Source: Eledone cirrhosa (Eukaryota). From it: DNA of 64,000 nt. The DNA lies in the NCBI GenBank assembly GCA_964016885.1, contig OZ024752.1:44020001-44084000 (forward strand), in the 5' to 3' direction. The translations under genes were made by a program, and so were the position numbers. Below, one piece after another: positions 1-64,000 of the stretch (position 1 is the stretch's first letter; each line of letters begins with the position of its first letter). The notes under the pieces are model-generated. The model searched no databases, was not told the origin of the DNA, and was given only the letters and a program-made list of their open reading frames with translations.

Positions 1-275
1 ATCTGATTTGACTTGTCTCACAATAGGACAACTCATCTAACCCATGCTAGCATGGAAAAATGGACGTTAAACGGTGATGTTGATAATGCAATACCTAAAA
101 GAAGCCAATATATATTTTAATGAAGCAATCTACCATTTCTGCCAACTTAACAACTCTCTTGTGGAAAAAATTATATTAAAATAATTATTTTAAAGTAATG
201 GTGATATTGTAATAGAGGTGACAACAAATTCATTAAAATAAAGATTAAATAATAATATAGAATATTCTGACATGC

Positions 276-459
276 CTTCAGAAGTTAACTTTTGGAGAAG
301 ACCTTTGCGAGATTTAATATAATGGCATTTCTTTGCAGTCACAGTCTGGAAATCAACTTCAATATAAGATTTTGGGGTGAGATTCCGGTCTTTAAATTGC
401 CAAAATGTTGTATCATACCCTGCTCCTAAGTTTATAATTTGGCAGTTACAGCGGGTGAG
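276..459 (-). CDS. LCMT1: LCMT1 coding exon 2 (SAM-binding motif I); gene continues left beyond the window
   Basis: After a TTTTAG acceptor it reads LTRCNCQIINLGAGYDTTFWQFKDRNLTPKSYIEVDFQTVTAKKCHYIKSRKGLLQKLTSE, in frame with exon 1. QI-x-NLGAG-x-DT and EVDF are LCMT1 signatures. The 3' boundary is probably a GC donor (AG|GCATGT). Confidence 0.9.
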
Positions 460-576
460 CTAAAAGTACACAGAAGAAGAAAATATTTTGTTCTTTAAAT
501 ATGTGAAGATTGAGGAGACCAACATTTGGTAAAGCGAAATGTATAATAACAAACTTGGAATTTTAGAGTAGAATTA

Positions 577-1221
577 AAGATTACTAATAGATCAACAAAC
601 TACCAATAGTAAAGTGTGATTACTAATAGACCGACAAACTACCAATACTAAAGTGTGATTACTAATAGACCTACAAACTGTAGTAAAGTGTGATTACAAA
701 TAGACCTACAAACTGTAGTAAAGTGTGATTACTAATAGGGCTACAAACTGTAGTAAAGTGTGATTACTAATAGGGCTACAAACTGTAGTAAAGTGTGATT
801 ACTAATAGGGCTACAAACTGTAGTAAAGTGTGATTACTAATAGGGCTACAAACTGTAGTAAAGTGTGATTACTAATAGGGCTACAAACTGTAGTAAAGTG
901 TGATTACTAATAGGGCTACAAACTGTAGTAAAGTGTGATTACTAATAGGGCTACAAACTGTAGTAAAGTGTGATTACTAATAGGGCTACAAACTGTAGTA
1001 AAGTGTGATTACTAATAGGGCTACAAACTGTAGTAAAGTGTGATTACTAATAGGGCTACAAACTGTAGTAAAGTGTGATTACTAATAGGGCTACAAACTG
1101 TAGTAAAGTGTGATTACTAATAGGGCTACAAACTGTAGTAAAGTGTGATTACTAATAGGGCTACAAACTGTAGTAAAGTGTGATTACTAATAGGGCTACA
1201 AACTGTAGTAAAGTGTGATTA
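577..1221. repeat. 35-bp minisatellite, about 17 copies
   Basis: AACTGTAGTAAAGTGTGATTACTAATAGGGCTACA in tandem, homogeneous, with degenerate left-edge copies. Confidence 0.95.
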
Positions 1222-1366
1222 ATATCCAAGACAAAAATTGAAATTGTGGTGAGCCAAATGTGTGACATTAATTTGAATTCTAGCTGAGAAAGACAAACCC
1301 CAATTGAAAATGTGTTGTTTGTTCACAGGATGTGAATATTCTCCTTGTGTTATCTACTGATAGTAA

Positions 1367-1486
1367 GAAGGCTTATCTATAGGTTTACCACGATTCTCAG
1401 TTGTGGCAAATATCTACATGGAATACTTTGAGGAAATGGCTTTAAGGATGACATCACTTAAACCAACCATGTGGTTGAGATATGTA
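1367..1486 (+). mobile_element. Penelope-like element reverse transcriptase fragment
   Basis: EGLSIGLPRFSVVANIYMEYFEEMALRMTSLKPTMWLRYV resembles the PLE RT region G-x-x-MGSP-x-S-x-x-x-ANIYME...W-x-RYVDD. It is truncated at a (TAA)n tract. Confidence 0.75.
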
Positions 1487-2539
1487 TAATAATAATAATA
1501 ATAATATCTCGGGCATGGACAATCCAATGAGTGAGTTTGTTGTTGAGGATCTTCAGCAAGTCATACCAACCCTAAAGCTCCTCGGATTTAAGATCAACCC
1601 GTCTGGACCAGGGCTCAGCTAACACTGAAAGATGCTGTCTACCTTTTGGGCTCTCCAATCCTCCCCCAAACCACACAAGGGTGCCTGGGTACCAAGCATG
1701 CAGCCCCAATAAGAATGACGGAACGATTGCGCCTAATCGTGCTGCACCTAGCACTCTTCATACCCGAGAATGTGTAAATGTAAAACAACTCCTGTTCCAG
1801 TTCTTTTCTTGAGGTATATAATTAAAGAAGCATGACATCTGCCAAATGTTATGTTAAATCAACTAATTATATTGCAGAAAAAGTAAGGAAGATCTGATAT
1901 TACTGACTAACCGGTCCTGTTTATAACTTCTAACATTTTGTGACTACAATCGTATATGATTCTTCCAACTGAAGCTTCGTCTCGTTGACACTTGCGATGA
2001 CAAAAGTACATCTTCTTTGTTATTTCAACAAGTTTTAACAAAGTGAAAGTAGTAGGTAATAGTCAAAGTCCGTTCTTATATTGCCAGGCCAAATAAACAA
2101 ACATGTTTACTATCTCGTTTGGATTGTAAGCGATGAAGTATAAAATTTAAGTCTGAGAAAATGTTGCCTATTATCGATTAAAAAATAGATAGAACTTTTC
2201 AGTGAATGAGGATCAATATTTTAAGCAAGTAAACATGAAAGATACTATTAAAAAATACGAAAACCAAATTCCAAAATCGAAAGCGGCTTCCCCTTATAAT
2301 AATTATTTTAAATAGTATTTCACTATAATATCCACATATAATGTTGAAAATAACTCAAAGCTTTAGTATTTGTTTAACATTATTTACTGATAATAGTAAC
2401 TAGTTTAAATCTGATGTGAAGGTTGATATAGCAGGAAGCTCTAGCATAACTGAATTATATCTCAACATTTATTGATGAATTCAAATCGATTTAAAAAAAT
2501 GAATAATCTTAGGTGGTTCTTTGTTCAATATAAACTAAC

Positions 2540-2740
2540 CTTAAGAAACTTTTCAAGCAGAAGATGAATTCCTTTTACACGGGCATAGTAACCTCGGCTT
2601 ATCTCCGGAGTGTGTGATTCCGAGCCACGCATCGATAACAAAGATATGTAAGGGTCAACCCAATAGCCCTTATCTACAGCAAAACGCTTACATTGAGAAG
2701 CGTCATCGTTTGTGGTCATAACAGCTTCGTCGCTATTCAT
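2540..2740 (-). CDS. LCMT1: Leucine carboxyl methyltransferase 1 (PP2A methyltransferase), coding exon 1
   Basis: MNSDEAVMTTNDDASQCKRFAVDKGYWVDPYI...PEISRGYYARVKGIHLLLEKFLK matches the LCMT1/PPM1 N-terminus (T-x-x-DAS-x-CKR-x-AV-x-x-GYW-x-DPY; PEI-x-RGY-x-AR). ATG at 2740, phase-0 GTTAG donor at 2539. Confidence 0.93.
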
Positions 2741-3264
2741 GATAGTTAATTATTTAAATAAAGTAACAAAACACGATATTTGCAACCATAGTGTAATAAG
2801 TCGCTGAGAGTTATCTAACTTGATTTCTTGCCAAATTTGTCGTTACTGCATTAAAATATGGAAGCCTGTAAGGATAATAAATCACATTTACTCTTAAAAG
2901 TATCGTTAAATATGTACAATAACAAGCAGTGAAATTGTCCTGTCACAACACATTATTCAGCTTTTAAAATTGCTTAAAAAAAAAAGAGCGTTGAAAGCAT
3001 AGGAAATCGTATTTTGTTTCAGGATTACCTAAAATGGAAATAAATTTTAGCTGACCGGAAGCTTAAATTTACTAAACTGTCACAAATAACATTAGTTTCA
3101 AGCCAGCTAATATTCCATAAAATTAAATAGTCCTAACTATATAATTCTTATGCTAAAATTAATTTTCAAAAATCTATTAGACTGTCATTGGGGTATTATC
3201 ATCAATTATTATCATTAAAACTATCCATAGTTTTGTCCTAATGAAAATACCGCGGGAAAGAAAT
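2741..3264. promoter_or_regulatory. Probable bidirectional promoter and 5' UTRs shared by LCMT1 and POLD3
   Basis: Only 524 bp separate the two divergent start codons. The region has no recognisable repeats and retains several CpGs. Confidence 0.7.
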
Positions 3265-5363
3265 ATGGCGTCGAAGTCAAGTGTTGATACAATGTATCTG
3301 GATAATTTAGACGAATATATCAATGATGAAAACAAAGTTGTAAGTTTAATTCTGCTGTATGTCTCTAATTTAAATATACTTTTACAATCTGTTGTTTGTT
3401 GTTTTAAACTTCACGTAAACACTTCAGATCGCCACAAATTTGTTTAGAAAAATACTTCGGCGTAGAAAGTAACACTATTTTTATGTATATTTTCGCTTTA
3501 AATAGACAGCAATTGACATACTTAATAAAATGAAAATAAACGTTGCCTGGTTGATCTGGATGTGTGAATTGCGATTGATTTATTAGTAAAAGAAAAGGAA
3601 ATGTCACAATATTAATGGACACCAGTTTCACGTATTTGCAGGAATGTAATAAAACAAAATGTGAGGAGGATATGTGAAATACATAAGCCACATCTTGTTA
3701 TATATCTACAATTAAACAGTGTGGTGTGTATAAAGTATAAATATCAACAACCTTTACCTCAGCCATATCCAGACAATGTCACAGAACGATCTCCGGCGTC
3801 TACAACGCCATATTGTGCCGATGTAGAATTAACCATTGCCATTCTGTTGCTTATAAATATTCTAAGTTTGATAGTTCTATGTCTACTACTCCTACATTTC
3901 ATACCCAGAACAGATTATATGTACAGGAGTCTAGCAGAGGCTCCCAGTTACCTCATCTTACTTCTTCAACACAGCATACATACATCTACCCAGCTTTGCT
4001 TAAGCATCTCTACAATTTTCCCAGCTCTACCCTTTAGTGTACTTTAGAAAGGTAACCATGGAATGTGTTACCTCACGGTAGTGGTTGTTAGCTTTCTGCA
4101 GGGTTGGATTTAGACGTTAGGTGGGAGGAGGACCTCCATACACAGCAAAGCCCACCCAATTTTACATATCAAAGTTAGTTCGCACAAGTAATTGAAATTG
4201 AAAAGTTATACATACAGGTATTAAATTCAAAAATTCTAACCATCCTAAAACTGAAAAGCCCAGGTGAAGGCACAAATAAATTGCTACAGCCCCCCCAAAT
4301 TGCATGGAGGCCATGACAATTCCCCCCCCCCCATAAAATTCGGCCCTGACACCCCCCCCCCCCCAATAAAATTCGGCCCTGTCTGAAAGGGGAAGTGACT
4401 GTGATTGTTTGATGATGGGTCATTGGATTCTCTCACATAGCTAGGTCTGCCACCACACTACCATACATAGAACTAGCAAGATTAATGTTAATCTTGTACT
4501 ATTATTAAGTGGATTGGCAGTATCGGTAGAGGGTCGGACGCCATGCTTTCCAGCATAGTTACGTCCCTTTATGATCTGAGTTCAAATCCCGCCGAGGTTG
4601 ACTTTGCCTTTCATCCTTACGGGGTTGATAAAATAAAGTACCAGTAATGCACTGGGTAATTGCTGGCCTTGTGCCTAAAGTAGAAACAATTATTAATGTG
4701 TATGTTATAAGTTGTGCTTTTAATAATATGGCAGGGTTTTTCTGGCTGGATGCCTTTCTTATTTATTTAAATAAACATTTAAAAAAATTCTTCTGCTCCT
4801 AGGTGACGTACCGATGGTTAAGTTCTACATTACAGGTACATGTGAATCAAGCTAAACAGTAAGTATTATTTTGTCAGAGATAAATTGTAAATAAAATATT
4901 TTGAGGTAATTGTTTAAAATAAAAAATACCATAGCTATTTATCTTTAGCTGATCATTTTATGATGTTCTGGTTGGTAGCAGGAAATTCATTAAAATGATG
5001 ACAAAACAGGAACTGCATATAACTATATAAAATATATAGGCTTGTAATAAAAGAGGCAGTAAAAATAAACCAACAACATTTCTGAATATGAGAATGTGAG
5101 AGTCTGGAAACAGGGACAAAATTGGGGATCTATGATGATGATCATTGGCAAAAGAAGTGCCAAGAAATCCAAGTAGAAGGAAGATGCAGTAGAGGGAGGC
5201 CAAGGAAGACCTGAACAGAGGTTGTGAGAACTGATCTCAAGTCAGTGAAGCTCACTCGATGACAAATGACTGATGATTTGAAAGATACTGTGCTAGGAAA
5301 GGCTCGTCCAACCCATGGAAGCATTGAAAAGTAGACATAAAACAATGATGATGATGAATATAT

Positions 5364-5407
<44 letters not shown>

Positions 5408-8400
5408 TCATATATATATATCATTATATATATATATATACATACATGTATATATAGACACACACACATTTTGGTAATTACACTATCTTGTTTCAACTGT
5501 GTATATATTTGTATTTTTCTTTATTGGTAAGTTCTTTGGAATCTATGGTAACTTTAATTGATTAAATATCCCATACAATACTAAGATGGATGAATTATTT
5601 ACAATATTCAATTTTGTCCCTCATGTTTTGAAGTTCAAATCCCCTGGGGTTGATTTGCGCTTTGTAATTTTTATCTGTTTAATAATTAAAGTAAATTTAT
5701 ATGATGAAATTGACTTAATTAATTATACAGCACTTTAGAAAAGTTGGCTTTGTACCTAGACAAAAGGATTGAATATTTTATGTTTTATATTTCAATTGAT
5801 AAAAAAAATTCTTTATTTGTTACAAGATTCTATCTAAAAAGCCAGTCTCTTGTTCAATATATTTCTGACAGTAATGTAGGACTGTCTCAAGGGAGATAAT
5901 TTGTAAAGCACGAGTTTTCAGTTTCATTAGCAATATATGTATAGGGTGATGGATTGGCAGAATCGGTAGAGCGTCAGACAAAATGCTTTGCAGTGTGGAG
6001 TTATGGCCTATTACGTTCTGAGTTCAAATCCAGCTGAGGTTAATTTTGCCTTTCATCTTTATGGGGTCAATAAAATAAAGCACCAGTAATGCACTGGGGT
6101 AATTGCTGGACTTGTGCCTAAAGTAGAAACAATTATTATATGAGGTTTTATAATTTATTATTTTTCTTCTAGAAACAATGCTAATGGTTTTGTTATCTTT
6201 TCTCAGGATGTTGTTCAATTTTGTGGAGAAACAAAGGAGTGAAAAAGATAGCGACTGTTTTTGTGTCACCTATTTTGTAGCAGGGGTATTGAATAAAAGT
6301 AAAGATGAAACTAAGGTAAGGATTAATTTGTATCGTTTGCTCACAAGAGCAGGCACCATCGGTTTTATGTCTACATTGTCCATGCTAGCATGAGACGATG
6401 TTTTACAGCCAGATACCATTCCTATTTTAGTCACCTCTTATGACATGCAAGGATTCAGTGTATTCTAAAAGCTTATTTAACAGAAAATATTGCAAAAATT
6501 AGATAAATAATTGTTTTAAACAACAACTTAGATTTGTAGGGAATAGCAAACAAAATTGTGTGACGTTTTTTCGAACTATATTTGGAGAGAATTGTTGAAA
6601 TTGGAAGAAATTAGTTGTTAGAGTTTCTGTCTTTATTCAGTGGTGTCTCTCATCATCATCAATATATACACATTCCTCTTATACTGAGATTTTGTTCTCT
6701 CAGCTCATTTACACTCATCTGTTCATCTTCTCTAACATTACACACCCAGTAGATCTGTGATAGAGATTTTATTTGTTTTCAGGTGGTTTTTTGTAGTGTG
6801 GTTCCTGAAGAAAAACTGGAAACTGTCAAAGGTTCTCTTCACCAATTATACAGTTGTCATATATACAGTGTTCAAAAGTCTAAATTAAAGGTATGTATAT
6901 TTTATGTTTACTAAGGAAAGAATTGTCCCTCTGTGTTTTTGATTTTCTGACTTAAACCTCACAACCATATCAATGCTTGTTATTTGTATCAAAATACGTG
7001 TTTGTCATTGTCTATACGGTGAAGGTGATGGTTTTGTGGTTAGATGTCCTGATATTACAATAAATTTATTACTACAATATGTTTCATTGTATATTTTTTT
7101 TATTTTTTAGGATTCCAGTGTACTGTATATTACAGATTATCAAATACAGAAGGAAAGTCTGATTGAATCATCCAGGTTTGATGTTAAACTTATTATTCCT
7201 TACTTGAATGAATGTCTTTCTTTTGCTATCATCATCATCATCACCATTTAACCCTTTAGTTACCAACCTGGCCAAAATCAGCTCTGGTTCTATGAAATAA
7301 AACCACCCATTTTAAAGGTTTCCAATTTAAATTAAAATCTTCCAACATAATTTTATATAAGGGTATACAACTGTAGAATCCAGCCTCACAAAATATCTCA
7401 TCCAACTCCTGTGAACGTGGAAAAGGGGATTGATGGTGATGATGGTAAACTGGAATTGCTCCTCCTCTACAGAATTTAGATCTGTGTCAATAATTTGGCT
7501 ATCTAATATTCATTCCTTTCAAGAATTCCAAGAGTTTAAAAGACTGGTTTTTAATTCCAATTTGCATAGCATTGAGTATATAAGATAAATCCCCCTGGCT
7601 AGGATGGTAGTCTCTTCATAGATAACACTTTCTAGAATAACCGGTACTTATTTTTAAACTAGATAAACTTGTAACAAGTAGAATGAAATCTTTAGCATGG
7701 GATTTGGATTCATGATGAAAGAGTGAAAACTTCAAGATTCCAAAACTCTTGACCATTCTGTCATAGTTTGATGTGGTACAAGAACATATTGACATGTCTG
7801 AAATGTGGAGGGGTTGTCAAACTATGACAGAACAGTCAAGGGATATCTCTTGACCATTCTATTATAGTTTGACAAACCCGTCATATTTCAGACATATTGT
7901 GTTTCTACCACAAGACAAATAAAGAGGTATATTAATTCGATTTTTACTGAGTTTTGTTTGTTTTCAGGTATAGTGCTATCAAATATGAAGCAGCTCAAGA
8001 GATACAAAAGGAAGTTAAAACTGAGAATAGTCAACTTAATTCACCTTCAAAAGTTAGTATCTTCATCTTTTATTGAATTTTTCTATTATATTGTCCAGGT
8101 CATAAATTGTTTGTTTCATTGATAGGTTTTATTGAAATGGTGGTGTTTTTTAGCAGGATTCTAATTCTCTGAGAGGAGGTACCCTGGTTTACTTTCATAG
8201 TGTTTTTTTCCTAAATCTAGTTTAGATGTATTATACATATACTGTTCCAATAGAGTTTCTGTTATGAAGTGACTAAAGTCTGTCCTAAGCCAGAAAGTTC
8301 GTTAGGTCGGTGTTTATCCTGGTTTTATGTCACCAACACGGTCACTTTAGAGTGTTTCGGCCTGTCCTCGTGGGAGATGTATGGCAGGGTGGGGTGCTTC

Positions 8401-11400
8401 CTACTGTATATATGCTTCATCTTCGGCCTGTGCCCGTGGGAAGTGGGGTCTTCTGTATTACTACATAATGCCAGAGGTCTCGGTCTTGTGTCATCACCTT
8501 TGAGAGTTACAATTCGGCAAGGTCAGCTTTTATCACTTCATCCCAAGTCTTCTTGGGTCTCCCTACTCCAAGGCTTCCATCAACTTTGAGCACTCTGCGC
8601 CTTTTTATGCAGCTGTCATCCTTCATATGCATCACATGTCCATACCAACGCAATCTCCTCTCCTACACTCAGCATTTGAAATAGGGCAAGAAAAATGTTA
8701 GAAAGAAACCTTCCAGATGAAATAACATTGGACCAACCTAGAGAACATGGTTGTTCTGAATTTAATCTGATTGCATGGCACCTTGAACAAGTTTGATAGG
8801 TGGTTTGATAACAAAAGGAGCTTCTGGCAAGAATCAATATTTCTGTGACTCCATATTGATTTTGATTTCTTCGACAGGTGTCTGATGAAAAATCCATTAA
8901 AACAAATGGCAACAACAACAGCAGCAACAATAACAACAGCAGCAGCAGCAGCAGCAACAACAACAACAACAATAGCAGCAACAGTTCCAAGAATTCAGTT
9001 AAGAAGTCGGTAATTGCTGGAATGTTTGCCCAATGTAATAAGAATATTCCATCCAAAAACACATCAGAGGAGAACAATAAGAATTGTGAATCTAAAAAGG
9101 AACCAGCAGTGAAAAAGGAGAAGGTTAGTAGAAGTTTCAGTTGAATATTGTTGAGCATACTTCGATGGATATGTGATGTTAAATACATAAACAGCAAAAC
9201 ATGGATGGGCTGAGAGAAAAACTGGATATAAGGGGAATCAGATGTAGTTATTCAAGAGAGAAAACTGTGCTTGTATGGATATGTGAAGCATATGGATGGT
9301 GATTGCAGGGTTTAAGAAGTGTCAAAAGTTCCCAGTTGAAAGAAGCTGGCACTTCTTCACCGAGCAATCATTGTCTATATATATATATCACATGTCCATG
9401 CCAACACAGTCTTCTCTCCTACACACCACCTCAGATCCTTTTAAACCCAGCTTCTCTCTCAGTTCATCCAAGCTATGCCTTTCTTTCACATTTACATTGT
9501 ACATCCAATGGAGCATGGTTGCTTCATTTCTCTCCAGTCTACATGTCTTCTGCAGTTACAGCCCATGTTTCACTACCATGTAGCATTGCACTTTACATAC
9601 AAGCGTCATACAGTTGTCCTTTTGTACCTAGAATAAATCTGCTGTGTATTGTTATGTTAGAAACATTAAAATCAGTTTTGGTTTTGTGAAAGTTGATTGA
9701 ATCATTATCAATAACTATTTCCAGGTATCAAAGAAATCTCCAGGTGTGTTGTCTTTCTTTAATTCTGCAGGTAACTATCAATTTTCATTTGTATTTTGTG
9801 CCAATCCTGTAAGGTTTTAAGTGTCTGATGTTACAGGAAATAAAGTGTGTGCATTAACTATTGACTTATAAGTGGCTGAGCATTCCACAAACACACGTAC
9901 ACTTAACGTAGTTCTCAGGGAGATTCGGTGTGACACAGAATGTGACAAGGCTGGCCCTTCAAATTATAGGTACAACTCATTTTTGCCAGCTGAGTGACCT
10001 GGAGCAACGTGAAGTAAAGTGTCTTGCTCAAGAACACAGTGCGCCACTGGGAATCGAACTGACGACCTTATGATTGTGAGCTGAATTCCCTAACCACAAA
10101 GCCACACACCTACATTATCCAATGTGTGTTTCCTTCTTAAAGGTCTTAACTCATATTCATTGCTATTGTAAACTGTTTATATTTTAATGGGAATTATATT
10201 GAACTAGATAAGGCCAAAGTCTTCCTCCTTCTGTCACACACTCACACGCACAGTCACACACATACACACAATCACATTCACACTCACACACACTCTCTCT
10301 AAACAAATGACATTCCTTTTCTCTCTCTATGTACATCTCTTTTACCCCCCCCCCCCCTGTGTATATGAGGGTGACGTCCCAACTTTCTGTCACCTCAAAA
10401 ACACACGCCATTCCCTCTTGTTTCTCTATTTCTATATCTCTTGCTTGGCGCTCCCCCTCTCAATATAAAGATATAAAGTGAGTGTGACAGACAGACAGCG
10501 CTGTTATAAAGTTGCCATATTATATATCATAATTTACATTTTCTTTCAGCAAAAACAGAAAGTTTTGTTATGAAATCAGAAGATACAAAATCATCTGTAA
10601 AAACCTTGAATAATCTGGAGTAAGTTGTTTAGTTACATACTAAAATACTGGTTTAGTTAGATACTAAAATACTGGTTTAGTTAGATTAGTGTTGAGAGAA
10701 AGAAAGTAAACTACTACTACTACTACTACCACCACTACTTTTGTTCTCCTGCTGAGGTCAACTTTGCCTTTCATCCTTTCGAGGTTGATTAAAAAAAGTT
10801 CCAGTCAAGTACTGGGGTCAATATCTATTTCTCACTTCCTCTCTTTCGCGGTTTCTATCCTTTTCTGGAAGAATTCTGTTGTATTCAAACCTGGAGAAGA
10901 GATGGGCTTCTCTGAGTTTTTAAAAATGCCCTAGAAACGCCGTAAGTCAATATGGCGCCCATTCGACTCCCTCAGGAGTTATGGGACTTTGCATACCCTG
11001 CATAAAATGTATTAATAACAAACTGATCTCACTGTAGGAAGTTCTGCTTGTAATTTAACCATCTGCCATTAGTGGTATAAACTACTACAGATTGCATTCA
11101 CTAGGAAGTAAAACTTGGAAGTATGTACCATGATTTTGATGAGGGTTTTATGTTCCTATAGACTTACAAGCAGATTCAAACATCATCTTCACTCTCCTTC
11201 CCATCATCCAGCAGAACATCCAGAATATGTCAGCTGGAAAGCGACAGAGCTGTATCAGCACAAGACAACTATCACATTCTGTATCAATCCCTAAATGATG
11301 AAAGGTGAAATGAATCTTGGTGGGATTTGAATTCTTAACAATTTTATCAAATCGACTGCCAGAAGTTTTGTTTTTTAAAAATGTTTTTATTTTCTCTTAA

Positions 11401-14400
11401 ATAGGCAAGAAAACAAAAAATCTCGAGAATCAGATTCAGGTAAAAATTGTTTTTATCTACATTTTTATATATTTATTTCTTACATAACTTGTGCAGATGA
11501 AATTCTTAAATATTTCATGTTTAAATATAAGATTTCTTCTGCATTAGTTCACCATCTGTGGTTATAAATAACATGTGTTTATCAGGCTAGAATCTTCTCA
11601 AAAGTTTACAGTCCCTCTTTACTTCTACACTAGTCTTGTTGATAAAGTCTGCATTCTTGACATCAAGTCCCTTTGCAGTCAACATGGTGTCAGCCATGTA
11701 GAGGGGAGACTGGTATGGGGGACTGCTGGTCTTCCACATGCAACCTTGCTCGGACTTGTGCCTCGAAGTGGAACTATCTAGGTGCAAATTCCATGGTCAT
11801 TCGTGACCAAAGGGCGTCTTTACCCTTTAAATTAACATTGTATAGATAATGGAAAGATTTATTTCTCATTCATGTAATACGTTGAAAATGGAACTTAATA
11901 TTAGTTCTTATGAACATGAGAATTGATGACATATTTTCATTAAAATTTCTGCCAAACTAAAATTATAATTCATTTATATTTTTTTCTTTATATAGAAGAC
12001 GACATGTTTCAGAAGAAAAAGCGTCGTCGTATCGCCCCGAAAGTATTTGATAGCAGTAGTGAAGAAGGTAATGTTGTGTTTGTTGTTGGTATTTGATAGT
12101 GAGGAAGGTAATGTTGTGTTTGTTGTTGGTATTTGATAGTGAGGAAGGTAATGTTGTGTTTGTTGTTGGTATTTGATAGTGAGGAAGGTAATGTTGTGTT
12201 TGTTGTTGGTATTTGATAGTGAGGAAGGTAATGTGTTTGTTGTTGGTATTTGATAGTGAGGAAGGTAATGTTGTGATAGCAATAGTGAGGAAGGTAATGT
12301 GATAGCAATAGTGAGGAAGGTAATGTGTTTGTTGTTGGTATTTGATAGTGAGGAAGGTAATGTGATAGCAATAGTGAGGAAGGTAAAGTTGTGTTTGTTG
12401 TTGGAAAGAGAAACCCCACTGAAACACATATGGACCTAGAACTTAAATCACTTCACTTTATTTTCAATTATTTCATCTATTTTCTGCTCATTTTGAAAAT
12501 GTTTTACTTAAAAACAAAATTTACAAGTTTTTCTGCATCTGTTGTTAGAAATGGAATCTGAAGAACCACTGCCTAGTCCAGCAGAGTTGATGAACATTGA
12601 GTGTGATGTTCAGCCAGAGATAACGGAAGAAAAACCAGTCATAGAAAACGGCAATGTGAAAAATGGTGAAGAAACATCAACAAAAGAAACGGTATCTAGA
12701 ATTGTTGTTAATAAAGATGGAAAAAGAAGAAAACGAATAAAAAGACAGAAAAAGAAAACCTTTAAGGACGAAGAAGGTTTTATGGGTATGTAGTAACATT
12801 ATTATTGGGGGCAGTGAATTGGCAGTATCGGTAGAGGGTAGGACGCCATGCTTTGACGCGTAGAGTTACGGCCCTTGCCATTCTGAGTTCAAATCCCACC
12901 GAGGTTAACTTTGCCTTTCATCCTTAAGGGTCGATAAAATAAAGTACCAGTAATGCACTGTGTAATTGCTGGCCTTGTGCTAAAAGTAGAAACAATTATT
13001 ATTGGGGCAGTGTACAAGGTTTCTTTATTCCTTCTTTTGGTGAATGTAATTTTTCTGTATATATTCCTTCTAATGGAACTCCAGTGTCATATATGTTATA
13101 TTTCAATATATATTCTTGTTGGTTTACTGGTTACTATTTTAGTAGGCTCGGGGTCGATTTAATAGAGTACCAGTAACATACTGGGTTCATTTACTCGACT
13201 TTCCTTTCCCTCCAAATTGTTGGCCTTGTGCCTAAATCAGAAACCATTCTTTGTAAATTTTGATTCAATTCTTTTAATGTTTCAGTTACAAAAAAAGTTA
13301 TGGTTAGTGATTCAACTGATGTTTCTGATGAAGAAACAGAAGATAAATCGAAACTATCGACAGAAAGCTCACCTGTCTCATTGTCAGTAACTCAGGTGAG
13401 TGGACCTTTTTTTTTGTTTCTTTTCTGGTTTCTAAAGTTGGTCTTAATTTATCCTTGTGTCACGTCACTCTCAAGTGTGACTGGTAACATGTAACTCCAG
13501 TGTGACATGTAACTCCAGTGTGACACGTAACTCCAGTGTGACATATAACTCCAGTGTGACTGGTAACTTCAGTACAACTTATTATATGGTTGAGTTTGTC
13601 AGTAACTTAAATGGGCACCCACATCAAGTGTGCTTGGTGAGGAAGGGGCTTTACGGAGATCCTGTGAACTGAAAAACAAAACCTATCAAAGGGCAGAGGA
13701 ACTGATGAGAGTCAACGGCCATCCGATAGTGTGTATATATACATGTGTATATATACATGTGTATACATACGTGTGTATATATACATTTGTATATATACAT
13801 GTGTATGTAGTTTTATGTAGGGTGCTTCTGGACCGTCTGCTGACACACATTGCAGATTGTGTTCTTCCTGAAAGTCAATCTGGTTTTCGTGCTGGACGCG
13901 GCGCTACTGATATGATCTTCTCAGCTAGACAGCTCCAGGAGAAGTGCATGGAACAAGGTTTGGATCTGTATCAGGTTTTTGTCAATCTGACAAAAGCTTT
14001 CGATACTGTTAACAGAGATGCATTATGGAAGGTTCTCCAGAAACTTGGTTGCCCTGATAAGTTCCTTGCTTTAGTTAGGTCTTTCCATGACGACATGAAG
14101 GCTTGGGTTAATGTCGGAGGTAACATGTCGGAGCCAAATCTCAGTAAAAAATGGAGTGTAACAGGGGGATATTCCAGCACTGACCCTGTTTGCCATATAC
14201 TTTGCAATGGTTTTCGGTATTGCATTCAGGAATTGCGAGCATGGTGTTTACATCCGATATCGAACCTCAGGCAGCATATTTAACATCAGGCGCTTTGCTG
14301 CAAAGACAAAAGTATTTACATCAATCAAAGACCTCTTGTATGCAGATGATTGCAATCTTGTAGTGCACACACAGTGATATGCAGCACATTTTGAATGCAT

Positions 14401-16562
14401 TTTCTGACGCTTGCACTGCCCTAGGATTGACTGTCAGTCTCAAGAAAATCGTCGTCATGTACCAACCTACTCCTGGTAGGCAGTACACTGAACCAAATAT
14501 CTATGTGTATGGTAAACGACTTGGAGTGGTTGATCAGTTTGTCTACCTGGGAAGCACTCTCAATTGATACAGCAACCGTGACAGTGAAATCTCACTTAGG
14601 ATTAGGAAAGCAAGTGATGCTTTCGGAAAGCTAGAAAGGCGACTCTGGGGTCGGTGAGACATATGCAGGAGGACAAAGGTAAAGGTGTACAAGGCATGTG
14701 TGCTCTCTTGTCTTCTTTATGCCTGCAAGACCTGGGTCACATATCGACACCACCTTAAACAATTGGAGCGTTTCCATCAAATGTGTCTCAGACGGATCCA
14801 TGGCGTTCACTGGAGGGACCACATCAGTGATGTCAAGATTTTGGAAAGCTCTATGTGTGACAGTATAGAAGCTCTTGTGCTTAAGCAACGACTCCGTTGG
14901 AGTGGTCACCTTGCCAGGATGAAGGATTCTAGAATACCAAAACAACTCTTTTATGGAGAGTTGGTTAAAGGAAAACGACCGCCACATAAACCAAAAAAGA
15001 GGTATAAGGATTCCTTGAAAGCCTCTTTGAAAGACACTAACATCTCTGCTGATACATGGGAAAATATTGCTGCTGATCATAATAAATGGAGAAAGACTGT
15101 ATATGAGGGAAAAGTTGCCTTTGAGGCATCTTGAATCGCATACGAGAAAGTAAAGCGGGATGTGAGGAAGGGCATTGCTGTTGCACTTCCAGACAGCGAG
15201 GCTCCTCCTATGGTGCTGACATGCAGCGTCTGTGCAAAGCTGGACTCGAAAATCATCTTCGCAGTCATAAAGTAAGACCAGTGGTTGACTACCAGGCTGC
15301 TGTTGGCGATGCTACTCATCATGCCTGCCAAGCATGTGGTAGAGAATGTAAATCAGCAGGAGGGCTCAAGCGACATGCAAAAGTACATGAACTCCAACCG
15401 CAGCCGGCTATTCCCAGTGAATGTTTTGGTTGCCGACTCTGTGCAAGACATTTTAGATCATTGGATGGGCTAAAAAGCCACATTCGATTGCAGCACTGTT
15501 AGTTGCTATCGTGTGTGTGTGTATAGATATGTTTATGTGTGTGCGTATATATATATATGTATATGTATATTATTATTGTTGTTGGTGTCGTTATTATTAT
15601 TATTGTTATTATTATTATTATTATTAATGTATATGTGTGTATGTATATATATGTGTGTATATATGTATATGTATGTGTATATATATATATATATTTCTTT
15701 TTTATTTATTTATTAATATATATATATATATTTTTTCTCCTCGTGCAGTGGCCATCCTCGATAACGAGGGGGCAGCCATCATATAAGTGTGTATATATAA
15801 GTGTATATATACATTTGTATATATACATGTGTATATATACTTGTGTATATATATATATGTGTATATATACGTGTGTATATATATGTGTGTATATATACGT
15901 GTGTATATATATATGTGCATATATATGTGTGTATATATACTTGTGTATATGTACTTGTACATATATGATTAAATATAAACAGACAGGCCGAAAAGTAGGA
16001 GTTAGACTAAACCTTAATCACTGCACACCATACCCTGTAAAAGTGTTGTTCTGTATTCTGTCTCCTCCTTGTCAATATGTCTCATGTTTACTGCCACAGT
16101 GTCATTTCACAACAGTTGATCATTACAAATATGTATCAGCAATTTGTATTTCATATATCTTTATTTCTTATACAAATGTCAGCGTTTGACCCCCTGGAAG
16201 AGTCCTATTGACCCCCCAGCGGTCGATATTGGCCACATTGGAGACCCCTATTGTAGAGGCTTCCTTATTGACCAGGAATAGTAATATATATATTTTTTGT
16301 CGGTTCTGTTTCATTTTTTTTACATTTGATAGAGTAAAACTATAAATATATTCAGTCTAAGGAATTATATTTATCCAAAATTCGAAAGAAACAATCTTTT
16401 AAAGGTATATTTTCATATGTATGGTGTTGTTTAATCTTATTTTTTTTTTTTATATCTTTTAAATCCTATTTATAGATTAAGAAACCTGCCACGAAAACAA
16501 GTGTCACCGACAAAGGACAGAAAAAGCAATCATCTTTGATGTCATTTTTCAACAAGAAATAG
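3265..16562 (+). CDS. POLD3: DNA polymerase delta subunit 3 (p66/Cdc27/Pol32), complete 14-exon CDS, about 466 aa
   Basis: Exons, all GT-AG and frame-consistent, 1401 nt total: 3265-3339, 4803-4858, 6207-6315, 6783-6890, 7111-7175, 7968-8052, 8878-9123, 9725-9770, 10550-10619, 11405-11439, 11996-12067, 12549-12785, 13286-13395, 16476-16562. Motifs: YLDNLDEYINDENKVVTYRWLSSTLQVHVNQAKQML, HIYSVQK, KKTFKDEEGFMVTKK, and C-terminal PIP box KQSSLMSFFNKK*. Confidence 0.95.
4506..4693 (+). mobile_element. tRNA-derived SINE, family A (representative copy)
   Basis: A box TGGCAGTATCGG, B box GAGTTCAAATCC, conserved body GACTTTGCCTTTCATCCTTACGGGGT-x-GATAAAATAAAGTACCAG, (ATT) tail. Other copies at about 5945-6138, 12806-13000, 33388-33565, 35459-35648, 59175-59390 (+) and 46908-47095, 49995-50205, 50433-50622, 30650-30755 (-). 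Confidence 0.85.
9871..10110 (-). mobile_element. tRNA-derived SINE, family B
   Basis: The minus strand begins GTGGCTTTGTGGTTAGG (A box) ...AGTTCGATTCC (B box) ...CTTGAGCAAGACACTT. Related pieces at about 21045-21195 and 11600-11830. Confidence 0.7.
12043..12402 (+). repeat. About 40-bp tandem repeat built from the POLD3 exon 11 end plus splice donor
   Basis: Unit GTATTTGATAGTGAGGAAG|GTAATGTTGTGTTTGTTGTTG and shorter variants. Confidence 0.9.
13808..15780 (+). mobile_element. 5'-truncated RTE-clade LINE with frameshifts and C-terminal C2H2 zinc fingers, in POLD3 intron 13
   Basis: LPESQSGFRAGRGATDMIFSARQLQEKC, FVNLTKAFDTVNR, LLYADD, F-x-YLGS, RLRWSGHLARM-x-DSRIPKQLFYGEL; zinc fingers CQACGRECKSAGGLKRHAKVH and CRLCARHFRSLDGLKSHIRLQH. 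Multiple stops and frameshifts. Confidence 0.9.
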
Positions 16563-16621
16563 TTTTACACATCTGAGTATATTTACTATCAATCTAACTT
16601 TTAGTTCTTTATAATGTATGA

Positions 16622-16701
16622 AATAAAACTTGTCTAGCTGTTGATTTATTGTGAACATTCAATGAAAAAATGTTGAACATTAAATTTGACTTGATTTTAT
16701 T
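16622..16701. terminator. Convergent polyadenylation signals (POLD3 on +, protease on -)
   Basis: AATAAA at 16622-16627 (+); TTTATT (AATAAA on -) at 16645-16650 and 16696-16701. Confidence 0.5.
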
Positions 16702-17399
16702 AAATTTTTCATTTAACAATTTTTTTTTTTTTCATCTCATGTTATTTCTAAGAACATTTTTTGGTGAAACAAAACTATTTTTATATTCTTGTTTATAATT
16801 TCAATATTTTGAGAACACCCTCTTTACAAAATAATACTATTTAGTTAACATGTGTTAATTAGAATATGGTGGCAATTGAACATTTTTTAAAATAGAATTG
16901 AAAGTTGTCACCATAAATTTCACAGTGTGCCCATTTTTTCCCATTATGGGGTTCCATATGCCCCAATATTTGACTGTTTTCTGTAGTCAATTTAAAAAAC
17001 TATTTAGTTAATTATGTTTTAGGAAAGTCAGTATAAAGTGAAAAAGAAATATAATGTTGGAACTAGAGTGGAATAAAATAAGGACAAAAAAAAATAGTTT
17101 TTACCCTATATTTCATATTTCCTGGTCTGATCTCCACTGGTCAGTTACCCAACAAAGTCGTAAGAAGACTCTTCAATTTTTCTTCATTTGATAGAGGTTT
17201 TAAGTTTGAAATATTATGAAATATAAGTTAAAAACTATTGTTACTTTGTCACTCTTACTTTACTATTATATTTCCATTGTACTTTACTATTATATTTCCA
17301 TTGACTTTCCTAATACATTCTTAATTACATATCTCATATAAACTACACCACTATTTAGTTCATTGCCAAATAGTAGTGAATTATTTTCATTTATGGTTC

Positions 17400-20300
17400 T
17401 CAAGAATACTTCTTTATTATATAATCAATCCAAGGTTTCAATTCTTTGACATTGGCATAAACTCCAGGATTTTTCGGCTGAGCACAGCCATTTCCCCAAG
17501 AGGTCACTCCAGCAAGTGTATAAACTCCTGTAAAAGAATAATTCGAGATTCTCTTTATATATATATATATAATGTGTAGAGGTAGTGAGAAGTTACCTCA
17601 AATCAGAGACTCACACAGATGAAGAAAGATTTTAAAATGTCTACGTGTAACTTACCATTTAGATTACAAACAAGAGGCCCACCACTATCACCTTGGCAGG
17701 TGTCAATACCACCTTCAAGGTATCCTGCACATATCATGCGCTGTGTAATACTGTTCTTGTATAACACTTCACAGGTATTTCTTGAAATTATTGGTACTAG
17801 AGCTGCCTTCAGAATGGATGGGTATGCTGTTGAGATATAAATATATAAAGACACACAAGTATTGCTAAAATATTTACAAGATATCAGACGATGTTCAATG
17901 ACAATAGTCTAACTTATTAAACCTACCATTAGACATTTCCTACTGGTCATTGTTAACAAAGAACTTGAAATATATACAGCTGTATAAAAAAAAATCATTC
18001 GGTTTTATTTACAATATTTCCAACTGCTCAATATGTAAAAAACTTTATAAAAATTTATGAAAGTTATAAAAAAGTGATAAAACTTTCTATTCAGACATGT
18101 ATTGTACAAGTCACCACATGATTATATGGTCATTTGTTTAAAATATAACATATCCTTTTTGATACAGTCTGTATAATGGTAAAATGGTTTATTGTGAAAG
18201 TTTTACCTTTCCCTGTGTTTCCCCATCCAGAAATATGACATCTTTCACCAACATTGAAGGTTGTGTTCTGATCTGGTAAACAGGCTGGCTGGATATAATC
18301 ATTGAATATTATTCCATTTCCTTTGTTATTTGGCTCCAGTTTAAGCAGAGCCACATCATAGTCATAGGTGTCGTCTGAAATAATAATTACACACAAAATG
18401 TTACATTTATATGGATTTCTCATTCACGAATCGACTTTCCTTGATCCAATTAACGGTACTCTTTCCAATTGTCTCAATCTGGCATTAAATTCAAGACCCA
18501 TTAAATTTCTTCCCGTGTCAGTATATAACATATCTAGATACATTGTTGCATGACTACCTCTACTTCTATGACTGTGCAGGCTCCCATAAAACATGGATTT
18601 CAGATATTTCAAACAATCATTTTACAGGTATTTATTTTAAAGATCAATAGCTTGGAGATCAGAGACTCCAGGTAGAGCCATTACTTCTCCGAATTGAGGG
18701 GTCACAGCTCTGATGTTTTTTGTTTTTTTCAGAAATGAAAGAAAGGTACATTGGACAGTGTAGTCCTAAGATGTATTAAATGATGGGATTTTCAGTTGAG
18801 TGTACTGGAACAACGGGAAATGAAGTGTTTTGCTCAGAACACAACATACACTACCTCTTCTATATAGTATATAATAATAATAATAATGCTTTCTTTATTA
18901 ACCACAAGGGTTTACACAAAGTAGACATTAAGGACGGTACAGATGGGTATTTCTGCGTGTAAAAAAAAAAAAAAACAGAGGATGTAACAAAAAAAGAACA
19001 ATGAAAAATTCTTCAATAGGGGGAGACTTCCGAGGGCCATCGTGGAGAAAGCCCATTAAAAAAAAGCCATGGTGACCCTGACCACCAGGGCAAGTGCCCT
19101 CTCCTAGTTTTCCACCTTCAATTTACAGGCATATACTCAGAGTAGGTCCATTCACTCGGGCCATTCTTGTCTCTCTCACCTATCTTTAATAATAATAATA
19201 ATAATAATGAAATTATTGTATACAGTGCTCAGGTACATTACAATTCATCAAAGGTGCATAGTACATTGAATAATGCACAAAAGTCAGGAAAGTGAACAGT
19301 GTATCAGTGATGATATACACACAGACATGTGTGCGTATGGAAGGGGAATATCAGGTGTAGTGTTGGTGAATTTCAGGAAGCATGGAGGTTTTAAAGGATG
19401 CAATGTCCCGACAGCTAACAACTGATGCAGTTTCTTCCATGTTTCAGCAACTCTGAGCTGGAAACAAATGTAAATAAAGATATAGAAAATAATATAGAAA
19501 AGTTGTTACCATCATATTTTGGATGAGTTATGAGTTGAGCAACTTTAAAAGCTTGTTCATATGTATCCCATGCTTTGTTGTTATGATCTCCTGCTTTTAT
19601 GATCAGATTTTCTTTCTTCTTGCCACTGTTAAACAAATATCAACTTAAATCATTTATAAGAAACAGTCAATTCCTTTACAGTGTGTTTTATAATGGTTTT
19701 AAACAAATATTTTGACAGGGTGGTGCCATGATAAAAGGCACCCAGTCCACCCTGTAAGGCAGCAGTGCTGGTACTGCAATAAAAAACACCCAGTCCACCC
19801 TATAAGGTGGTTCCATAGTAAAAGGCAACTATTACACTAAAAAAAAAGCAACAACAACTATTACATTTTTTCATATATGCACAAGAAAGATATTGTCATT
19901 TTTTCTTGTGAGCGCTTTTTAAATTTTACATGATTTTTATAAAAAATATTTTTCAACAAATTTCTTTAGGAAAAAGCAAAGGGCCACAATTTTAATTATA
20001 TATAAAATATTATGTGTTCATTAATGAGAGTATTAATTTAATGTTAATTATATCAGCTTTCATGCAGGTAGGTTAATTTGGTGATGCAGTAAGTTAATGA
20101 ATTTTGGGATTTGTAAAACATGTAAATGACATGATTTTTTTTTTTTTTTAATAAAAGAATTGAAAAAAAACAAACAACCTCCTCACTAGAACTTACATTA
20201 CACAATGTGCTGCTGTAATAACCCAGAAATCATCAATTATAGAGGCCCCACAATGATGGAGTTTACCCCAAAACCAACTTCTAAAAATCCTTGCTTGCCA

Positions 20301-23300
20301 GGGGTAAGCTCCTTCTCTAGCCCTCACACCACCAGCAATACGTTGAGATCTTTGTTTGATAGCTCTTCGGCCACATTTTATATCTAAAGGAAGAAGAATG
20401 AGAGAAATTCCAAGAAACTATCAAACCATTATCATTGTTTCTTAAATATTTGTTTTTTCTAAAATAGCCAGAAATATCCCACATGTTGAAAGAAATTCTT
20501 ATTTGTTTTCATAACGAGACACAATGGCTTCTTCGCTTATTCCCCGCAAGAAGTTGTCTTCAATTAATTTGAATAAAAATAATTATTGTTTTGTTAAAAC
20601 AATTAAAACAAGCAAGCAAAAACATTATAATCATGTTTTATAATATATTAAGGTTGCAATATTGGAATTAATGCGTTGAAATGTCCAAGGCCCCCAGCAG
20701 ACAACTGAAGAAGGGACCTGTTTCTTGTTTGTACTTTCCTTTTATATATATATATATATAAATGTGGTTGGTGTTAGGAAGGGCATCCAGCCGTAGAAAA
20801 CCTGCCAGACAGTTCTATACGAGGTTTTCAATTTAAATGAAAATCATCCAACATAATTTTATATAAGAACCTTACATCATCATCATCATCATCATCATTT
20901 TACGTCCGCTTTTCCCTGCTTGCAAGGGTGGGACAGGAATTGATTCTGGCTTGATTTCTACAGCTGGATGCCCTTCCTAACACCAACCTCATTTAGAGTG
21001 AGTGCTGGGTGCTTTTTTGCAGTGGAATGATAGGGACCCCAGTCCCTATCATCTCATTTCTACAGCTGAGTAAACTGGAGCAATGTGAAATAAAGTGTCT
21101 TGCTCAAGGAAACAACACATCACCCGGTCTGAGAATTGAATTCACAACCTTTTGATTGCAAGCCCAATGCTCTAACCACTAAGCCATGCGCCTTCATACA
21201 TAATGAAATAATTGATAATTTTATTAAATATCTTAAAATACTTCATTAACCCATTAACATTTCAACTGGCCGTTATCCGGCCAGAATTCTCTCACCTCTT
21301 TCTGTTTAAACCGGCTGTAACCGGCCACTTATGCCGAAATTTAGGTATAATAAATAATATCAAAATCTCATAGATTTGATATTATGTAAGATAAAGCCTG
21401 CATAAATACAATAGTAAATATAGAGGAATGTAAATGCTAAAGAGTTAACTAATTGAACTAAGTGTATTTCATTAGAAATGTGGTAATGAAAGGGTTAAAG
21501 GAAGGAATCACTGATAATCTATAATCACTTCAATATAGACTGAAATATTTCGATTTGGTGACAGTTTTATCAACAAGAATTTGAATGAAAAGATGGAAGA
21601 ATGTGAGCCAGAGAATAATTTGAAGAGAGAACTAAAGATTATTTTCACTTTTATAATACCTCCAAATTCTACTACTACTACTACTACTGCTACATCGAGG
21701 TTAGCTTTGCCTTTCATCCTTACAGGGTCAATAAAATAAAGTACCAGTAATGCACTGGGTTTGATTTAATTTATTTTCTCCAGGGTTGCTTGAAGTTTTA
21801 AAGATGTTATATCACAGTAAATCATGCTTTATTTACAAACACATTCCTGCATTCACATATTGAACATTTTAAATAAGTTTTTTGTGGTTTCTGTTAAAAA
21901 AAACACATCTGTGATATGTAAGTATATCTACCAGACCAGTGAGGTGGTATGACAGTATATCTAGCAGACCAGTCAGGTGTGACTATATCTACCAGACCAA
22001 TCAGGTGGTATGAAGGTATATCTAGCAGACCAGTGAGGTGGTACAAAGGTATATTTAGCACACCAGTCAGGTGTGACTATATCTACCAGACCAGTCAGGT
22101 GGTACGAATGTATATCTAACAGACCAGTCAGGTATTATCACCAGATTGGTGACAGACATAAATAAAATGACTAAAACTACAATATGGTGAGAGGTAAGAA
22201 AAATAACCATACTGCACCGTCCTTTGGATGGGTTAACAAGGGACGTTCAAGCCTTAGGTAGAGAGGGGCCGACTTGAAAAATATATTGCAGTCTCCATTT
22301 CATTCTGTAAAAACTGGTGATGGGCTTGTGACCTGTCCTGGGAGGCGTAGGATGGATAAGATTGGGTACCCTGAGACCCCTAAAGAGGGTTCGGAAGGAA
22401 GCAAACCTTGACAATTACTTATGAATACAGTTTGATGCCATGCAATGGGAGTTCGGCGAAACCCAGGTATGGGTTAAATTATCAGTTCTACTCATAAAGA
22501 CACAAACTCTGTTATTGTAAGTTGACAAACACAATATAGGTTAGCTTTTAGTCATGTGTTATATACATTATTATATGTATTAGTACACAAGTGAACAGGT
22601 GTATGTGTGTGTGTATATATATATATATATAAATAAATACATATATATATTTATGAATATATAATTATAATTATTTTACATCAACTTTCCATGTTAGTGT
22701 GTATATGCTTGTCTGTGTATGTATGTATATGTTTATATATATATATATATATAATGAAGGAAATGTGGTAAGGAACCAGGTGGACCATTATGCACCAAAG
22801 TACTCAATACTTAGGGTAGTAGAGTGGGTAATAGGAACCAGTAAGACCCCGACGGCTAATTCTGGACTAAAAAATTTTAGTCCAGAATTAGCCGTCGAAA
22901 CGGCTTGAGCTCAGCCGTCGGGGTCTTACTGGTTCCTATATATATATATATATATATATAAACACATGGGCGGCGGTGGTGAGAGCAGACCTCAGATTGC
23001 TGAAGCTCACGGAGGAGATGACAAGAGGAGAGATACTGTGCTGAATAGGACCCATCCCACCCTTGCAACCAGGGAAAAGCAGAAATAAAATGATAAAGAT
23101 GATGAAGCACACTCCTGTTTTCATGCATTAATTATGCAATACACAAACTCTGGTTGTTTTGCAGCCACAGTTAAATAATGAGTCCCATGACAAAGCTCCG
23201 AACTTCTGTAAGAATACATACTCAAAACAGTGGCTAGCTGATAAGATCCAGTGTTTATCCACAATTGTTCCACCACAATAATGTGAAGTGGTGATGATAG

Positions 23301-23462
23301 AATCAGAATATTCGCCTGTAATGATTCGAACAGCCACCTGCCAAGGAAATCTCCCATACACAGCATCTTCACCACTAATTATCTTAGAGTAGAAGTCTTC
23401 TTCAATTTCTCTGTCAGCACGTTTGCTTCTTATAAGGCGAGGTATTCGACCACAGACTGAGG
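17400..23462 (-). CDS. Protease: trypsin (S1A) catalytic domain, 5 exons
   Basis: Activation site K|IISG, FPWQV, HYCGGTI, SASHC (His), DVALLKL (Asp), [21 protein letters not shown] (Ser; Asp at S1 implies trypsin-like specificity), [13 protein letters not shown]. Confidence 0.95.
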
Positions 23463-26400
23463 CTAAGATGACAATGAAAATAAAATTCTTTCATATGAAT
23501 AAATACTAAATATTTATTTAAAATTGATGTTATTTGAGTATTTCGATTGAAGTTGAATTTGTTTTATTTTTTAACCCTTTAGCATTTAAATTGGCCGTAT
23601 CTGGCCAGAATTCTCTCACCTCTTTCTGTTAAAACCGGCCATAACTGGCCACTCATACCTATATTAAGGTATTGTTCTCAAAATAAATAATATCAAAATC
23701 TCATAGATTACATATTATGTGACATAATTATGTGAGGTAAAGCCTTTACTGTGAAAATACAATAGTAAATATAGAGTAATGTAAATGTTATGTGAGATAT
23801 TATGTGAGGTAAAGCCTTTACTGTGAAAATACAATAGTATATATAGAGTAATGTAAATGCTAATGGGTTAATGAAAAACATTGAAAACATCAACAATCAA
23901 ACAAAGCATTATATTATCACTTCTTTTAAAACTTATAAATCTAAATTTAGATAACGTACGAAGTTGAATTTTCAGCTTTTAAGCTATATATATACATATA
24001 TATATATCCTTATGTTTGTATGTAAAGACCTGTAATTCCTGATGGAGTTATAGAAATGTCATCAAGGCATACAACATGTTTTTACCACTTTAAACCTGGT
24101 GGAACCCATCCCCTCTCTGGGTCTGACATAGCCGATTTCTTCCAGAGAAGGAGAGATAAGAAGTGACAAGATGAATCAACCCCATTACTGAACTGGTACT
24201 TTTATTGACCTCGAAAGGATGAACAGCAAAGTTGACCATAGCTCAAATATTTTAACTTTATATGGCATATCCAAACAGCTCAAGTCTTCAAGAAGATGGA
24301 GAGATATTATCTAATTAGATGGTTTGGAAATATATGATTGTAATTAGAAAAGGATGGTCAGAGAAAAAAATTAGTAAATGGTCCAATAATTCTTTATTTT
24401 GGAGGGCAAACCAATAATTACTTATGAAAGAAATAAGTGGAACTAGTGTGGAACAGAGCAAAGTTGTAAAACTATCCCTTAATTTCCTTTAGAAATATTC
24501 TAAGAAGAAAAGACAATTGAAATAAAGAAAGATAAAAAATATATAAAAAAGAACAATAATGAAAATAAACATTTTCATAAGGAGGATGGGATATTTTGAG
24601 ACTGTTGACTTTGGAGGGATGAAATGTAGCAAAGATATTAAAGTATACACAACATAGTAAAGTGGGTACTAACATACATAATATTACTTAGTCAAGAAGT
24701 TTCGATTAAATAAAATTGCACCAATAATGAGGAGAAAAAATGGTTACTTCTGATCAAGAAAAACTGGAAAACAACTCCCGAATTAAAAATAATTTAATAT
24801 AGAATATTATAGGAAGTAGGTCTGATCTTTGGCAACTCGACGACAAATTTGGATATGTTTCAATCTTTACACCTCATCAGCAAAGCATAATGAATCTGGT
24901 ATTGCCAAATCTAAGAATGACTTTAGAGATATATAGGAGAGTGCCAATATAATTTAGAAATATGACTGGGAGAAACTATTTACAGACAATTCTTGTTATA
25001 TGAAAAACAAAAAAATAGTAAGATGGGTACTAACATAATTAATGTAACCTTGTCAAATATTTTATAGGGTTTTAATATTTGTCAAAGATCAGTATTACAC
25101 AGATCTCTCCCTTTAAATACACTAACACCTTTGTCAATACTTTACATATACTTAAGTGTAAAGGATACCTGTAGAACAAATGAAAATACAGTTTAATACC
25201 CTAAACCCTCATTTATTTAAACTACACTGTCAATCCCATTGTCTTACAACTACAATATAGCTTGCTGGATGGGAAGGGGTGCAGTTTCAATGTCTGCTAT
25301 AGGAGCTATTTTCCCTTGTTAGACCTCTGGATGTAAGAATATGTAATAAATTTAGAATGTTGTTATGTTTACTCTTAGGTGTTAGCAGAGACATAACGAG
25401 GGAAAATAGCCCCTATGGCTAGCAGTGAAATTGGACCTCTACCCAGCACTGTATTTTTACCTATGGTCCTAATATAAAAGGTTTAATGATCCAGCCACCA
25501 TAGTGTTCTCAGCCATGATAATCAGAGACAGATCATACATCTGAAGGAGTTTCTTTTTTCCCTCTCCGACGAGGTTTATTTGACTTTAATAGAACGTGCT
25601 CCTAGTCCAAGTGGCACCCCCTTCATGTGGGGCCCATGGCACGTGCCTTACTTGCCATACCCTAGTTACACCTCAGGGTGTTAAAATATATAATAAATCT
25701 AGAAGAGTGTTATGTTTACTTACGTTTACTAGTTGTTGATGCTACTGTTGTTGTTGTATAGGAAGTAGTTGTTATTATATCTCGATAACATTGTACAGCA
25801 GCATCTTCTGTGTGGGTACAATCATGCTTACCCCAAGGGCTTGACTCACATGATTCAATGGTATCTTCAGTGCCATCACAGTCGACCTCATCAAACCAAA
25901 TTAAACCTTTACCTTTTCCATAGGTACCTCCTGGTAGAGCAATACCTGACCTAGAAATAACAGAAATGGATTGTAATAACAAAATCAATAATTGATAGAT
26001 TGTAATAACAAAATCAATAATTGATAGATTGTAATAACAAAATCAATAATTAATAGATTGTAATAACAAAATCAATAATTAATAGATTGTAATAACAAAA
26101 TCAATAATTAATAGATTGTAATAACAAAATCAATGTGAAATAATTAAAAGCATAACTGAAATCAAATGAGATTTATTGCCCTATGTACTGTACATGTACT
26201 TTTTTGATGAGTTGCGGTGCACCTGGGCACTGTACACAATATTTCATTATTGTTATTGTTATTATATCATGACTCATACACTGTTTATTTTCCTGACATT
26301 TGTACATTATTCTATGTACTATACATGCACCTTTGATGAGTTGTAGTGCACCTGAGCACTGTACACAATAATTTCATTATTATTAAATGGCAATATAGAA

Positions 26401-29400
26401 TTATCTATATTTAGCTGTAATTGTATGTTTTTTTTTTAGTTTTTAGTTACTCAGTCATGAAGAAAGGCAGTGACTGTGATCCTGGTCAGGGCCTTTCACA
26501 CTGGTGGCAGATGCTCACAATAGAATACATTCCAAAGGGTCAGAGGCTTAGATGCTCGCAATAGAACACATAAGATTTTGATATTATTTATTTTGAGAAC
26601 AATACCTTAACCCTTTAATGTTCAAACCAGCCAAAACCGGCCAGAATTCTCTACCTCTTTCTGTTGAAACTGGCTGTAACTGGTCACTCAAACTGATGTT
26701 AAGGTATTGTTCTCAAAATAAATACTTTCAAAATCTCATAGATTCGATATTGTGTGAGATATTATGCAAGGTAAAGCCTTTACCATGAAAATACAATAGT
26801 ATATATAGAGTAATGTGAATGCTAAAGGGTTAAAGTCGGTATGAGTGGCTGGTTACAGCCGGTTTAAACAAAAAGAGGTGAGAGAATTCTGGCCAGATAC
26901 GACCGGTTTAAACGCTAAAGGGTTAAACAGAGCAAGATATGAATTAATTGACTTACTTATATCCGAGCTGCTTACAAACAACTGTAGCATCTACATTATC
27001 AAAATTGTCATCACAAACTGATCCAGTGATGTTACTGATAGTTATTTCAATCCTTCCATTACTGGGATTAGTACCATTGAGTAAAGTCACTGATGGAGCT
27101 GAAGTAGGCAGTAGGAAAAAATTGGTGTTGTATTTATAAATTAGACATACATGCATACATATATATATATGTGTGTGTCTGTGTGTGTATTGCAATCAAA
27201 TACTCACACACACACACACCACACACACACATATATATATAAAGAGCTTCTCTATCAGAGATTGAAGGGATGATGGCATTGTAGTTGTGTTTGAACTGTT
27301 ATGCTACATGGTAGCGCAATGTGGGTCACTCTACATGGTACCATGATGTGGGTCACTCTACATGGAGCACAAATGAACTAAAAGAAAAAGCTGTTCAAAG
27401 ACAGCATCACACAGATTGGTAACCAAGGCCTCAATATGCCCTAGCTATCAGCTCCACGACATGGTTGAGGATTCTCAGCCACTGGACCAACACTAATGTC
27501 ACAACTCCCCTTTCTCTCATCAAGAAGCAAAGCTTCAGATGTGGAGAGCTAGCCTTAGACATCGCAACCCACCCAACTGAATGTCAACCCCAATACAGTC
27601 CTCACTCCATTCACCAGGCATTAACATCTCTAAGAGGGAATGGGTGTCCCTGAATTGGCTACACACACAGATATCAGCCAATTCAATGCAGCCATGCACC
27701 CCTGGGGGGATCTGTGACCATCAAAAGCTTGCCAGAGCAGATTACAGCACACATGAGTGAGTGCCCAGATCTCAGCCCACCTGAAAGTGTAGACCATATA
27801 CACCATAACCCCACAGTACTAAAGTACGCAGACGACATCAAGCTGTACCTTGAGATAAAAAGGACAGATCCTGAACACTATAGATCTTGCTTGCAGTCTG
27901 ACCTGGACACAATGCAACAGTGGATCTCAGACTGGCAACTCAAGCTAGCTGTGGACAAGTGCACCACCATGCATTTTGGGAGTAAAAACCCAGCGTCCAC
28001 ATACTCCCTCCACACACTAATATCAAGAAGTCTTCCTGTGAACGTGACCTGGGCATTACGTTCAGCAGCGATTTGCGTTAGATGAGGCACATCTCTAAAA
28101 TTGTCAAGAGGGCCGAGGGTGTCTTAGCATCACTCAGCAAGACCTTTGTCAGCTACTCTCCAGATATCTATTTAAGGCTGTATACAGCTATGGTGCGACT
28201 ACACTTAGAATTTGCATCACCAGTCTGGAACCCCTATCTTGCTCAGGACATTGACCGCCTGGAAACTGTTCAGAGACGTGCAACCAAGCGAATACCCTCC
28301 ATCAGGCATCTACCATACTCTGAGCGCCTTGCTTCCCTGGGCATGGATTCATTGAAGCTCCGACGCCTGGCAACTGACTTGGTAAACACCCACAAAATTG
28401 TTAACCATGTTGCCAACAACAACCCTGAGTACCTTTTCGATTTCCATGTGTCTAACACACGTGGACATGCCCACAAAGTAAGAAAACAGCACAGTTCCCA
28501 TGACTTTCTGAAACATTTTTTCACGCTCAGAGTTGCTGAAGCATGGAACAAACTACCTGCATCAGTTGTTAACTGTCGAGACACTGCATCCTTTAAGGCC
28601 TCCATGCTTCCCGAGATCTGCCAACAGAACAGCTAACACATACACACATGTACTTCCCTGACATTTGTGTATTATTCTATGTACTATATTGACGAGTTGT
28701 AGTGCACCTGAGCACTTTACACAATAATTTCATTATTATTATTATTATTATTATATACACCATAACCCCACTGTTAGTTATATCACCTGATGGTTGTCAC
28801 TGTCTCTGAAGGAGAACATATGTTTCGCTATTTTAATATATATAAAATATATGTAAAACCTTCATAAAGAGACTTACTGCAATATCTTTCATCGCTGTTA
28901 TCTCCGCAATCATCAACAGCGTCACATAGAAATTCGATTTTTAGACATTTAGAATTTGCACATTCAAAGTTATTCTCGGGACATGCTGAAATGTAAATAA
29001 AATATATTAAATTAGGAAATCAAAATTATTTCTTAAATGTGGAGAAATGAAAACAAACAAAACAAAAAATCAGGTGTTTATTGATTATAAAAGCAAATGT
29101 GAGTTATTTGTAAATGTTTAAACCATATGGAGAAGTGTTCTCAATTGTAGTTAATTTAACTCTTTAGCATTTAAACCAACTCTTCCTGTTTAAACTGGCT
29201 GTAACTGGCCACTCATACTGATGTTAAAGTATTGTTCTCAAGATAAATAATATCAAAATTTCATAGATTTGATATTATGTGAGGTAAAGACTTTACTGTG
29301 AAAATACAATAGTATATATAGAGTAATGTAAATGCTAAAGGGTTAAAGTTGTGTTGTTTTTATAAAATTACTATTTTTTAAAAATAAAATAGGTTCAATG

Positions 29401-30130
29401 GTTTTCCAAATGAAATATGCTGCAGAAGTTTTAAATTTGTTTTAACACTTTTGATACAAGCCTGCCTAAAACTGCCCCTGGGTCTCCGATACAAAACTAC
29501 TAATTTTAAAAGGGTTCATCAGGGTTCGTGATATAAATCTATTAATTTTAAAAGGATTCACGGAGAGAGGCATAATGTAATGTAATTTATTTTGAGGTAA
29601 GACAGCACGCTTGCAGCGTTACCTCAGGTGATGGCGAAACTGATACACTGGAACAGCCAAGTCACCTCACGAGCATCACCAGTTACCTCGGTTAGGTGAA
29701 CCGCCAGAGAAGGCGCTTGGCTGTTCCAGTGCATCAGCCTCGCCATCACCCGAGGTAACGCTGCATGCGTGCTAGCTTGCCTCTAAAATTATTAGAGATG
29801 TTTCCCAGTGCTCCTCGCCATATTGTTATCTTTTGTTCCGACAGTGGTTCGTTTGCCCACCCCTCTTTCACCTGTCTTTCAGAGCAAGTATTATATGGAC
29901 AGTGCACACATTCTGAAATACTACAGAAAGAAACTTACATTTGTCTAATTTACAAACAACACCAGCAGTTTCATGTTTTTTGCAGTTATGTTGGCGCCAT
30001 GGGTCTTTTGGACAATCTAACAAACTTGTCTCATTTCCAAAACATTCGACATTTGTTAGTAAAAAGTTGCCATTGCCAGACCCAAAATTGGAGAAAGGAA
30101 CAGCTTTGAGAGCAGCTCTGAAAAAGAAGA

Positions 30131-30179
<49 letters not shown>

Positions 30180-30497
30180 CTACAGCTTCCTAAAACCGTG
30201 TTTCTTTAGAAATACGAAATTTCTATACATATTTGTATAAAGCTATGCTTGAAGCGAAATCTCATTTCTCTCTCTCTCTCTCTATATATATATATCTATA
30301 TATATATCTATATATATATATATATATATATATATAGATATATATGTATGTGTATGTATGTGTGTGTGTGTATGTATATTTGCATGTGTGCATGTATGTA
30401 TGTTTTTGTAGGTGTGTGTTTATTTGTGTATGTACATATTAGTGATGATTCTAGCACATCAATATATATGAATATATATATACACACATACACACAC

Positions 30498-30528
<31 letters not shown>

Positions 30529-30589
30529 TATATATACACACACACACATATATATACATACACACACATATATATACATACACATATAT

Positions 30590-30620
<31 letters not shown>

Positions 30621-31009
30621 CACATATATACACACATACACATATATATATATAATTGTTTCTACTTTAGGCACAAGGCCAGCAATTACCCAGTGCATTA
30701 CTGGTACTTTATTTTATCGACCCCGTAAGGATGAAAGGCAAAGTCAACCTCGGCATGTATACTACATGGCAAGCTGTCCTTCGTGTTGGTTATTTACCTA
30801 TATCCCAGCATACGACAGACAACATCAGCATCCGTCAAGCCCCATTTGTCATCACAGACCACACCCCATTCATTATGGTATTTTATCTCAACTCTTCCGG
30901 AATGTTCTTGGCCATCTGCCAGTCGGATTTCAATCTCTTCAGGAACTCCTACAGTTTTCAAAATATAAATGTAAATACACAAGCATTAAATCATATTATA
31001 TACACATAT

Positions 31010-31076
<67 letters not shown>

Positions 31077-31290
31077 TATATATTATACACATATATACAC
31101 ACATATATACATATATTATATACACATATATACACACATATATATATATATTATATACACATATATACACACATAAATATATATATATTATATACACATA
31201 TATATATATCATATACACATACACGCACACATACACATATATATATTAAACACACACACACATATATATATATTATATACACATACACAT

Positions 31291-31336
<46 letters not shown>

Positions 31337-34300
31337 CACACATATATATATACACACATATATATATCATATACACATATACACACACATACACATATAT
31401 TATATACACATACACACACATATATATATTAAACACACACACACACATATACACACACCTATATATACATATATATATTACATACCACAGTTTTGTTCAT
31501 CAGAAAAGTCATTGCAGTCGTCTCTTCCATTACATTTTTTTTCTTTTGTAACACATCTTCCATTATTGCACTTGAAGTCTGTGGCACTGCAGTTCTCTAC
31601 AACAATACCACATTATATATAGTTTGGTAACAGACTATATAGTTTGGTAACAGACTATATAGTTTGGTAACAGACTATATAGTTTGGTAACACAATATAT
31701 AGTTTGGTTACAGAATATATAGTTTGGTAACACAATATATAGTTTGGTTACAGAATATATAGTTTGGTAACAGACTATATAGTTTGGTAACACAATATAT
31801 AGTTTGGTAACACAATATATAGTTTGGTTACAGAATATATAGTTTGGTAACAGACTATATAGTTTGGTAACACAATATATAGTTTGGTAACACAATATAT
31901 AGTTTGGTTACAGAATATATAGTTTGGTAACAGACTATATAGTTTGGTAACACAATATATAGTTTGGTTACAGAATATATAGTTTGGTAACAGACTATAT
32001 AGTTTTGTTACAGAATATATAGTTTGGTAACACAATATATAGTTTGATAATACAATATATAGTTTGGTAACACAATATATAGTTTGGTAACAGACTATAT
32101 AGTTTTGTTACAGAATATATAGTTTGGTAACACAATATATAGTTTGGTAACAGACTATATAGTTTGGTTACACAATATATAGTTTGATAATACAATATAT
32201 AGTTTGGTAACAGACTATATAGTTTGGTAACAGACTATATAGTTTGGTTACACAATATATAGTTTGATAATACAATATATAGTTTGGTAACACAATATAT
32301 AGTTTGGTTACAGAATTTATAGTTTGGTAACAGACTATATAGTTTGGTTACAGAATTTATAGTTTGGTAACAGAATACTAATAGAATAGTTTGGTATATT
32401 TGTGAGAATGAGGAAAGATGACCTTACGTGAAAGTACATAATAATATCCACCAGAGAGTGCTGTAATGTGGAGAATCTTGAAGGTACCAAACAATTTGCA
32501 GCGTTTGTCTGACACCCGATAATGGAATGCTTTACACACAAATTTCTTATGATGTAAACATATTCTTGCACACTGGAGATAGAAATTCAGATAGAAATTC
32601 AGAAATATAAAAAAAAAAGGTAAGCATGTATATATATATATATATAATATAATTTCGATAAATTTTATGGATAACATATATTAAAACAATAGGAGTAGAA
32701 TGGTTTAACAGCGTTAGTTTCTTGTTAACCCTTTAGCATCTAAACTGGCTGAATTGTATTTTCATAGTAAAAGCTTTATCTCACATAACATCTCACATAA
32801 TATCGAATCTATGAGATTGATATTATTTATTTTGAGAACAATACCTTAACATCAGTATGAGTGGCGACTTACAGCCAGTTTAAACAGAAAGAGGCGAGAG
32901 AATTCTGGACGGATACGGCTGGCTAAATGCTAAAGAGTTAAAGTATTTATAGTCCTTTCCAATGCTACTTTATTTTTCTATATGTTTGACTAAACATTAA
33001 ATTTTCAATTATTTTAATAGAATTTTATCCTTGAAATATATTTGAAGGATGAAATAAAAAACAAGGTTCAAATCTAAAAAAAAAAACCCAACAAAATTAA
33101 CACATTAAGAAATAATTATGACTGATGACGACAACAAATAAAATTGTTTAACAACACAACAAAACATCCATTAAAATAATATAATCTCAAATTCTCTTCA
33201 ATTAACAAATGGAAAAGACAGAATTATTGATTATTGAACTTACAGTCTCCAGAGGTATGCGGACATACACTTCCTTTGGTACACTAACAATCAGGAAATT
33301 TAATTCTTGTTTCACAAACTGAGGGAGCTTGTAATCTAAGGAGGAAAAAAAAAATAAAGGAATAAAGTTTCTATAAATATCATTATTATGGCAGTATCGG
33401 TAGAGGGTCGGACGCCATGCTTTGCAGCATAGAGCCCTTTATGATCTGAGTTCAAATCCCGCTGAGGTTAACTTTGCCTTTTATCCTTACAGGGTCGATA
33501 AAATAAAGTACCAGTAATACACTGGTATAATTGCTGGCCTTGTGCCAAAAGTAGAAACAATTATTAAACAGCCATTTAAACTATGGCTATTTAAAAACTA
33601 GTCTGAAATAGATTTTAAAACTTAATATAAACACAAATATAAACAGTATGCTAAAGAGAATGAAAAGTGATTGTCTGATTGTTGTCATGTTCTCCTGAAG
33701 AGTTAATTTGACACAACAACAGCAATTTATCTGCTTCTATCTTGATTATGTCTTCCCTATTTACTCAGTTTAATCCTTTCATGTTTCAATGTTTCCTAAA
33801 ATTCACCAAAAGAGCTAGACATTTTTTTACTCCAGTTTAAAAAGTGCATGAGAAGTCCCAGTCGTCATCATCACCGTTTTACATCCATATTACCACGCTA
33901 GCATGGGTTAGACGTGAGATAAATAAAGCTGGTTATAAGTTGAACTTCTAGCAGACAGTTTAAAATGGCAAAAGGTTATGTCAGTCTCCTTCATTGAAAA
34001 ATTGGAAGGAGATGAATCCAGATGTCTTTATTGGCATGGAATGGTATGGTGCTATAAATCCCAATATTGTCACCTATTATACCTACCACAATATTGTCAC
34101 CTGTTACACCTACCACAATATTGTCACCTGTTACATCTACCACAATATTGTCACCTATTACATCTACCACAATATTGTCACCTGTTATACCTACCACAAT
34201 ATTGTCACCTATTACATCTACCACAATATTGTCACCTGTTATACCTACCACAATATTGTCACCTATTACATCTACCACAATATTGTCACCTGTTATACCT

Positions 34301-37300
34301 ACCACAATATTGTCACCTGTTATACCTACCACAATATTGTCACCTATTACATCTACCACAATATTGTCACCTGTTATACCTACCACAATATTGTCACTTG
34401 TTACATCTACCACAATATTGTCTCCTATTATACCTACCACAATATTGTCACCTGTTATACCTACCACAATATTGTCACTTGTTACATCTACCACAATATT
34501 GTCACCTGTTACACCTACCACAATATTGTCACTTGTTACATCTACCACAATATTGTCACCTATTACACCTACCACAATATTGTCACCTGTTATACCTACC
34601 ATGATATTGTCACCTGTTATACCTACCACAATATTGTCACCTGTTATACCTACCACAATATTGTCACCTATTACATCTACCACAATATTGTCACCTGTTA
34701 CACCTACCACAATATTGTCACCTGTTATACCTACCACAATATTGTCACCTGTTATACCTACCACAATATTGTCACCTGTTATACCTACCACAATATTGTC
34801 ACCTGTTATACCTAGCACAATATTGTCACCTGTTATACCTACCACAATATTGTCACCTGTTATACCTACCACAATATTGTCACCTGTTATACCTACCACA
34901 ATATTGTCACCTATTACACCTACCACAATATTGTCACCTATTACACCTACCACAATATTGTCACCTGTTATACCTACCACAATATTGTCACCTGTTATAC
35001 CTACCACAATATTGTCACCTGTTACACCTACCACAATATTGTCACCTGTTATACCTACTACGATATAAATATTGTCATATATTATACTTGCCGCAATCTT
35101 TCTCATCTTCACCATCAGAGCAATCATTTTCTCCATCACATTTCCAGGTCAGTGTAATACAGCTGTTGTTAGAATGTAGTTTACTTTAGAAATCAATTTA
35201 ACAAATACATGGGTTTTAATTTAAATGTTCTTAATAAAAATGAGACATTAGTTCATGGAAATAGTTAAAATGTAATTTCCTAGTATACATTATCTGAGGA
35301 AATGCTTCTCATATATCGTTTTAGTTATTGCAATGAAAACCCCTGAGAAAAATACAGTCATGTGTTATATGAATAACCAAAAATATGAATTTATCTTTTA
35401 GGAAATTCTTCTGAAGATTTTCCTATTCTACCACTACTTCCTAACATATTATTAAAAACGGTGAATTGGCAGTATCGTTAGAGGGTCGGATGCCATGCTT
35501 TGCAGCAAAGAGTTACGGCCCTTTATGGTCTGAGTTCAAATCCCGCCGAAGTTAACTTTGCCTTTCATCCTTACGGGGTCGATAAAATGAAGTACCAGTA
35601 ATACACTGAGTAATTTGCTGGCCTTGTGCCAAAAGTAGAAACTAATATTAAAACACGTTTAATGATTAAAAACCTCGTGAGGGTCAATTGTGAAAGACAA
35701 ATTAATTGTCTTACGTCTGATTTGCTGAACAAAACATTTTGTCAATGGGACAATTGATAGTGGGAACAGTTGTGACTGGAGCCGGTGTTGTAGTTAAAAC
35801 GGGTTTTGAAGCTGAAAATGTCAATAAAAAAAAAGTGTGAATTGGTTGCGAGAGTTACCTCCCTTCCCTGACAAACCTTCAGTGTTAAGATTCACAAGAG
35901 ACTCTGCTAATTATTGCTGACAATAAAACATATGAAACAGAATAAAGCATTTTATTCAGAAATATAAAACATTTCTTACAGATATCAGTATCTCTCGTCC
36001 ATGAAGTTATTTTACTTCCACCTAAAATATTACTGAAGTATAGCTTCCTCACAAATTCACCGCCACATTAAATTTTATCATTTAAACTATATTTTTGTTT
36101 TAATTATGTGAAAGAAGCTCCATTGAATGACTGTAGAAAAATAATCTAAATAATTCGGCATATAAACTTTCAAACTTTCTCATAAATTTCAAATTCTGCA
36201 AATCATTTCTAAACATGCAATCATTTATATAATAATAATAATAATGAAATTATTGTGTACAGTGCTCAGGTGCACTACAACTCATCAAAGGTGCATGTAT
36301 AGTAGATAGAATAATATATGTTGTAAATTGAATACTTACTACAGTCCACTTCATCTGAATTATCAGCACAGTCTTTTTCTCCATCACACTTCCAGGAATT
36401 TGGGATACAGCTGTTAGAATAAAAATGCATTGTTTTTGTAAATATACATTGTTTTGAATGGAACTCTTAAAGAAGAACGTTATCATTCCACTTTAGTGAG
36501 GGATGGAATGGCAGTGCCTATAACAATTTTCAGAGTTTCTAAGACTAGTGAGGGGTGTGGGGTGGATATCCTCAAACTAGAGTATTGGTCCAAATGTTTG
36601 CAACAAAGTGGACTCTACTAAAGGTACATTAAAGCCAGGTGGTGATTCTAAACCGGTTGACAGGTGGACTCTGGTAAAAGTACCTTAAGGCCAGGTGGTG
36701 GTTCTATGATGGGTGAGGGGTGGACTCTGTTAAGTGTACCTTAAGGCTAGGTGGTGTTGCTAAATAGGGTGATGGATAAGGTCTACCACCCAAACAGGTC
36801 ACATGAAGCATCTCATCCAACATTCTAAAAACTCCACCAATTCCCTGCCTAGCAACCTGTCACTGCCTAGCAACCTGTCCAAGGAACCGACCTGTGTCTC
36901 ATCAGCTTGTTGTTATAGAAACCAGAAGTAACCCTCAATGGCATGTGAATAGGGTAAAATTCTTTAAATATATTTTATGTATGATTAATGATATGAAAGA
37001 AACCTATTGAGAGCAGTTTTGTATTTCTTCAAAAAAAGGGTTAACCCTTTAGCATTTACATTCCTCTATATTTACTGTTGCATTTTCACAGTAAAGGCTT
37101 TACCTCACATTATATCGAATCTATGAGATTTTGATATTTATTTTGAGGAGATAATACCTTAACATAAATATGAGCTACCGATTACGACCGGTTTGAACAG
37201 AAAGAAGTGAGAGAATTCTGGCTGGATATGGCCGGTTTAAGGGTTAAAGGGTGAATGCAAAAATATCTTACGTTTGTAAACATAACATTTTGTCAGCAGG

Positions 37301-40300
37301 ACAACTAATATCTGTGCCAGTGGAACCTAGAACAGAAAATAGAACTTTATGTAATTCCTACACTCAGTTATTTAACTAATATTTAACTAACATTAAAACT
37401 AACCACACACACAAATCATGCTACTACTCTTGAAGCCAACAGTGCCATTGTGTGCCACTCCAGCTCCGAAGTGCCGTATTTTTCCACCCTATCTCCCCAT
37501 TGCTATAGGAGGTCACCCTAGCTCCATTTCTCCATACCGTGTCACTGAAGCTCCCTAGTTCCATATTGACTGACACACGGACAGACTGACACACAGACGG
37601 GCACAATTCGACTTTTATTTATACAGGATATCTCCTCCAAATATCATTTTAGATTATAAAAATCTTGTCATTTCTATATTTACCACAGTCGCTCTCATCT
37701 TCTTCACCGGGGCAGTCCTTGTCCCCATCACATTTCCAATCTCCTGGAATGCAGCTGTTGAATAAAAAAACAAGTTTGTTTGGTTTTTATTAGATATTAA
37801 CTTAATACAAAAGTTTTATTTTGTTCTGCAAAGTAGAAACTGTTATAGAAACAAGAGAAGATAGAGAGAGGAAACATTATATGTGGCATGAATATATATA
37901 GTGCTTGTATATTTAAGATGCTGTATGGTGGGGTGTTTATATGTGTAGTTGCAACAATGTTTATGATAGGTGAGTTGTATTCTAATGTGAGTCACATATG
38001 AGCTTTGTAATAGGTCAGAATCTTTCCAGATCTGAAATATTTTCTCACTCTGCCCAAAGAGGGCACAAAAGACCTGTGAACTAAACTTCTGGCCCCTTGC
38101 TTCCAGCAAGACCTGCCCTGCACTTCCAGCAAGACTTCCTTTCCACTTCCAGCACCCTAGCCCCACAGATATAGATTATGAAAAGGAATAAAAACAAAGA
38201 AATAATCTTACTTTCCTGATCCTACACATAGGATTTCATTGGGACGACAAGTTGTGACTGGTTCTGGAACAGAAAATTTATTGAAACTATTGGTAAATGT
38301 TGATATTAGCACAATTTAGCTAGGAGGGTTATAAGAAATTATATCGATCTTGGATTAGAACTGAAAATGTAGAACTGGTTGAAGAAGTGTGTGAACTCCC
38401 AACGGAAGTGTTTTGAAAGGGACTAAATAAAATTTGGGAAATGTACAAAATTGTTTTTTATGCCCAAAGGTGAGATACTTTTTGAATGCACATCGTATAT
38501 CTTTATTCCTTTCTTATTCCTGAGAGGGTCGTGGGGACAGAGTCCTCAAACACTCCTTCCAGTGGATCCTGTCAGAAGCAACCGTCTCCAACTTATCCGT
38601 AAGGATCCCCAAGTGTGACCAGCCAAGCTCATGGATGTTATCCAACCATCTTGCTTGGGGTCCACCCCTAGGTCTCCTGTCGGTTGGTTTTGACCTTAAA
38701 ATCTGTATATATATATCTACATTGAAAAAATAAATAAATAGTATCGAGATCGTAAAACTTGCCCTTCAGTATTTGAAAAAAACTTATTTTACGAACCTCA
38801 GAGAAATGAAAGCAAGGTTAAACCCAGAAATGAGTGTAACTAAATAAAAACACAGACATTTTATCTGTCCTATTACTTCTGCCATTCACTGGCGAAACAA
38901 TAGTGCTGGAAAAACATCACTAATATGACTTCCACGTCTAGTAATAAGGGAGATAACTCATCTATAATTATGTTCATTTTGCTATTATATATATCTCCTT
39001 CTATACTTACCACAGTCGCTCTCATCTTCCCCACCGGGGCAGTCCTCATCCCCATCACATTTCCAATCTTGTGGAATGCAGCTGTTGAATAAAAAACAAG
39101 TTTTGGGGGTTTTGTTTTTAGTTTTTATTAGTGATTAACTTAAGACACAGTTTTTATTTTTTTTTTTTTTTAATATTCATTAATAAAAGGATAATGTGGG
39201 ATATTCCAGTGGGAATATTTTAGTTGGGATATTTTAGTGGGAATATTTTAGTGGGGATATTTTAGTGGGAATATTTTAGTGGGGATATTTTAGTGGGAAT
39301 ATTTTAGTGGGGATATTTTAGTGGGAATATTTTAGTGGGGATATTTTAGTGGGGATATTTTAATGGGAATATTTGAGTGGGACTATTTTAGTGGGGATAT
39401 TTTAGTGGGGAAGGTAAATGATCAAGCAACACACACAAAAAGTTATAATTATTGTTTATCTAAAGAAAGCAGGTATAATTATTTGTGGGTTGCATGAGAT
39501 TGAGGAGAATATTTTATTCTTCTGCATAAATTATATAAAATGATTATAAAAAGGAGTAAAAAGAAAGAAATAATCTTACGTTTCTGATCCTGTACAAAGA
39601 ATTTCATCGGAACGACAACTTCTGACTGGTTCTGGAAGAGAAGTTATTGAAACTATTGAAACATCTTGTAGAAGAAGAAGAAGAAGATGAAGAAGAAGGG
39701 TATCCAGCTGTAACCTCCCCTACCCCACCAAAATATAGTTGTATTTGAGACAGGTACAGCAGGGACAGGTGGCCAGACTAACTCCATAATGCGGACAACC
39801 TGACTGATGCCAGCACGGAAATGCAGATGTTAAATGATGATGATGATGGTGATGACAATGGTGATCATGATGATTATGGTGGTGGTGGTGGTGATGATGA
39901 TGATGGTGATGATGGTGGTGATGATGATTATTATGGTGATGATGATGATGATTATTATGATTATGATGGTGATGATGATGATTTAGCAAAGCTCCAACTT
40001 CACCAATTCAATTTAATCAGTAAGATATTTACCACAGCCCTTTTCGTCATCTCCCGCTATACAGTCGCTTTCTCCATCACACTTCCAGGCAAAAGGAATA
40101 CAGCTGTTATAATAAAAACACACTTAATTTAATATTAATACATCTGTTATAATAAAAACACACTTAATTTAATATTAATACATCTGTTATAATAAAAACA
40201 CACTTAATTTAATATTAATACATCTGTTATAATAAAAACACACTTAATTTAATATTAAAACTCAACAATACGTTTAGTTTATCTACAAACGGGGGGAGAA

Positions 40301-43300
40301 GAAGAATATCTTACATATTTGATGCTATACAGTGGAATTGTCTCGGGCTACAAGTCAATGTAGGAATAGTTGTAGTTACATCTGGAATTGTAATATAAAA
40401 GTAACTTTAATTGTAGTTTCTCATATTTAAAATTTGTTGAAGAAGCAGATAATTATTCCATTGAGGTCCTGTTCAAGGCTTGAAACATACAGTTACACCT
40501 TCACCTTCACACGCACACATACCCACTAGTCCACCCCACATATACATAGATTACCTTAATTCCCAAACCCCTCTAATGTGAAAGCTACCCTCAACTAGCC
40601 ACTCTCCAACATGGCTGACTCAATACACCATTTCTTCTCCACGTACCTTGTGTTAAGGTATTGTTCTCAAATTAAATAATATCAAAATCTCATAGATTCA
40701 ATATAATGTGAGATATTATGTGAGGTAAAGCCTTTACTGTGAAAATACAATAGTATATATAGAGTAATGTAAATGTTATGTGAGGTAAATACTTTACTGT
40801 GACAATACAATAGTATATATAGAGTAATGTAAATGTTATGAGATATTATGTGAGGTAAAGTGTTTACTGTGAAAATACAATAGTATATATAGAGTAATGT
40901 AAATGTTATGTGAGGTATTATGTGAGGTAAAGCCTTTACTGTGAAAATACAATAGTATATATAGAGTAATGTAAATGTTATGTGAGGTATTATGTGAGGT
41001 AAAGCCTTTACTGTGAAAATACAATAGTATATATAGAGTAATGTAAATGTTATGTGAGGTATTATGTGAGGTAAAGCCTTTACTGTGAAAATACAATAGT
41101 ATATATAAGGGTTAAAATACTTACAAGTTTTTGCCGTTGTTTCAGTTGTCATCAGTTGAGTTACTGTTGTTTCTATAGTAGTAGTTGTTGTTGTGTTGTC
41201 ACATTGATTAATTTTACAATATCCAAAATGATTTTTGAAAGCCGGTGCTACCCAACACCATGGACTCTTATCCTTATCAGGGTTTCGACAATAATTGTGG
41301 TCTCCAAGACCCTAGAAAAAATGTTTTAAAAAAATAAAAATATTCTAAGATATAAATGCAATTATATATTCATTTATAAAAACTTGAAATTTCTATGAAG
41401 TTCCTGTAATAAAAAAAAAACACAACAAAAAAACGAAAACCCCCCCCCCCAAAAAAAACAGGAATATTTTGTTATCAAAACTTCAACATCATCATCATCA
41501 TCATTTTGCAATTGTTTTCCATGATTGAAAATTCATACTCTATTTATGTATTGAGTTCTCTTATAAAGGGAGCCATTACCATCATCATCATGTGATGTGC
41601 ATGGAGGATGACTACTGGGTAAAGAAGTGCCAAGAAATTCCAGTAGAAGGAAGACCACGAAAAACATGGGAGGAGGTGGTGAGAGCTAACTTCAGACCGC
41701 TGAAGCTCAAGGAGGAGATGACAAAGGACCATGACAAGTGGGGGGATGGTGTGCTGAATAGGACCCGTCCAACCCTTGCAAGCAGGGAAAAGCGGACGTT
41801 AAATGATGATGATGATGATCATGATCATCATTATCATCAATTAACGTCCACTACTAACAAGGGTTGGATAAGTCATCACTGACCAAATCAGTACTTAATT
41901 AGAACTACTGGCCTTTCAGATGTACCAAGGGGCCGCATCACATTTATATACATTTCCACACTCTGCAGAGTGCACTGGGTGAATTTCATCATGACACTAG
42001 CACTAGAAAGGTTCTCATATATTGGCATAACTGTGGAATCTTGTCAACCCTTTGTCTGGCAAGTTTTCTCTGGTTGGATCCCATTCCTTATCATCAACCT
42101 CTTTACAGAGTGTACTGGGTGTGTGTTATCATGTGACCAACACAGGGGAGGTTATCATGTCACCAACACAGGGGAGGTTATCATGTCACCAACACGGGGG
42201 AAGTTATCATTTCACCAACACGGGGGAGGTTATCATGTCACCAACACAGGGGAGGTTATCATGTCACCAGCATGGGGGAGGTTATCATGTCACCAACACA
42301 GGGGAGGTTATCATGTCACCAACACAGGGGAGGTTATCATGTCACCAACATGGGAGGTTATCATGTCACCAATACGGGGGAGGTTATCATGTCACCAACA
42401 CAGGGGAGGTTATCATGTCACCAACATGGGAGGTTATCATGTCACCAACACGGGGGAGGTTATCATGTCACCAACACAGGGGAGGTTATCATGTCACTAA
42501 CACGGGGGAGGTTATCATGTATTTGACACAACTGAGGAGTACACTCAATCCTTTTGTTGCTATGGTTTCTACAACCGCCCTTCCTGTCATTAACCACCTA
42601 ACAGGGTGTACTGGATATATTCTTTGTGGCCCCAACACTAGAAATGTTGTCATGTCAGGAAGTCAATCAGGCCTCACACAGGCTGCTGTTTGGCCACGAC
42701 TGGTCGACAGGTGAAATTAAAACTTACTGCATTGGGAGAGTTTAGGGTGTTATATTTACGGTTCTCTGTCCATTTAATGCAGGGTGTTCCTCTCTTAGTC
42801 TTTGACTCAAATCCTCGATAAGTGACACCATTTCTTTTGTAGCAATCTGAAAGTATTAATCAACCACATAACCAATATTAATAGTTAACCAATATTAATA
42901 ATTAACCATATTAATAGTTAACTATATATATAGTTAACCATATTAATAGTTAATTATTTTATAGTTAACAATATTAATAGTTAACAATATTAATAGCTAA
43001 CCATATATATAGTTAACTATATTAATAGTTAACTACATTAATAGTTAACTATATTAATAGTTAACCATACTGTATATATAGTTAACCATATATATATAGT
43101 TAACAATATTAATAGTTAACCATATTAATAGTTAATCAATATTAATAATTAACCATATTAATAGTTAATATAGTTAACTATTAATATTGTTAACTATTAA
43201 TATGGTTAATTATTAATATTGGTTAACTATTAATATTGTTAATAGTTAACAATATAAACAGTTAACCATATAAATAGTTAACAATATTAATAGTTAACCA

Positions 43301-44881
43301 TATTAATAGTTAACCAATATTAATAGTTAAACATACTAATAGTTAACCATATTAATAGTTAACAAGATCAATAGTTAACAATATTAATAATTAACCATAT
43401 AAATAGTTAAACATATTAATAGTTAACTATTTTGATAGTTAACCATATTAACAGTTAACTGGAATGACTAATAAAAGAAGAGTAAGTTAGCTTAGAAACA
43501 TACCTTCTGTATAATGCTGTGTTTTCCCTCGTTCACAAATAAAACCTGTAACTGTGTTACAATTGGAAGCCTTCCAGAAGAAGTAATTAATCAGGTATTC
43601 TTTTCTATTATATTCAAACTTATTAGATAAGCTAATACACCTCCCAAATATGTTTGGTTCTGAAAATGTCTTATCAGGCTTCCATCCTGTAAAGAAGAAA
43701 ACATCAAATTCTATCAGTTTATCACCAGTCTCTCTATATGTAGGCATTAATACACCAATTCCATAACAATACTGAAATGTCTATCAAGACATTCTTAACA
43801 CTTTAGCATTTAAACCAGCCATATCCGGCCAGAATTCTCTCACCTATTTCTGTTCAAACCGGCTGTAACCGGCCACTCATACAGATGTTAAGGTATTGTT
43901 CCCAAAATAAATAATATCCAAATATCATAGATTCGATATTATGTGAGGTAAAGCCTTTACCACTAAAATACAATAGTATATATAGAGTAATGTAAATGTT
44001 ATATGAGATATTATGTAAGGTAAAACCTTTACTGTGAAAATACAATAGTATATATAGAGTAATGTAAATGTTATATGAGATATTATGTAAGGTAAAACCT
44101 TTACTGTGAAAATACAATAGTATATATAGAGTAATGTAAATGTTATGTGAGATATTATGTGAGGTAAAGCCTTTACTGTGAAAATACAATAGTATATATA
44201 GAGTATTGTAAATGTTATGTGAGATATTATGTGAGGTAAAACCTTTACTGTGAAAATACAATAGTATATATAGAGTAATGTAAATGTTATGTGAGATATT
44301 ATGTGAGGTAAAGCCTTTACTGTGAAAATACAATAGTATATATAGAGTAATGTAAATAGTAAAGAGTTAATTAATATAATAAATGAACAACACTAAGAAT
44401 TATAAACAATTTGTAATGTTATTTAATTTATATAAATAAAAAAAAATTATATATATACAAAATTAGTTTTTTTTGCTCTAACATACCGGATATATAAATG
44501 TATTTGTAAGTCTTATTTCAAATAATAATATTTGATTGGTTTGCAAGCAAAACAGAGTGTATTGAGGGTGTTTGTTTGCAAATGGATCAAATATTATTAT
44601 TATCTGATATAAAACTCACATATACATTTATATATATATATATTTATATATATACTTACCTGGAAACCAAAAGTAATCATGTATACTTTTTCTTTCAGAT
44701 CTCCAATACCATTTTCTACCAAGCTTGTAACCATCTGTCAACCAGACGTGGTTTTCTTCAATAAAAACAGATAAAAATAAAGTTTAGTAGGACAGGTATA
44801 TACTACAATAATACAGGTAAATATATACATATCTAGACAACCCATCGATATATATATATATTGATGGGTTGTCTAGATATA

Positions 44882-44919
<38 letters not shown>

Positions 44920-46756
44920 TATAGTATACTTAGCTAGGAGGGAAGCAGAGGATAGTAAATTCAAGCATGTTTTGCAACGTGAGGACCAGAAACAGGAGGT
45001 GTTCAAGATTACGAGGCAGTGTATCAGAGGGAATTGTGATGTCATTGGAGAGAAGTGTATTCGGAATGATAAAGGTGAGCTTGCCCTCACAAGTGCTGAG
45101 AAGAAAGATGCATGGGAAGAAGAGACCCTACCCCAAGTAGACCCTATAGAGGGGCCAGCAGTACAAGTCAGCAGCAGCGTAGTAAGTAAGGCAATCAAAG
45201 ATATGAAGATGGGGAAGGCAACCGGTCCATCGGGTATAGCTGCTGAGATGCTGAAGGCATCTGGGTCTGTAGGTCACACTATAACCACACGTATTGTTAA
45301 CCAGGTAATACTAGAAGGTGTTATACCAAAAGATTGGTGCAGTAGCATCATTGTCAACTGCTACAAAGGTAAAGGTGATGCACTCGATAGAGGAAACTAT
45401 AGAGGTATAAAGCTGATGGACCAGGTCATGAAAGTAACAGAAAGAGTTATAGCACAGTTGATTAGGGACCGGGTGAAACTAGACGAGTATGCTGATGAAC
45501 TCGCACTTATAGCTGAATCTATGGTAGAACTAGAGAAGAAATTCCAAACTTGGAAGCAGGGACTAGAAAGAAAGGGTCTCAAAGTCAACATGACAAAGAC
45601 TAAGATCCTTGTAAGTAGACGAGAAAACAGAACCCAGATCCCCTCAGGGAAATGGCCTTGCTCAGTATGTAGGAAAGGTGTAGGTAGGAACTTCATTCTC
45701 TGCCCCAAATGCAAACAATGGGTACACAAGAGATGTAGCGGGATCTCAGGAAGCTTAATTAAGAATGTAGGATTCACATGCAGCAGCTGTGCTGAGACAG
45801 CAAGCAGCAAACAGCCACAGGATACAAGTACCACCAATCCCTGGGAGGGCTCTGTAGAGACAGTAGACAGCTTCTGCTACCTAGGTGATCAAATTAGCAG
45901 AGGAGGTGGGTATTCAGAAAGTACAATAACTAGGGTAAGAACGGGATGGAAGAAGTTCAGGGAACTACTACCACTGCTAGCTGCAAAAGGCTTCTCCCTC
46001 AAAATGAAAGGCAGACTGTATGATGCGTGTATCTGAACAGCAATGTTACATGGTAGTGAAACCTGGGCGCTGAAGGTGGAAGACTTACGTAGATTAGAAA
46101 GAAACGAAGCCTGCATGCTCCGATGGATGTGTAATAGTAATATACGCGAACGACAAAGTATAAATGAATTGAGAGAGAGACTGAGCATAAGAGGAATCAA
46201 ATGCTGTGTGCAGGAGAGGCGGATGCGTTGGTATGGACATGTGATGCGTATGAAGGATGACAGCTGCATAAAAAAGTGCAGAGCACTAGAAGTCGATGGA
46301 AACCGCGGAGTGGAGAGACCCAAGATGTCCTGGGATGAGGTGATAAAAGCCGACATAACTCAATTACACCTCTCAAAGGCGATGAGACACGACCGTGACC
46401 ACAGAGTACCCGACCTCCCATGGGTACAAGCTGAAGCATATAGACAATATGCCCCCACACCCTCCCACTGCAAGGTGGTCGTGGAGGTGCCACGGCAAAA
46501 AAGCACCCAGCCCACACTGTAAAGTGGACGTGTAGGCGCCACGAAAAAGCACCCAGCACTCACTATAAATGAGGTTGGTGTTAGGAAGGGCATCCAGCCC
46601 CATGGATTTTATCTATTACATTCACGTATTATATTTCGAATACCTGATGATATCACCGGATTCATACGGAACCCGGTCATTGAAATGATCATAGTATAAT
46701 AAACCTTTCAAGGATTTACACAAATCCAGCCTCCTGTCATTTCATTATATATATAT

Positions 46757-46833
<77 letters not shown>

Positions 46834-49800
46834 ATACGACAATAATATGTTCATCTTTATATGTACATCTTTCTTCAAGCTAAGCTATTATATTCAGCAA
46901 TATAAATTAATTGTTTCTACTTTAGGCACAAGGCCAGCAATTACACAGTGCATTACTGGTACTTTATTTTATCGACCCCGTAAGGATGAAAGGCAAAGTC
47001 AACCTCGGCGGGATTTGAACTCAGATCATAAAGGGATGTAACTCTGCTGGAAAGCATGACGTCCGACCCTCTACCGATACTGCCAATCCACCGCCCTTCA
47101 GCAATATAAATTAATGTACTTAATTCTGACTTAGGAATTGAAGCTAACAATTTTTATGAGCAATATTTTCAAATATAAATAAATATACCCCAATGTGGAA
47201 ATGGCTCGTGTGAGTTTTGCTATGTTTTCTGAAACAGGTGAGCATCACGCAGGGAGATTCAGTCCAGATACAAACGTACATCCCTTCGCTTTGTACGACA
47301 ATGACTAAAGACAGTATTTAAAGACATTAACTGAAATTTAGAAAAATATATATTCTTACCTTCATTAGTGCTAAGTAGATTCGAAAGAAATTTATTTTCT
47401 TCCAAACTTTCAATGATAGCTAAGTGGCTACCTTTACTATGACACATTTCTTTAGCCCTCTGTCTTCTAGCATTGCCAACAAAGAGACGATAACAACCAT
47501 GCGGACCAGAGTACCACTCAGGTTTGCAATCTATCAAAATAAAATAAAATATAACTCAACATAACTCAACCAAAAAAACAAACATTACTGAAATAAGTTA
47601 TCTCCCTTGGACGGTAGCACCGTCAAACTTTATCTCCAAATATAATAATAATAATAATAATGAAATTATTGTGTACAGTGCTCAGGTGCACTACAACTCA
47701 TCAAAGGTGCATGTATAGTACATAGAATAATGTACAAATGTCAGGAAAATGAACAGTGTATGAGTCATGATATAATAATAATAACAATGAAATATTGTGT
47801 ACAGTGCCCAGGTGCACCACAACTCATCAAAAAAGTGCATGTACAGTACATAGGGCAATGCACAAACATCAGTTTGTTACTGTGTATATATGGACAGAGG
47901 CAGATATTAACGACCTATACCATCACTGCGTCAACAAGTCCAGAAAGTATGGCAGAACATTCTCTGGTATACAGAACCCCAACCACAAGCTACCTCGAAG
48001 AACACCAGAAGGTTTAACCCTTTAGCATTTAAACCGGCCATATCCAGCAAGAACCCTCTCACCTCTTTCTGTACAAAATGGCTGTAACCAGCCACTCATA
48101 CTGATGTTAAGGTATTGTTCTCAAAATAAATAACATCAAAATCTCATAGATTTGATATTATGTGAGGTAATTATGTAAGGTAAAGCTTTTACCATGAAAA
48201 TATAATAGTATATATAGAGTAATCATCATCATCATCGTTTAACGTCTATCTTCCACGCTAGCATGGGTTTAGACGGGAATTGTCACACGTGAGGCAAGAT
48301 TAGTTGTCTTGCTCGTATGGGACTATCTAGCGGGTTTTCTACGGCTGATGCCCTTCCTAACACCAACCACGTTTGCAGTGTGGACTGGGAGGTTTTTACC
48401 ATGTTACCTACATGGCCACATTACAGCGTGGACTGTGTGTTTTTTTTTGTTGTGACAGCTACACGACCTCATTTATTTAGGACTGGATGTTGTGGTACCA
48501 ACATAACTTTACAGAGAAAGGGGTGGTGTAGATGGGGCGGGGGTAGGGCGTGGGAGTGGGATGGGGGTGTATTTTTGGTTAGGAGGTGCCTACTGACTAT
48601 AGGTTTCGCTTTGTAATGTAAATGCTAAAGGGTTAAATTATGAAAATGATCTATGTGGTAAATGCTTTCCAACACAGTATCTCCAGACAATAGAGCATTG
48701 ATTGGTTATTTCTAAACCAATCAATTTAATATACACAGCCATTGACACTATGAAAATTGTTAATGCATATTTAAAACATATATATATGTTCAGTAAAAGT
48801 TGTTTTGGCAAAAATCAGGAGAAAGCTCTCTACATTCTTAGTCTGTGGTTACAATGGCGATTCAGTATAAGAATAACATTAAAAAAGATGCTGATATTAC
48901 ATAAATCATTTAGTCATTATAATTATTTCAATGGTTCCCTTATGCAAGCCAAGATGTAACATATACATTTGTTCTTGGTATGGGAACGATATCTTCAGAT
49001 GAAATATCCGTTTATGTGATATGCTGCAGGCAAAAAAACATGTCCTTCTTCTTGCATGCCTGGCAAGCTTGCCGAGCAAGAAGGATATGTTTATCATTAA
49101 GCCATTTATCTTGTCACAATATCATGAAACAGAATGGAAGAGAAATAGTTAAATTTGGAATAGAAACTAAATGAAACATTAAGAATATAATCTCACTATA
49201 TGTTACCCATAATAATTTTATTTTGAAACGTTTTTTCTTAATTTTCTTCCCAGACTTACCAAGGTTTGTTTTACAGATAACTCCGGCAGCTTCATTTGCT
49301 GAGCAATCATGTTCGGTATCATATGCGCAATATAGCAAAGAATTTTCATCTCCTGAACATTTTACATTATCCATATTATAGTTTGATGATTCAGCCAAAC
49401 CATACGTCGAACCTCCTAGAGCTGCTTCAGCACCCCTAAAAAATGAAATAGAATAACATTTCTTTATTGTTATAGACTGGAGTATACGGTGTATATATAT
49501 ATATACATTGTAGTACAAATTTGGTATGGATATCCAAGGGTTTAGCGCACTCAGTCCGTACGATGAGTTAAGTATAATTAGTTATAACAGTTAACAGTGA
49601 CATATACAGATACTTCAGCCAGTCATAAAAAAGAAAAATGATTTCCCTCTGTGGAGATTATTTTTTAGAACAAATTTTGCTTCATGAGGACAGAGATTAA
49701 AGCAGTCAAGCCGCATATTTAAGCAGCGTTTCCTGGAGGACAGTTGTGAGAGTATATTCCACTTCTTTGAGCTATACAGCTGACAAAATGTTGCCCCATT

Positions 49801-51110
49801 GACGTAGGGGGTGGATCTTTCCATTATCCTCCATTTAACAAAGAACTCTGTGGCCTTATCTTTGAGAATGAAAGGCAAAGTTGACCTCAGTGAGATTCAG
49901 AAAGTTTTGTCTGATGTTCTAATGGTTCTGCCAATCCACCACCCTACTCTGAAATAGATAAGTATAAAAATAAAATATAAAAATAATAATAATAATGATC
50001 TACTATAGGCACAAGGCCAGCAATTTTGGGGGAGGGGGAAATTCGATTAAATCGACCCCAGTGTGTAACTGGTACTTTATTTTATCAACCTCATAAGGAT
50101 TAAAGGCAAGGCTAACCTTGGTGGGATTTGATCTCAGAACGTAAAGGGACATAACTAAACCGTGAAGCATGGTGTCACACGCTCTACCGATTCTGCCATC
50201 CGATAATGATGATAATATAAATTCTACAAAGCAGTATTCTTCAGTGAGAATATATCAACAACTTACCTGGCAAATCCAAGTTGATTACAAGCTACATTAG
50301 CATCTTTAATGTCCCAATCATCATCACAGACATAACCCCAACTGTTGTTACGGTAAATACTTATCAAGCCAGCATTGTAGTAAGTTGTATTACCAGTAAG
50401 ACTGAAAAAAAAAGAAATTTATTTTTATTCAGATTAATTGTTTCTACTTTTGGCACAAGGCCAGCAATTACCCCAGTACGTTACTGGTACTTTATTTTAT
50501 CAACCCGTAAGGATGAAAGGCAAAGTTAACCTTGACGGGATTTGAACTCAGACCATAAAGGAACGTAACTATGCTGGAAAGCATGGCGTCCGACCCTCTA
50601 CCGATACTGCCAATTCACTGCCTTTGTTCAGATTAACGTCAACTGTTTTAATAAGTTTTTTAAATTTACAACTCAAAGTAACATAGCTAAGTAATGTTGT
50701 TTTTTCGTCATATATAATGTTTTTTTAATGACTAAAGAAAATTAATTGTTGCAGGAATGCTATCATTTAAAATCAAATTTCGCCAGAGATAGATTAGCCA
50801 AATTTAATAAGCGGGGGAGGTTGGAATAAGAGGTGAAGGATGGGGTGAAAAAAATTATGAGCTTAAAGAAGGTCCAATAATATACAAGGGATAATTATTT
50901 GTTTAGTAAGGACAAAGCTTTAGAAGAAGGTTGAGAATAACATTCTATCAGTCTTACCGAATACGACTATGGCCTAGAGGTTGATAAACAGAATATTTTG
51001 CATTGTTTGTAGTCACGTTACCCTGTCCAGGTTCAGGCACTGCCTAAAACAAAATGAAAAATATATTTCTTTATAGATGTATTTAGATAGATACAAGGAG
51101 AATGTGTGAG

Positions 51111-51178
<68 letters not shown>

Positions 51179-51575
51179 GTGATAAATGAAAGATATATAT
51201 ACTTTATATCATTATATATATTTCGAAGATGTAAAGTTTTATGTATAACATAAAGCAAAACATGTCCTCCTCAGACAAAATACATAGAAAATGTATAATT
51301 GTTTTCATGATATGCTGGAAGACAAACGAGCTGGACAGATCGGTGACCACCAAGCATATGACTAGAAAAAACTCAACATATATATATATATGTATATATA
51401 TATATGTTGAGTTTATATATATATCATATTATATATATATATATATAAAGTCAACATATATATATATATATATATATACATATATATATACATATACATA
51501 TATATACATATACATATATATACATATATATATACATATATATATACATATATACATATATATACATATATATAC

Positions 51576-51619
<44 letters not shown>

Positions 51620-51777
51620 ATTATTTGCTCCAGGACTTGTTGAGTGCTCTAAATCAGCTATAAACATTTATACCTTTATCTATTTATTTATTTATTTATT
51701 ATTTGTCGTTTTCCCAACTATTTCTTTACCCCTTCCACATTTTTATTTTTATATATATATAATATTTATGTATTTTC

Positions 51778-51815
<38 letters not shown>

Positions 51816-53014
51816 ATATATATATATATAAAATATTAAACAAATAATGAATAAACAATTTCTTATATTAAACAAAAAAAGTTCATTATTTAACGATCGT
51901 TTCTAGGATATATATGTGTTAGAGTTGGCATGCATATTCAACAGATCTATGTACAAAATTATACAAAATTATACAAACTATCAAGATTAAATATACATAC
52001 CAACACATATATACGCCGTCTTCAGAAATAATGAAGACGGCGTATATATGTGTTGGTATGTATATTTAATCTTGATAGTTTGTATAATTTTGTATAATTT
52101 TGTACATAGATCTGTTGAATATGCATGCCAACTCTAACACATATATATCCTAGAAACGATCGTTAAATAATGAACTTTTTTTGTTTAATATAAGAAATTG
52201 TTTATTCATTATTTGTTTAATATTTTATCTTGACTCTGTATACCGTTTATCTTTCACCGAAAGTGATTTTTCATTACATTTCTTCTTTCCATGATATCCG
52301 GAATACATTGAGTTCTTCATACGGATTGGACACTACCGTAAACTCTTGGTAGATTTATCTACATATATATATATATATATATTTATTAAAATAACATTAA
52401 AGTTTAAGCAAAGAATCGCTGCTTCCACCCTTAACGGGATCTTCTGAAACTAACAAAGTCAATCTGTGAACGCAGAAGTGAATATTTCAAAAAACGTTGC
52501 AACCGGAGGAAGACAGGAATACGATACTTTGGTTGGTGGAAACGTTCCCTCTTTGCTTAAACTTTAATCTGTTATTTTAATAAATATTTGCTCTACGGTT
52601 CTTATATATTTGATATATATTTATCCTTATCGAGCCCTCTTTGGATTTTAGTCTTCAAATTTATGATTATTACTATATATATATGTGTATATATATATAT
52701 GTATATGTGTGTGTATGTGTGTGTGTGTGTATGTATATATTTATATGTATGTATGTGTAAATGTGTGTATTGCTTACCACGTGTGTTTGTTTATTTATTT
52801 GCGTCCTTTCCTGTATCGCTGTCAACTTTATAATAATTTTATTTTCTTAAGTCGTATATTATTTATTTTTATGTGACGGCCTATTGCATTATATGGTTGT
52901 CCATTGTTTTTATTTTTATTTTTTCTTATAATTAATTGTGTGTGTGCGTATGTATGCGTGTATATATGTGTGTATGTATGTGTGTGTATGTACATGTATA
53001 TATATGTATGATTA

Positions 53015-53075
<61 letters not shown>

Positions 53076-53103
53076 TTGTGTATTTATGTGTATGTGTATG
53101 TAT

Positions 53104-53147
<44 letters not shown>

Positions 53148-53226
53148 ATATATATATATTTATGTGTATATATATATATATGTATGTGTGTATATATATA
53201 TATGTATGTGTATATATGTGTGTATG

Positions 53227-53257
<31 letters not shown>

Positions 53258-54097
53258 ATGTATATGTGTGTGTGAGTGTGTGTGTGTGTGTCTGCATGTG
53301 TATTTATCTACTTTTATATTTATTCTTTTTCCTTTCCTTCTTCCTTTTCCAGCCACACTTTCATATAGATTATATTTTTGTTTTTAAAATCCACTCTCAA
53401 TAAATACACCAGGATTTTTTCATTCTGATGACTGAAAGCAAATTTTGTTTGCTTTCAAGAAACCACTGGTAAATGAAATAATTATCTTATGTTGTTTATT
53501 ACATAACTAATATATATATATACAAGGAAAAAAGATGAAATCGAAAATGCAACTGGAGTCTTTTTCTTTTAAATATATATTTATATGGTTCCTTTACCGG
53601 TTTCGCAGTTCTTGTGTTGAGATGGAAGTTTGTGGTTTTTCTCGCATCAGATACGAGAAAAACCACAAACCTCCATCTCAATTCTACTTTTGAAATGCAC
53701 AAGAACTGCGAAACCGGTAAAGGAACCATATAAATATATATTTAAAAAAAAGACTCCAGTTGCATTTTCGATTTCATCTTTTTTCCTTGTACTTTCACTT
53801 GTGTAGGACATCTCGTTTTTTTTCATTTTGTAAAAAAAACCTCACGTTCTAATATATATATAAATACAAGTTAATATAAATTATAAACACGTAAGTGTTT
53901 GCATTGCAAAAGACTAAGTTAGCTAGAATGAAATAAACTAATTAAAATAATTTTAATTAGTTTATTTCATTCTAGCTAACTTAGTCTTTTGCAATGCAAA
54001 CACTTACGTGTTTATAATTTATATTAACTTGTATTTCATGGCTCAGAAGTGCTTCTTTCATTGAGCTAATTAATTGTAAATGACTCTAAATATAATA

Positions 54098-54143
<46 letters not shown>

Positions 54144-57100
54144 ATATATATACTTTTGGGAGAGAGGGGGCTGTTTTGCTTGTTTTTGTTTATTTGTTTT
54201 TCCTTTAATTATATCAGAGTACTCTCTCTACTCTCTACTCTATCTTTCAATGAAAAAGATGAACAGAAATCAATTATTAATTATCTCTCAACAGATTTAT
54301 AAATTGAACAACAATCTTTAAACTATGTAAATATAAGGGTTTTGTCATATGTTCTTACCACATCACCGATATCCAAGTCCTCACCACTTTTCTTACACTG
54401 CAAATATAAAAAAGAAAGGAATGATATATTCTTGTTCCAAAAATTAAAAAAGTTATCAATTACATTATATACATATGTGAACATTTTCATGTGTGTGTAT
54501 ATATATATATGTTGTTATGTGTGTATATATGTTAATGTATATAGTACACTGTTATTGTGTGTGTATATATAAGTGTATATGGTACACTGTTGTTGTGTGT
54601 GTATATTTGTTTTGATTATATGGTTTCTAGGTGTGGACGTCCTTCCAAACACAAACCATCTCATTGATATATATTTTCTTTATAAGTACAGTTCTCTGTG
54701 TGAAAATATTACTGGGTACCCTTCTACTGATATTTATCTGAATGGCTAAATGTCAGTAGAAGGACACCCAGCAATCACGACCAGGGTGCCACCTGGTCCC
54801 CTTACAGTGTAAAAGGTTAAGGGCCGAAACACTTGCTTGATGCAGGTTTCTTCTCTGAAGACTTTCTGCTGTCCAGCTCTCCTGGGAGTTTCTTCTCTGA
54901 AAACCTGCTGTCCAGCTCTCCTCAGATTTTCTTCTCTGAAAACCTTCTGCTGTCCAGCTCACCTGGGAGTTTCTTCTCTGAAGACCTTCTGCTGTCCAGC
55001 TCTCCTGGGAGTTTCTTCTCTGAAGACCTTCTGCTGTCCAGCTCTCCTGGGAGTTTCTTCTATGAAGACCTTCTGCTGTCCAGCTCTCCTGGGAGTTTCT
55101 TCTATGAAAACCTGCCGTCCAGCTCTCCTCAGAGTTTCTTCTCTGAAGACCTTCTGCTGTCCAGCTCTCCTCAGAGTTTCTTCTCTGAAGACCTTCTGCT
55201 GTCCAGCTCTCCTCAGAGTTTCTTCTGTGAAGACCTTCTGCTATCCAGCTCTCCTCAGAGTTTCTTCTGTGAAGACTTTCTGCTGTCCAGCTCTCCTCAG
55301 AGTTTCTTCTCTGAAGACCTTCTGCTGTCCAGCTCTCCTCAGAGTTTCTTCTGTGAAGACCTTCTGCTATCCAGCTCTCCTCAGAGTTTCTTCTGTGAAG
55401 ACCTTCTGCTGTCCAGCTCTCCTCAGAGTTTCTTCTGTGAAGACCTTCTGCTATCCAGCTCTCCTCAGAGTTTCTTCTGTGAAGACCTTCTGCTGTCCAG
55501 CTCTCCTCAGAGTTTCTTCTCTGAAGACCTTCTGCTGTCCAGCTCTCCTCAGAGTTTCTTCTCTGAAGACCTTCTGCTGTCCAGCTCTCCTCAGAGTTTC
55601 TTCTCTGAAGACCTTCTGCTGTCCAGCTCTCCTCAGAGTTTCTTCTCTGAAGACCTTCTGCTGTCCAGCTCTCCTCAGAGTTTCTAACCAGTTTTATTTT
55701 TATGTTTTTCTATATTTCTATATGTGTGTACATGGTTGATTAAAAGTGTGTATGTGATTGTATGGGTTAAATTACGCATCTACACTTACATTCTTTTTTT
55801 CTCTTCCCCTCAGTCCTGCACACTGAAAACAAATAAATGAAAATCGTAATTATTAAAGTAAATAATTAGTGATTTACATTTCTAGAGTCTATTTATTTTC
55901 ATTTTATTTATTCCATGGTAAATAAAAATAACAAAAATTAGCTGTTATTGTTGTCATGCAATGAATAAATACATCAACAAAACTTAATATGATATCAATC
56001 ATGTACATTATCAAGGGCAGTACCCCAGCATGGCCTCAGCCAGATGGCTGGAACAGGTAAAAGAGTAAAAGAGTAAAAGAGTATTATTTAGCGTCCATAC
56101 TGTAACGAGGTTGTCGTTAGGAAGGACATCCAGCTCTAGAAACCATATCAACATATAGATCCATATGAGCAACACTTGGTCACCTAACCTGAATTATCTC
56201 ACATGACAACACATCTGGCCCATAGGAGCAGGGAAAGATAGATGTGAGACGATGATGATGGTAGTGGTGGTGGTGTGGTGGGGGTGGGGCGTGATGATGA
56301 TGATGATGATGATGGTAGTGGTGGTGGTGTGGTGGTGGTGGTGATGATGATGACGGAGGTAGTGGTGGTGGTGTGGTGGTGGTGGTGGTAGTGGTGATGA
56401 TGATGATGATGATGGTAGTGGTGGTGGTATGGTGGTGGTGGTGGTGATGATGATGATGATGATGATGGTAGTGGTGGTGGTGATGGTAGTGGTGGTGATG
56501 ATGGTAGTAGTGGTAATGATGATGATAAGGATGATGTATAGGTTAATTTGAGAGAAATTGAGGTGCTATTTCTAACAGGTTAAGTAATCACGTAGATATT
56601 CCCTTGTTCAGTTCAGCAACATTGCCATTGATATATACCAACCTTTAAAATTGGATATTTTATTCTAAAATCTCTCCAGAATTGATTATATTGAAAATTA
56701 AATGAAACACACAGTCTACTCTTTAAAAATAAAGATACAAAAATTAAGTGAAACACAGTCTACTCTTTAAAAATAAAGATACAAAAATTAAGTGAAACAC
56801 ATTCAGATTGATAATATTTGATGATCTAAAATATGATAAAACCAAAACTGTTTTAATCAAACTTAAACTAAACAATAAATATTGTAAATTGTTTAATGTA
56901 TCTTCTTACTCTTTGAGGATTGGGACCAGGGCCACGCCCGTGGCTTTCTTTTTTACACTGCAATAACAAGATTAGAAAGAACAATAAGTCTTTGTTGACA
57001 GAATAAGTGTATAGGCATTATTAACCCTTTAGCATTTAAACTGGCTGTAACTGGCCACTCATACTAATATTAAGGTATTGTTCTCAAAATAAATAATATC

Positions 57101-57527
57101 AAAATCTCATAGATTCGATATTATGTGAGATATTATGTGAGGTAAAGCTTTTGCCATGAAAATACAATAGTATATATAGAGTAATGTAAATGGTAAAGGG
57201 TTAAAAATGTTTTTTAAACATATATTTATGTGAATGTGTGTGCATGAGTTGTATATTTATGTTCATATATTTCAGTATATGTGTGGTTCACGTGTGTTGT
57301 TGAATATGTGTATGAGGTTATATGTTTCCTCTATTGTTCATGTGCTTGTGTGTGTGTGTGTCTCTGTGTTTATATGCATACATGTGTATGTGTGATATAT
57401 ATTTAAGATGGATGCCTGTATGTGTGTAAGTCAGATAAATATACAGTAAACTTACTTTTGCTTTATCCTTTCCGTCTAAATTTTTACACTAAAAATAGAA
57501 ATAAAAAATAAAAATTTATATTCACGC

Positions 57528-57563
<36 letters not shown>

Positions 57564-58542
57564 GCATATATATATATATATGCGTGTGTTTATTTAGATT
57601 TACTGCTTGTTTAAATCTCATAACTTCCATGACTTAGCAGCTCGACAAGTAGCAGACTTTAGACTTTGGAAAAGAAAAACAAAAAGAAAGTATGATCGAC
57701 TAAAATCTTGAGAAGTTATTGCTCCATCATGGTCGCGCAGTTCAATGACATATTCGTCTTCTTCTTCTTCCTGTCTTATGCACAATATTTAGAGAAGCAG
57801 ATCGAGATTGTTGAGCCAGACTACATTTGTAGTATTTAGTTTAATGACTGAAAACCAGTTAACCCTTTACATTTAAACCAGCCATATCCGGCCAAAATTC
57901 TCTCACCCCTTTCTGTTCAAACCGGCTGTAACTAGTTGCTCATACTTATGTTAAGGTATTGTTCTCAAAATAAATAATATCAAAACCTTTTTGATTTCCA
58001 TGTGTCTAACACACATGGACATGCCCACAAAGTCAAAAAACAGCACAGTTGCCATGACTCTCGGAAACATTTTTTCACGCTCAGAGTTGCTGAAGCACGG
58101 AACAAACTACCTGCATCAGTTGTTAGCTGTCGAGACACTGCATCCTTTAAGGCCTCCCTGCTTCCCGAGATCCGCCAACACTACAGCTAATGTTCCCCCT
58201 CCATACACATACACACATGTATACCATGACTCATACACTATTCACTTCCCTGACATTTGTATATTATTCTATGTACTATACATACACCTTTGACGAGTTG
58301 TAGTGCACCTGAGCACTTTACACAATAATTTCATTATTATTATTATTATTATTATTAAAATCTTATAGATGCAATATTATGAGAGATAATTATGTAAGAT
58401 AAAGCCTTTACCACGAAAATACAATAGTAAATATAGAGTAATGTAAATGTTAAAGGATTAAAGACTAAAAAAATAATCTGAATTATTTACGACAATGGAG
58501 TATATTCTTGAAATCATTTACCTTCTTCTTGGCTTTAGATTC
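17400..58542 (-). CDS. Mosaic trypsin-family serine protease (Tequila/GRAAL/neurotrypsin-like), at least 36 exons, about 1327 aa reconstructed; 5' end not found
   Basis: Frame-continuous exon chain in transcript order: 58522-58542, 57456-57488, 56910-56957, 55790-55822, 54359-54397, 50958-51043, 50267-50401, 49260-49435, 47360-47530, 44660-44755, 43504-43686, 42728-42846, 41125-41311, 40315-40381, 40033-40103, 39580-39631, 39011-39081, 38212-38263, 37684-37754, 37272-37326, 36340-36410, 35715-35811, 35092-35162, 33244-33335, 32428-32572, 31486-31596, 30798-30948, 29939-30117, 28878-28985, 26957-27098, 25724-25950, 23222-23462, 19510-19625, 18207-18374, 17656-17826, 17400-17527 (TGA). The five 5' micro-exons are less certain than the rest. 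Confidence 0.9.
21915..22145. repeat. Degenerate about 30-bp tandem repeat
   Basis: TATATCTA(C/G)CAGACCAGTCAGGTGG..., about 7 copies. Confidence 0.8.
25724..31596 (-). CDS. Protease: LDLa-SRCR-LDLa-SRCR block plus Thr-rich linker
   Basis: LDLa [36 protein letters not shown]; [33 protein letters not shown]...[13 protein letters not shown]; LDLa [35 protein letters not shown]; SRCR GRIEI...GSVCDDNF...IWFDEVDC...[13 protein letters not shown]. Confidence 0.92.
25969..26133. repeat. 29-bp tandem repeat abutting an SRCR exon acceptor
   Basis: GATTGTAATAACAAAATCAATAATTAATA, about 5.5 copies. Confidence 0.9.
27815..28752 (+). mobile_element. 5'-truncated CR1/L2-type LINE with (ATT)n tail
   Basis: [16 protein letters not shown]-x-L-x-L-x-x-x-KC, [34 protein letters not shown]...FFTLRV-x-x-AWN-x-LP. 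It is flanked by the 19-bp direct repeat ATATACACCATAACCCCAC. Confidence 0.88.
29594..29783. repeat. GC-rich imperfect inverted repeat (about 68-bp arms), MITE-like
   Basis: GAGGTAAG...CACTGGAACAGCCAAG / CTTGGCTGTTCCAGTG...CTTGCCTC. Confidence 0.8.
31615..32375. repeat. 20-bp minisatellite, about 38 copies, filling the PAN-LDLa intron
   Basis: TATATAGTTTGGT(A/T)ACA(CAA/GAC/GAA) in tandem. Confidence 0.95.
32428..33335 (-). CDS. Protease: PAN/apple-like domain (2 exons)
   Basis: ...VRIPLET|[27 protein letters not shown] fits the PAN C-x3-C...C-x-x-F-x-Y...C-x-L pattern. Exon phases 1-0-1 fit the neighbours. Confidence 0.75.
34061..35068. repeat. 27-bp minisatellite, about 37 copies
   Basis: CAATATTGTCACCTGTTATACCTACCA in tandem. 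It generates the spurious repetitive ORFs in several frames. Confidence 0.95.
35092..40381 (-). CDS. Protease: five tandem LDL-receptor class A modules, each split over two exons
   Basis: Five 71-nt exons read CI-x3-WKCDG-x-x-DC-x4-DE-x-x-C. Each is preceded by a short exon carrying the first two Cys, for example [13 protein letters not shown] and [13 protein letters not shown]. Confidence 0.9.
39205..39410. repeat. 14-bp tandem repeat
   Basis: GGG(A/G)ATATTTTAGT, about 14 copies. Confidence 0.9.
40104..40258 (-). repeat. 40-bp tandem repeat of an LDLa exon acceptor
   Basis: Minus unit ATGTATTAATATTAAATTAAGTGTGTTTTTATTATAACAG, about 4 copies. Confidence 0.9.
41125..42846 (-). CDS. Protease: kringle domain plus Thr-rich linker (2 exons)
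   Basis: [12 protein letters not shown]...[10 protein letters not shown]...|[21 protein letters not shown]...FGYCKINQC contains the canonical kringle NYCRNPD and PWC motifs. Confidence 0.93.
42125..42520. repeat. 23-26-bp minisatellite
   Basis: GGGGAGGTTATCATGTCACCAACAC(A/G), about 15 copies. Confidence 0.92.
42868..43460. repeat. AT-rich 16-17-bp satellite with an internally inverted block
   Basis: ATATTAATAGTTAACC(A) units; about 43172-43242 runs in the opposite orientation. Confidence 0.88.
43504..47530 (-). CDS. Protease: C-type lectin-like domain (3 exons)
   Basis: [16 protein letters not shown]...[24 protein letters not shown]; VWLTDG...WYW...FWFPG; EPNIFGRC...WKASNC...GFICE. Confidence 0.85.
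44922..46600 (+). mobile_element. RTE-clade LINE remnant with internal deletions and an intra-RT Cys/His finger
   Basis: [44 protein letters not shown]...C-x-x-C-x-x-WVHKRC, [24 protein letters not shown]. The central RT segments are deleted and there is an in-frame stop. Confidence 0.88.
46640..46697 (+). ncRNA. Type I hammerhead ribozyme fold (partly decayed)
   Basis: ATAC-CTGATGA-tatcACCGGaTTCatacgGAAcCCGGTcatt-GAA-ATGATCAT-A-GTAT: 4-bp stem I, palindromic stem III, AUA triplet. Confidence 0.6.
49260..51043 (-). CDS. Protease: N-terminal SRCR domain (3 exons)
   Basis: SRIRLTG...[34 protein letters not shown]|...[16 protein letters not shown]...[13 protein letters not shown]. Confidence 0.9.
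51205..51285 (-). ncRNA. Degenerate type I hammerhead-like fold
   Basis: Minus strand TTGT-CTGAGGA-ggacATGTtttgcTTTATGT(tat)ACATAAAactttACATcttc-GAA-ATATATAT-A-ATGA. The core is intact and stem II closes with G-C, but stem I is weak (wobble pairs). Confidence 0.45.
51828..52228. repeat. Perfect inverted repeat, 197-bp arms, 7-nt spacer
   Basis: 51828-52024 is the reverse complement of 52032-52228; the spacer is GAAATAA. Confidence 0.92.
51886..52031 (-). ncRNA. Type I hammerhead ribozyme fold with elongated stem II
   Basis: Minus strand TTATTT-CTGAAGA-[about 115 nt with TATATATGTGTT/AACACATATATA pairing]-GAA-ACGATCGT-T-AAATAA: 6-bp stem I, palindromic stem III, GUU triplet. Confidence 0.62.
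53418..53478 (+). ncRNA. Type I hammerhead ribozyme fold
   Basis: TTTCATT-CTGATGA-c-TGAAAGCAAA(ttttg)TTTGCTTTCA-a-GAA-ACCA(c)TGGT-A-AATGAAA: 7-bp stem I, 10-bp stem II, near-palindromic stem III, GUA cleavage triplet. Confidence 0.72.
53521..53791. repeat. Nested inverted repeat (about 95-bp outer and 28-bp inner arms)
   Basis: 53521-53616 pairs with 53698-53791; 53617-53644 pairs with 53654-53681. Confidence 0.88.
53862..54036. repeat. Perfect palindrome, 87-bp arms, 1-nt spacer
   Basis: 53862-53948 is the reverse complement of 53950-54036. Confidence 0.92.
54359..58542 (-). CDS. Protease: five phase-0 micro-exons (21-48 nt) upstream of SRCR1
   Basis: ESKAKKK | [11 protein letters not shown] | [16 protein letters not shown] | [11 protein letters not shown] | [13 protein letters not shown]. 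Each has a pyrimidine tract plus YAG acceptor and a GTAA donor, and every length is a multiple of 3. Confidence 0.68.
54845..55684. repeat. 42-bp minisatellite, about 20 copies
   Basis: AGTTTCTTCT(C/G)TGAAGACCTTCTGCTGTCCAGCTCTCCTCAG in tandem, lying between two micro-exons. Confidence 0.95.
57988..58356 (+). mobile_element. 3' fragment of the same CR1-type LINE, inserted in a MITE copy
   Basis: Near-identical to 28435-28752 and ends in (ATT)n. Other 3' fragments lie at about 19190-19460(-), 26175-26385(+), 36230-36310(-) and 47642-47858(-). Confidence 0.8.
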
Positions 58543-59440
58543 CTGTAAAAACAATGCCAGGACAAAGATTACAAGGATAAAAATTGATAACTTCATCCTG
58601 TTCCCATGAATATTTGAATGTTTGCAAATAAGAAAACAAAAGTGAATCTGAGATGAGAATGAAGAGTGTGGGGGGAGGGGGTTGCGTGGGGAGAGGGAAC
58701 GGTGGTGAAGGTGGGGTGGGGGTGGGGGTTACGAGAGGGGAGGGGTGACGTGTGTGTGTGGGGGGGGGGGGGGGGTATAAATAATCTTCAGTTTCTTTCA
58801 TTGTCAACTTAGCTGCTTCTCTTTCTAAACTACTAACACCATCATCATCATCAACATAACTTGGTTTTTTATCTGCTTTCTTCTCCTTCTCCTCCTCCCC
58901 CTCTCGCCCAATTGTTATACCCCCCCCCCTCCACAATTTATGTAAACTGTCGGGTAATGCCCCCCAATTTGGTGCCACTGTGACCAACAAAAGAAACTCT
59001 GATCAGATGAGGTCAACTTTGCCTTTCACCCTTCCTGGGGGTGGAGGTGGTGCAACAAAATAAAGTAGCAGTAATGTACTGGGGGTCTATTTAATATCTC
59101 TCCGCCCCCAAATTGCTGGCCTTGTGCCAAAAGTAGAAACAGTTATTATTATTGTTATCATTGTTATTGTCGCTTGGCAGTATCAGCAGAGGGTCGGACG
59201 CCATGTTTTACAGCATAGAGTTACGGCCCTTTATGATATGAGTTCAAATCCCGCCCAGGTTAACTTTGCCTTTCATCCTTATGGGGTCGATAAAATAAAG
59301 TACCAGTCACACACTGGGGTCGATTTAATCGGCTTTCCCCTCCCCCCAAATTACTGGCCTTCTGCCTAAAATAGAAACAATTATTATTATTTCCTTTTTT
59401 GTCTCTGATGTTATCTTGTTCGTTGTTTACATTGTCAATG

Positions 59441-59472
<32 letters not shown>

Positions 59473-59953
59473 GGTGGTGGTGATGGTGGTGGTGGTGGCA
59501 GTGGTGGTGGTGGTGTTGTTGTTGTTGGTGGTGGTGGTGTTGTTGTTGTTGGTGGTGCTGTTGTTGGTGTTGTTGTTGGTGGTGCTGTTGTTGTTGGTGT
59601 TGTTGTTGGTGGTGTTGTTGGTGATGCTGTTGTTGTTGGTGTTGTTGTTGTTGGTGCTGCTGTTGTTGGTGTTGTTGTTGTTGGTGGTGCTGTTGTTGGT
59701 GGTGTTGTTGTTGGTGATGCTGTTGTTGTTGGTGTTGTTGTTGTTGGTGTTGTTGTTGGTGGTGTTGTTGTTGGTGGTGCTGTTGTTGTTGTTGGTGGTG
59801 GTGGTGGTGCTGTTGTTGTTGGTGGTGGTGGTGGTGTTGTTGTTCTGAGTTTCTTTTTCTCTAAAACAAGAACAACTTTTCTCCTGTTTCCCATTTCAGT
59901 AACTTGATAACTTGATACAGTTTTTAGGTCAGGAGAGAGCCATTGTCTTATGT

Positions 59954-59986
<33 letters not shown>

Positions 59987-59994
59987 ATGCGTGC

Positions 59995-60355
59995 TTACAA
60001 GGTCAATAGGCAAAACAGCTGTGAATCTGTTGAACATGAAAGAGATTCCCCTAAATGTAATGTCTGGTGGGGATTAGGGGGAAAAAACCCTTCTTTCTTT
60101 GAAGGGTTTGTTGTTAATGGTGATAGCTATTTAGAAATGTTGCAAAATTACTTAATTCTTAAGATAGAGAATATAGTGTTTTAACAAGATGGCGCTGCTT
60201 GTCACGTTGCAAGTTAGGCTGTTTCTAATGAAGCATTCCTTAATAGATGCATTGGAAGAGATGGACCATTATATTGGCCTCCATGATCACCAGATGTGAC
60301 TGGAGACAGTTACCCACCCTTAGCTTTTGCTAGAATTCACTAGATGGAGCTATGC
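59995..60355 (+). mobile_element. Decayed Tc1/mariner transposase fragment
   Basis: HERDSPKCNVW-x-G...FFEG-x-VVNGDSYLEML...F*QDGA-x-CH...IGRDGPLYWPP*SPD matches DDE/D catalytic-domain motifs, with stops. Confidence 0.75.
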
Positions 60356-60869
60356 CATTAGCTTCCAAATTTATAGCTGAATTCTTTCAAAATGTTTATT
60401 AATAAACATACTGTATATCGCTAGATATACAAAAACACATACTATATATATTTGAAAAAAGGAAAAGAATGACTTCACTTGTAGTTCTAAACAATTTCAT
60501 TTAATTTTATAATATTATAATATTATGAGTTGGTAGATCTAGTAAGTTCTTTATTAACTTCGGTGGAAAAATGTTTAAAGATTCCTGGTTAACTTTACTG
60601 GAGAACTTTCTAGCATTCGTTGGTGGTGATTGTCAAACTGAGATCAGGTTGTGTTGTGATGTGTGACTCTCTATATAAGAGAGATTTGGATGTGTCTGGG
60701 TGTGCGGTGTGCTGTTAATGAGTGTAGGAGTGAAGGAGTGTTGATGAAGATTTAAAGGAATTAAAGGAGGTTGTTTAGTTGATCCAACAACGGGAGCTAT
60801 CATCGTCAAAACTGACTGAGGCCCCTCCATTCTCTTCTTTTTAGAAATGTAGAATGAAGTCTCTTGTTT

Positions 60870-61098
60870 TTAACCCTTTAGCATTTAAACCAGCCATATC
60901 TGGCCAGAACTCTTGCACCTCTTTCTGTTCAAACCAGCTGTAACCGGCCACTTATACATTCATTAAGGTATTGTTCTCAAAATAAATAATATCAAAATCT
61001 CATAGCTTCGATATTATGTAAGATAATAATGTGAAGTAAAGCCTTTACCATGAAAATACAATAGTATATATAGAGTTATGTAAATGTTAAAGGGTTAA
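60870..61098. mobile_element. Non-autonomous TTAA-flanked MITE (piggyBac-like ends), representative of at least 12 copies
   Basis: TTAA-CCCTTTAGCATTTA ... TAAATG(C/T)TAAAGGG-TTAA. Copies at about 21246-21448, 23571-23871, 26607-26833, 26570-26926 (host copy), 29156-29346, 32725-32941, 37041-37247, 40652-41115, 43795-44370, 48014-48636, 57021-57204 and 57860-58462. Confidence 0.85.
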
Positions 61099-61253
61099 GT
61101 CTTTCATACAATTTGATTGGCTTAAAACAGATCCGTGTGTAAAGTAGTGTATAAAATATGACAATATATATATTTTATTGTTATATATGTAGATTAAAAC
61201 ATTTAATATATGTGTGTGTGTGGTGTGTGGTGTGTGGGTGTGGTGTGCGTGAG

Positions 61254-61285
<32 letters not shown>

Positions 61286-63000
61286 TGTGTACATCACTCA
61301 ACATACAGCCCCCCCCCCCCTATTTAATCCTTAATCTCAGCCTCAAGACACTCCAAAATAGATATTATCAAATATAATTGCGTAGAGAATGATTTCAGAC
61401 ATTTCAATGTAAATTATAATCTTTGCCTTAAGACAACAAATAATCCGGAACATTCCTTCATAAACTCTTCCCATCCCCATCCCACGCACTCCCAAGAAGA
61501 AACATTATGCAACCATTAAAATTATATAAATTACTGGATTATTTCTATATTCATATGTGTGTATTATAGTGGAAGAAAGTGTTTCACGAATGTATGACTG
61601 CATCTGCACACTTTATATATATATATATATATTTAGTTTCTGAATTTGTTTAGCAAGATTCTTTATCTGAAATCGTGTGTTGAAACCGATATTGTTATAC
61701 TTATATATAATAAATTGAGGTGAAAGCAACTGGTGCGTGTGTTTCTTATTGGCAACATGACCCTCCCAAAGTATAACAATATATATATTTATATATCTAC
61801 ATAAGTCACAGCATCAATGCTTACCTGTGCAACACAACCTATGTCATACCAAGCCCTCAATGCACAGAGTTCTGGCCTCTGGCCACAGCTGGAACTTCTG
61901 ACTAGGTGTACCCAACCCTTCCAAAAGAAGCAAATATTTCAGTTTGGGGAAATATATCTTGAGACAGAATGAGAATTTATAACTTTCTGAGGTAGAGCAG
62001 CTAGCTCTTCACCTTGATTACAGGATGAGAGAAATGGAGCTTTTTACAGAAGTATCCACCACAACCGTCTCAGTAAATTAGACTTACTAACTGTGGAGCA
62101 GGAGGAAGGGTTTGTCGAGTGTCTAGGGGGTCAGTGATGTCGCGTAATCAGAACAATGACTGGTTTAGGCCTCTTCCTCTTGTCACGTTGATCAGAGGAC
62201 GAGATTGCCACATGAGTTCATGTCCTAGATTTCTGGTCAGAGGTTAGGAGTGTAGGGCTCGCGTGGATATCTGGACAAGATCAATGATAGGAGAGGAGCA
62301 CCCACGAGGTAGGCAAGGCTACGCCCTTCCTTTACAACATCAATAAATTATTTATCTGATGATAACTTTCGTCGCATTTAAAAATGTCAACAAAATGTTG
62401 ATAAATTAGAAGATGACTTCATACTAGCTGGCAATATATTTGCTGTTTGTTATTCTCTGAATTCAATAACACAATGGTAAAACATTGAAATGTTCTAGAT
62501 GAGTCAAAACACCAAAGACTGTTGATGCAATGCCCCAGCATGGACCCAGCTTGTCGGCTGGAACAAGTAATGGAGTAGATCTTGACTTAAGGGCTATTAC
62601 TTTGAAAGCTCTGCTGTTCGATCATGCATGATAAGAATTACCTTTTTCATGCCAACACCTTTGCAGTTATATTCGACTAATCCAACAGGGATATCAATCA
62701 AACGTAGCTCTCGGAAAAAATATTGGAAGCATCGAATTAGAAGCTTAAGTGGTTCTTGTTGTTTAGCTATATAATTAAATACATTCCAACTGTGACCATT
62801 CTGCAATTTTAGTGAGAATATAGGACTAAATTATCTTGTGCCCATTCTTTTCTCAAGACGACAAAGTGTGATTTGAAGGTGATTTGGTATCTATTTCTAA
62901 CACGTCCAGTGACAAACGAGAGGCTACAAAGTTGGCTCAAAAAAAGGAAAAAGAAAAGTGCACCATTGTAGAGGTAAACAGAACACTCACGATACCCATG

Positions 63001-64000
63001 GGTACAGCAGTGGTACAATATTGTACAGTGGTACAGTGGTACTGTGGTATTGTGGTACAGTGGTACTGTGGTATTGTGGTACAGTGGTACAGTGGTACTA
63101 TGATACTGTGGTACAGTGGTACAGTGGTACAGTGGTACAGTGGTACTGTGGTACTGTGGTACTGTGGTATTGTGGTACAGTGGTTCTGTGGTACAGTGGT
63201 TCTGTGGTACTGTGGTACAGTGGTACTGTGGTACAGTGGTACTGTGGTACAGTGGTACTGTGGTACTGTGGTACTGTGGTACTGCGGTACTGTGGTACAG
63301 TGGTACAGTGGTACAGTGGTACAGTGGTACAGTGGTCCAGTGGTACAGTGGTACTGTGGTACAGTGGTATTGTGGTACAGTGGTTCTGTGGTACTGTGGT
63401 ACAGTGGTACTGTGGTACAGTGGTACTGTGGTACTGTGGTACTGTGGTACAGTGGTACTGTGGTACAGTGGTACTGTGGTACAGTGGTACTGTGGTACAG
63501 TGGTACAGTAGTACAGTGGTACAGTGGTACTGTGGTACTGTGGTATTGTGGTACAGTGGTACAGTGGTACAGTGGTACTGTAGTACAGTGGTACTGTGGT
63601 ACTGTGGTACAGTGGTACAGTGGTACTGTGGTATTGTGGTACAGTGGTACAGTGGTACTGTGGTACTGTGGTACAGTGGTACAGTGGTACAGTGGTACAG
63701 TGGTACTGTGGTATTGTGGTACAGTGGTACAGTGGTACAGTGGTACTGTGGTACAGTGGTACTGTGGTACAGTGGTACTGTGGTACAGTGGTACAGTGGT
63801 ACTGTGGTACAGTGGTACAGTGGTACAGTGGTACTGTAGTAGTGGTACTGTGGTACAGTGGTACAGTAGTACAGTGGTAGTGGTACTGTGGTATTGTGGT
63901 ATTGTGGTACAGTGGTACTGTGGTACTGTGGTACTGTGGTACAGTGGTAGTGGTACTGTGGTATTGTGGTACAGTAGTACAGTGGTAGTGGTACTGTGGT
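63001..64000. repeat. 8-bp satellite (GTGGTACW)n running off the window
   Basis: Interspersed GTGGTACA and GTGGTACT units. Confidence 0.95.

Follow-up and report, generated by a model that had tools for sequence, protein, structure and literature searches.

Hammerhead motifs in an Eledone cirrhosa protease gene as probable 3' ends of truncated Penelope-like elements

Results

Hammerhead motifs in a modular protease gene

The window analysed here is a 64-kb stretch of the Eledone cirrhosa genome that holds part of a modular serine protease gene. Beyond the exons listed in Table 1, this gene extends as far as about 18,100, with kringle, LDLa, SRCR and trypsin exons on the way, and one contig (run X4) joins three protease exons end to end, across the intron with HH5. 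The Pfam exons lie on the minus strand, which bears out the statement of a first-pass annotation that minus-strand motifs are sense to the gene.

That annotation had described four hammerhead-shaped motifs. A type I descriptor, run on both strands of the window, recovered all of them in the order claimed, with CUGANGA cores at 46644(+), 51274(-), 52025(-) and 53425(+), and the three cleavage sites that had been predicted, after 53471(+), 46693(+) and 51892(-), coincide with ours. A fifth canonical motif, HH5 (core at 48998(-)), had been overlooked, and there are two further motifs with variant cores, at 52401-52451(-) and 53686-53723(+). The type I order (CUGANGA, GAAA, UH and an open stem I) is found in the five; in the motifs of families X (A4) and Y (U3-A8) the core deviates from the consensus. 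The reported proximity to TA repeats was also recovered, since a TA or ATT tract lies within about 40-200 nt after each motif.

Table 1. Repeat-derived features and protease exons in the window (positions 1-based within the 64-kb stretch)
Feature	Position	Strand	Remarks
HH1 type I hammerhead, stem III ATGATCAT	46640-46697	+	Antisense to host gene; predicted cut after 46693; U-U at stem II position 1, C-C at position 4
HH1-family element end, 5'-truncated, short 3' end	46595-46744	+	Match to genomic loci L212 and L213; followed by (TA)n tract 46746-46836
Protease exons SRCR, SRCR, C-type lectin	50266-50401, 49260-49434, 47360-47529	-	Pfam
HH5 hammerhead, stem III ATAATTAT	48914-49002	-	C-C at stem II position 4; predicted cut after 48918; family element about 48785-49068
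HH2 hammerhead, stem III ATATATAT	51209-51278	-	C-C at stem II position 4; predicted cut after 51213; deletion in stem I 3' strand relative to family; element about 51161-51382
HH4-family element, upstream part of 3' UTR	51515-51827	+	83% to loci L220, L194 and L070; separated from rest of element by two nested insertions
HH3-family head-to-head inverted pair	51828-52365		Perfect 197-nt arms 51828-52024 and 52032-52228; minus arm, short end (64 nt past cut site); plus arm, long end (201 nt)
HH3 hammerhead, stem III ACGATCGT	51882-52035	-	115-nt stem II, C-A at position 1, C-C at position 4; predicted cut after U at 51892
HH3-family tail hairpin	52232-52316	+	Just past short 3' end
Family X inverted pair (Hydra-clade element)	52379-52676		Nested beside HH3 pair
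Family X hammerhead variant	52401-52451	-	Core CAGAAGA (A for U4); GGAA for GAAA in this copy; 5-bp stem III closed by 7-nt loop
HH4-family microsatellite-rich 3' UTR and short 3' end	52674-53512	+	82% to locus L220
HH4 hammerhead, stem III ACCACTGGT	53418-53478	+	Antisense to host gene; predicted cut after 53471; 7-bp stem I, 11-bp stem II after C-A mismatch, no C-C
Family Y inverted pair (Neptune/Nematis-type element)	53510-53855		Decayed U3-A8 core variant at 53686-53723(+)
Family Z inverted pair	53862-54090		87-nt perfect arms, one short and one long end; copies end before their hammerhead, relatives in L046 and L051 have a hammerhead-like motif further upstream

The motifs are far more numerous than shuffled sequence predicts. 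Whole-window dinucleotide shuffles gave a mean of 0.03 against the five observed, with none of 60 reaching five, and neither did any of 300 shuffles of the 6.9 kb region alone. Under a stricter stem II filter of four straight pairs a single motif passes, a number equalled by 1 of 60 shuffles, since position 4 is mismatched in four of the five. Rfam, named in the annotation as a check, gave no match at gathering score across the whole window, and no hammerhead family was among the 73 matches at E<=10 in the interval 44-56 kb; matches to miRNA families were dismissed, as they correspond to the perfect hairpins.

The idea that this is a special cluster did not hold up in terms of motif number. 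A random genomic sample (23 motifs in 390 kb; none in 8 shuffles) predicts 3.8 motifs per 64 kb (P(>=5)=0.33), and five are thus ordinary in a genome that holds about one per 17 kb. Genome-wide, the pattern matches 122,024 times, against 3,514 for a reversed control. The five motifs are nevertheless clumped (P=6e-4 for five uniform points spanning <=6.9 kb), which we ascribe to elements having inserted inside one another at TA tracts. Around a given motif, motifs of other families occur at 0.07-0.18 per kb in five of six sets, the background being 0.059 per kb; the HH5 set shows no neighbour enrichment, with 0 other-family motifs per kb.

Fold, covariation and core variants

The proposed type I fold with palindromic stem III is well founded: the descriptor recovered order, pairing and palindromes, and the stems covary, as a check suggested at the outset now shows. 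Across 13 families 90.4% of cells are paired, a level seen in 0 of 500 shuffles and compared with 30-52% in slid controls, and two-sided changes affect 14 of 16 pairs; without the stem II filter, 182 of 204 cells pair, versus 37-46% when slid. The 13 families retain a mismatch (C-C or C-U) at the fourth position of stem II, and its flanking pairs covary. Among HH5 copies the core varies less than stem II (9/319 vs 134/1785), and among HH2 copies the gap is small (7/319 vs 40/1247). Family Y keeps the 3-8 core pair as U-A, a covariation described in PMC3088659 as compatible with activity. When monomers are folded, the hammerhead is not the lowest-energy structure for HH1, HH2, HH3 and HH5.

We found no literature description of the position 4 mismatch, nor of any hammerhead with A at core position 4 (U4A), although Lunse et al. 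2017 on dimeric PLE hammerheads (cited in PMC6765202) may cover either. Literature searches on octopus hammerheads likewise yielded no description of these variants; the figures and supplements of PMC4209133 and PMC3088659 may bear on novelty.

Genomic families and their open reading frames

Every motif is multi-copy, the genomic matches per family ranging from hundreds to tens of thousands, in line with the suggestion of several distinct families. A pattern search at <=1 mismatch found 7,995 matches to the 3' half of HH1 (control 0). Candidates number 1,115 for HH2, 447 for HH3 (many 100% identical), 1,132 for HH4 (100% identical in 42 of 49 among the matches listed) and, at first look, 696 for HH5, whose copies are 82-93% identical. 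The HH4 tail has 3,230 exact matches and the intact family Y motif 6,229, while family X matches 21,271 times with A4 versus 219 with another base.

The annotation had offered Penelope-like elements (PLEs) or retrozymes as the source; the former half is upheld by motif-linked RT-endonuclease ORFs, mostly of the Hydra clade, and the latter falls for want of tandem arrays. HH1, HH3, HH4 and X motifs adjoin Hydra-type RT-endonuclease ORFs. For HH1, the ORF lies directly downstream of the copy in L212 and is frameshifted in its RWK/DKT part; for HH3, direct repeats flank an 813-aa ORF in L071; in L194 and L198 the HH4 motif is upstream of the ORF, and in L220 it lies 1.3 kb downstream of a Hydra-type ORF. 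Motif-ORF-motif units occur in L071, L345 and L355, that of family X in L345 measuring 3,259 bp with DKT, YRDD and CxCX5C. The ORF link is indirect for HH2: a Hydra-type EN lies about 1 kb upstream in L214, and an inverted EN 76% identical to it sits beside the motif in L221. The ORF link is weak for HH5, where ORF fragments are separated by other repeats and two of them fall at different places in a tree comprising this genome's ORFs only. A 653-aa Poseidon-like ORF in L070 was rejected as part of the HH4 element, being a separate nested element.

The ORFs carry RWK and SDKT (HH4), RWR and SDKT (HH3) or SDKT (X), together with CxCX5C in the HH1, HH3, HH4 and X families, and by eye CxxC is absent between the two halves of the GIY-YIG-like motif, in keeping with the C-terminal domain without CCHH that characterises the Hydra clade. 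RWK, DKT and CxCX5C are diagnostic of the Hydra clade (PMC8557442 section 11), and in the supplement of that paper Hydra-1_Obim is recorded as having a hammerhead and preferring (TA)n. Hydra-type ORFs matched no Pfam RT or GIY-YIG family and a solved-structure search with them returned nothing; their predicted identity draws on these motifs, by-eye likeness to the Hydra-1_Obim protein and Atlas neighbours. The family Y ORF, with GLKF, DKG, CX4CxxC and, at its C terminus, GIY-YIG, matched RVT_1 and GIY-YIG and is predicted to belong to a Neptune/Nematis-type PLE, of either of the two clades.

Ends, targets and inverted pairs

Copies have variable 5' ends and two fixed 3' end points past the cut site, followed by (TA)n. 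The claim of TA targeting agrees with the TA that follows 56 of 61 HH3 ends and 45 of 57 HH4 ends; for HH1, automatic mapping with a divergent reference gave 4 of 41 ends followed by TA, and the arms inspected by eye show TA. Inverted pairs combine one short and one long end in 78 of 87 cases (43 expected, P=2e-15). In the window, three insertions interrupt or abut the HH4 element. The 5' ends of tail-picked copies fall within 10 nt of the cut site in 2 of 30 cases for HH1; for HH4, 1 of 25 resolved ends is near it (9 nt) and five are unresolved. Neither at the cut site nor at the stem I edge do the 5' ends of HH1 and HH4 copies clearly accumulate.

The tail holds a bulged hairpin, in the HH3 family of the form RCUC-stem-loop-stem, 2-nt bulge, GAGY, which is common to published coral, sea cucumber and copepod Hydra elements and for which no description was found in the literature examined. 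The HH3 tail hairpin folds with z=-2.5, and 5 of 200 shuffles are equally stable.

Discussion

The main finding of this study is that the motifs very probably mark 3' ends, each with its hammerhead, of truncated copies that stem from eight or more Penelope-like families, mostly of the Hydra clade, which likely clustered by inserting into each other's TA repeats. Their predicted placement at PLE 3' ends (pLTRs) rests on ORF linkage, clade motifs, TA targets and inverted pairs. We envisage that a tandem source copy is transcribed, that the element protein nicks (TA)n, and that reverse transcription would begin at two internal sites, 40-200 nt beyond the hammerhead, and stop early, after which two cDNAs may join head to head into an inverted pair. 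Selection would maintain the fold in source elements, where cleavage may be slow, proceeding as a dimer or with protein help, and intronic copies would decay, likely without cutting host RNA.

Comparison with known systems highlights important similarities and differences. Like Hydra-1_Obim and other Hydra PLEs (PMC8557442), the elements described here have an ORF with RWK, DKT, CxCX5C and a C-terminal endonuclease, insert into (TA)n, carry a type I hammerhead with palindromic stem III near the 3' end, and form inverted copies tailed at one end; a U-U at the first position of stem II is shared as well (14 of 26 published Hydra rows, by our own count). In contrast, none of these 26 rows shows a C-C or C-U at the fourth position of stem II, nor an A at core position 4. 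Stem II reaches 115 nt here, published Hydra elements have tails of 30-40 bp rather than 65-140 nt and are "generally <3 kb", whereas the HH3 unit reaches about 6.9 kb because of its microsatellite-rich UTR. One octopus Hydra family has been published (PMC8557442), against dozens of families here. In PMC4209133, metazoan PLE hammerheads likewise comprise thousands of dispersed truncated-element motifs per genome, with opposite-strand pairs 100-700 bp apart, a dimer-type stem III and a U3-A8 core variant, found here in family Y. The same paper gives usually G10.1-C11.1 plus an extra base on the 5' side of stem II, where position 1 is often mismatched here, differs from our stem III of mostly 8-9 nt, and reports at most about 4,000-9,000 motifs per genome, against >100,000 here. 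PAc Poseidon of Anolis (PMC11167929) belongs to another clade and has another tail structure, but it too has two fixed 3' ends past the hammerhead and AT-rich targets. Those two ends were read as two internal RT start sites, to which the "tail" pattern was linked, with no strand difference in start site, whereas here most pairs use one end each.

Several other explanations have to be weighed. That the motifs are chance matches in AT-rich sequence can be considered refuted: stem I is only 4 bp in HH1, HH2 and HH5 and no Rfam model matches, but the shuffles, the reversed control and the covariation all stand against it. Non-autonomous non-LTR retrozymes, i.e. short tandem hammerhead repeats making circular RNAs, are very improbable, and largely refuted for HH1, HH3, HH4, X and Y. 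According to a preprint (bioRxiv 10.64898/2026.07.22.740005), animal retrozymes share a type I hammerhead with palindromic stem III related to that of PLE pLTRs, and most copies here are indeed short and without an ORF; however, it portrays them as non-coding tandem arrays, while we find dispersed ends of coding elements, with no tandem array over any motif, variable 5' and fixed 3' ends, inverted partners and long copies that run into RT-endonuclease ORFs. Hardly more probable is host co-option, in which motifs on the sense strand would cleave the pre-mRNA of the protease and so adjust its output. The HH2, HH3, HH5 and X motifs lie on the transcribed strand and the motifs clump, but intronic copies are routine at the genome-wide motif density, and the annotation's suggestion that intron RNA could be cut looks unlikely to us. 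In the pre-mRNA, HH3 is predicted to be trapped within a perfect hairpin of 197 bp, where folding gives its stem I a pairing probability of 0.0; HH2 has lost part of stem I, X has GGAA and Y two changes; stem III pairing between sense motifs of different families is unfavourable (+1.2 to +2.4 kcal/mol); and a spliced contig crosses the HH5 intron. The 64-kb window contains no same-family, same-strand partner motif, and no splice joint in the HH3 element was seen in the contigs examined. The copies are likely harmless to the protease gene.

The most probable of these other explanations, although we consider it less likely than not, keeps the Penelope-like identity and holds that the fold serves mainly as a protein-binding or RNA-pairing structure, its cleavage being weak or dispensable for transposition. 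It would account for the spread of family X with A at core position 4 and for HH1 and HH4 5' ends that do not pile up at the cut site, and it agrees with published work in which hammerhead mutants leave insertion in vitro unchanged and protein is required for cleavage (PMC11167929), as well as with the low activity, even as dimers, reported in PMC4209133. Against it, 45 clusters whose stems covary retain the core, though the descriptor demands that core; the U-A 3-8 pair of family Y is a change described as compatible with activity (PMC3088659); and the HH5 core is less variable than stem II, the HH2 gap being small.

With the Penelope-like identity of the motifs as the preferred reading, we tentatively propose that a subclade of Hydra elements represents a new hammerhead structural class, in which the C-C (or C-U) mismatch, placed four steps into a long stem II, might replace the stem I loop contact or bind the element protein. 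On this reading, family X illustrates that an element can spread to >21,000 copies with A4, and the bulged RCUC/GAGY tail hairpin, from corals to this genome, could set two RT start sites, one per target strand. A Hydra-clade element with a hammerhead and a (TA)n target is already known from Octopus (PMC8557442); the position 4 mismatch, the A4 family and the bulged tail hairpin may be new relative to the literature examined.

The role of PLE hammerheads is an open question (PMC8557442, PMC11167929), and a genome with dozens of diverged families and >100,000 copies provides natural variants with which to test it, namely the C-C class, the A4 family, in which stem III is closed, and the U3-A8 family. 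How PLEs initiate reverse transcription and form inverted insertions can be approached through the tail hairpin and the pairing of one short with one long end. For annotation, motif clusters of this kind in the Eledone cirrhosa genome are routine transposon debris and should not be taken for host ribozymes.

Results

Running a type I hammerhead descriptor on both strands of the window recovered the four motifs of the first-pass annotation (HH1 to HH4), with the cut sites it had named, and a fifth canonical motif, HH5. Five such motifs far exceed what chance would give, since none of 60 shuffles of the window and none of 300 of the region reached that count. An Rfam scan gave no hammerhead match. 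Following the perfect hairpins of the region led to motifs, with altered cores, of two further families, X and Y. A short near-perfect hairpin elsewhere in the window is probably a further truncated inverted pair.

Window features
Feature	Position	Strand	Remark
HH5	48914-49002	-	fifth motif
Family X hammerhead motif	52401-52451	-	core CAGAAGA (A4)
Family Y motif	53686-53723	+	decayed copy of UUGAAAA (U3-A8) motif
HH4 element 3' UTR	51515-51830 + 52674-53522		interrupted
Short near-perfect hairpin	44813-44894		between TA tracts
Exons joined in a contig	50266-50401, 49260-49434, 47360-47529		run X4
Separate exons	23131-23490, 20196-20417	-	each matches trypsin domain start
Very abundant short repeat	46905-47097, 49999-50213, 50412-50628		three copies; by far deepest contig coverage
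Exon-like frame	193-459	-	presumably leucine carboxyl methyltransferase-like
Long minisatellites	54846-55685, 34062-35066, 31615-32377, 63023-64000		units of 42, 27, 20 and 8 nt

The idea of a special cluster is not supported by motif density in the genome. In the 3.0-Gb host genome, 39 fixed-position ten-kb stretches held 23 canonical motifs, one probably spurious, and each of eight shuffles held none. This density, about 1 per 17 kb, corresponds by Poisson arithmetic to roughly 1-3 x 10^5 motifs genome-wide; 3.8 are expected per 64 kb, so five in the window is ordinary. A general pattern had 122,024 genomic matches vs 3,514 for its reversed control. By family, genomic matches numbered 7,995 (HH1), 21,271 (X) and 6,229 (Y), and first-look candidates 1,115 (HH2), 447 (HH3), 1,132 (HH4) and 696 (HH5).

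A Penelope-like element (PLE) origin is supported by ORF linkage for HH1, HH3, HH4, X and Y; linkage is weaker for HH2 and HH5. At locus L071, HH3 copies form direct repeats either side of an 813-aa ORF, and in L061-L062 they are spaced 6.9 kb apart. A related ORF is preceded closely by HH4 in L194 and L198, whereas in L220 HH4 follows it at a distance of 1.3 kb; HH1 lies immediately 5' of another such ORF in L212. In L345, two family X motifs and the ORF between them make up a unit of 3,259 bp. The ORFs of these families share RWK or RWR, DKT, YRDD (replaced by YRND in L212) and CxCX5C, the features that PMC8557442 (in part) gives as diagnostic of the Hydra clade of PLEs. Pfam recognized none of the Hydra-type ORFs; their Atlas neighbours, at 0.96-0.99, include members with HTH_animal, GIY-YIG and RVT_1. 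The ORF of family Y, in contrast, is a canonical RT-GIY-YIG one of the Neptune/Nematis type.

Several side observations concern these elements. The HH3-family 3' UTR, about 3.8 kb, is largely TA/CA microsatellite (L071:1800-5650), so the element brings its own future target sites. Two runs labelled as other organisms (X5, X6) contain short HH3-family pieces, some nearly identical (vs L071:6600-8930). A Poseidon-like RT-GIY-YIG family (L070:3861-5819 and L162-L191; 17,682 first-look candidates, many 887-aa open frames) has at its 3' end a fixed stretch resembling a hammerhead, in which GAAA and a stem capped by GUGA are present but the core departs from CUGANGA.

Copies end past the cut site at two fixed points and are followed by TA; in HH4 these points lie about 39 and 105 nt beyond the cut, in HH3 64 and 201 nt. 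Seven motif groups gave 87 head-to-head pairs after de-duplication. With long ends scored via a family-specific word, 78 of these joined one short and one long end, eight two short and one two long. A tail on one end is already published (PMC3846280 and PMC8557442, both in part) and has been tied to two internal RT start sites (PMC11167929, in part). In run X1, motif and tail had about ten or more times the summed contig depth of most of the ORF, which fits copies being heavily truncated at the 5' end.

Mapping the window onto element-bearing loci showed how the elements are nested. The HH4 element 3' UTR is interrupted at a TA tract by inverted pairs of HH3 and X, and inverted pairs of Y and Z, another family, come next in the TA tract that ends the element. 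The suggested targeting of TA repeats is supported. TA tracts number 28 in the 48-56 kb block and 2-18 in the window's other 8-kb blocks, in part because the insertions themselves bring them. A tendency of PLEs to land in or next to older copies is noted in PMC6765202 (in part).

Just past the short end, nine of 12 clusters with at least four members, taking the best member of each, show a tail hairpin (RCUC, short stem, variable loop, 2-nt bulge, GAGY), a pattern with a rate of 0.004 per 85 nt in random genome. In HH5 it covaries to UCUC/GAGA; the fold of the window's own HH5 copy is no better than shuffles. By eye, four of six published Hydra consensus sequences (Hydra-2_Amil, Hydra-1_Ajap, Hydra-2_Ajap and Hydra-1_Crog) share the motif, and the consulted part of PMC8557442 contains no description of it.

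Minus-strand exons encode SRCR, C-type lectin, kringle, LDLa and trypsin domains (Pfam). The run X4 contig joining three exons makes HH5 intronic; HH2 and HH3 appear to lie within the protease transcript, and HH1 and HH4 are antisense to the gene. The two trypsin-start exons suggest that the gene has two protease domains or that an exon was duplicated.

Discussion

The motif families are of a known kind, the same clade having already been reported in an octopus: Hydra-1_Obim of Octopus bimaculoides, in the supplement of PMC8557442 (seen in part), combines a (TA)n preference with a hammerhead, its stem III two bases different from that of HH4, and a protein similar by eye to the HH4-family ORF. 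Likeness to the published Octopus elements suggests a cephalopod host.

The claim that stems vary but keep pairing was largely supported. Thirteen family representatives with an unpaired stem II position 4 were picked by hand, after the feature was seen, and several of them are close kin. In this set, two-sided changes occur at all the remaining pairs of stems I and II; position 4 is paired in none of the 13 and its 5' C is invariant. A C-C or C-U mismatch there occurs in 15 of 45 clusters, vs normal pairing in 22 (no stem II filter), and in 15 of the 23 random-sample motifs. Genome-wide, motifs with stem III ATATATAT have C-C in 27,359 cases, lack the 5' C in 2,045 and the 3' C in 1,254; among the matches listed, these exceptions mostly resemble single-base decay. 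The mismatch occurs in 0 of 26 published Hydra rows. An unrooted ORF tree of 13 rows (one row below 130 residues dropped) gives 94% support to a split of HH4, X (without the mismatch) and one fragment from L216, the HH5 locus, from the rest. The height of the mismatch on stem II suggests a docking or protein-binding site, but it could also be a peculiarity inherited within a single subclade.

Cutting of intron RNA, as first envisaged, is disfavoured, since HH3 stem I has zero pairing probability within its predicted 197-bp hairpin and the window holds no same-family partner on the same strand. Predicted double-hammerhead dimers come within 4.2 (HH3) and 0.2 kcal/mol (HH4) of the best cofold, HH2 being 13 kcal/mol off. 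On the favoured reading, cleavage would be slow, dimer- or protein-assisted, in tandem source transcripts, and intronic copies would be inert. Tolerated natural variants reported in PMC3088659 include U4C, U3-A8 and U10.1-U11.1, with no U4A in the consulted part. The family X core, the lack of a clear 5'-end pile-up at the cut site among copies, and in vitro insertion unaffected by hammerhead mutants (PMC11167929, in part) together argue against cleavage being needed. Four features may be new and can be tested directly: the scale, the C-C class of hammerheads, family X with its A4 core, and the hairpin in the tail.
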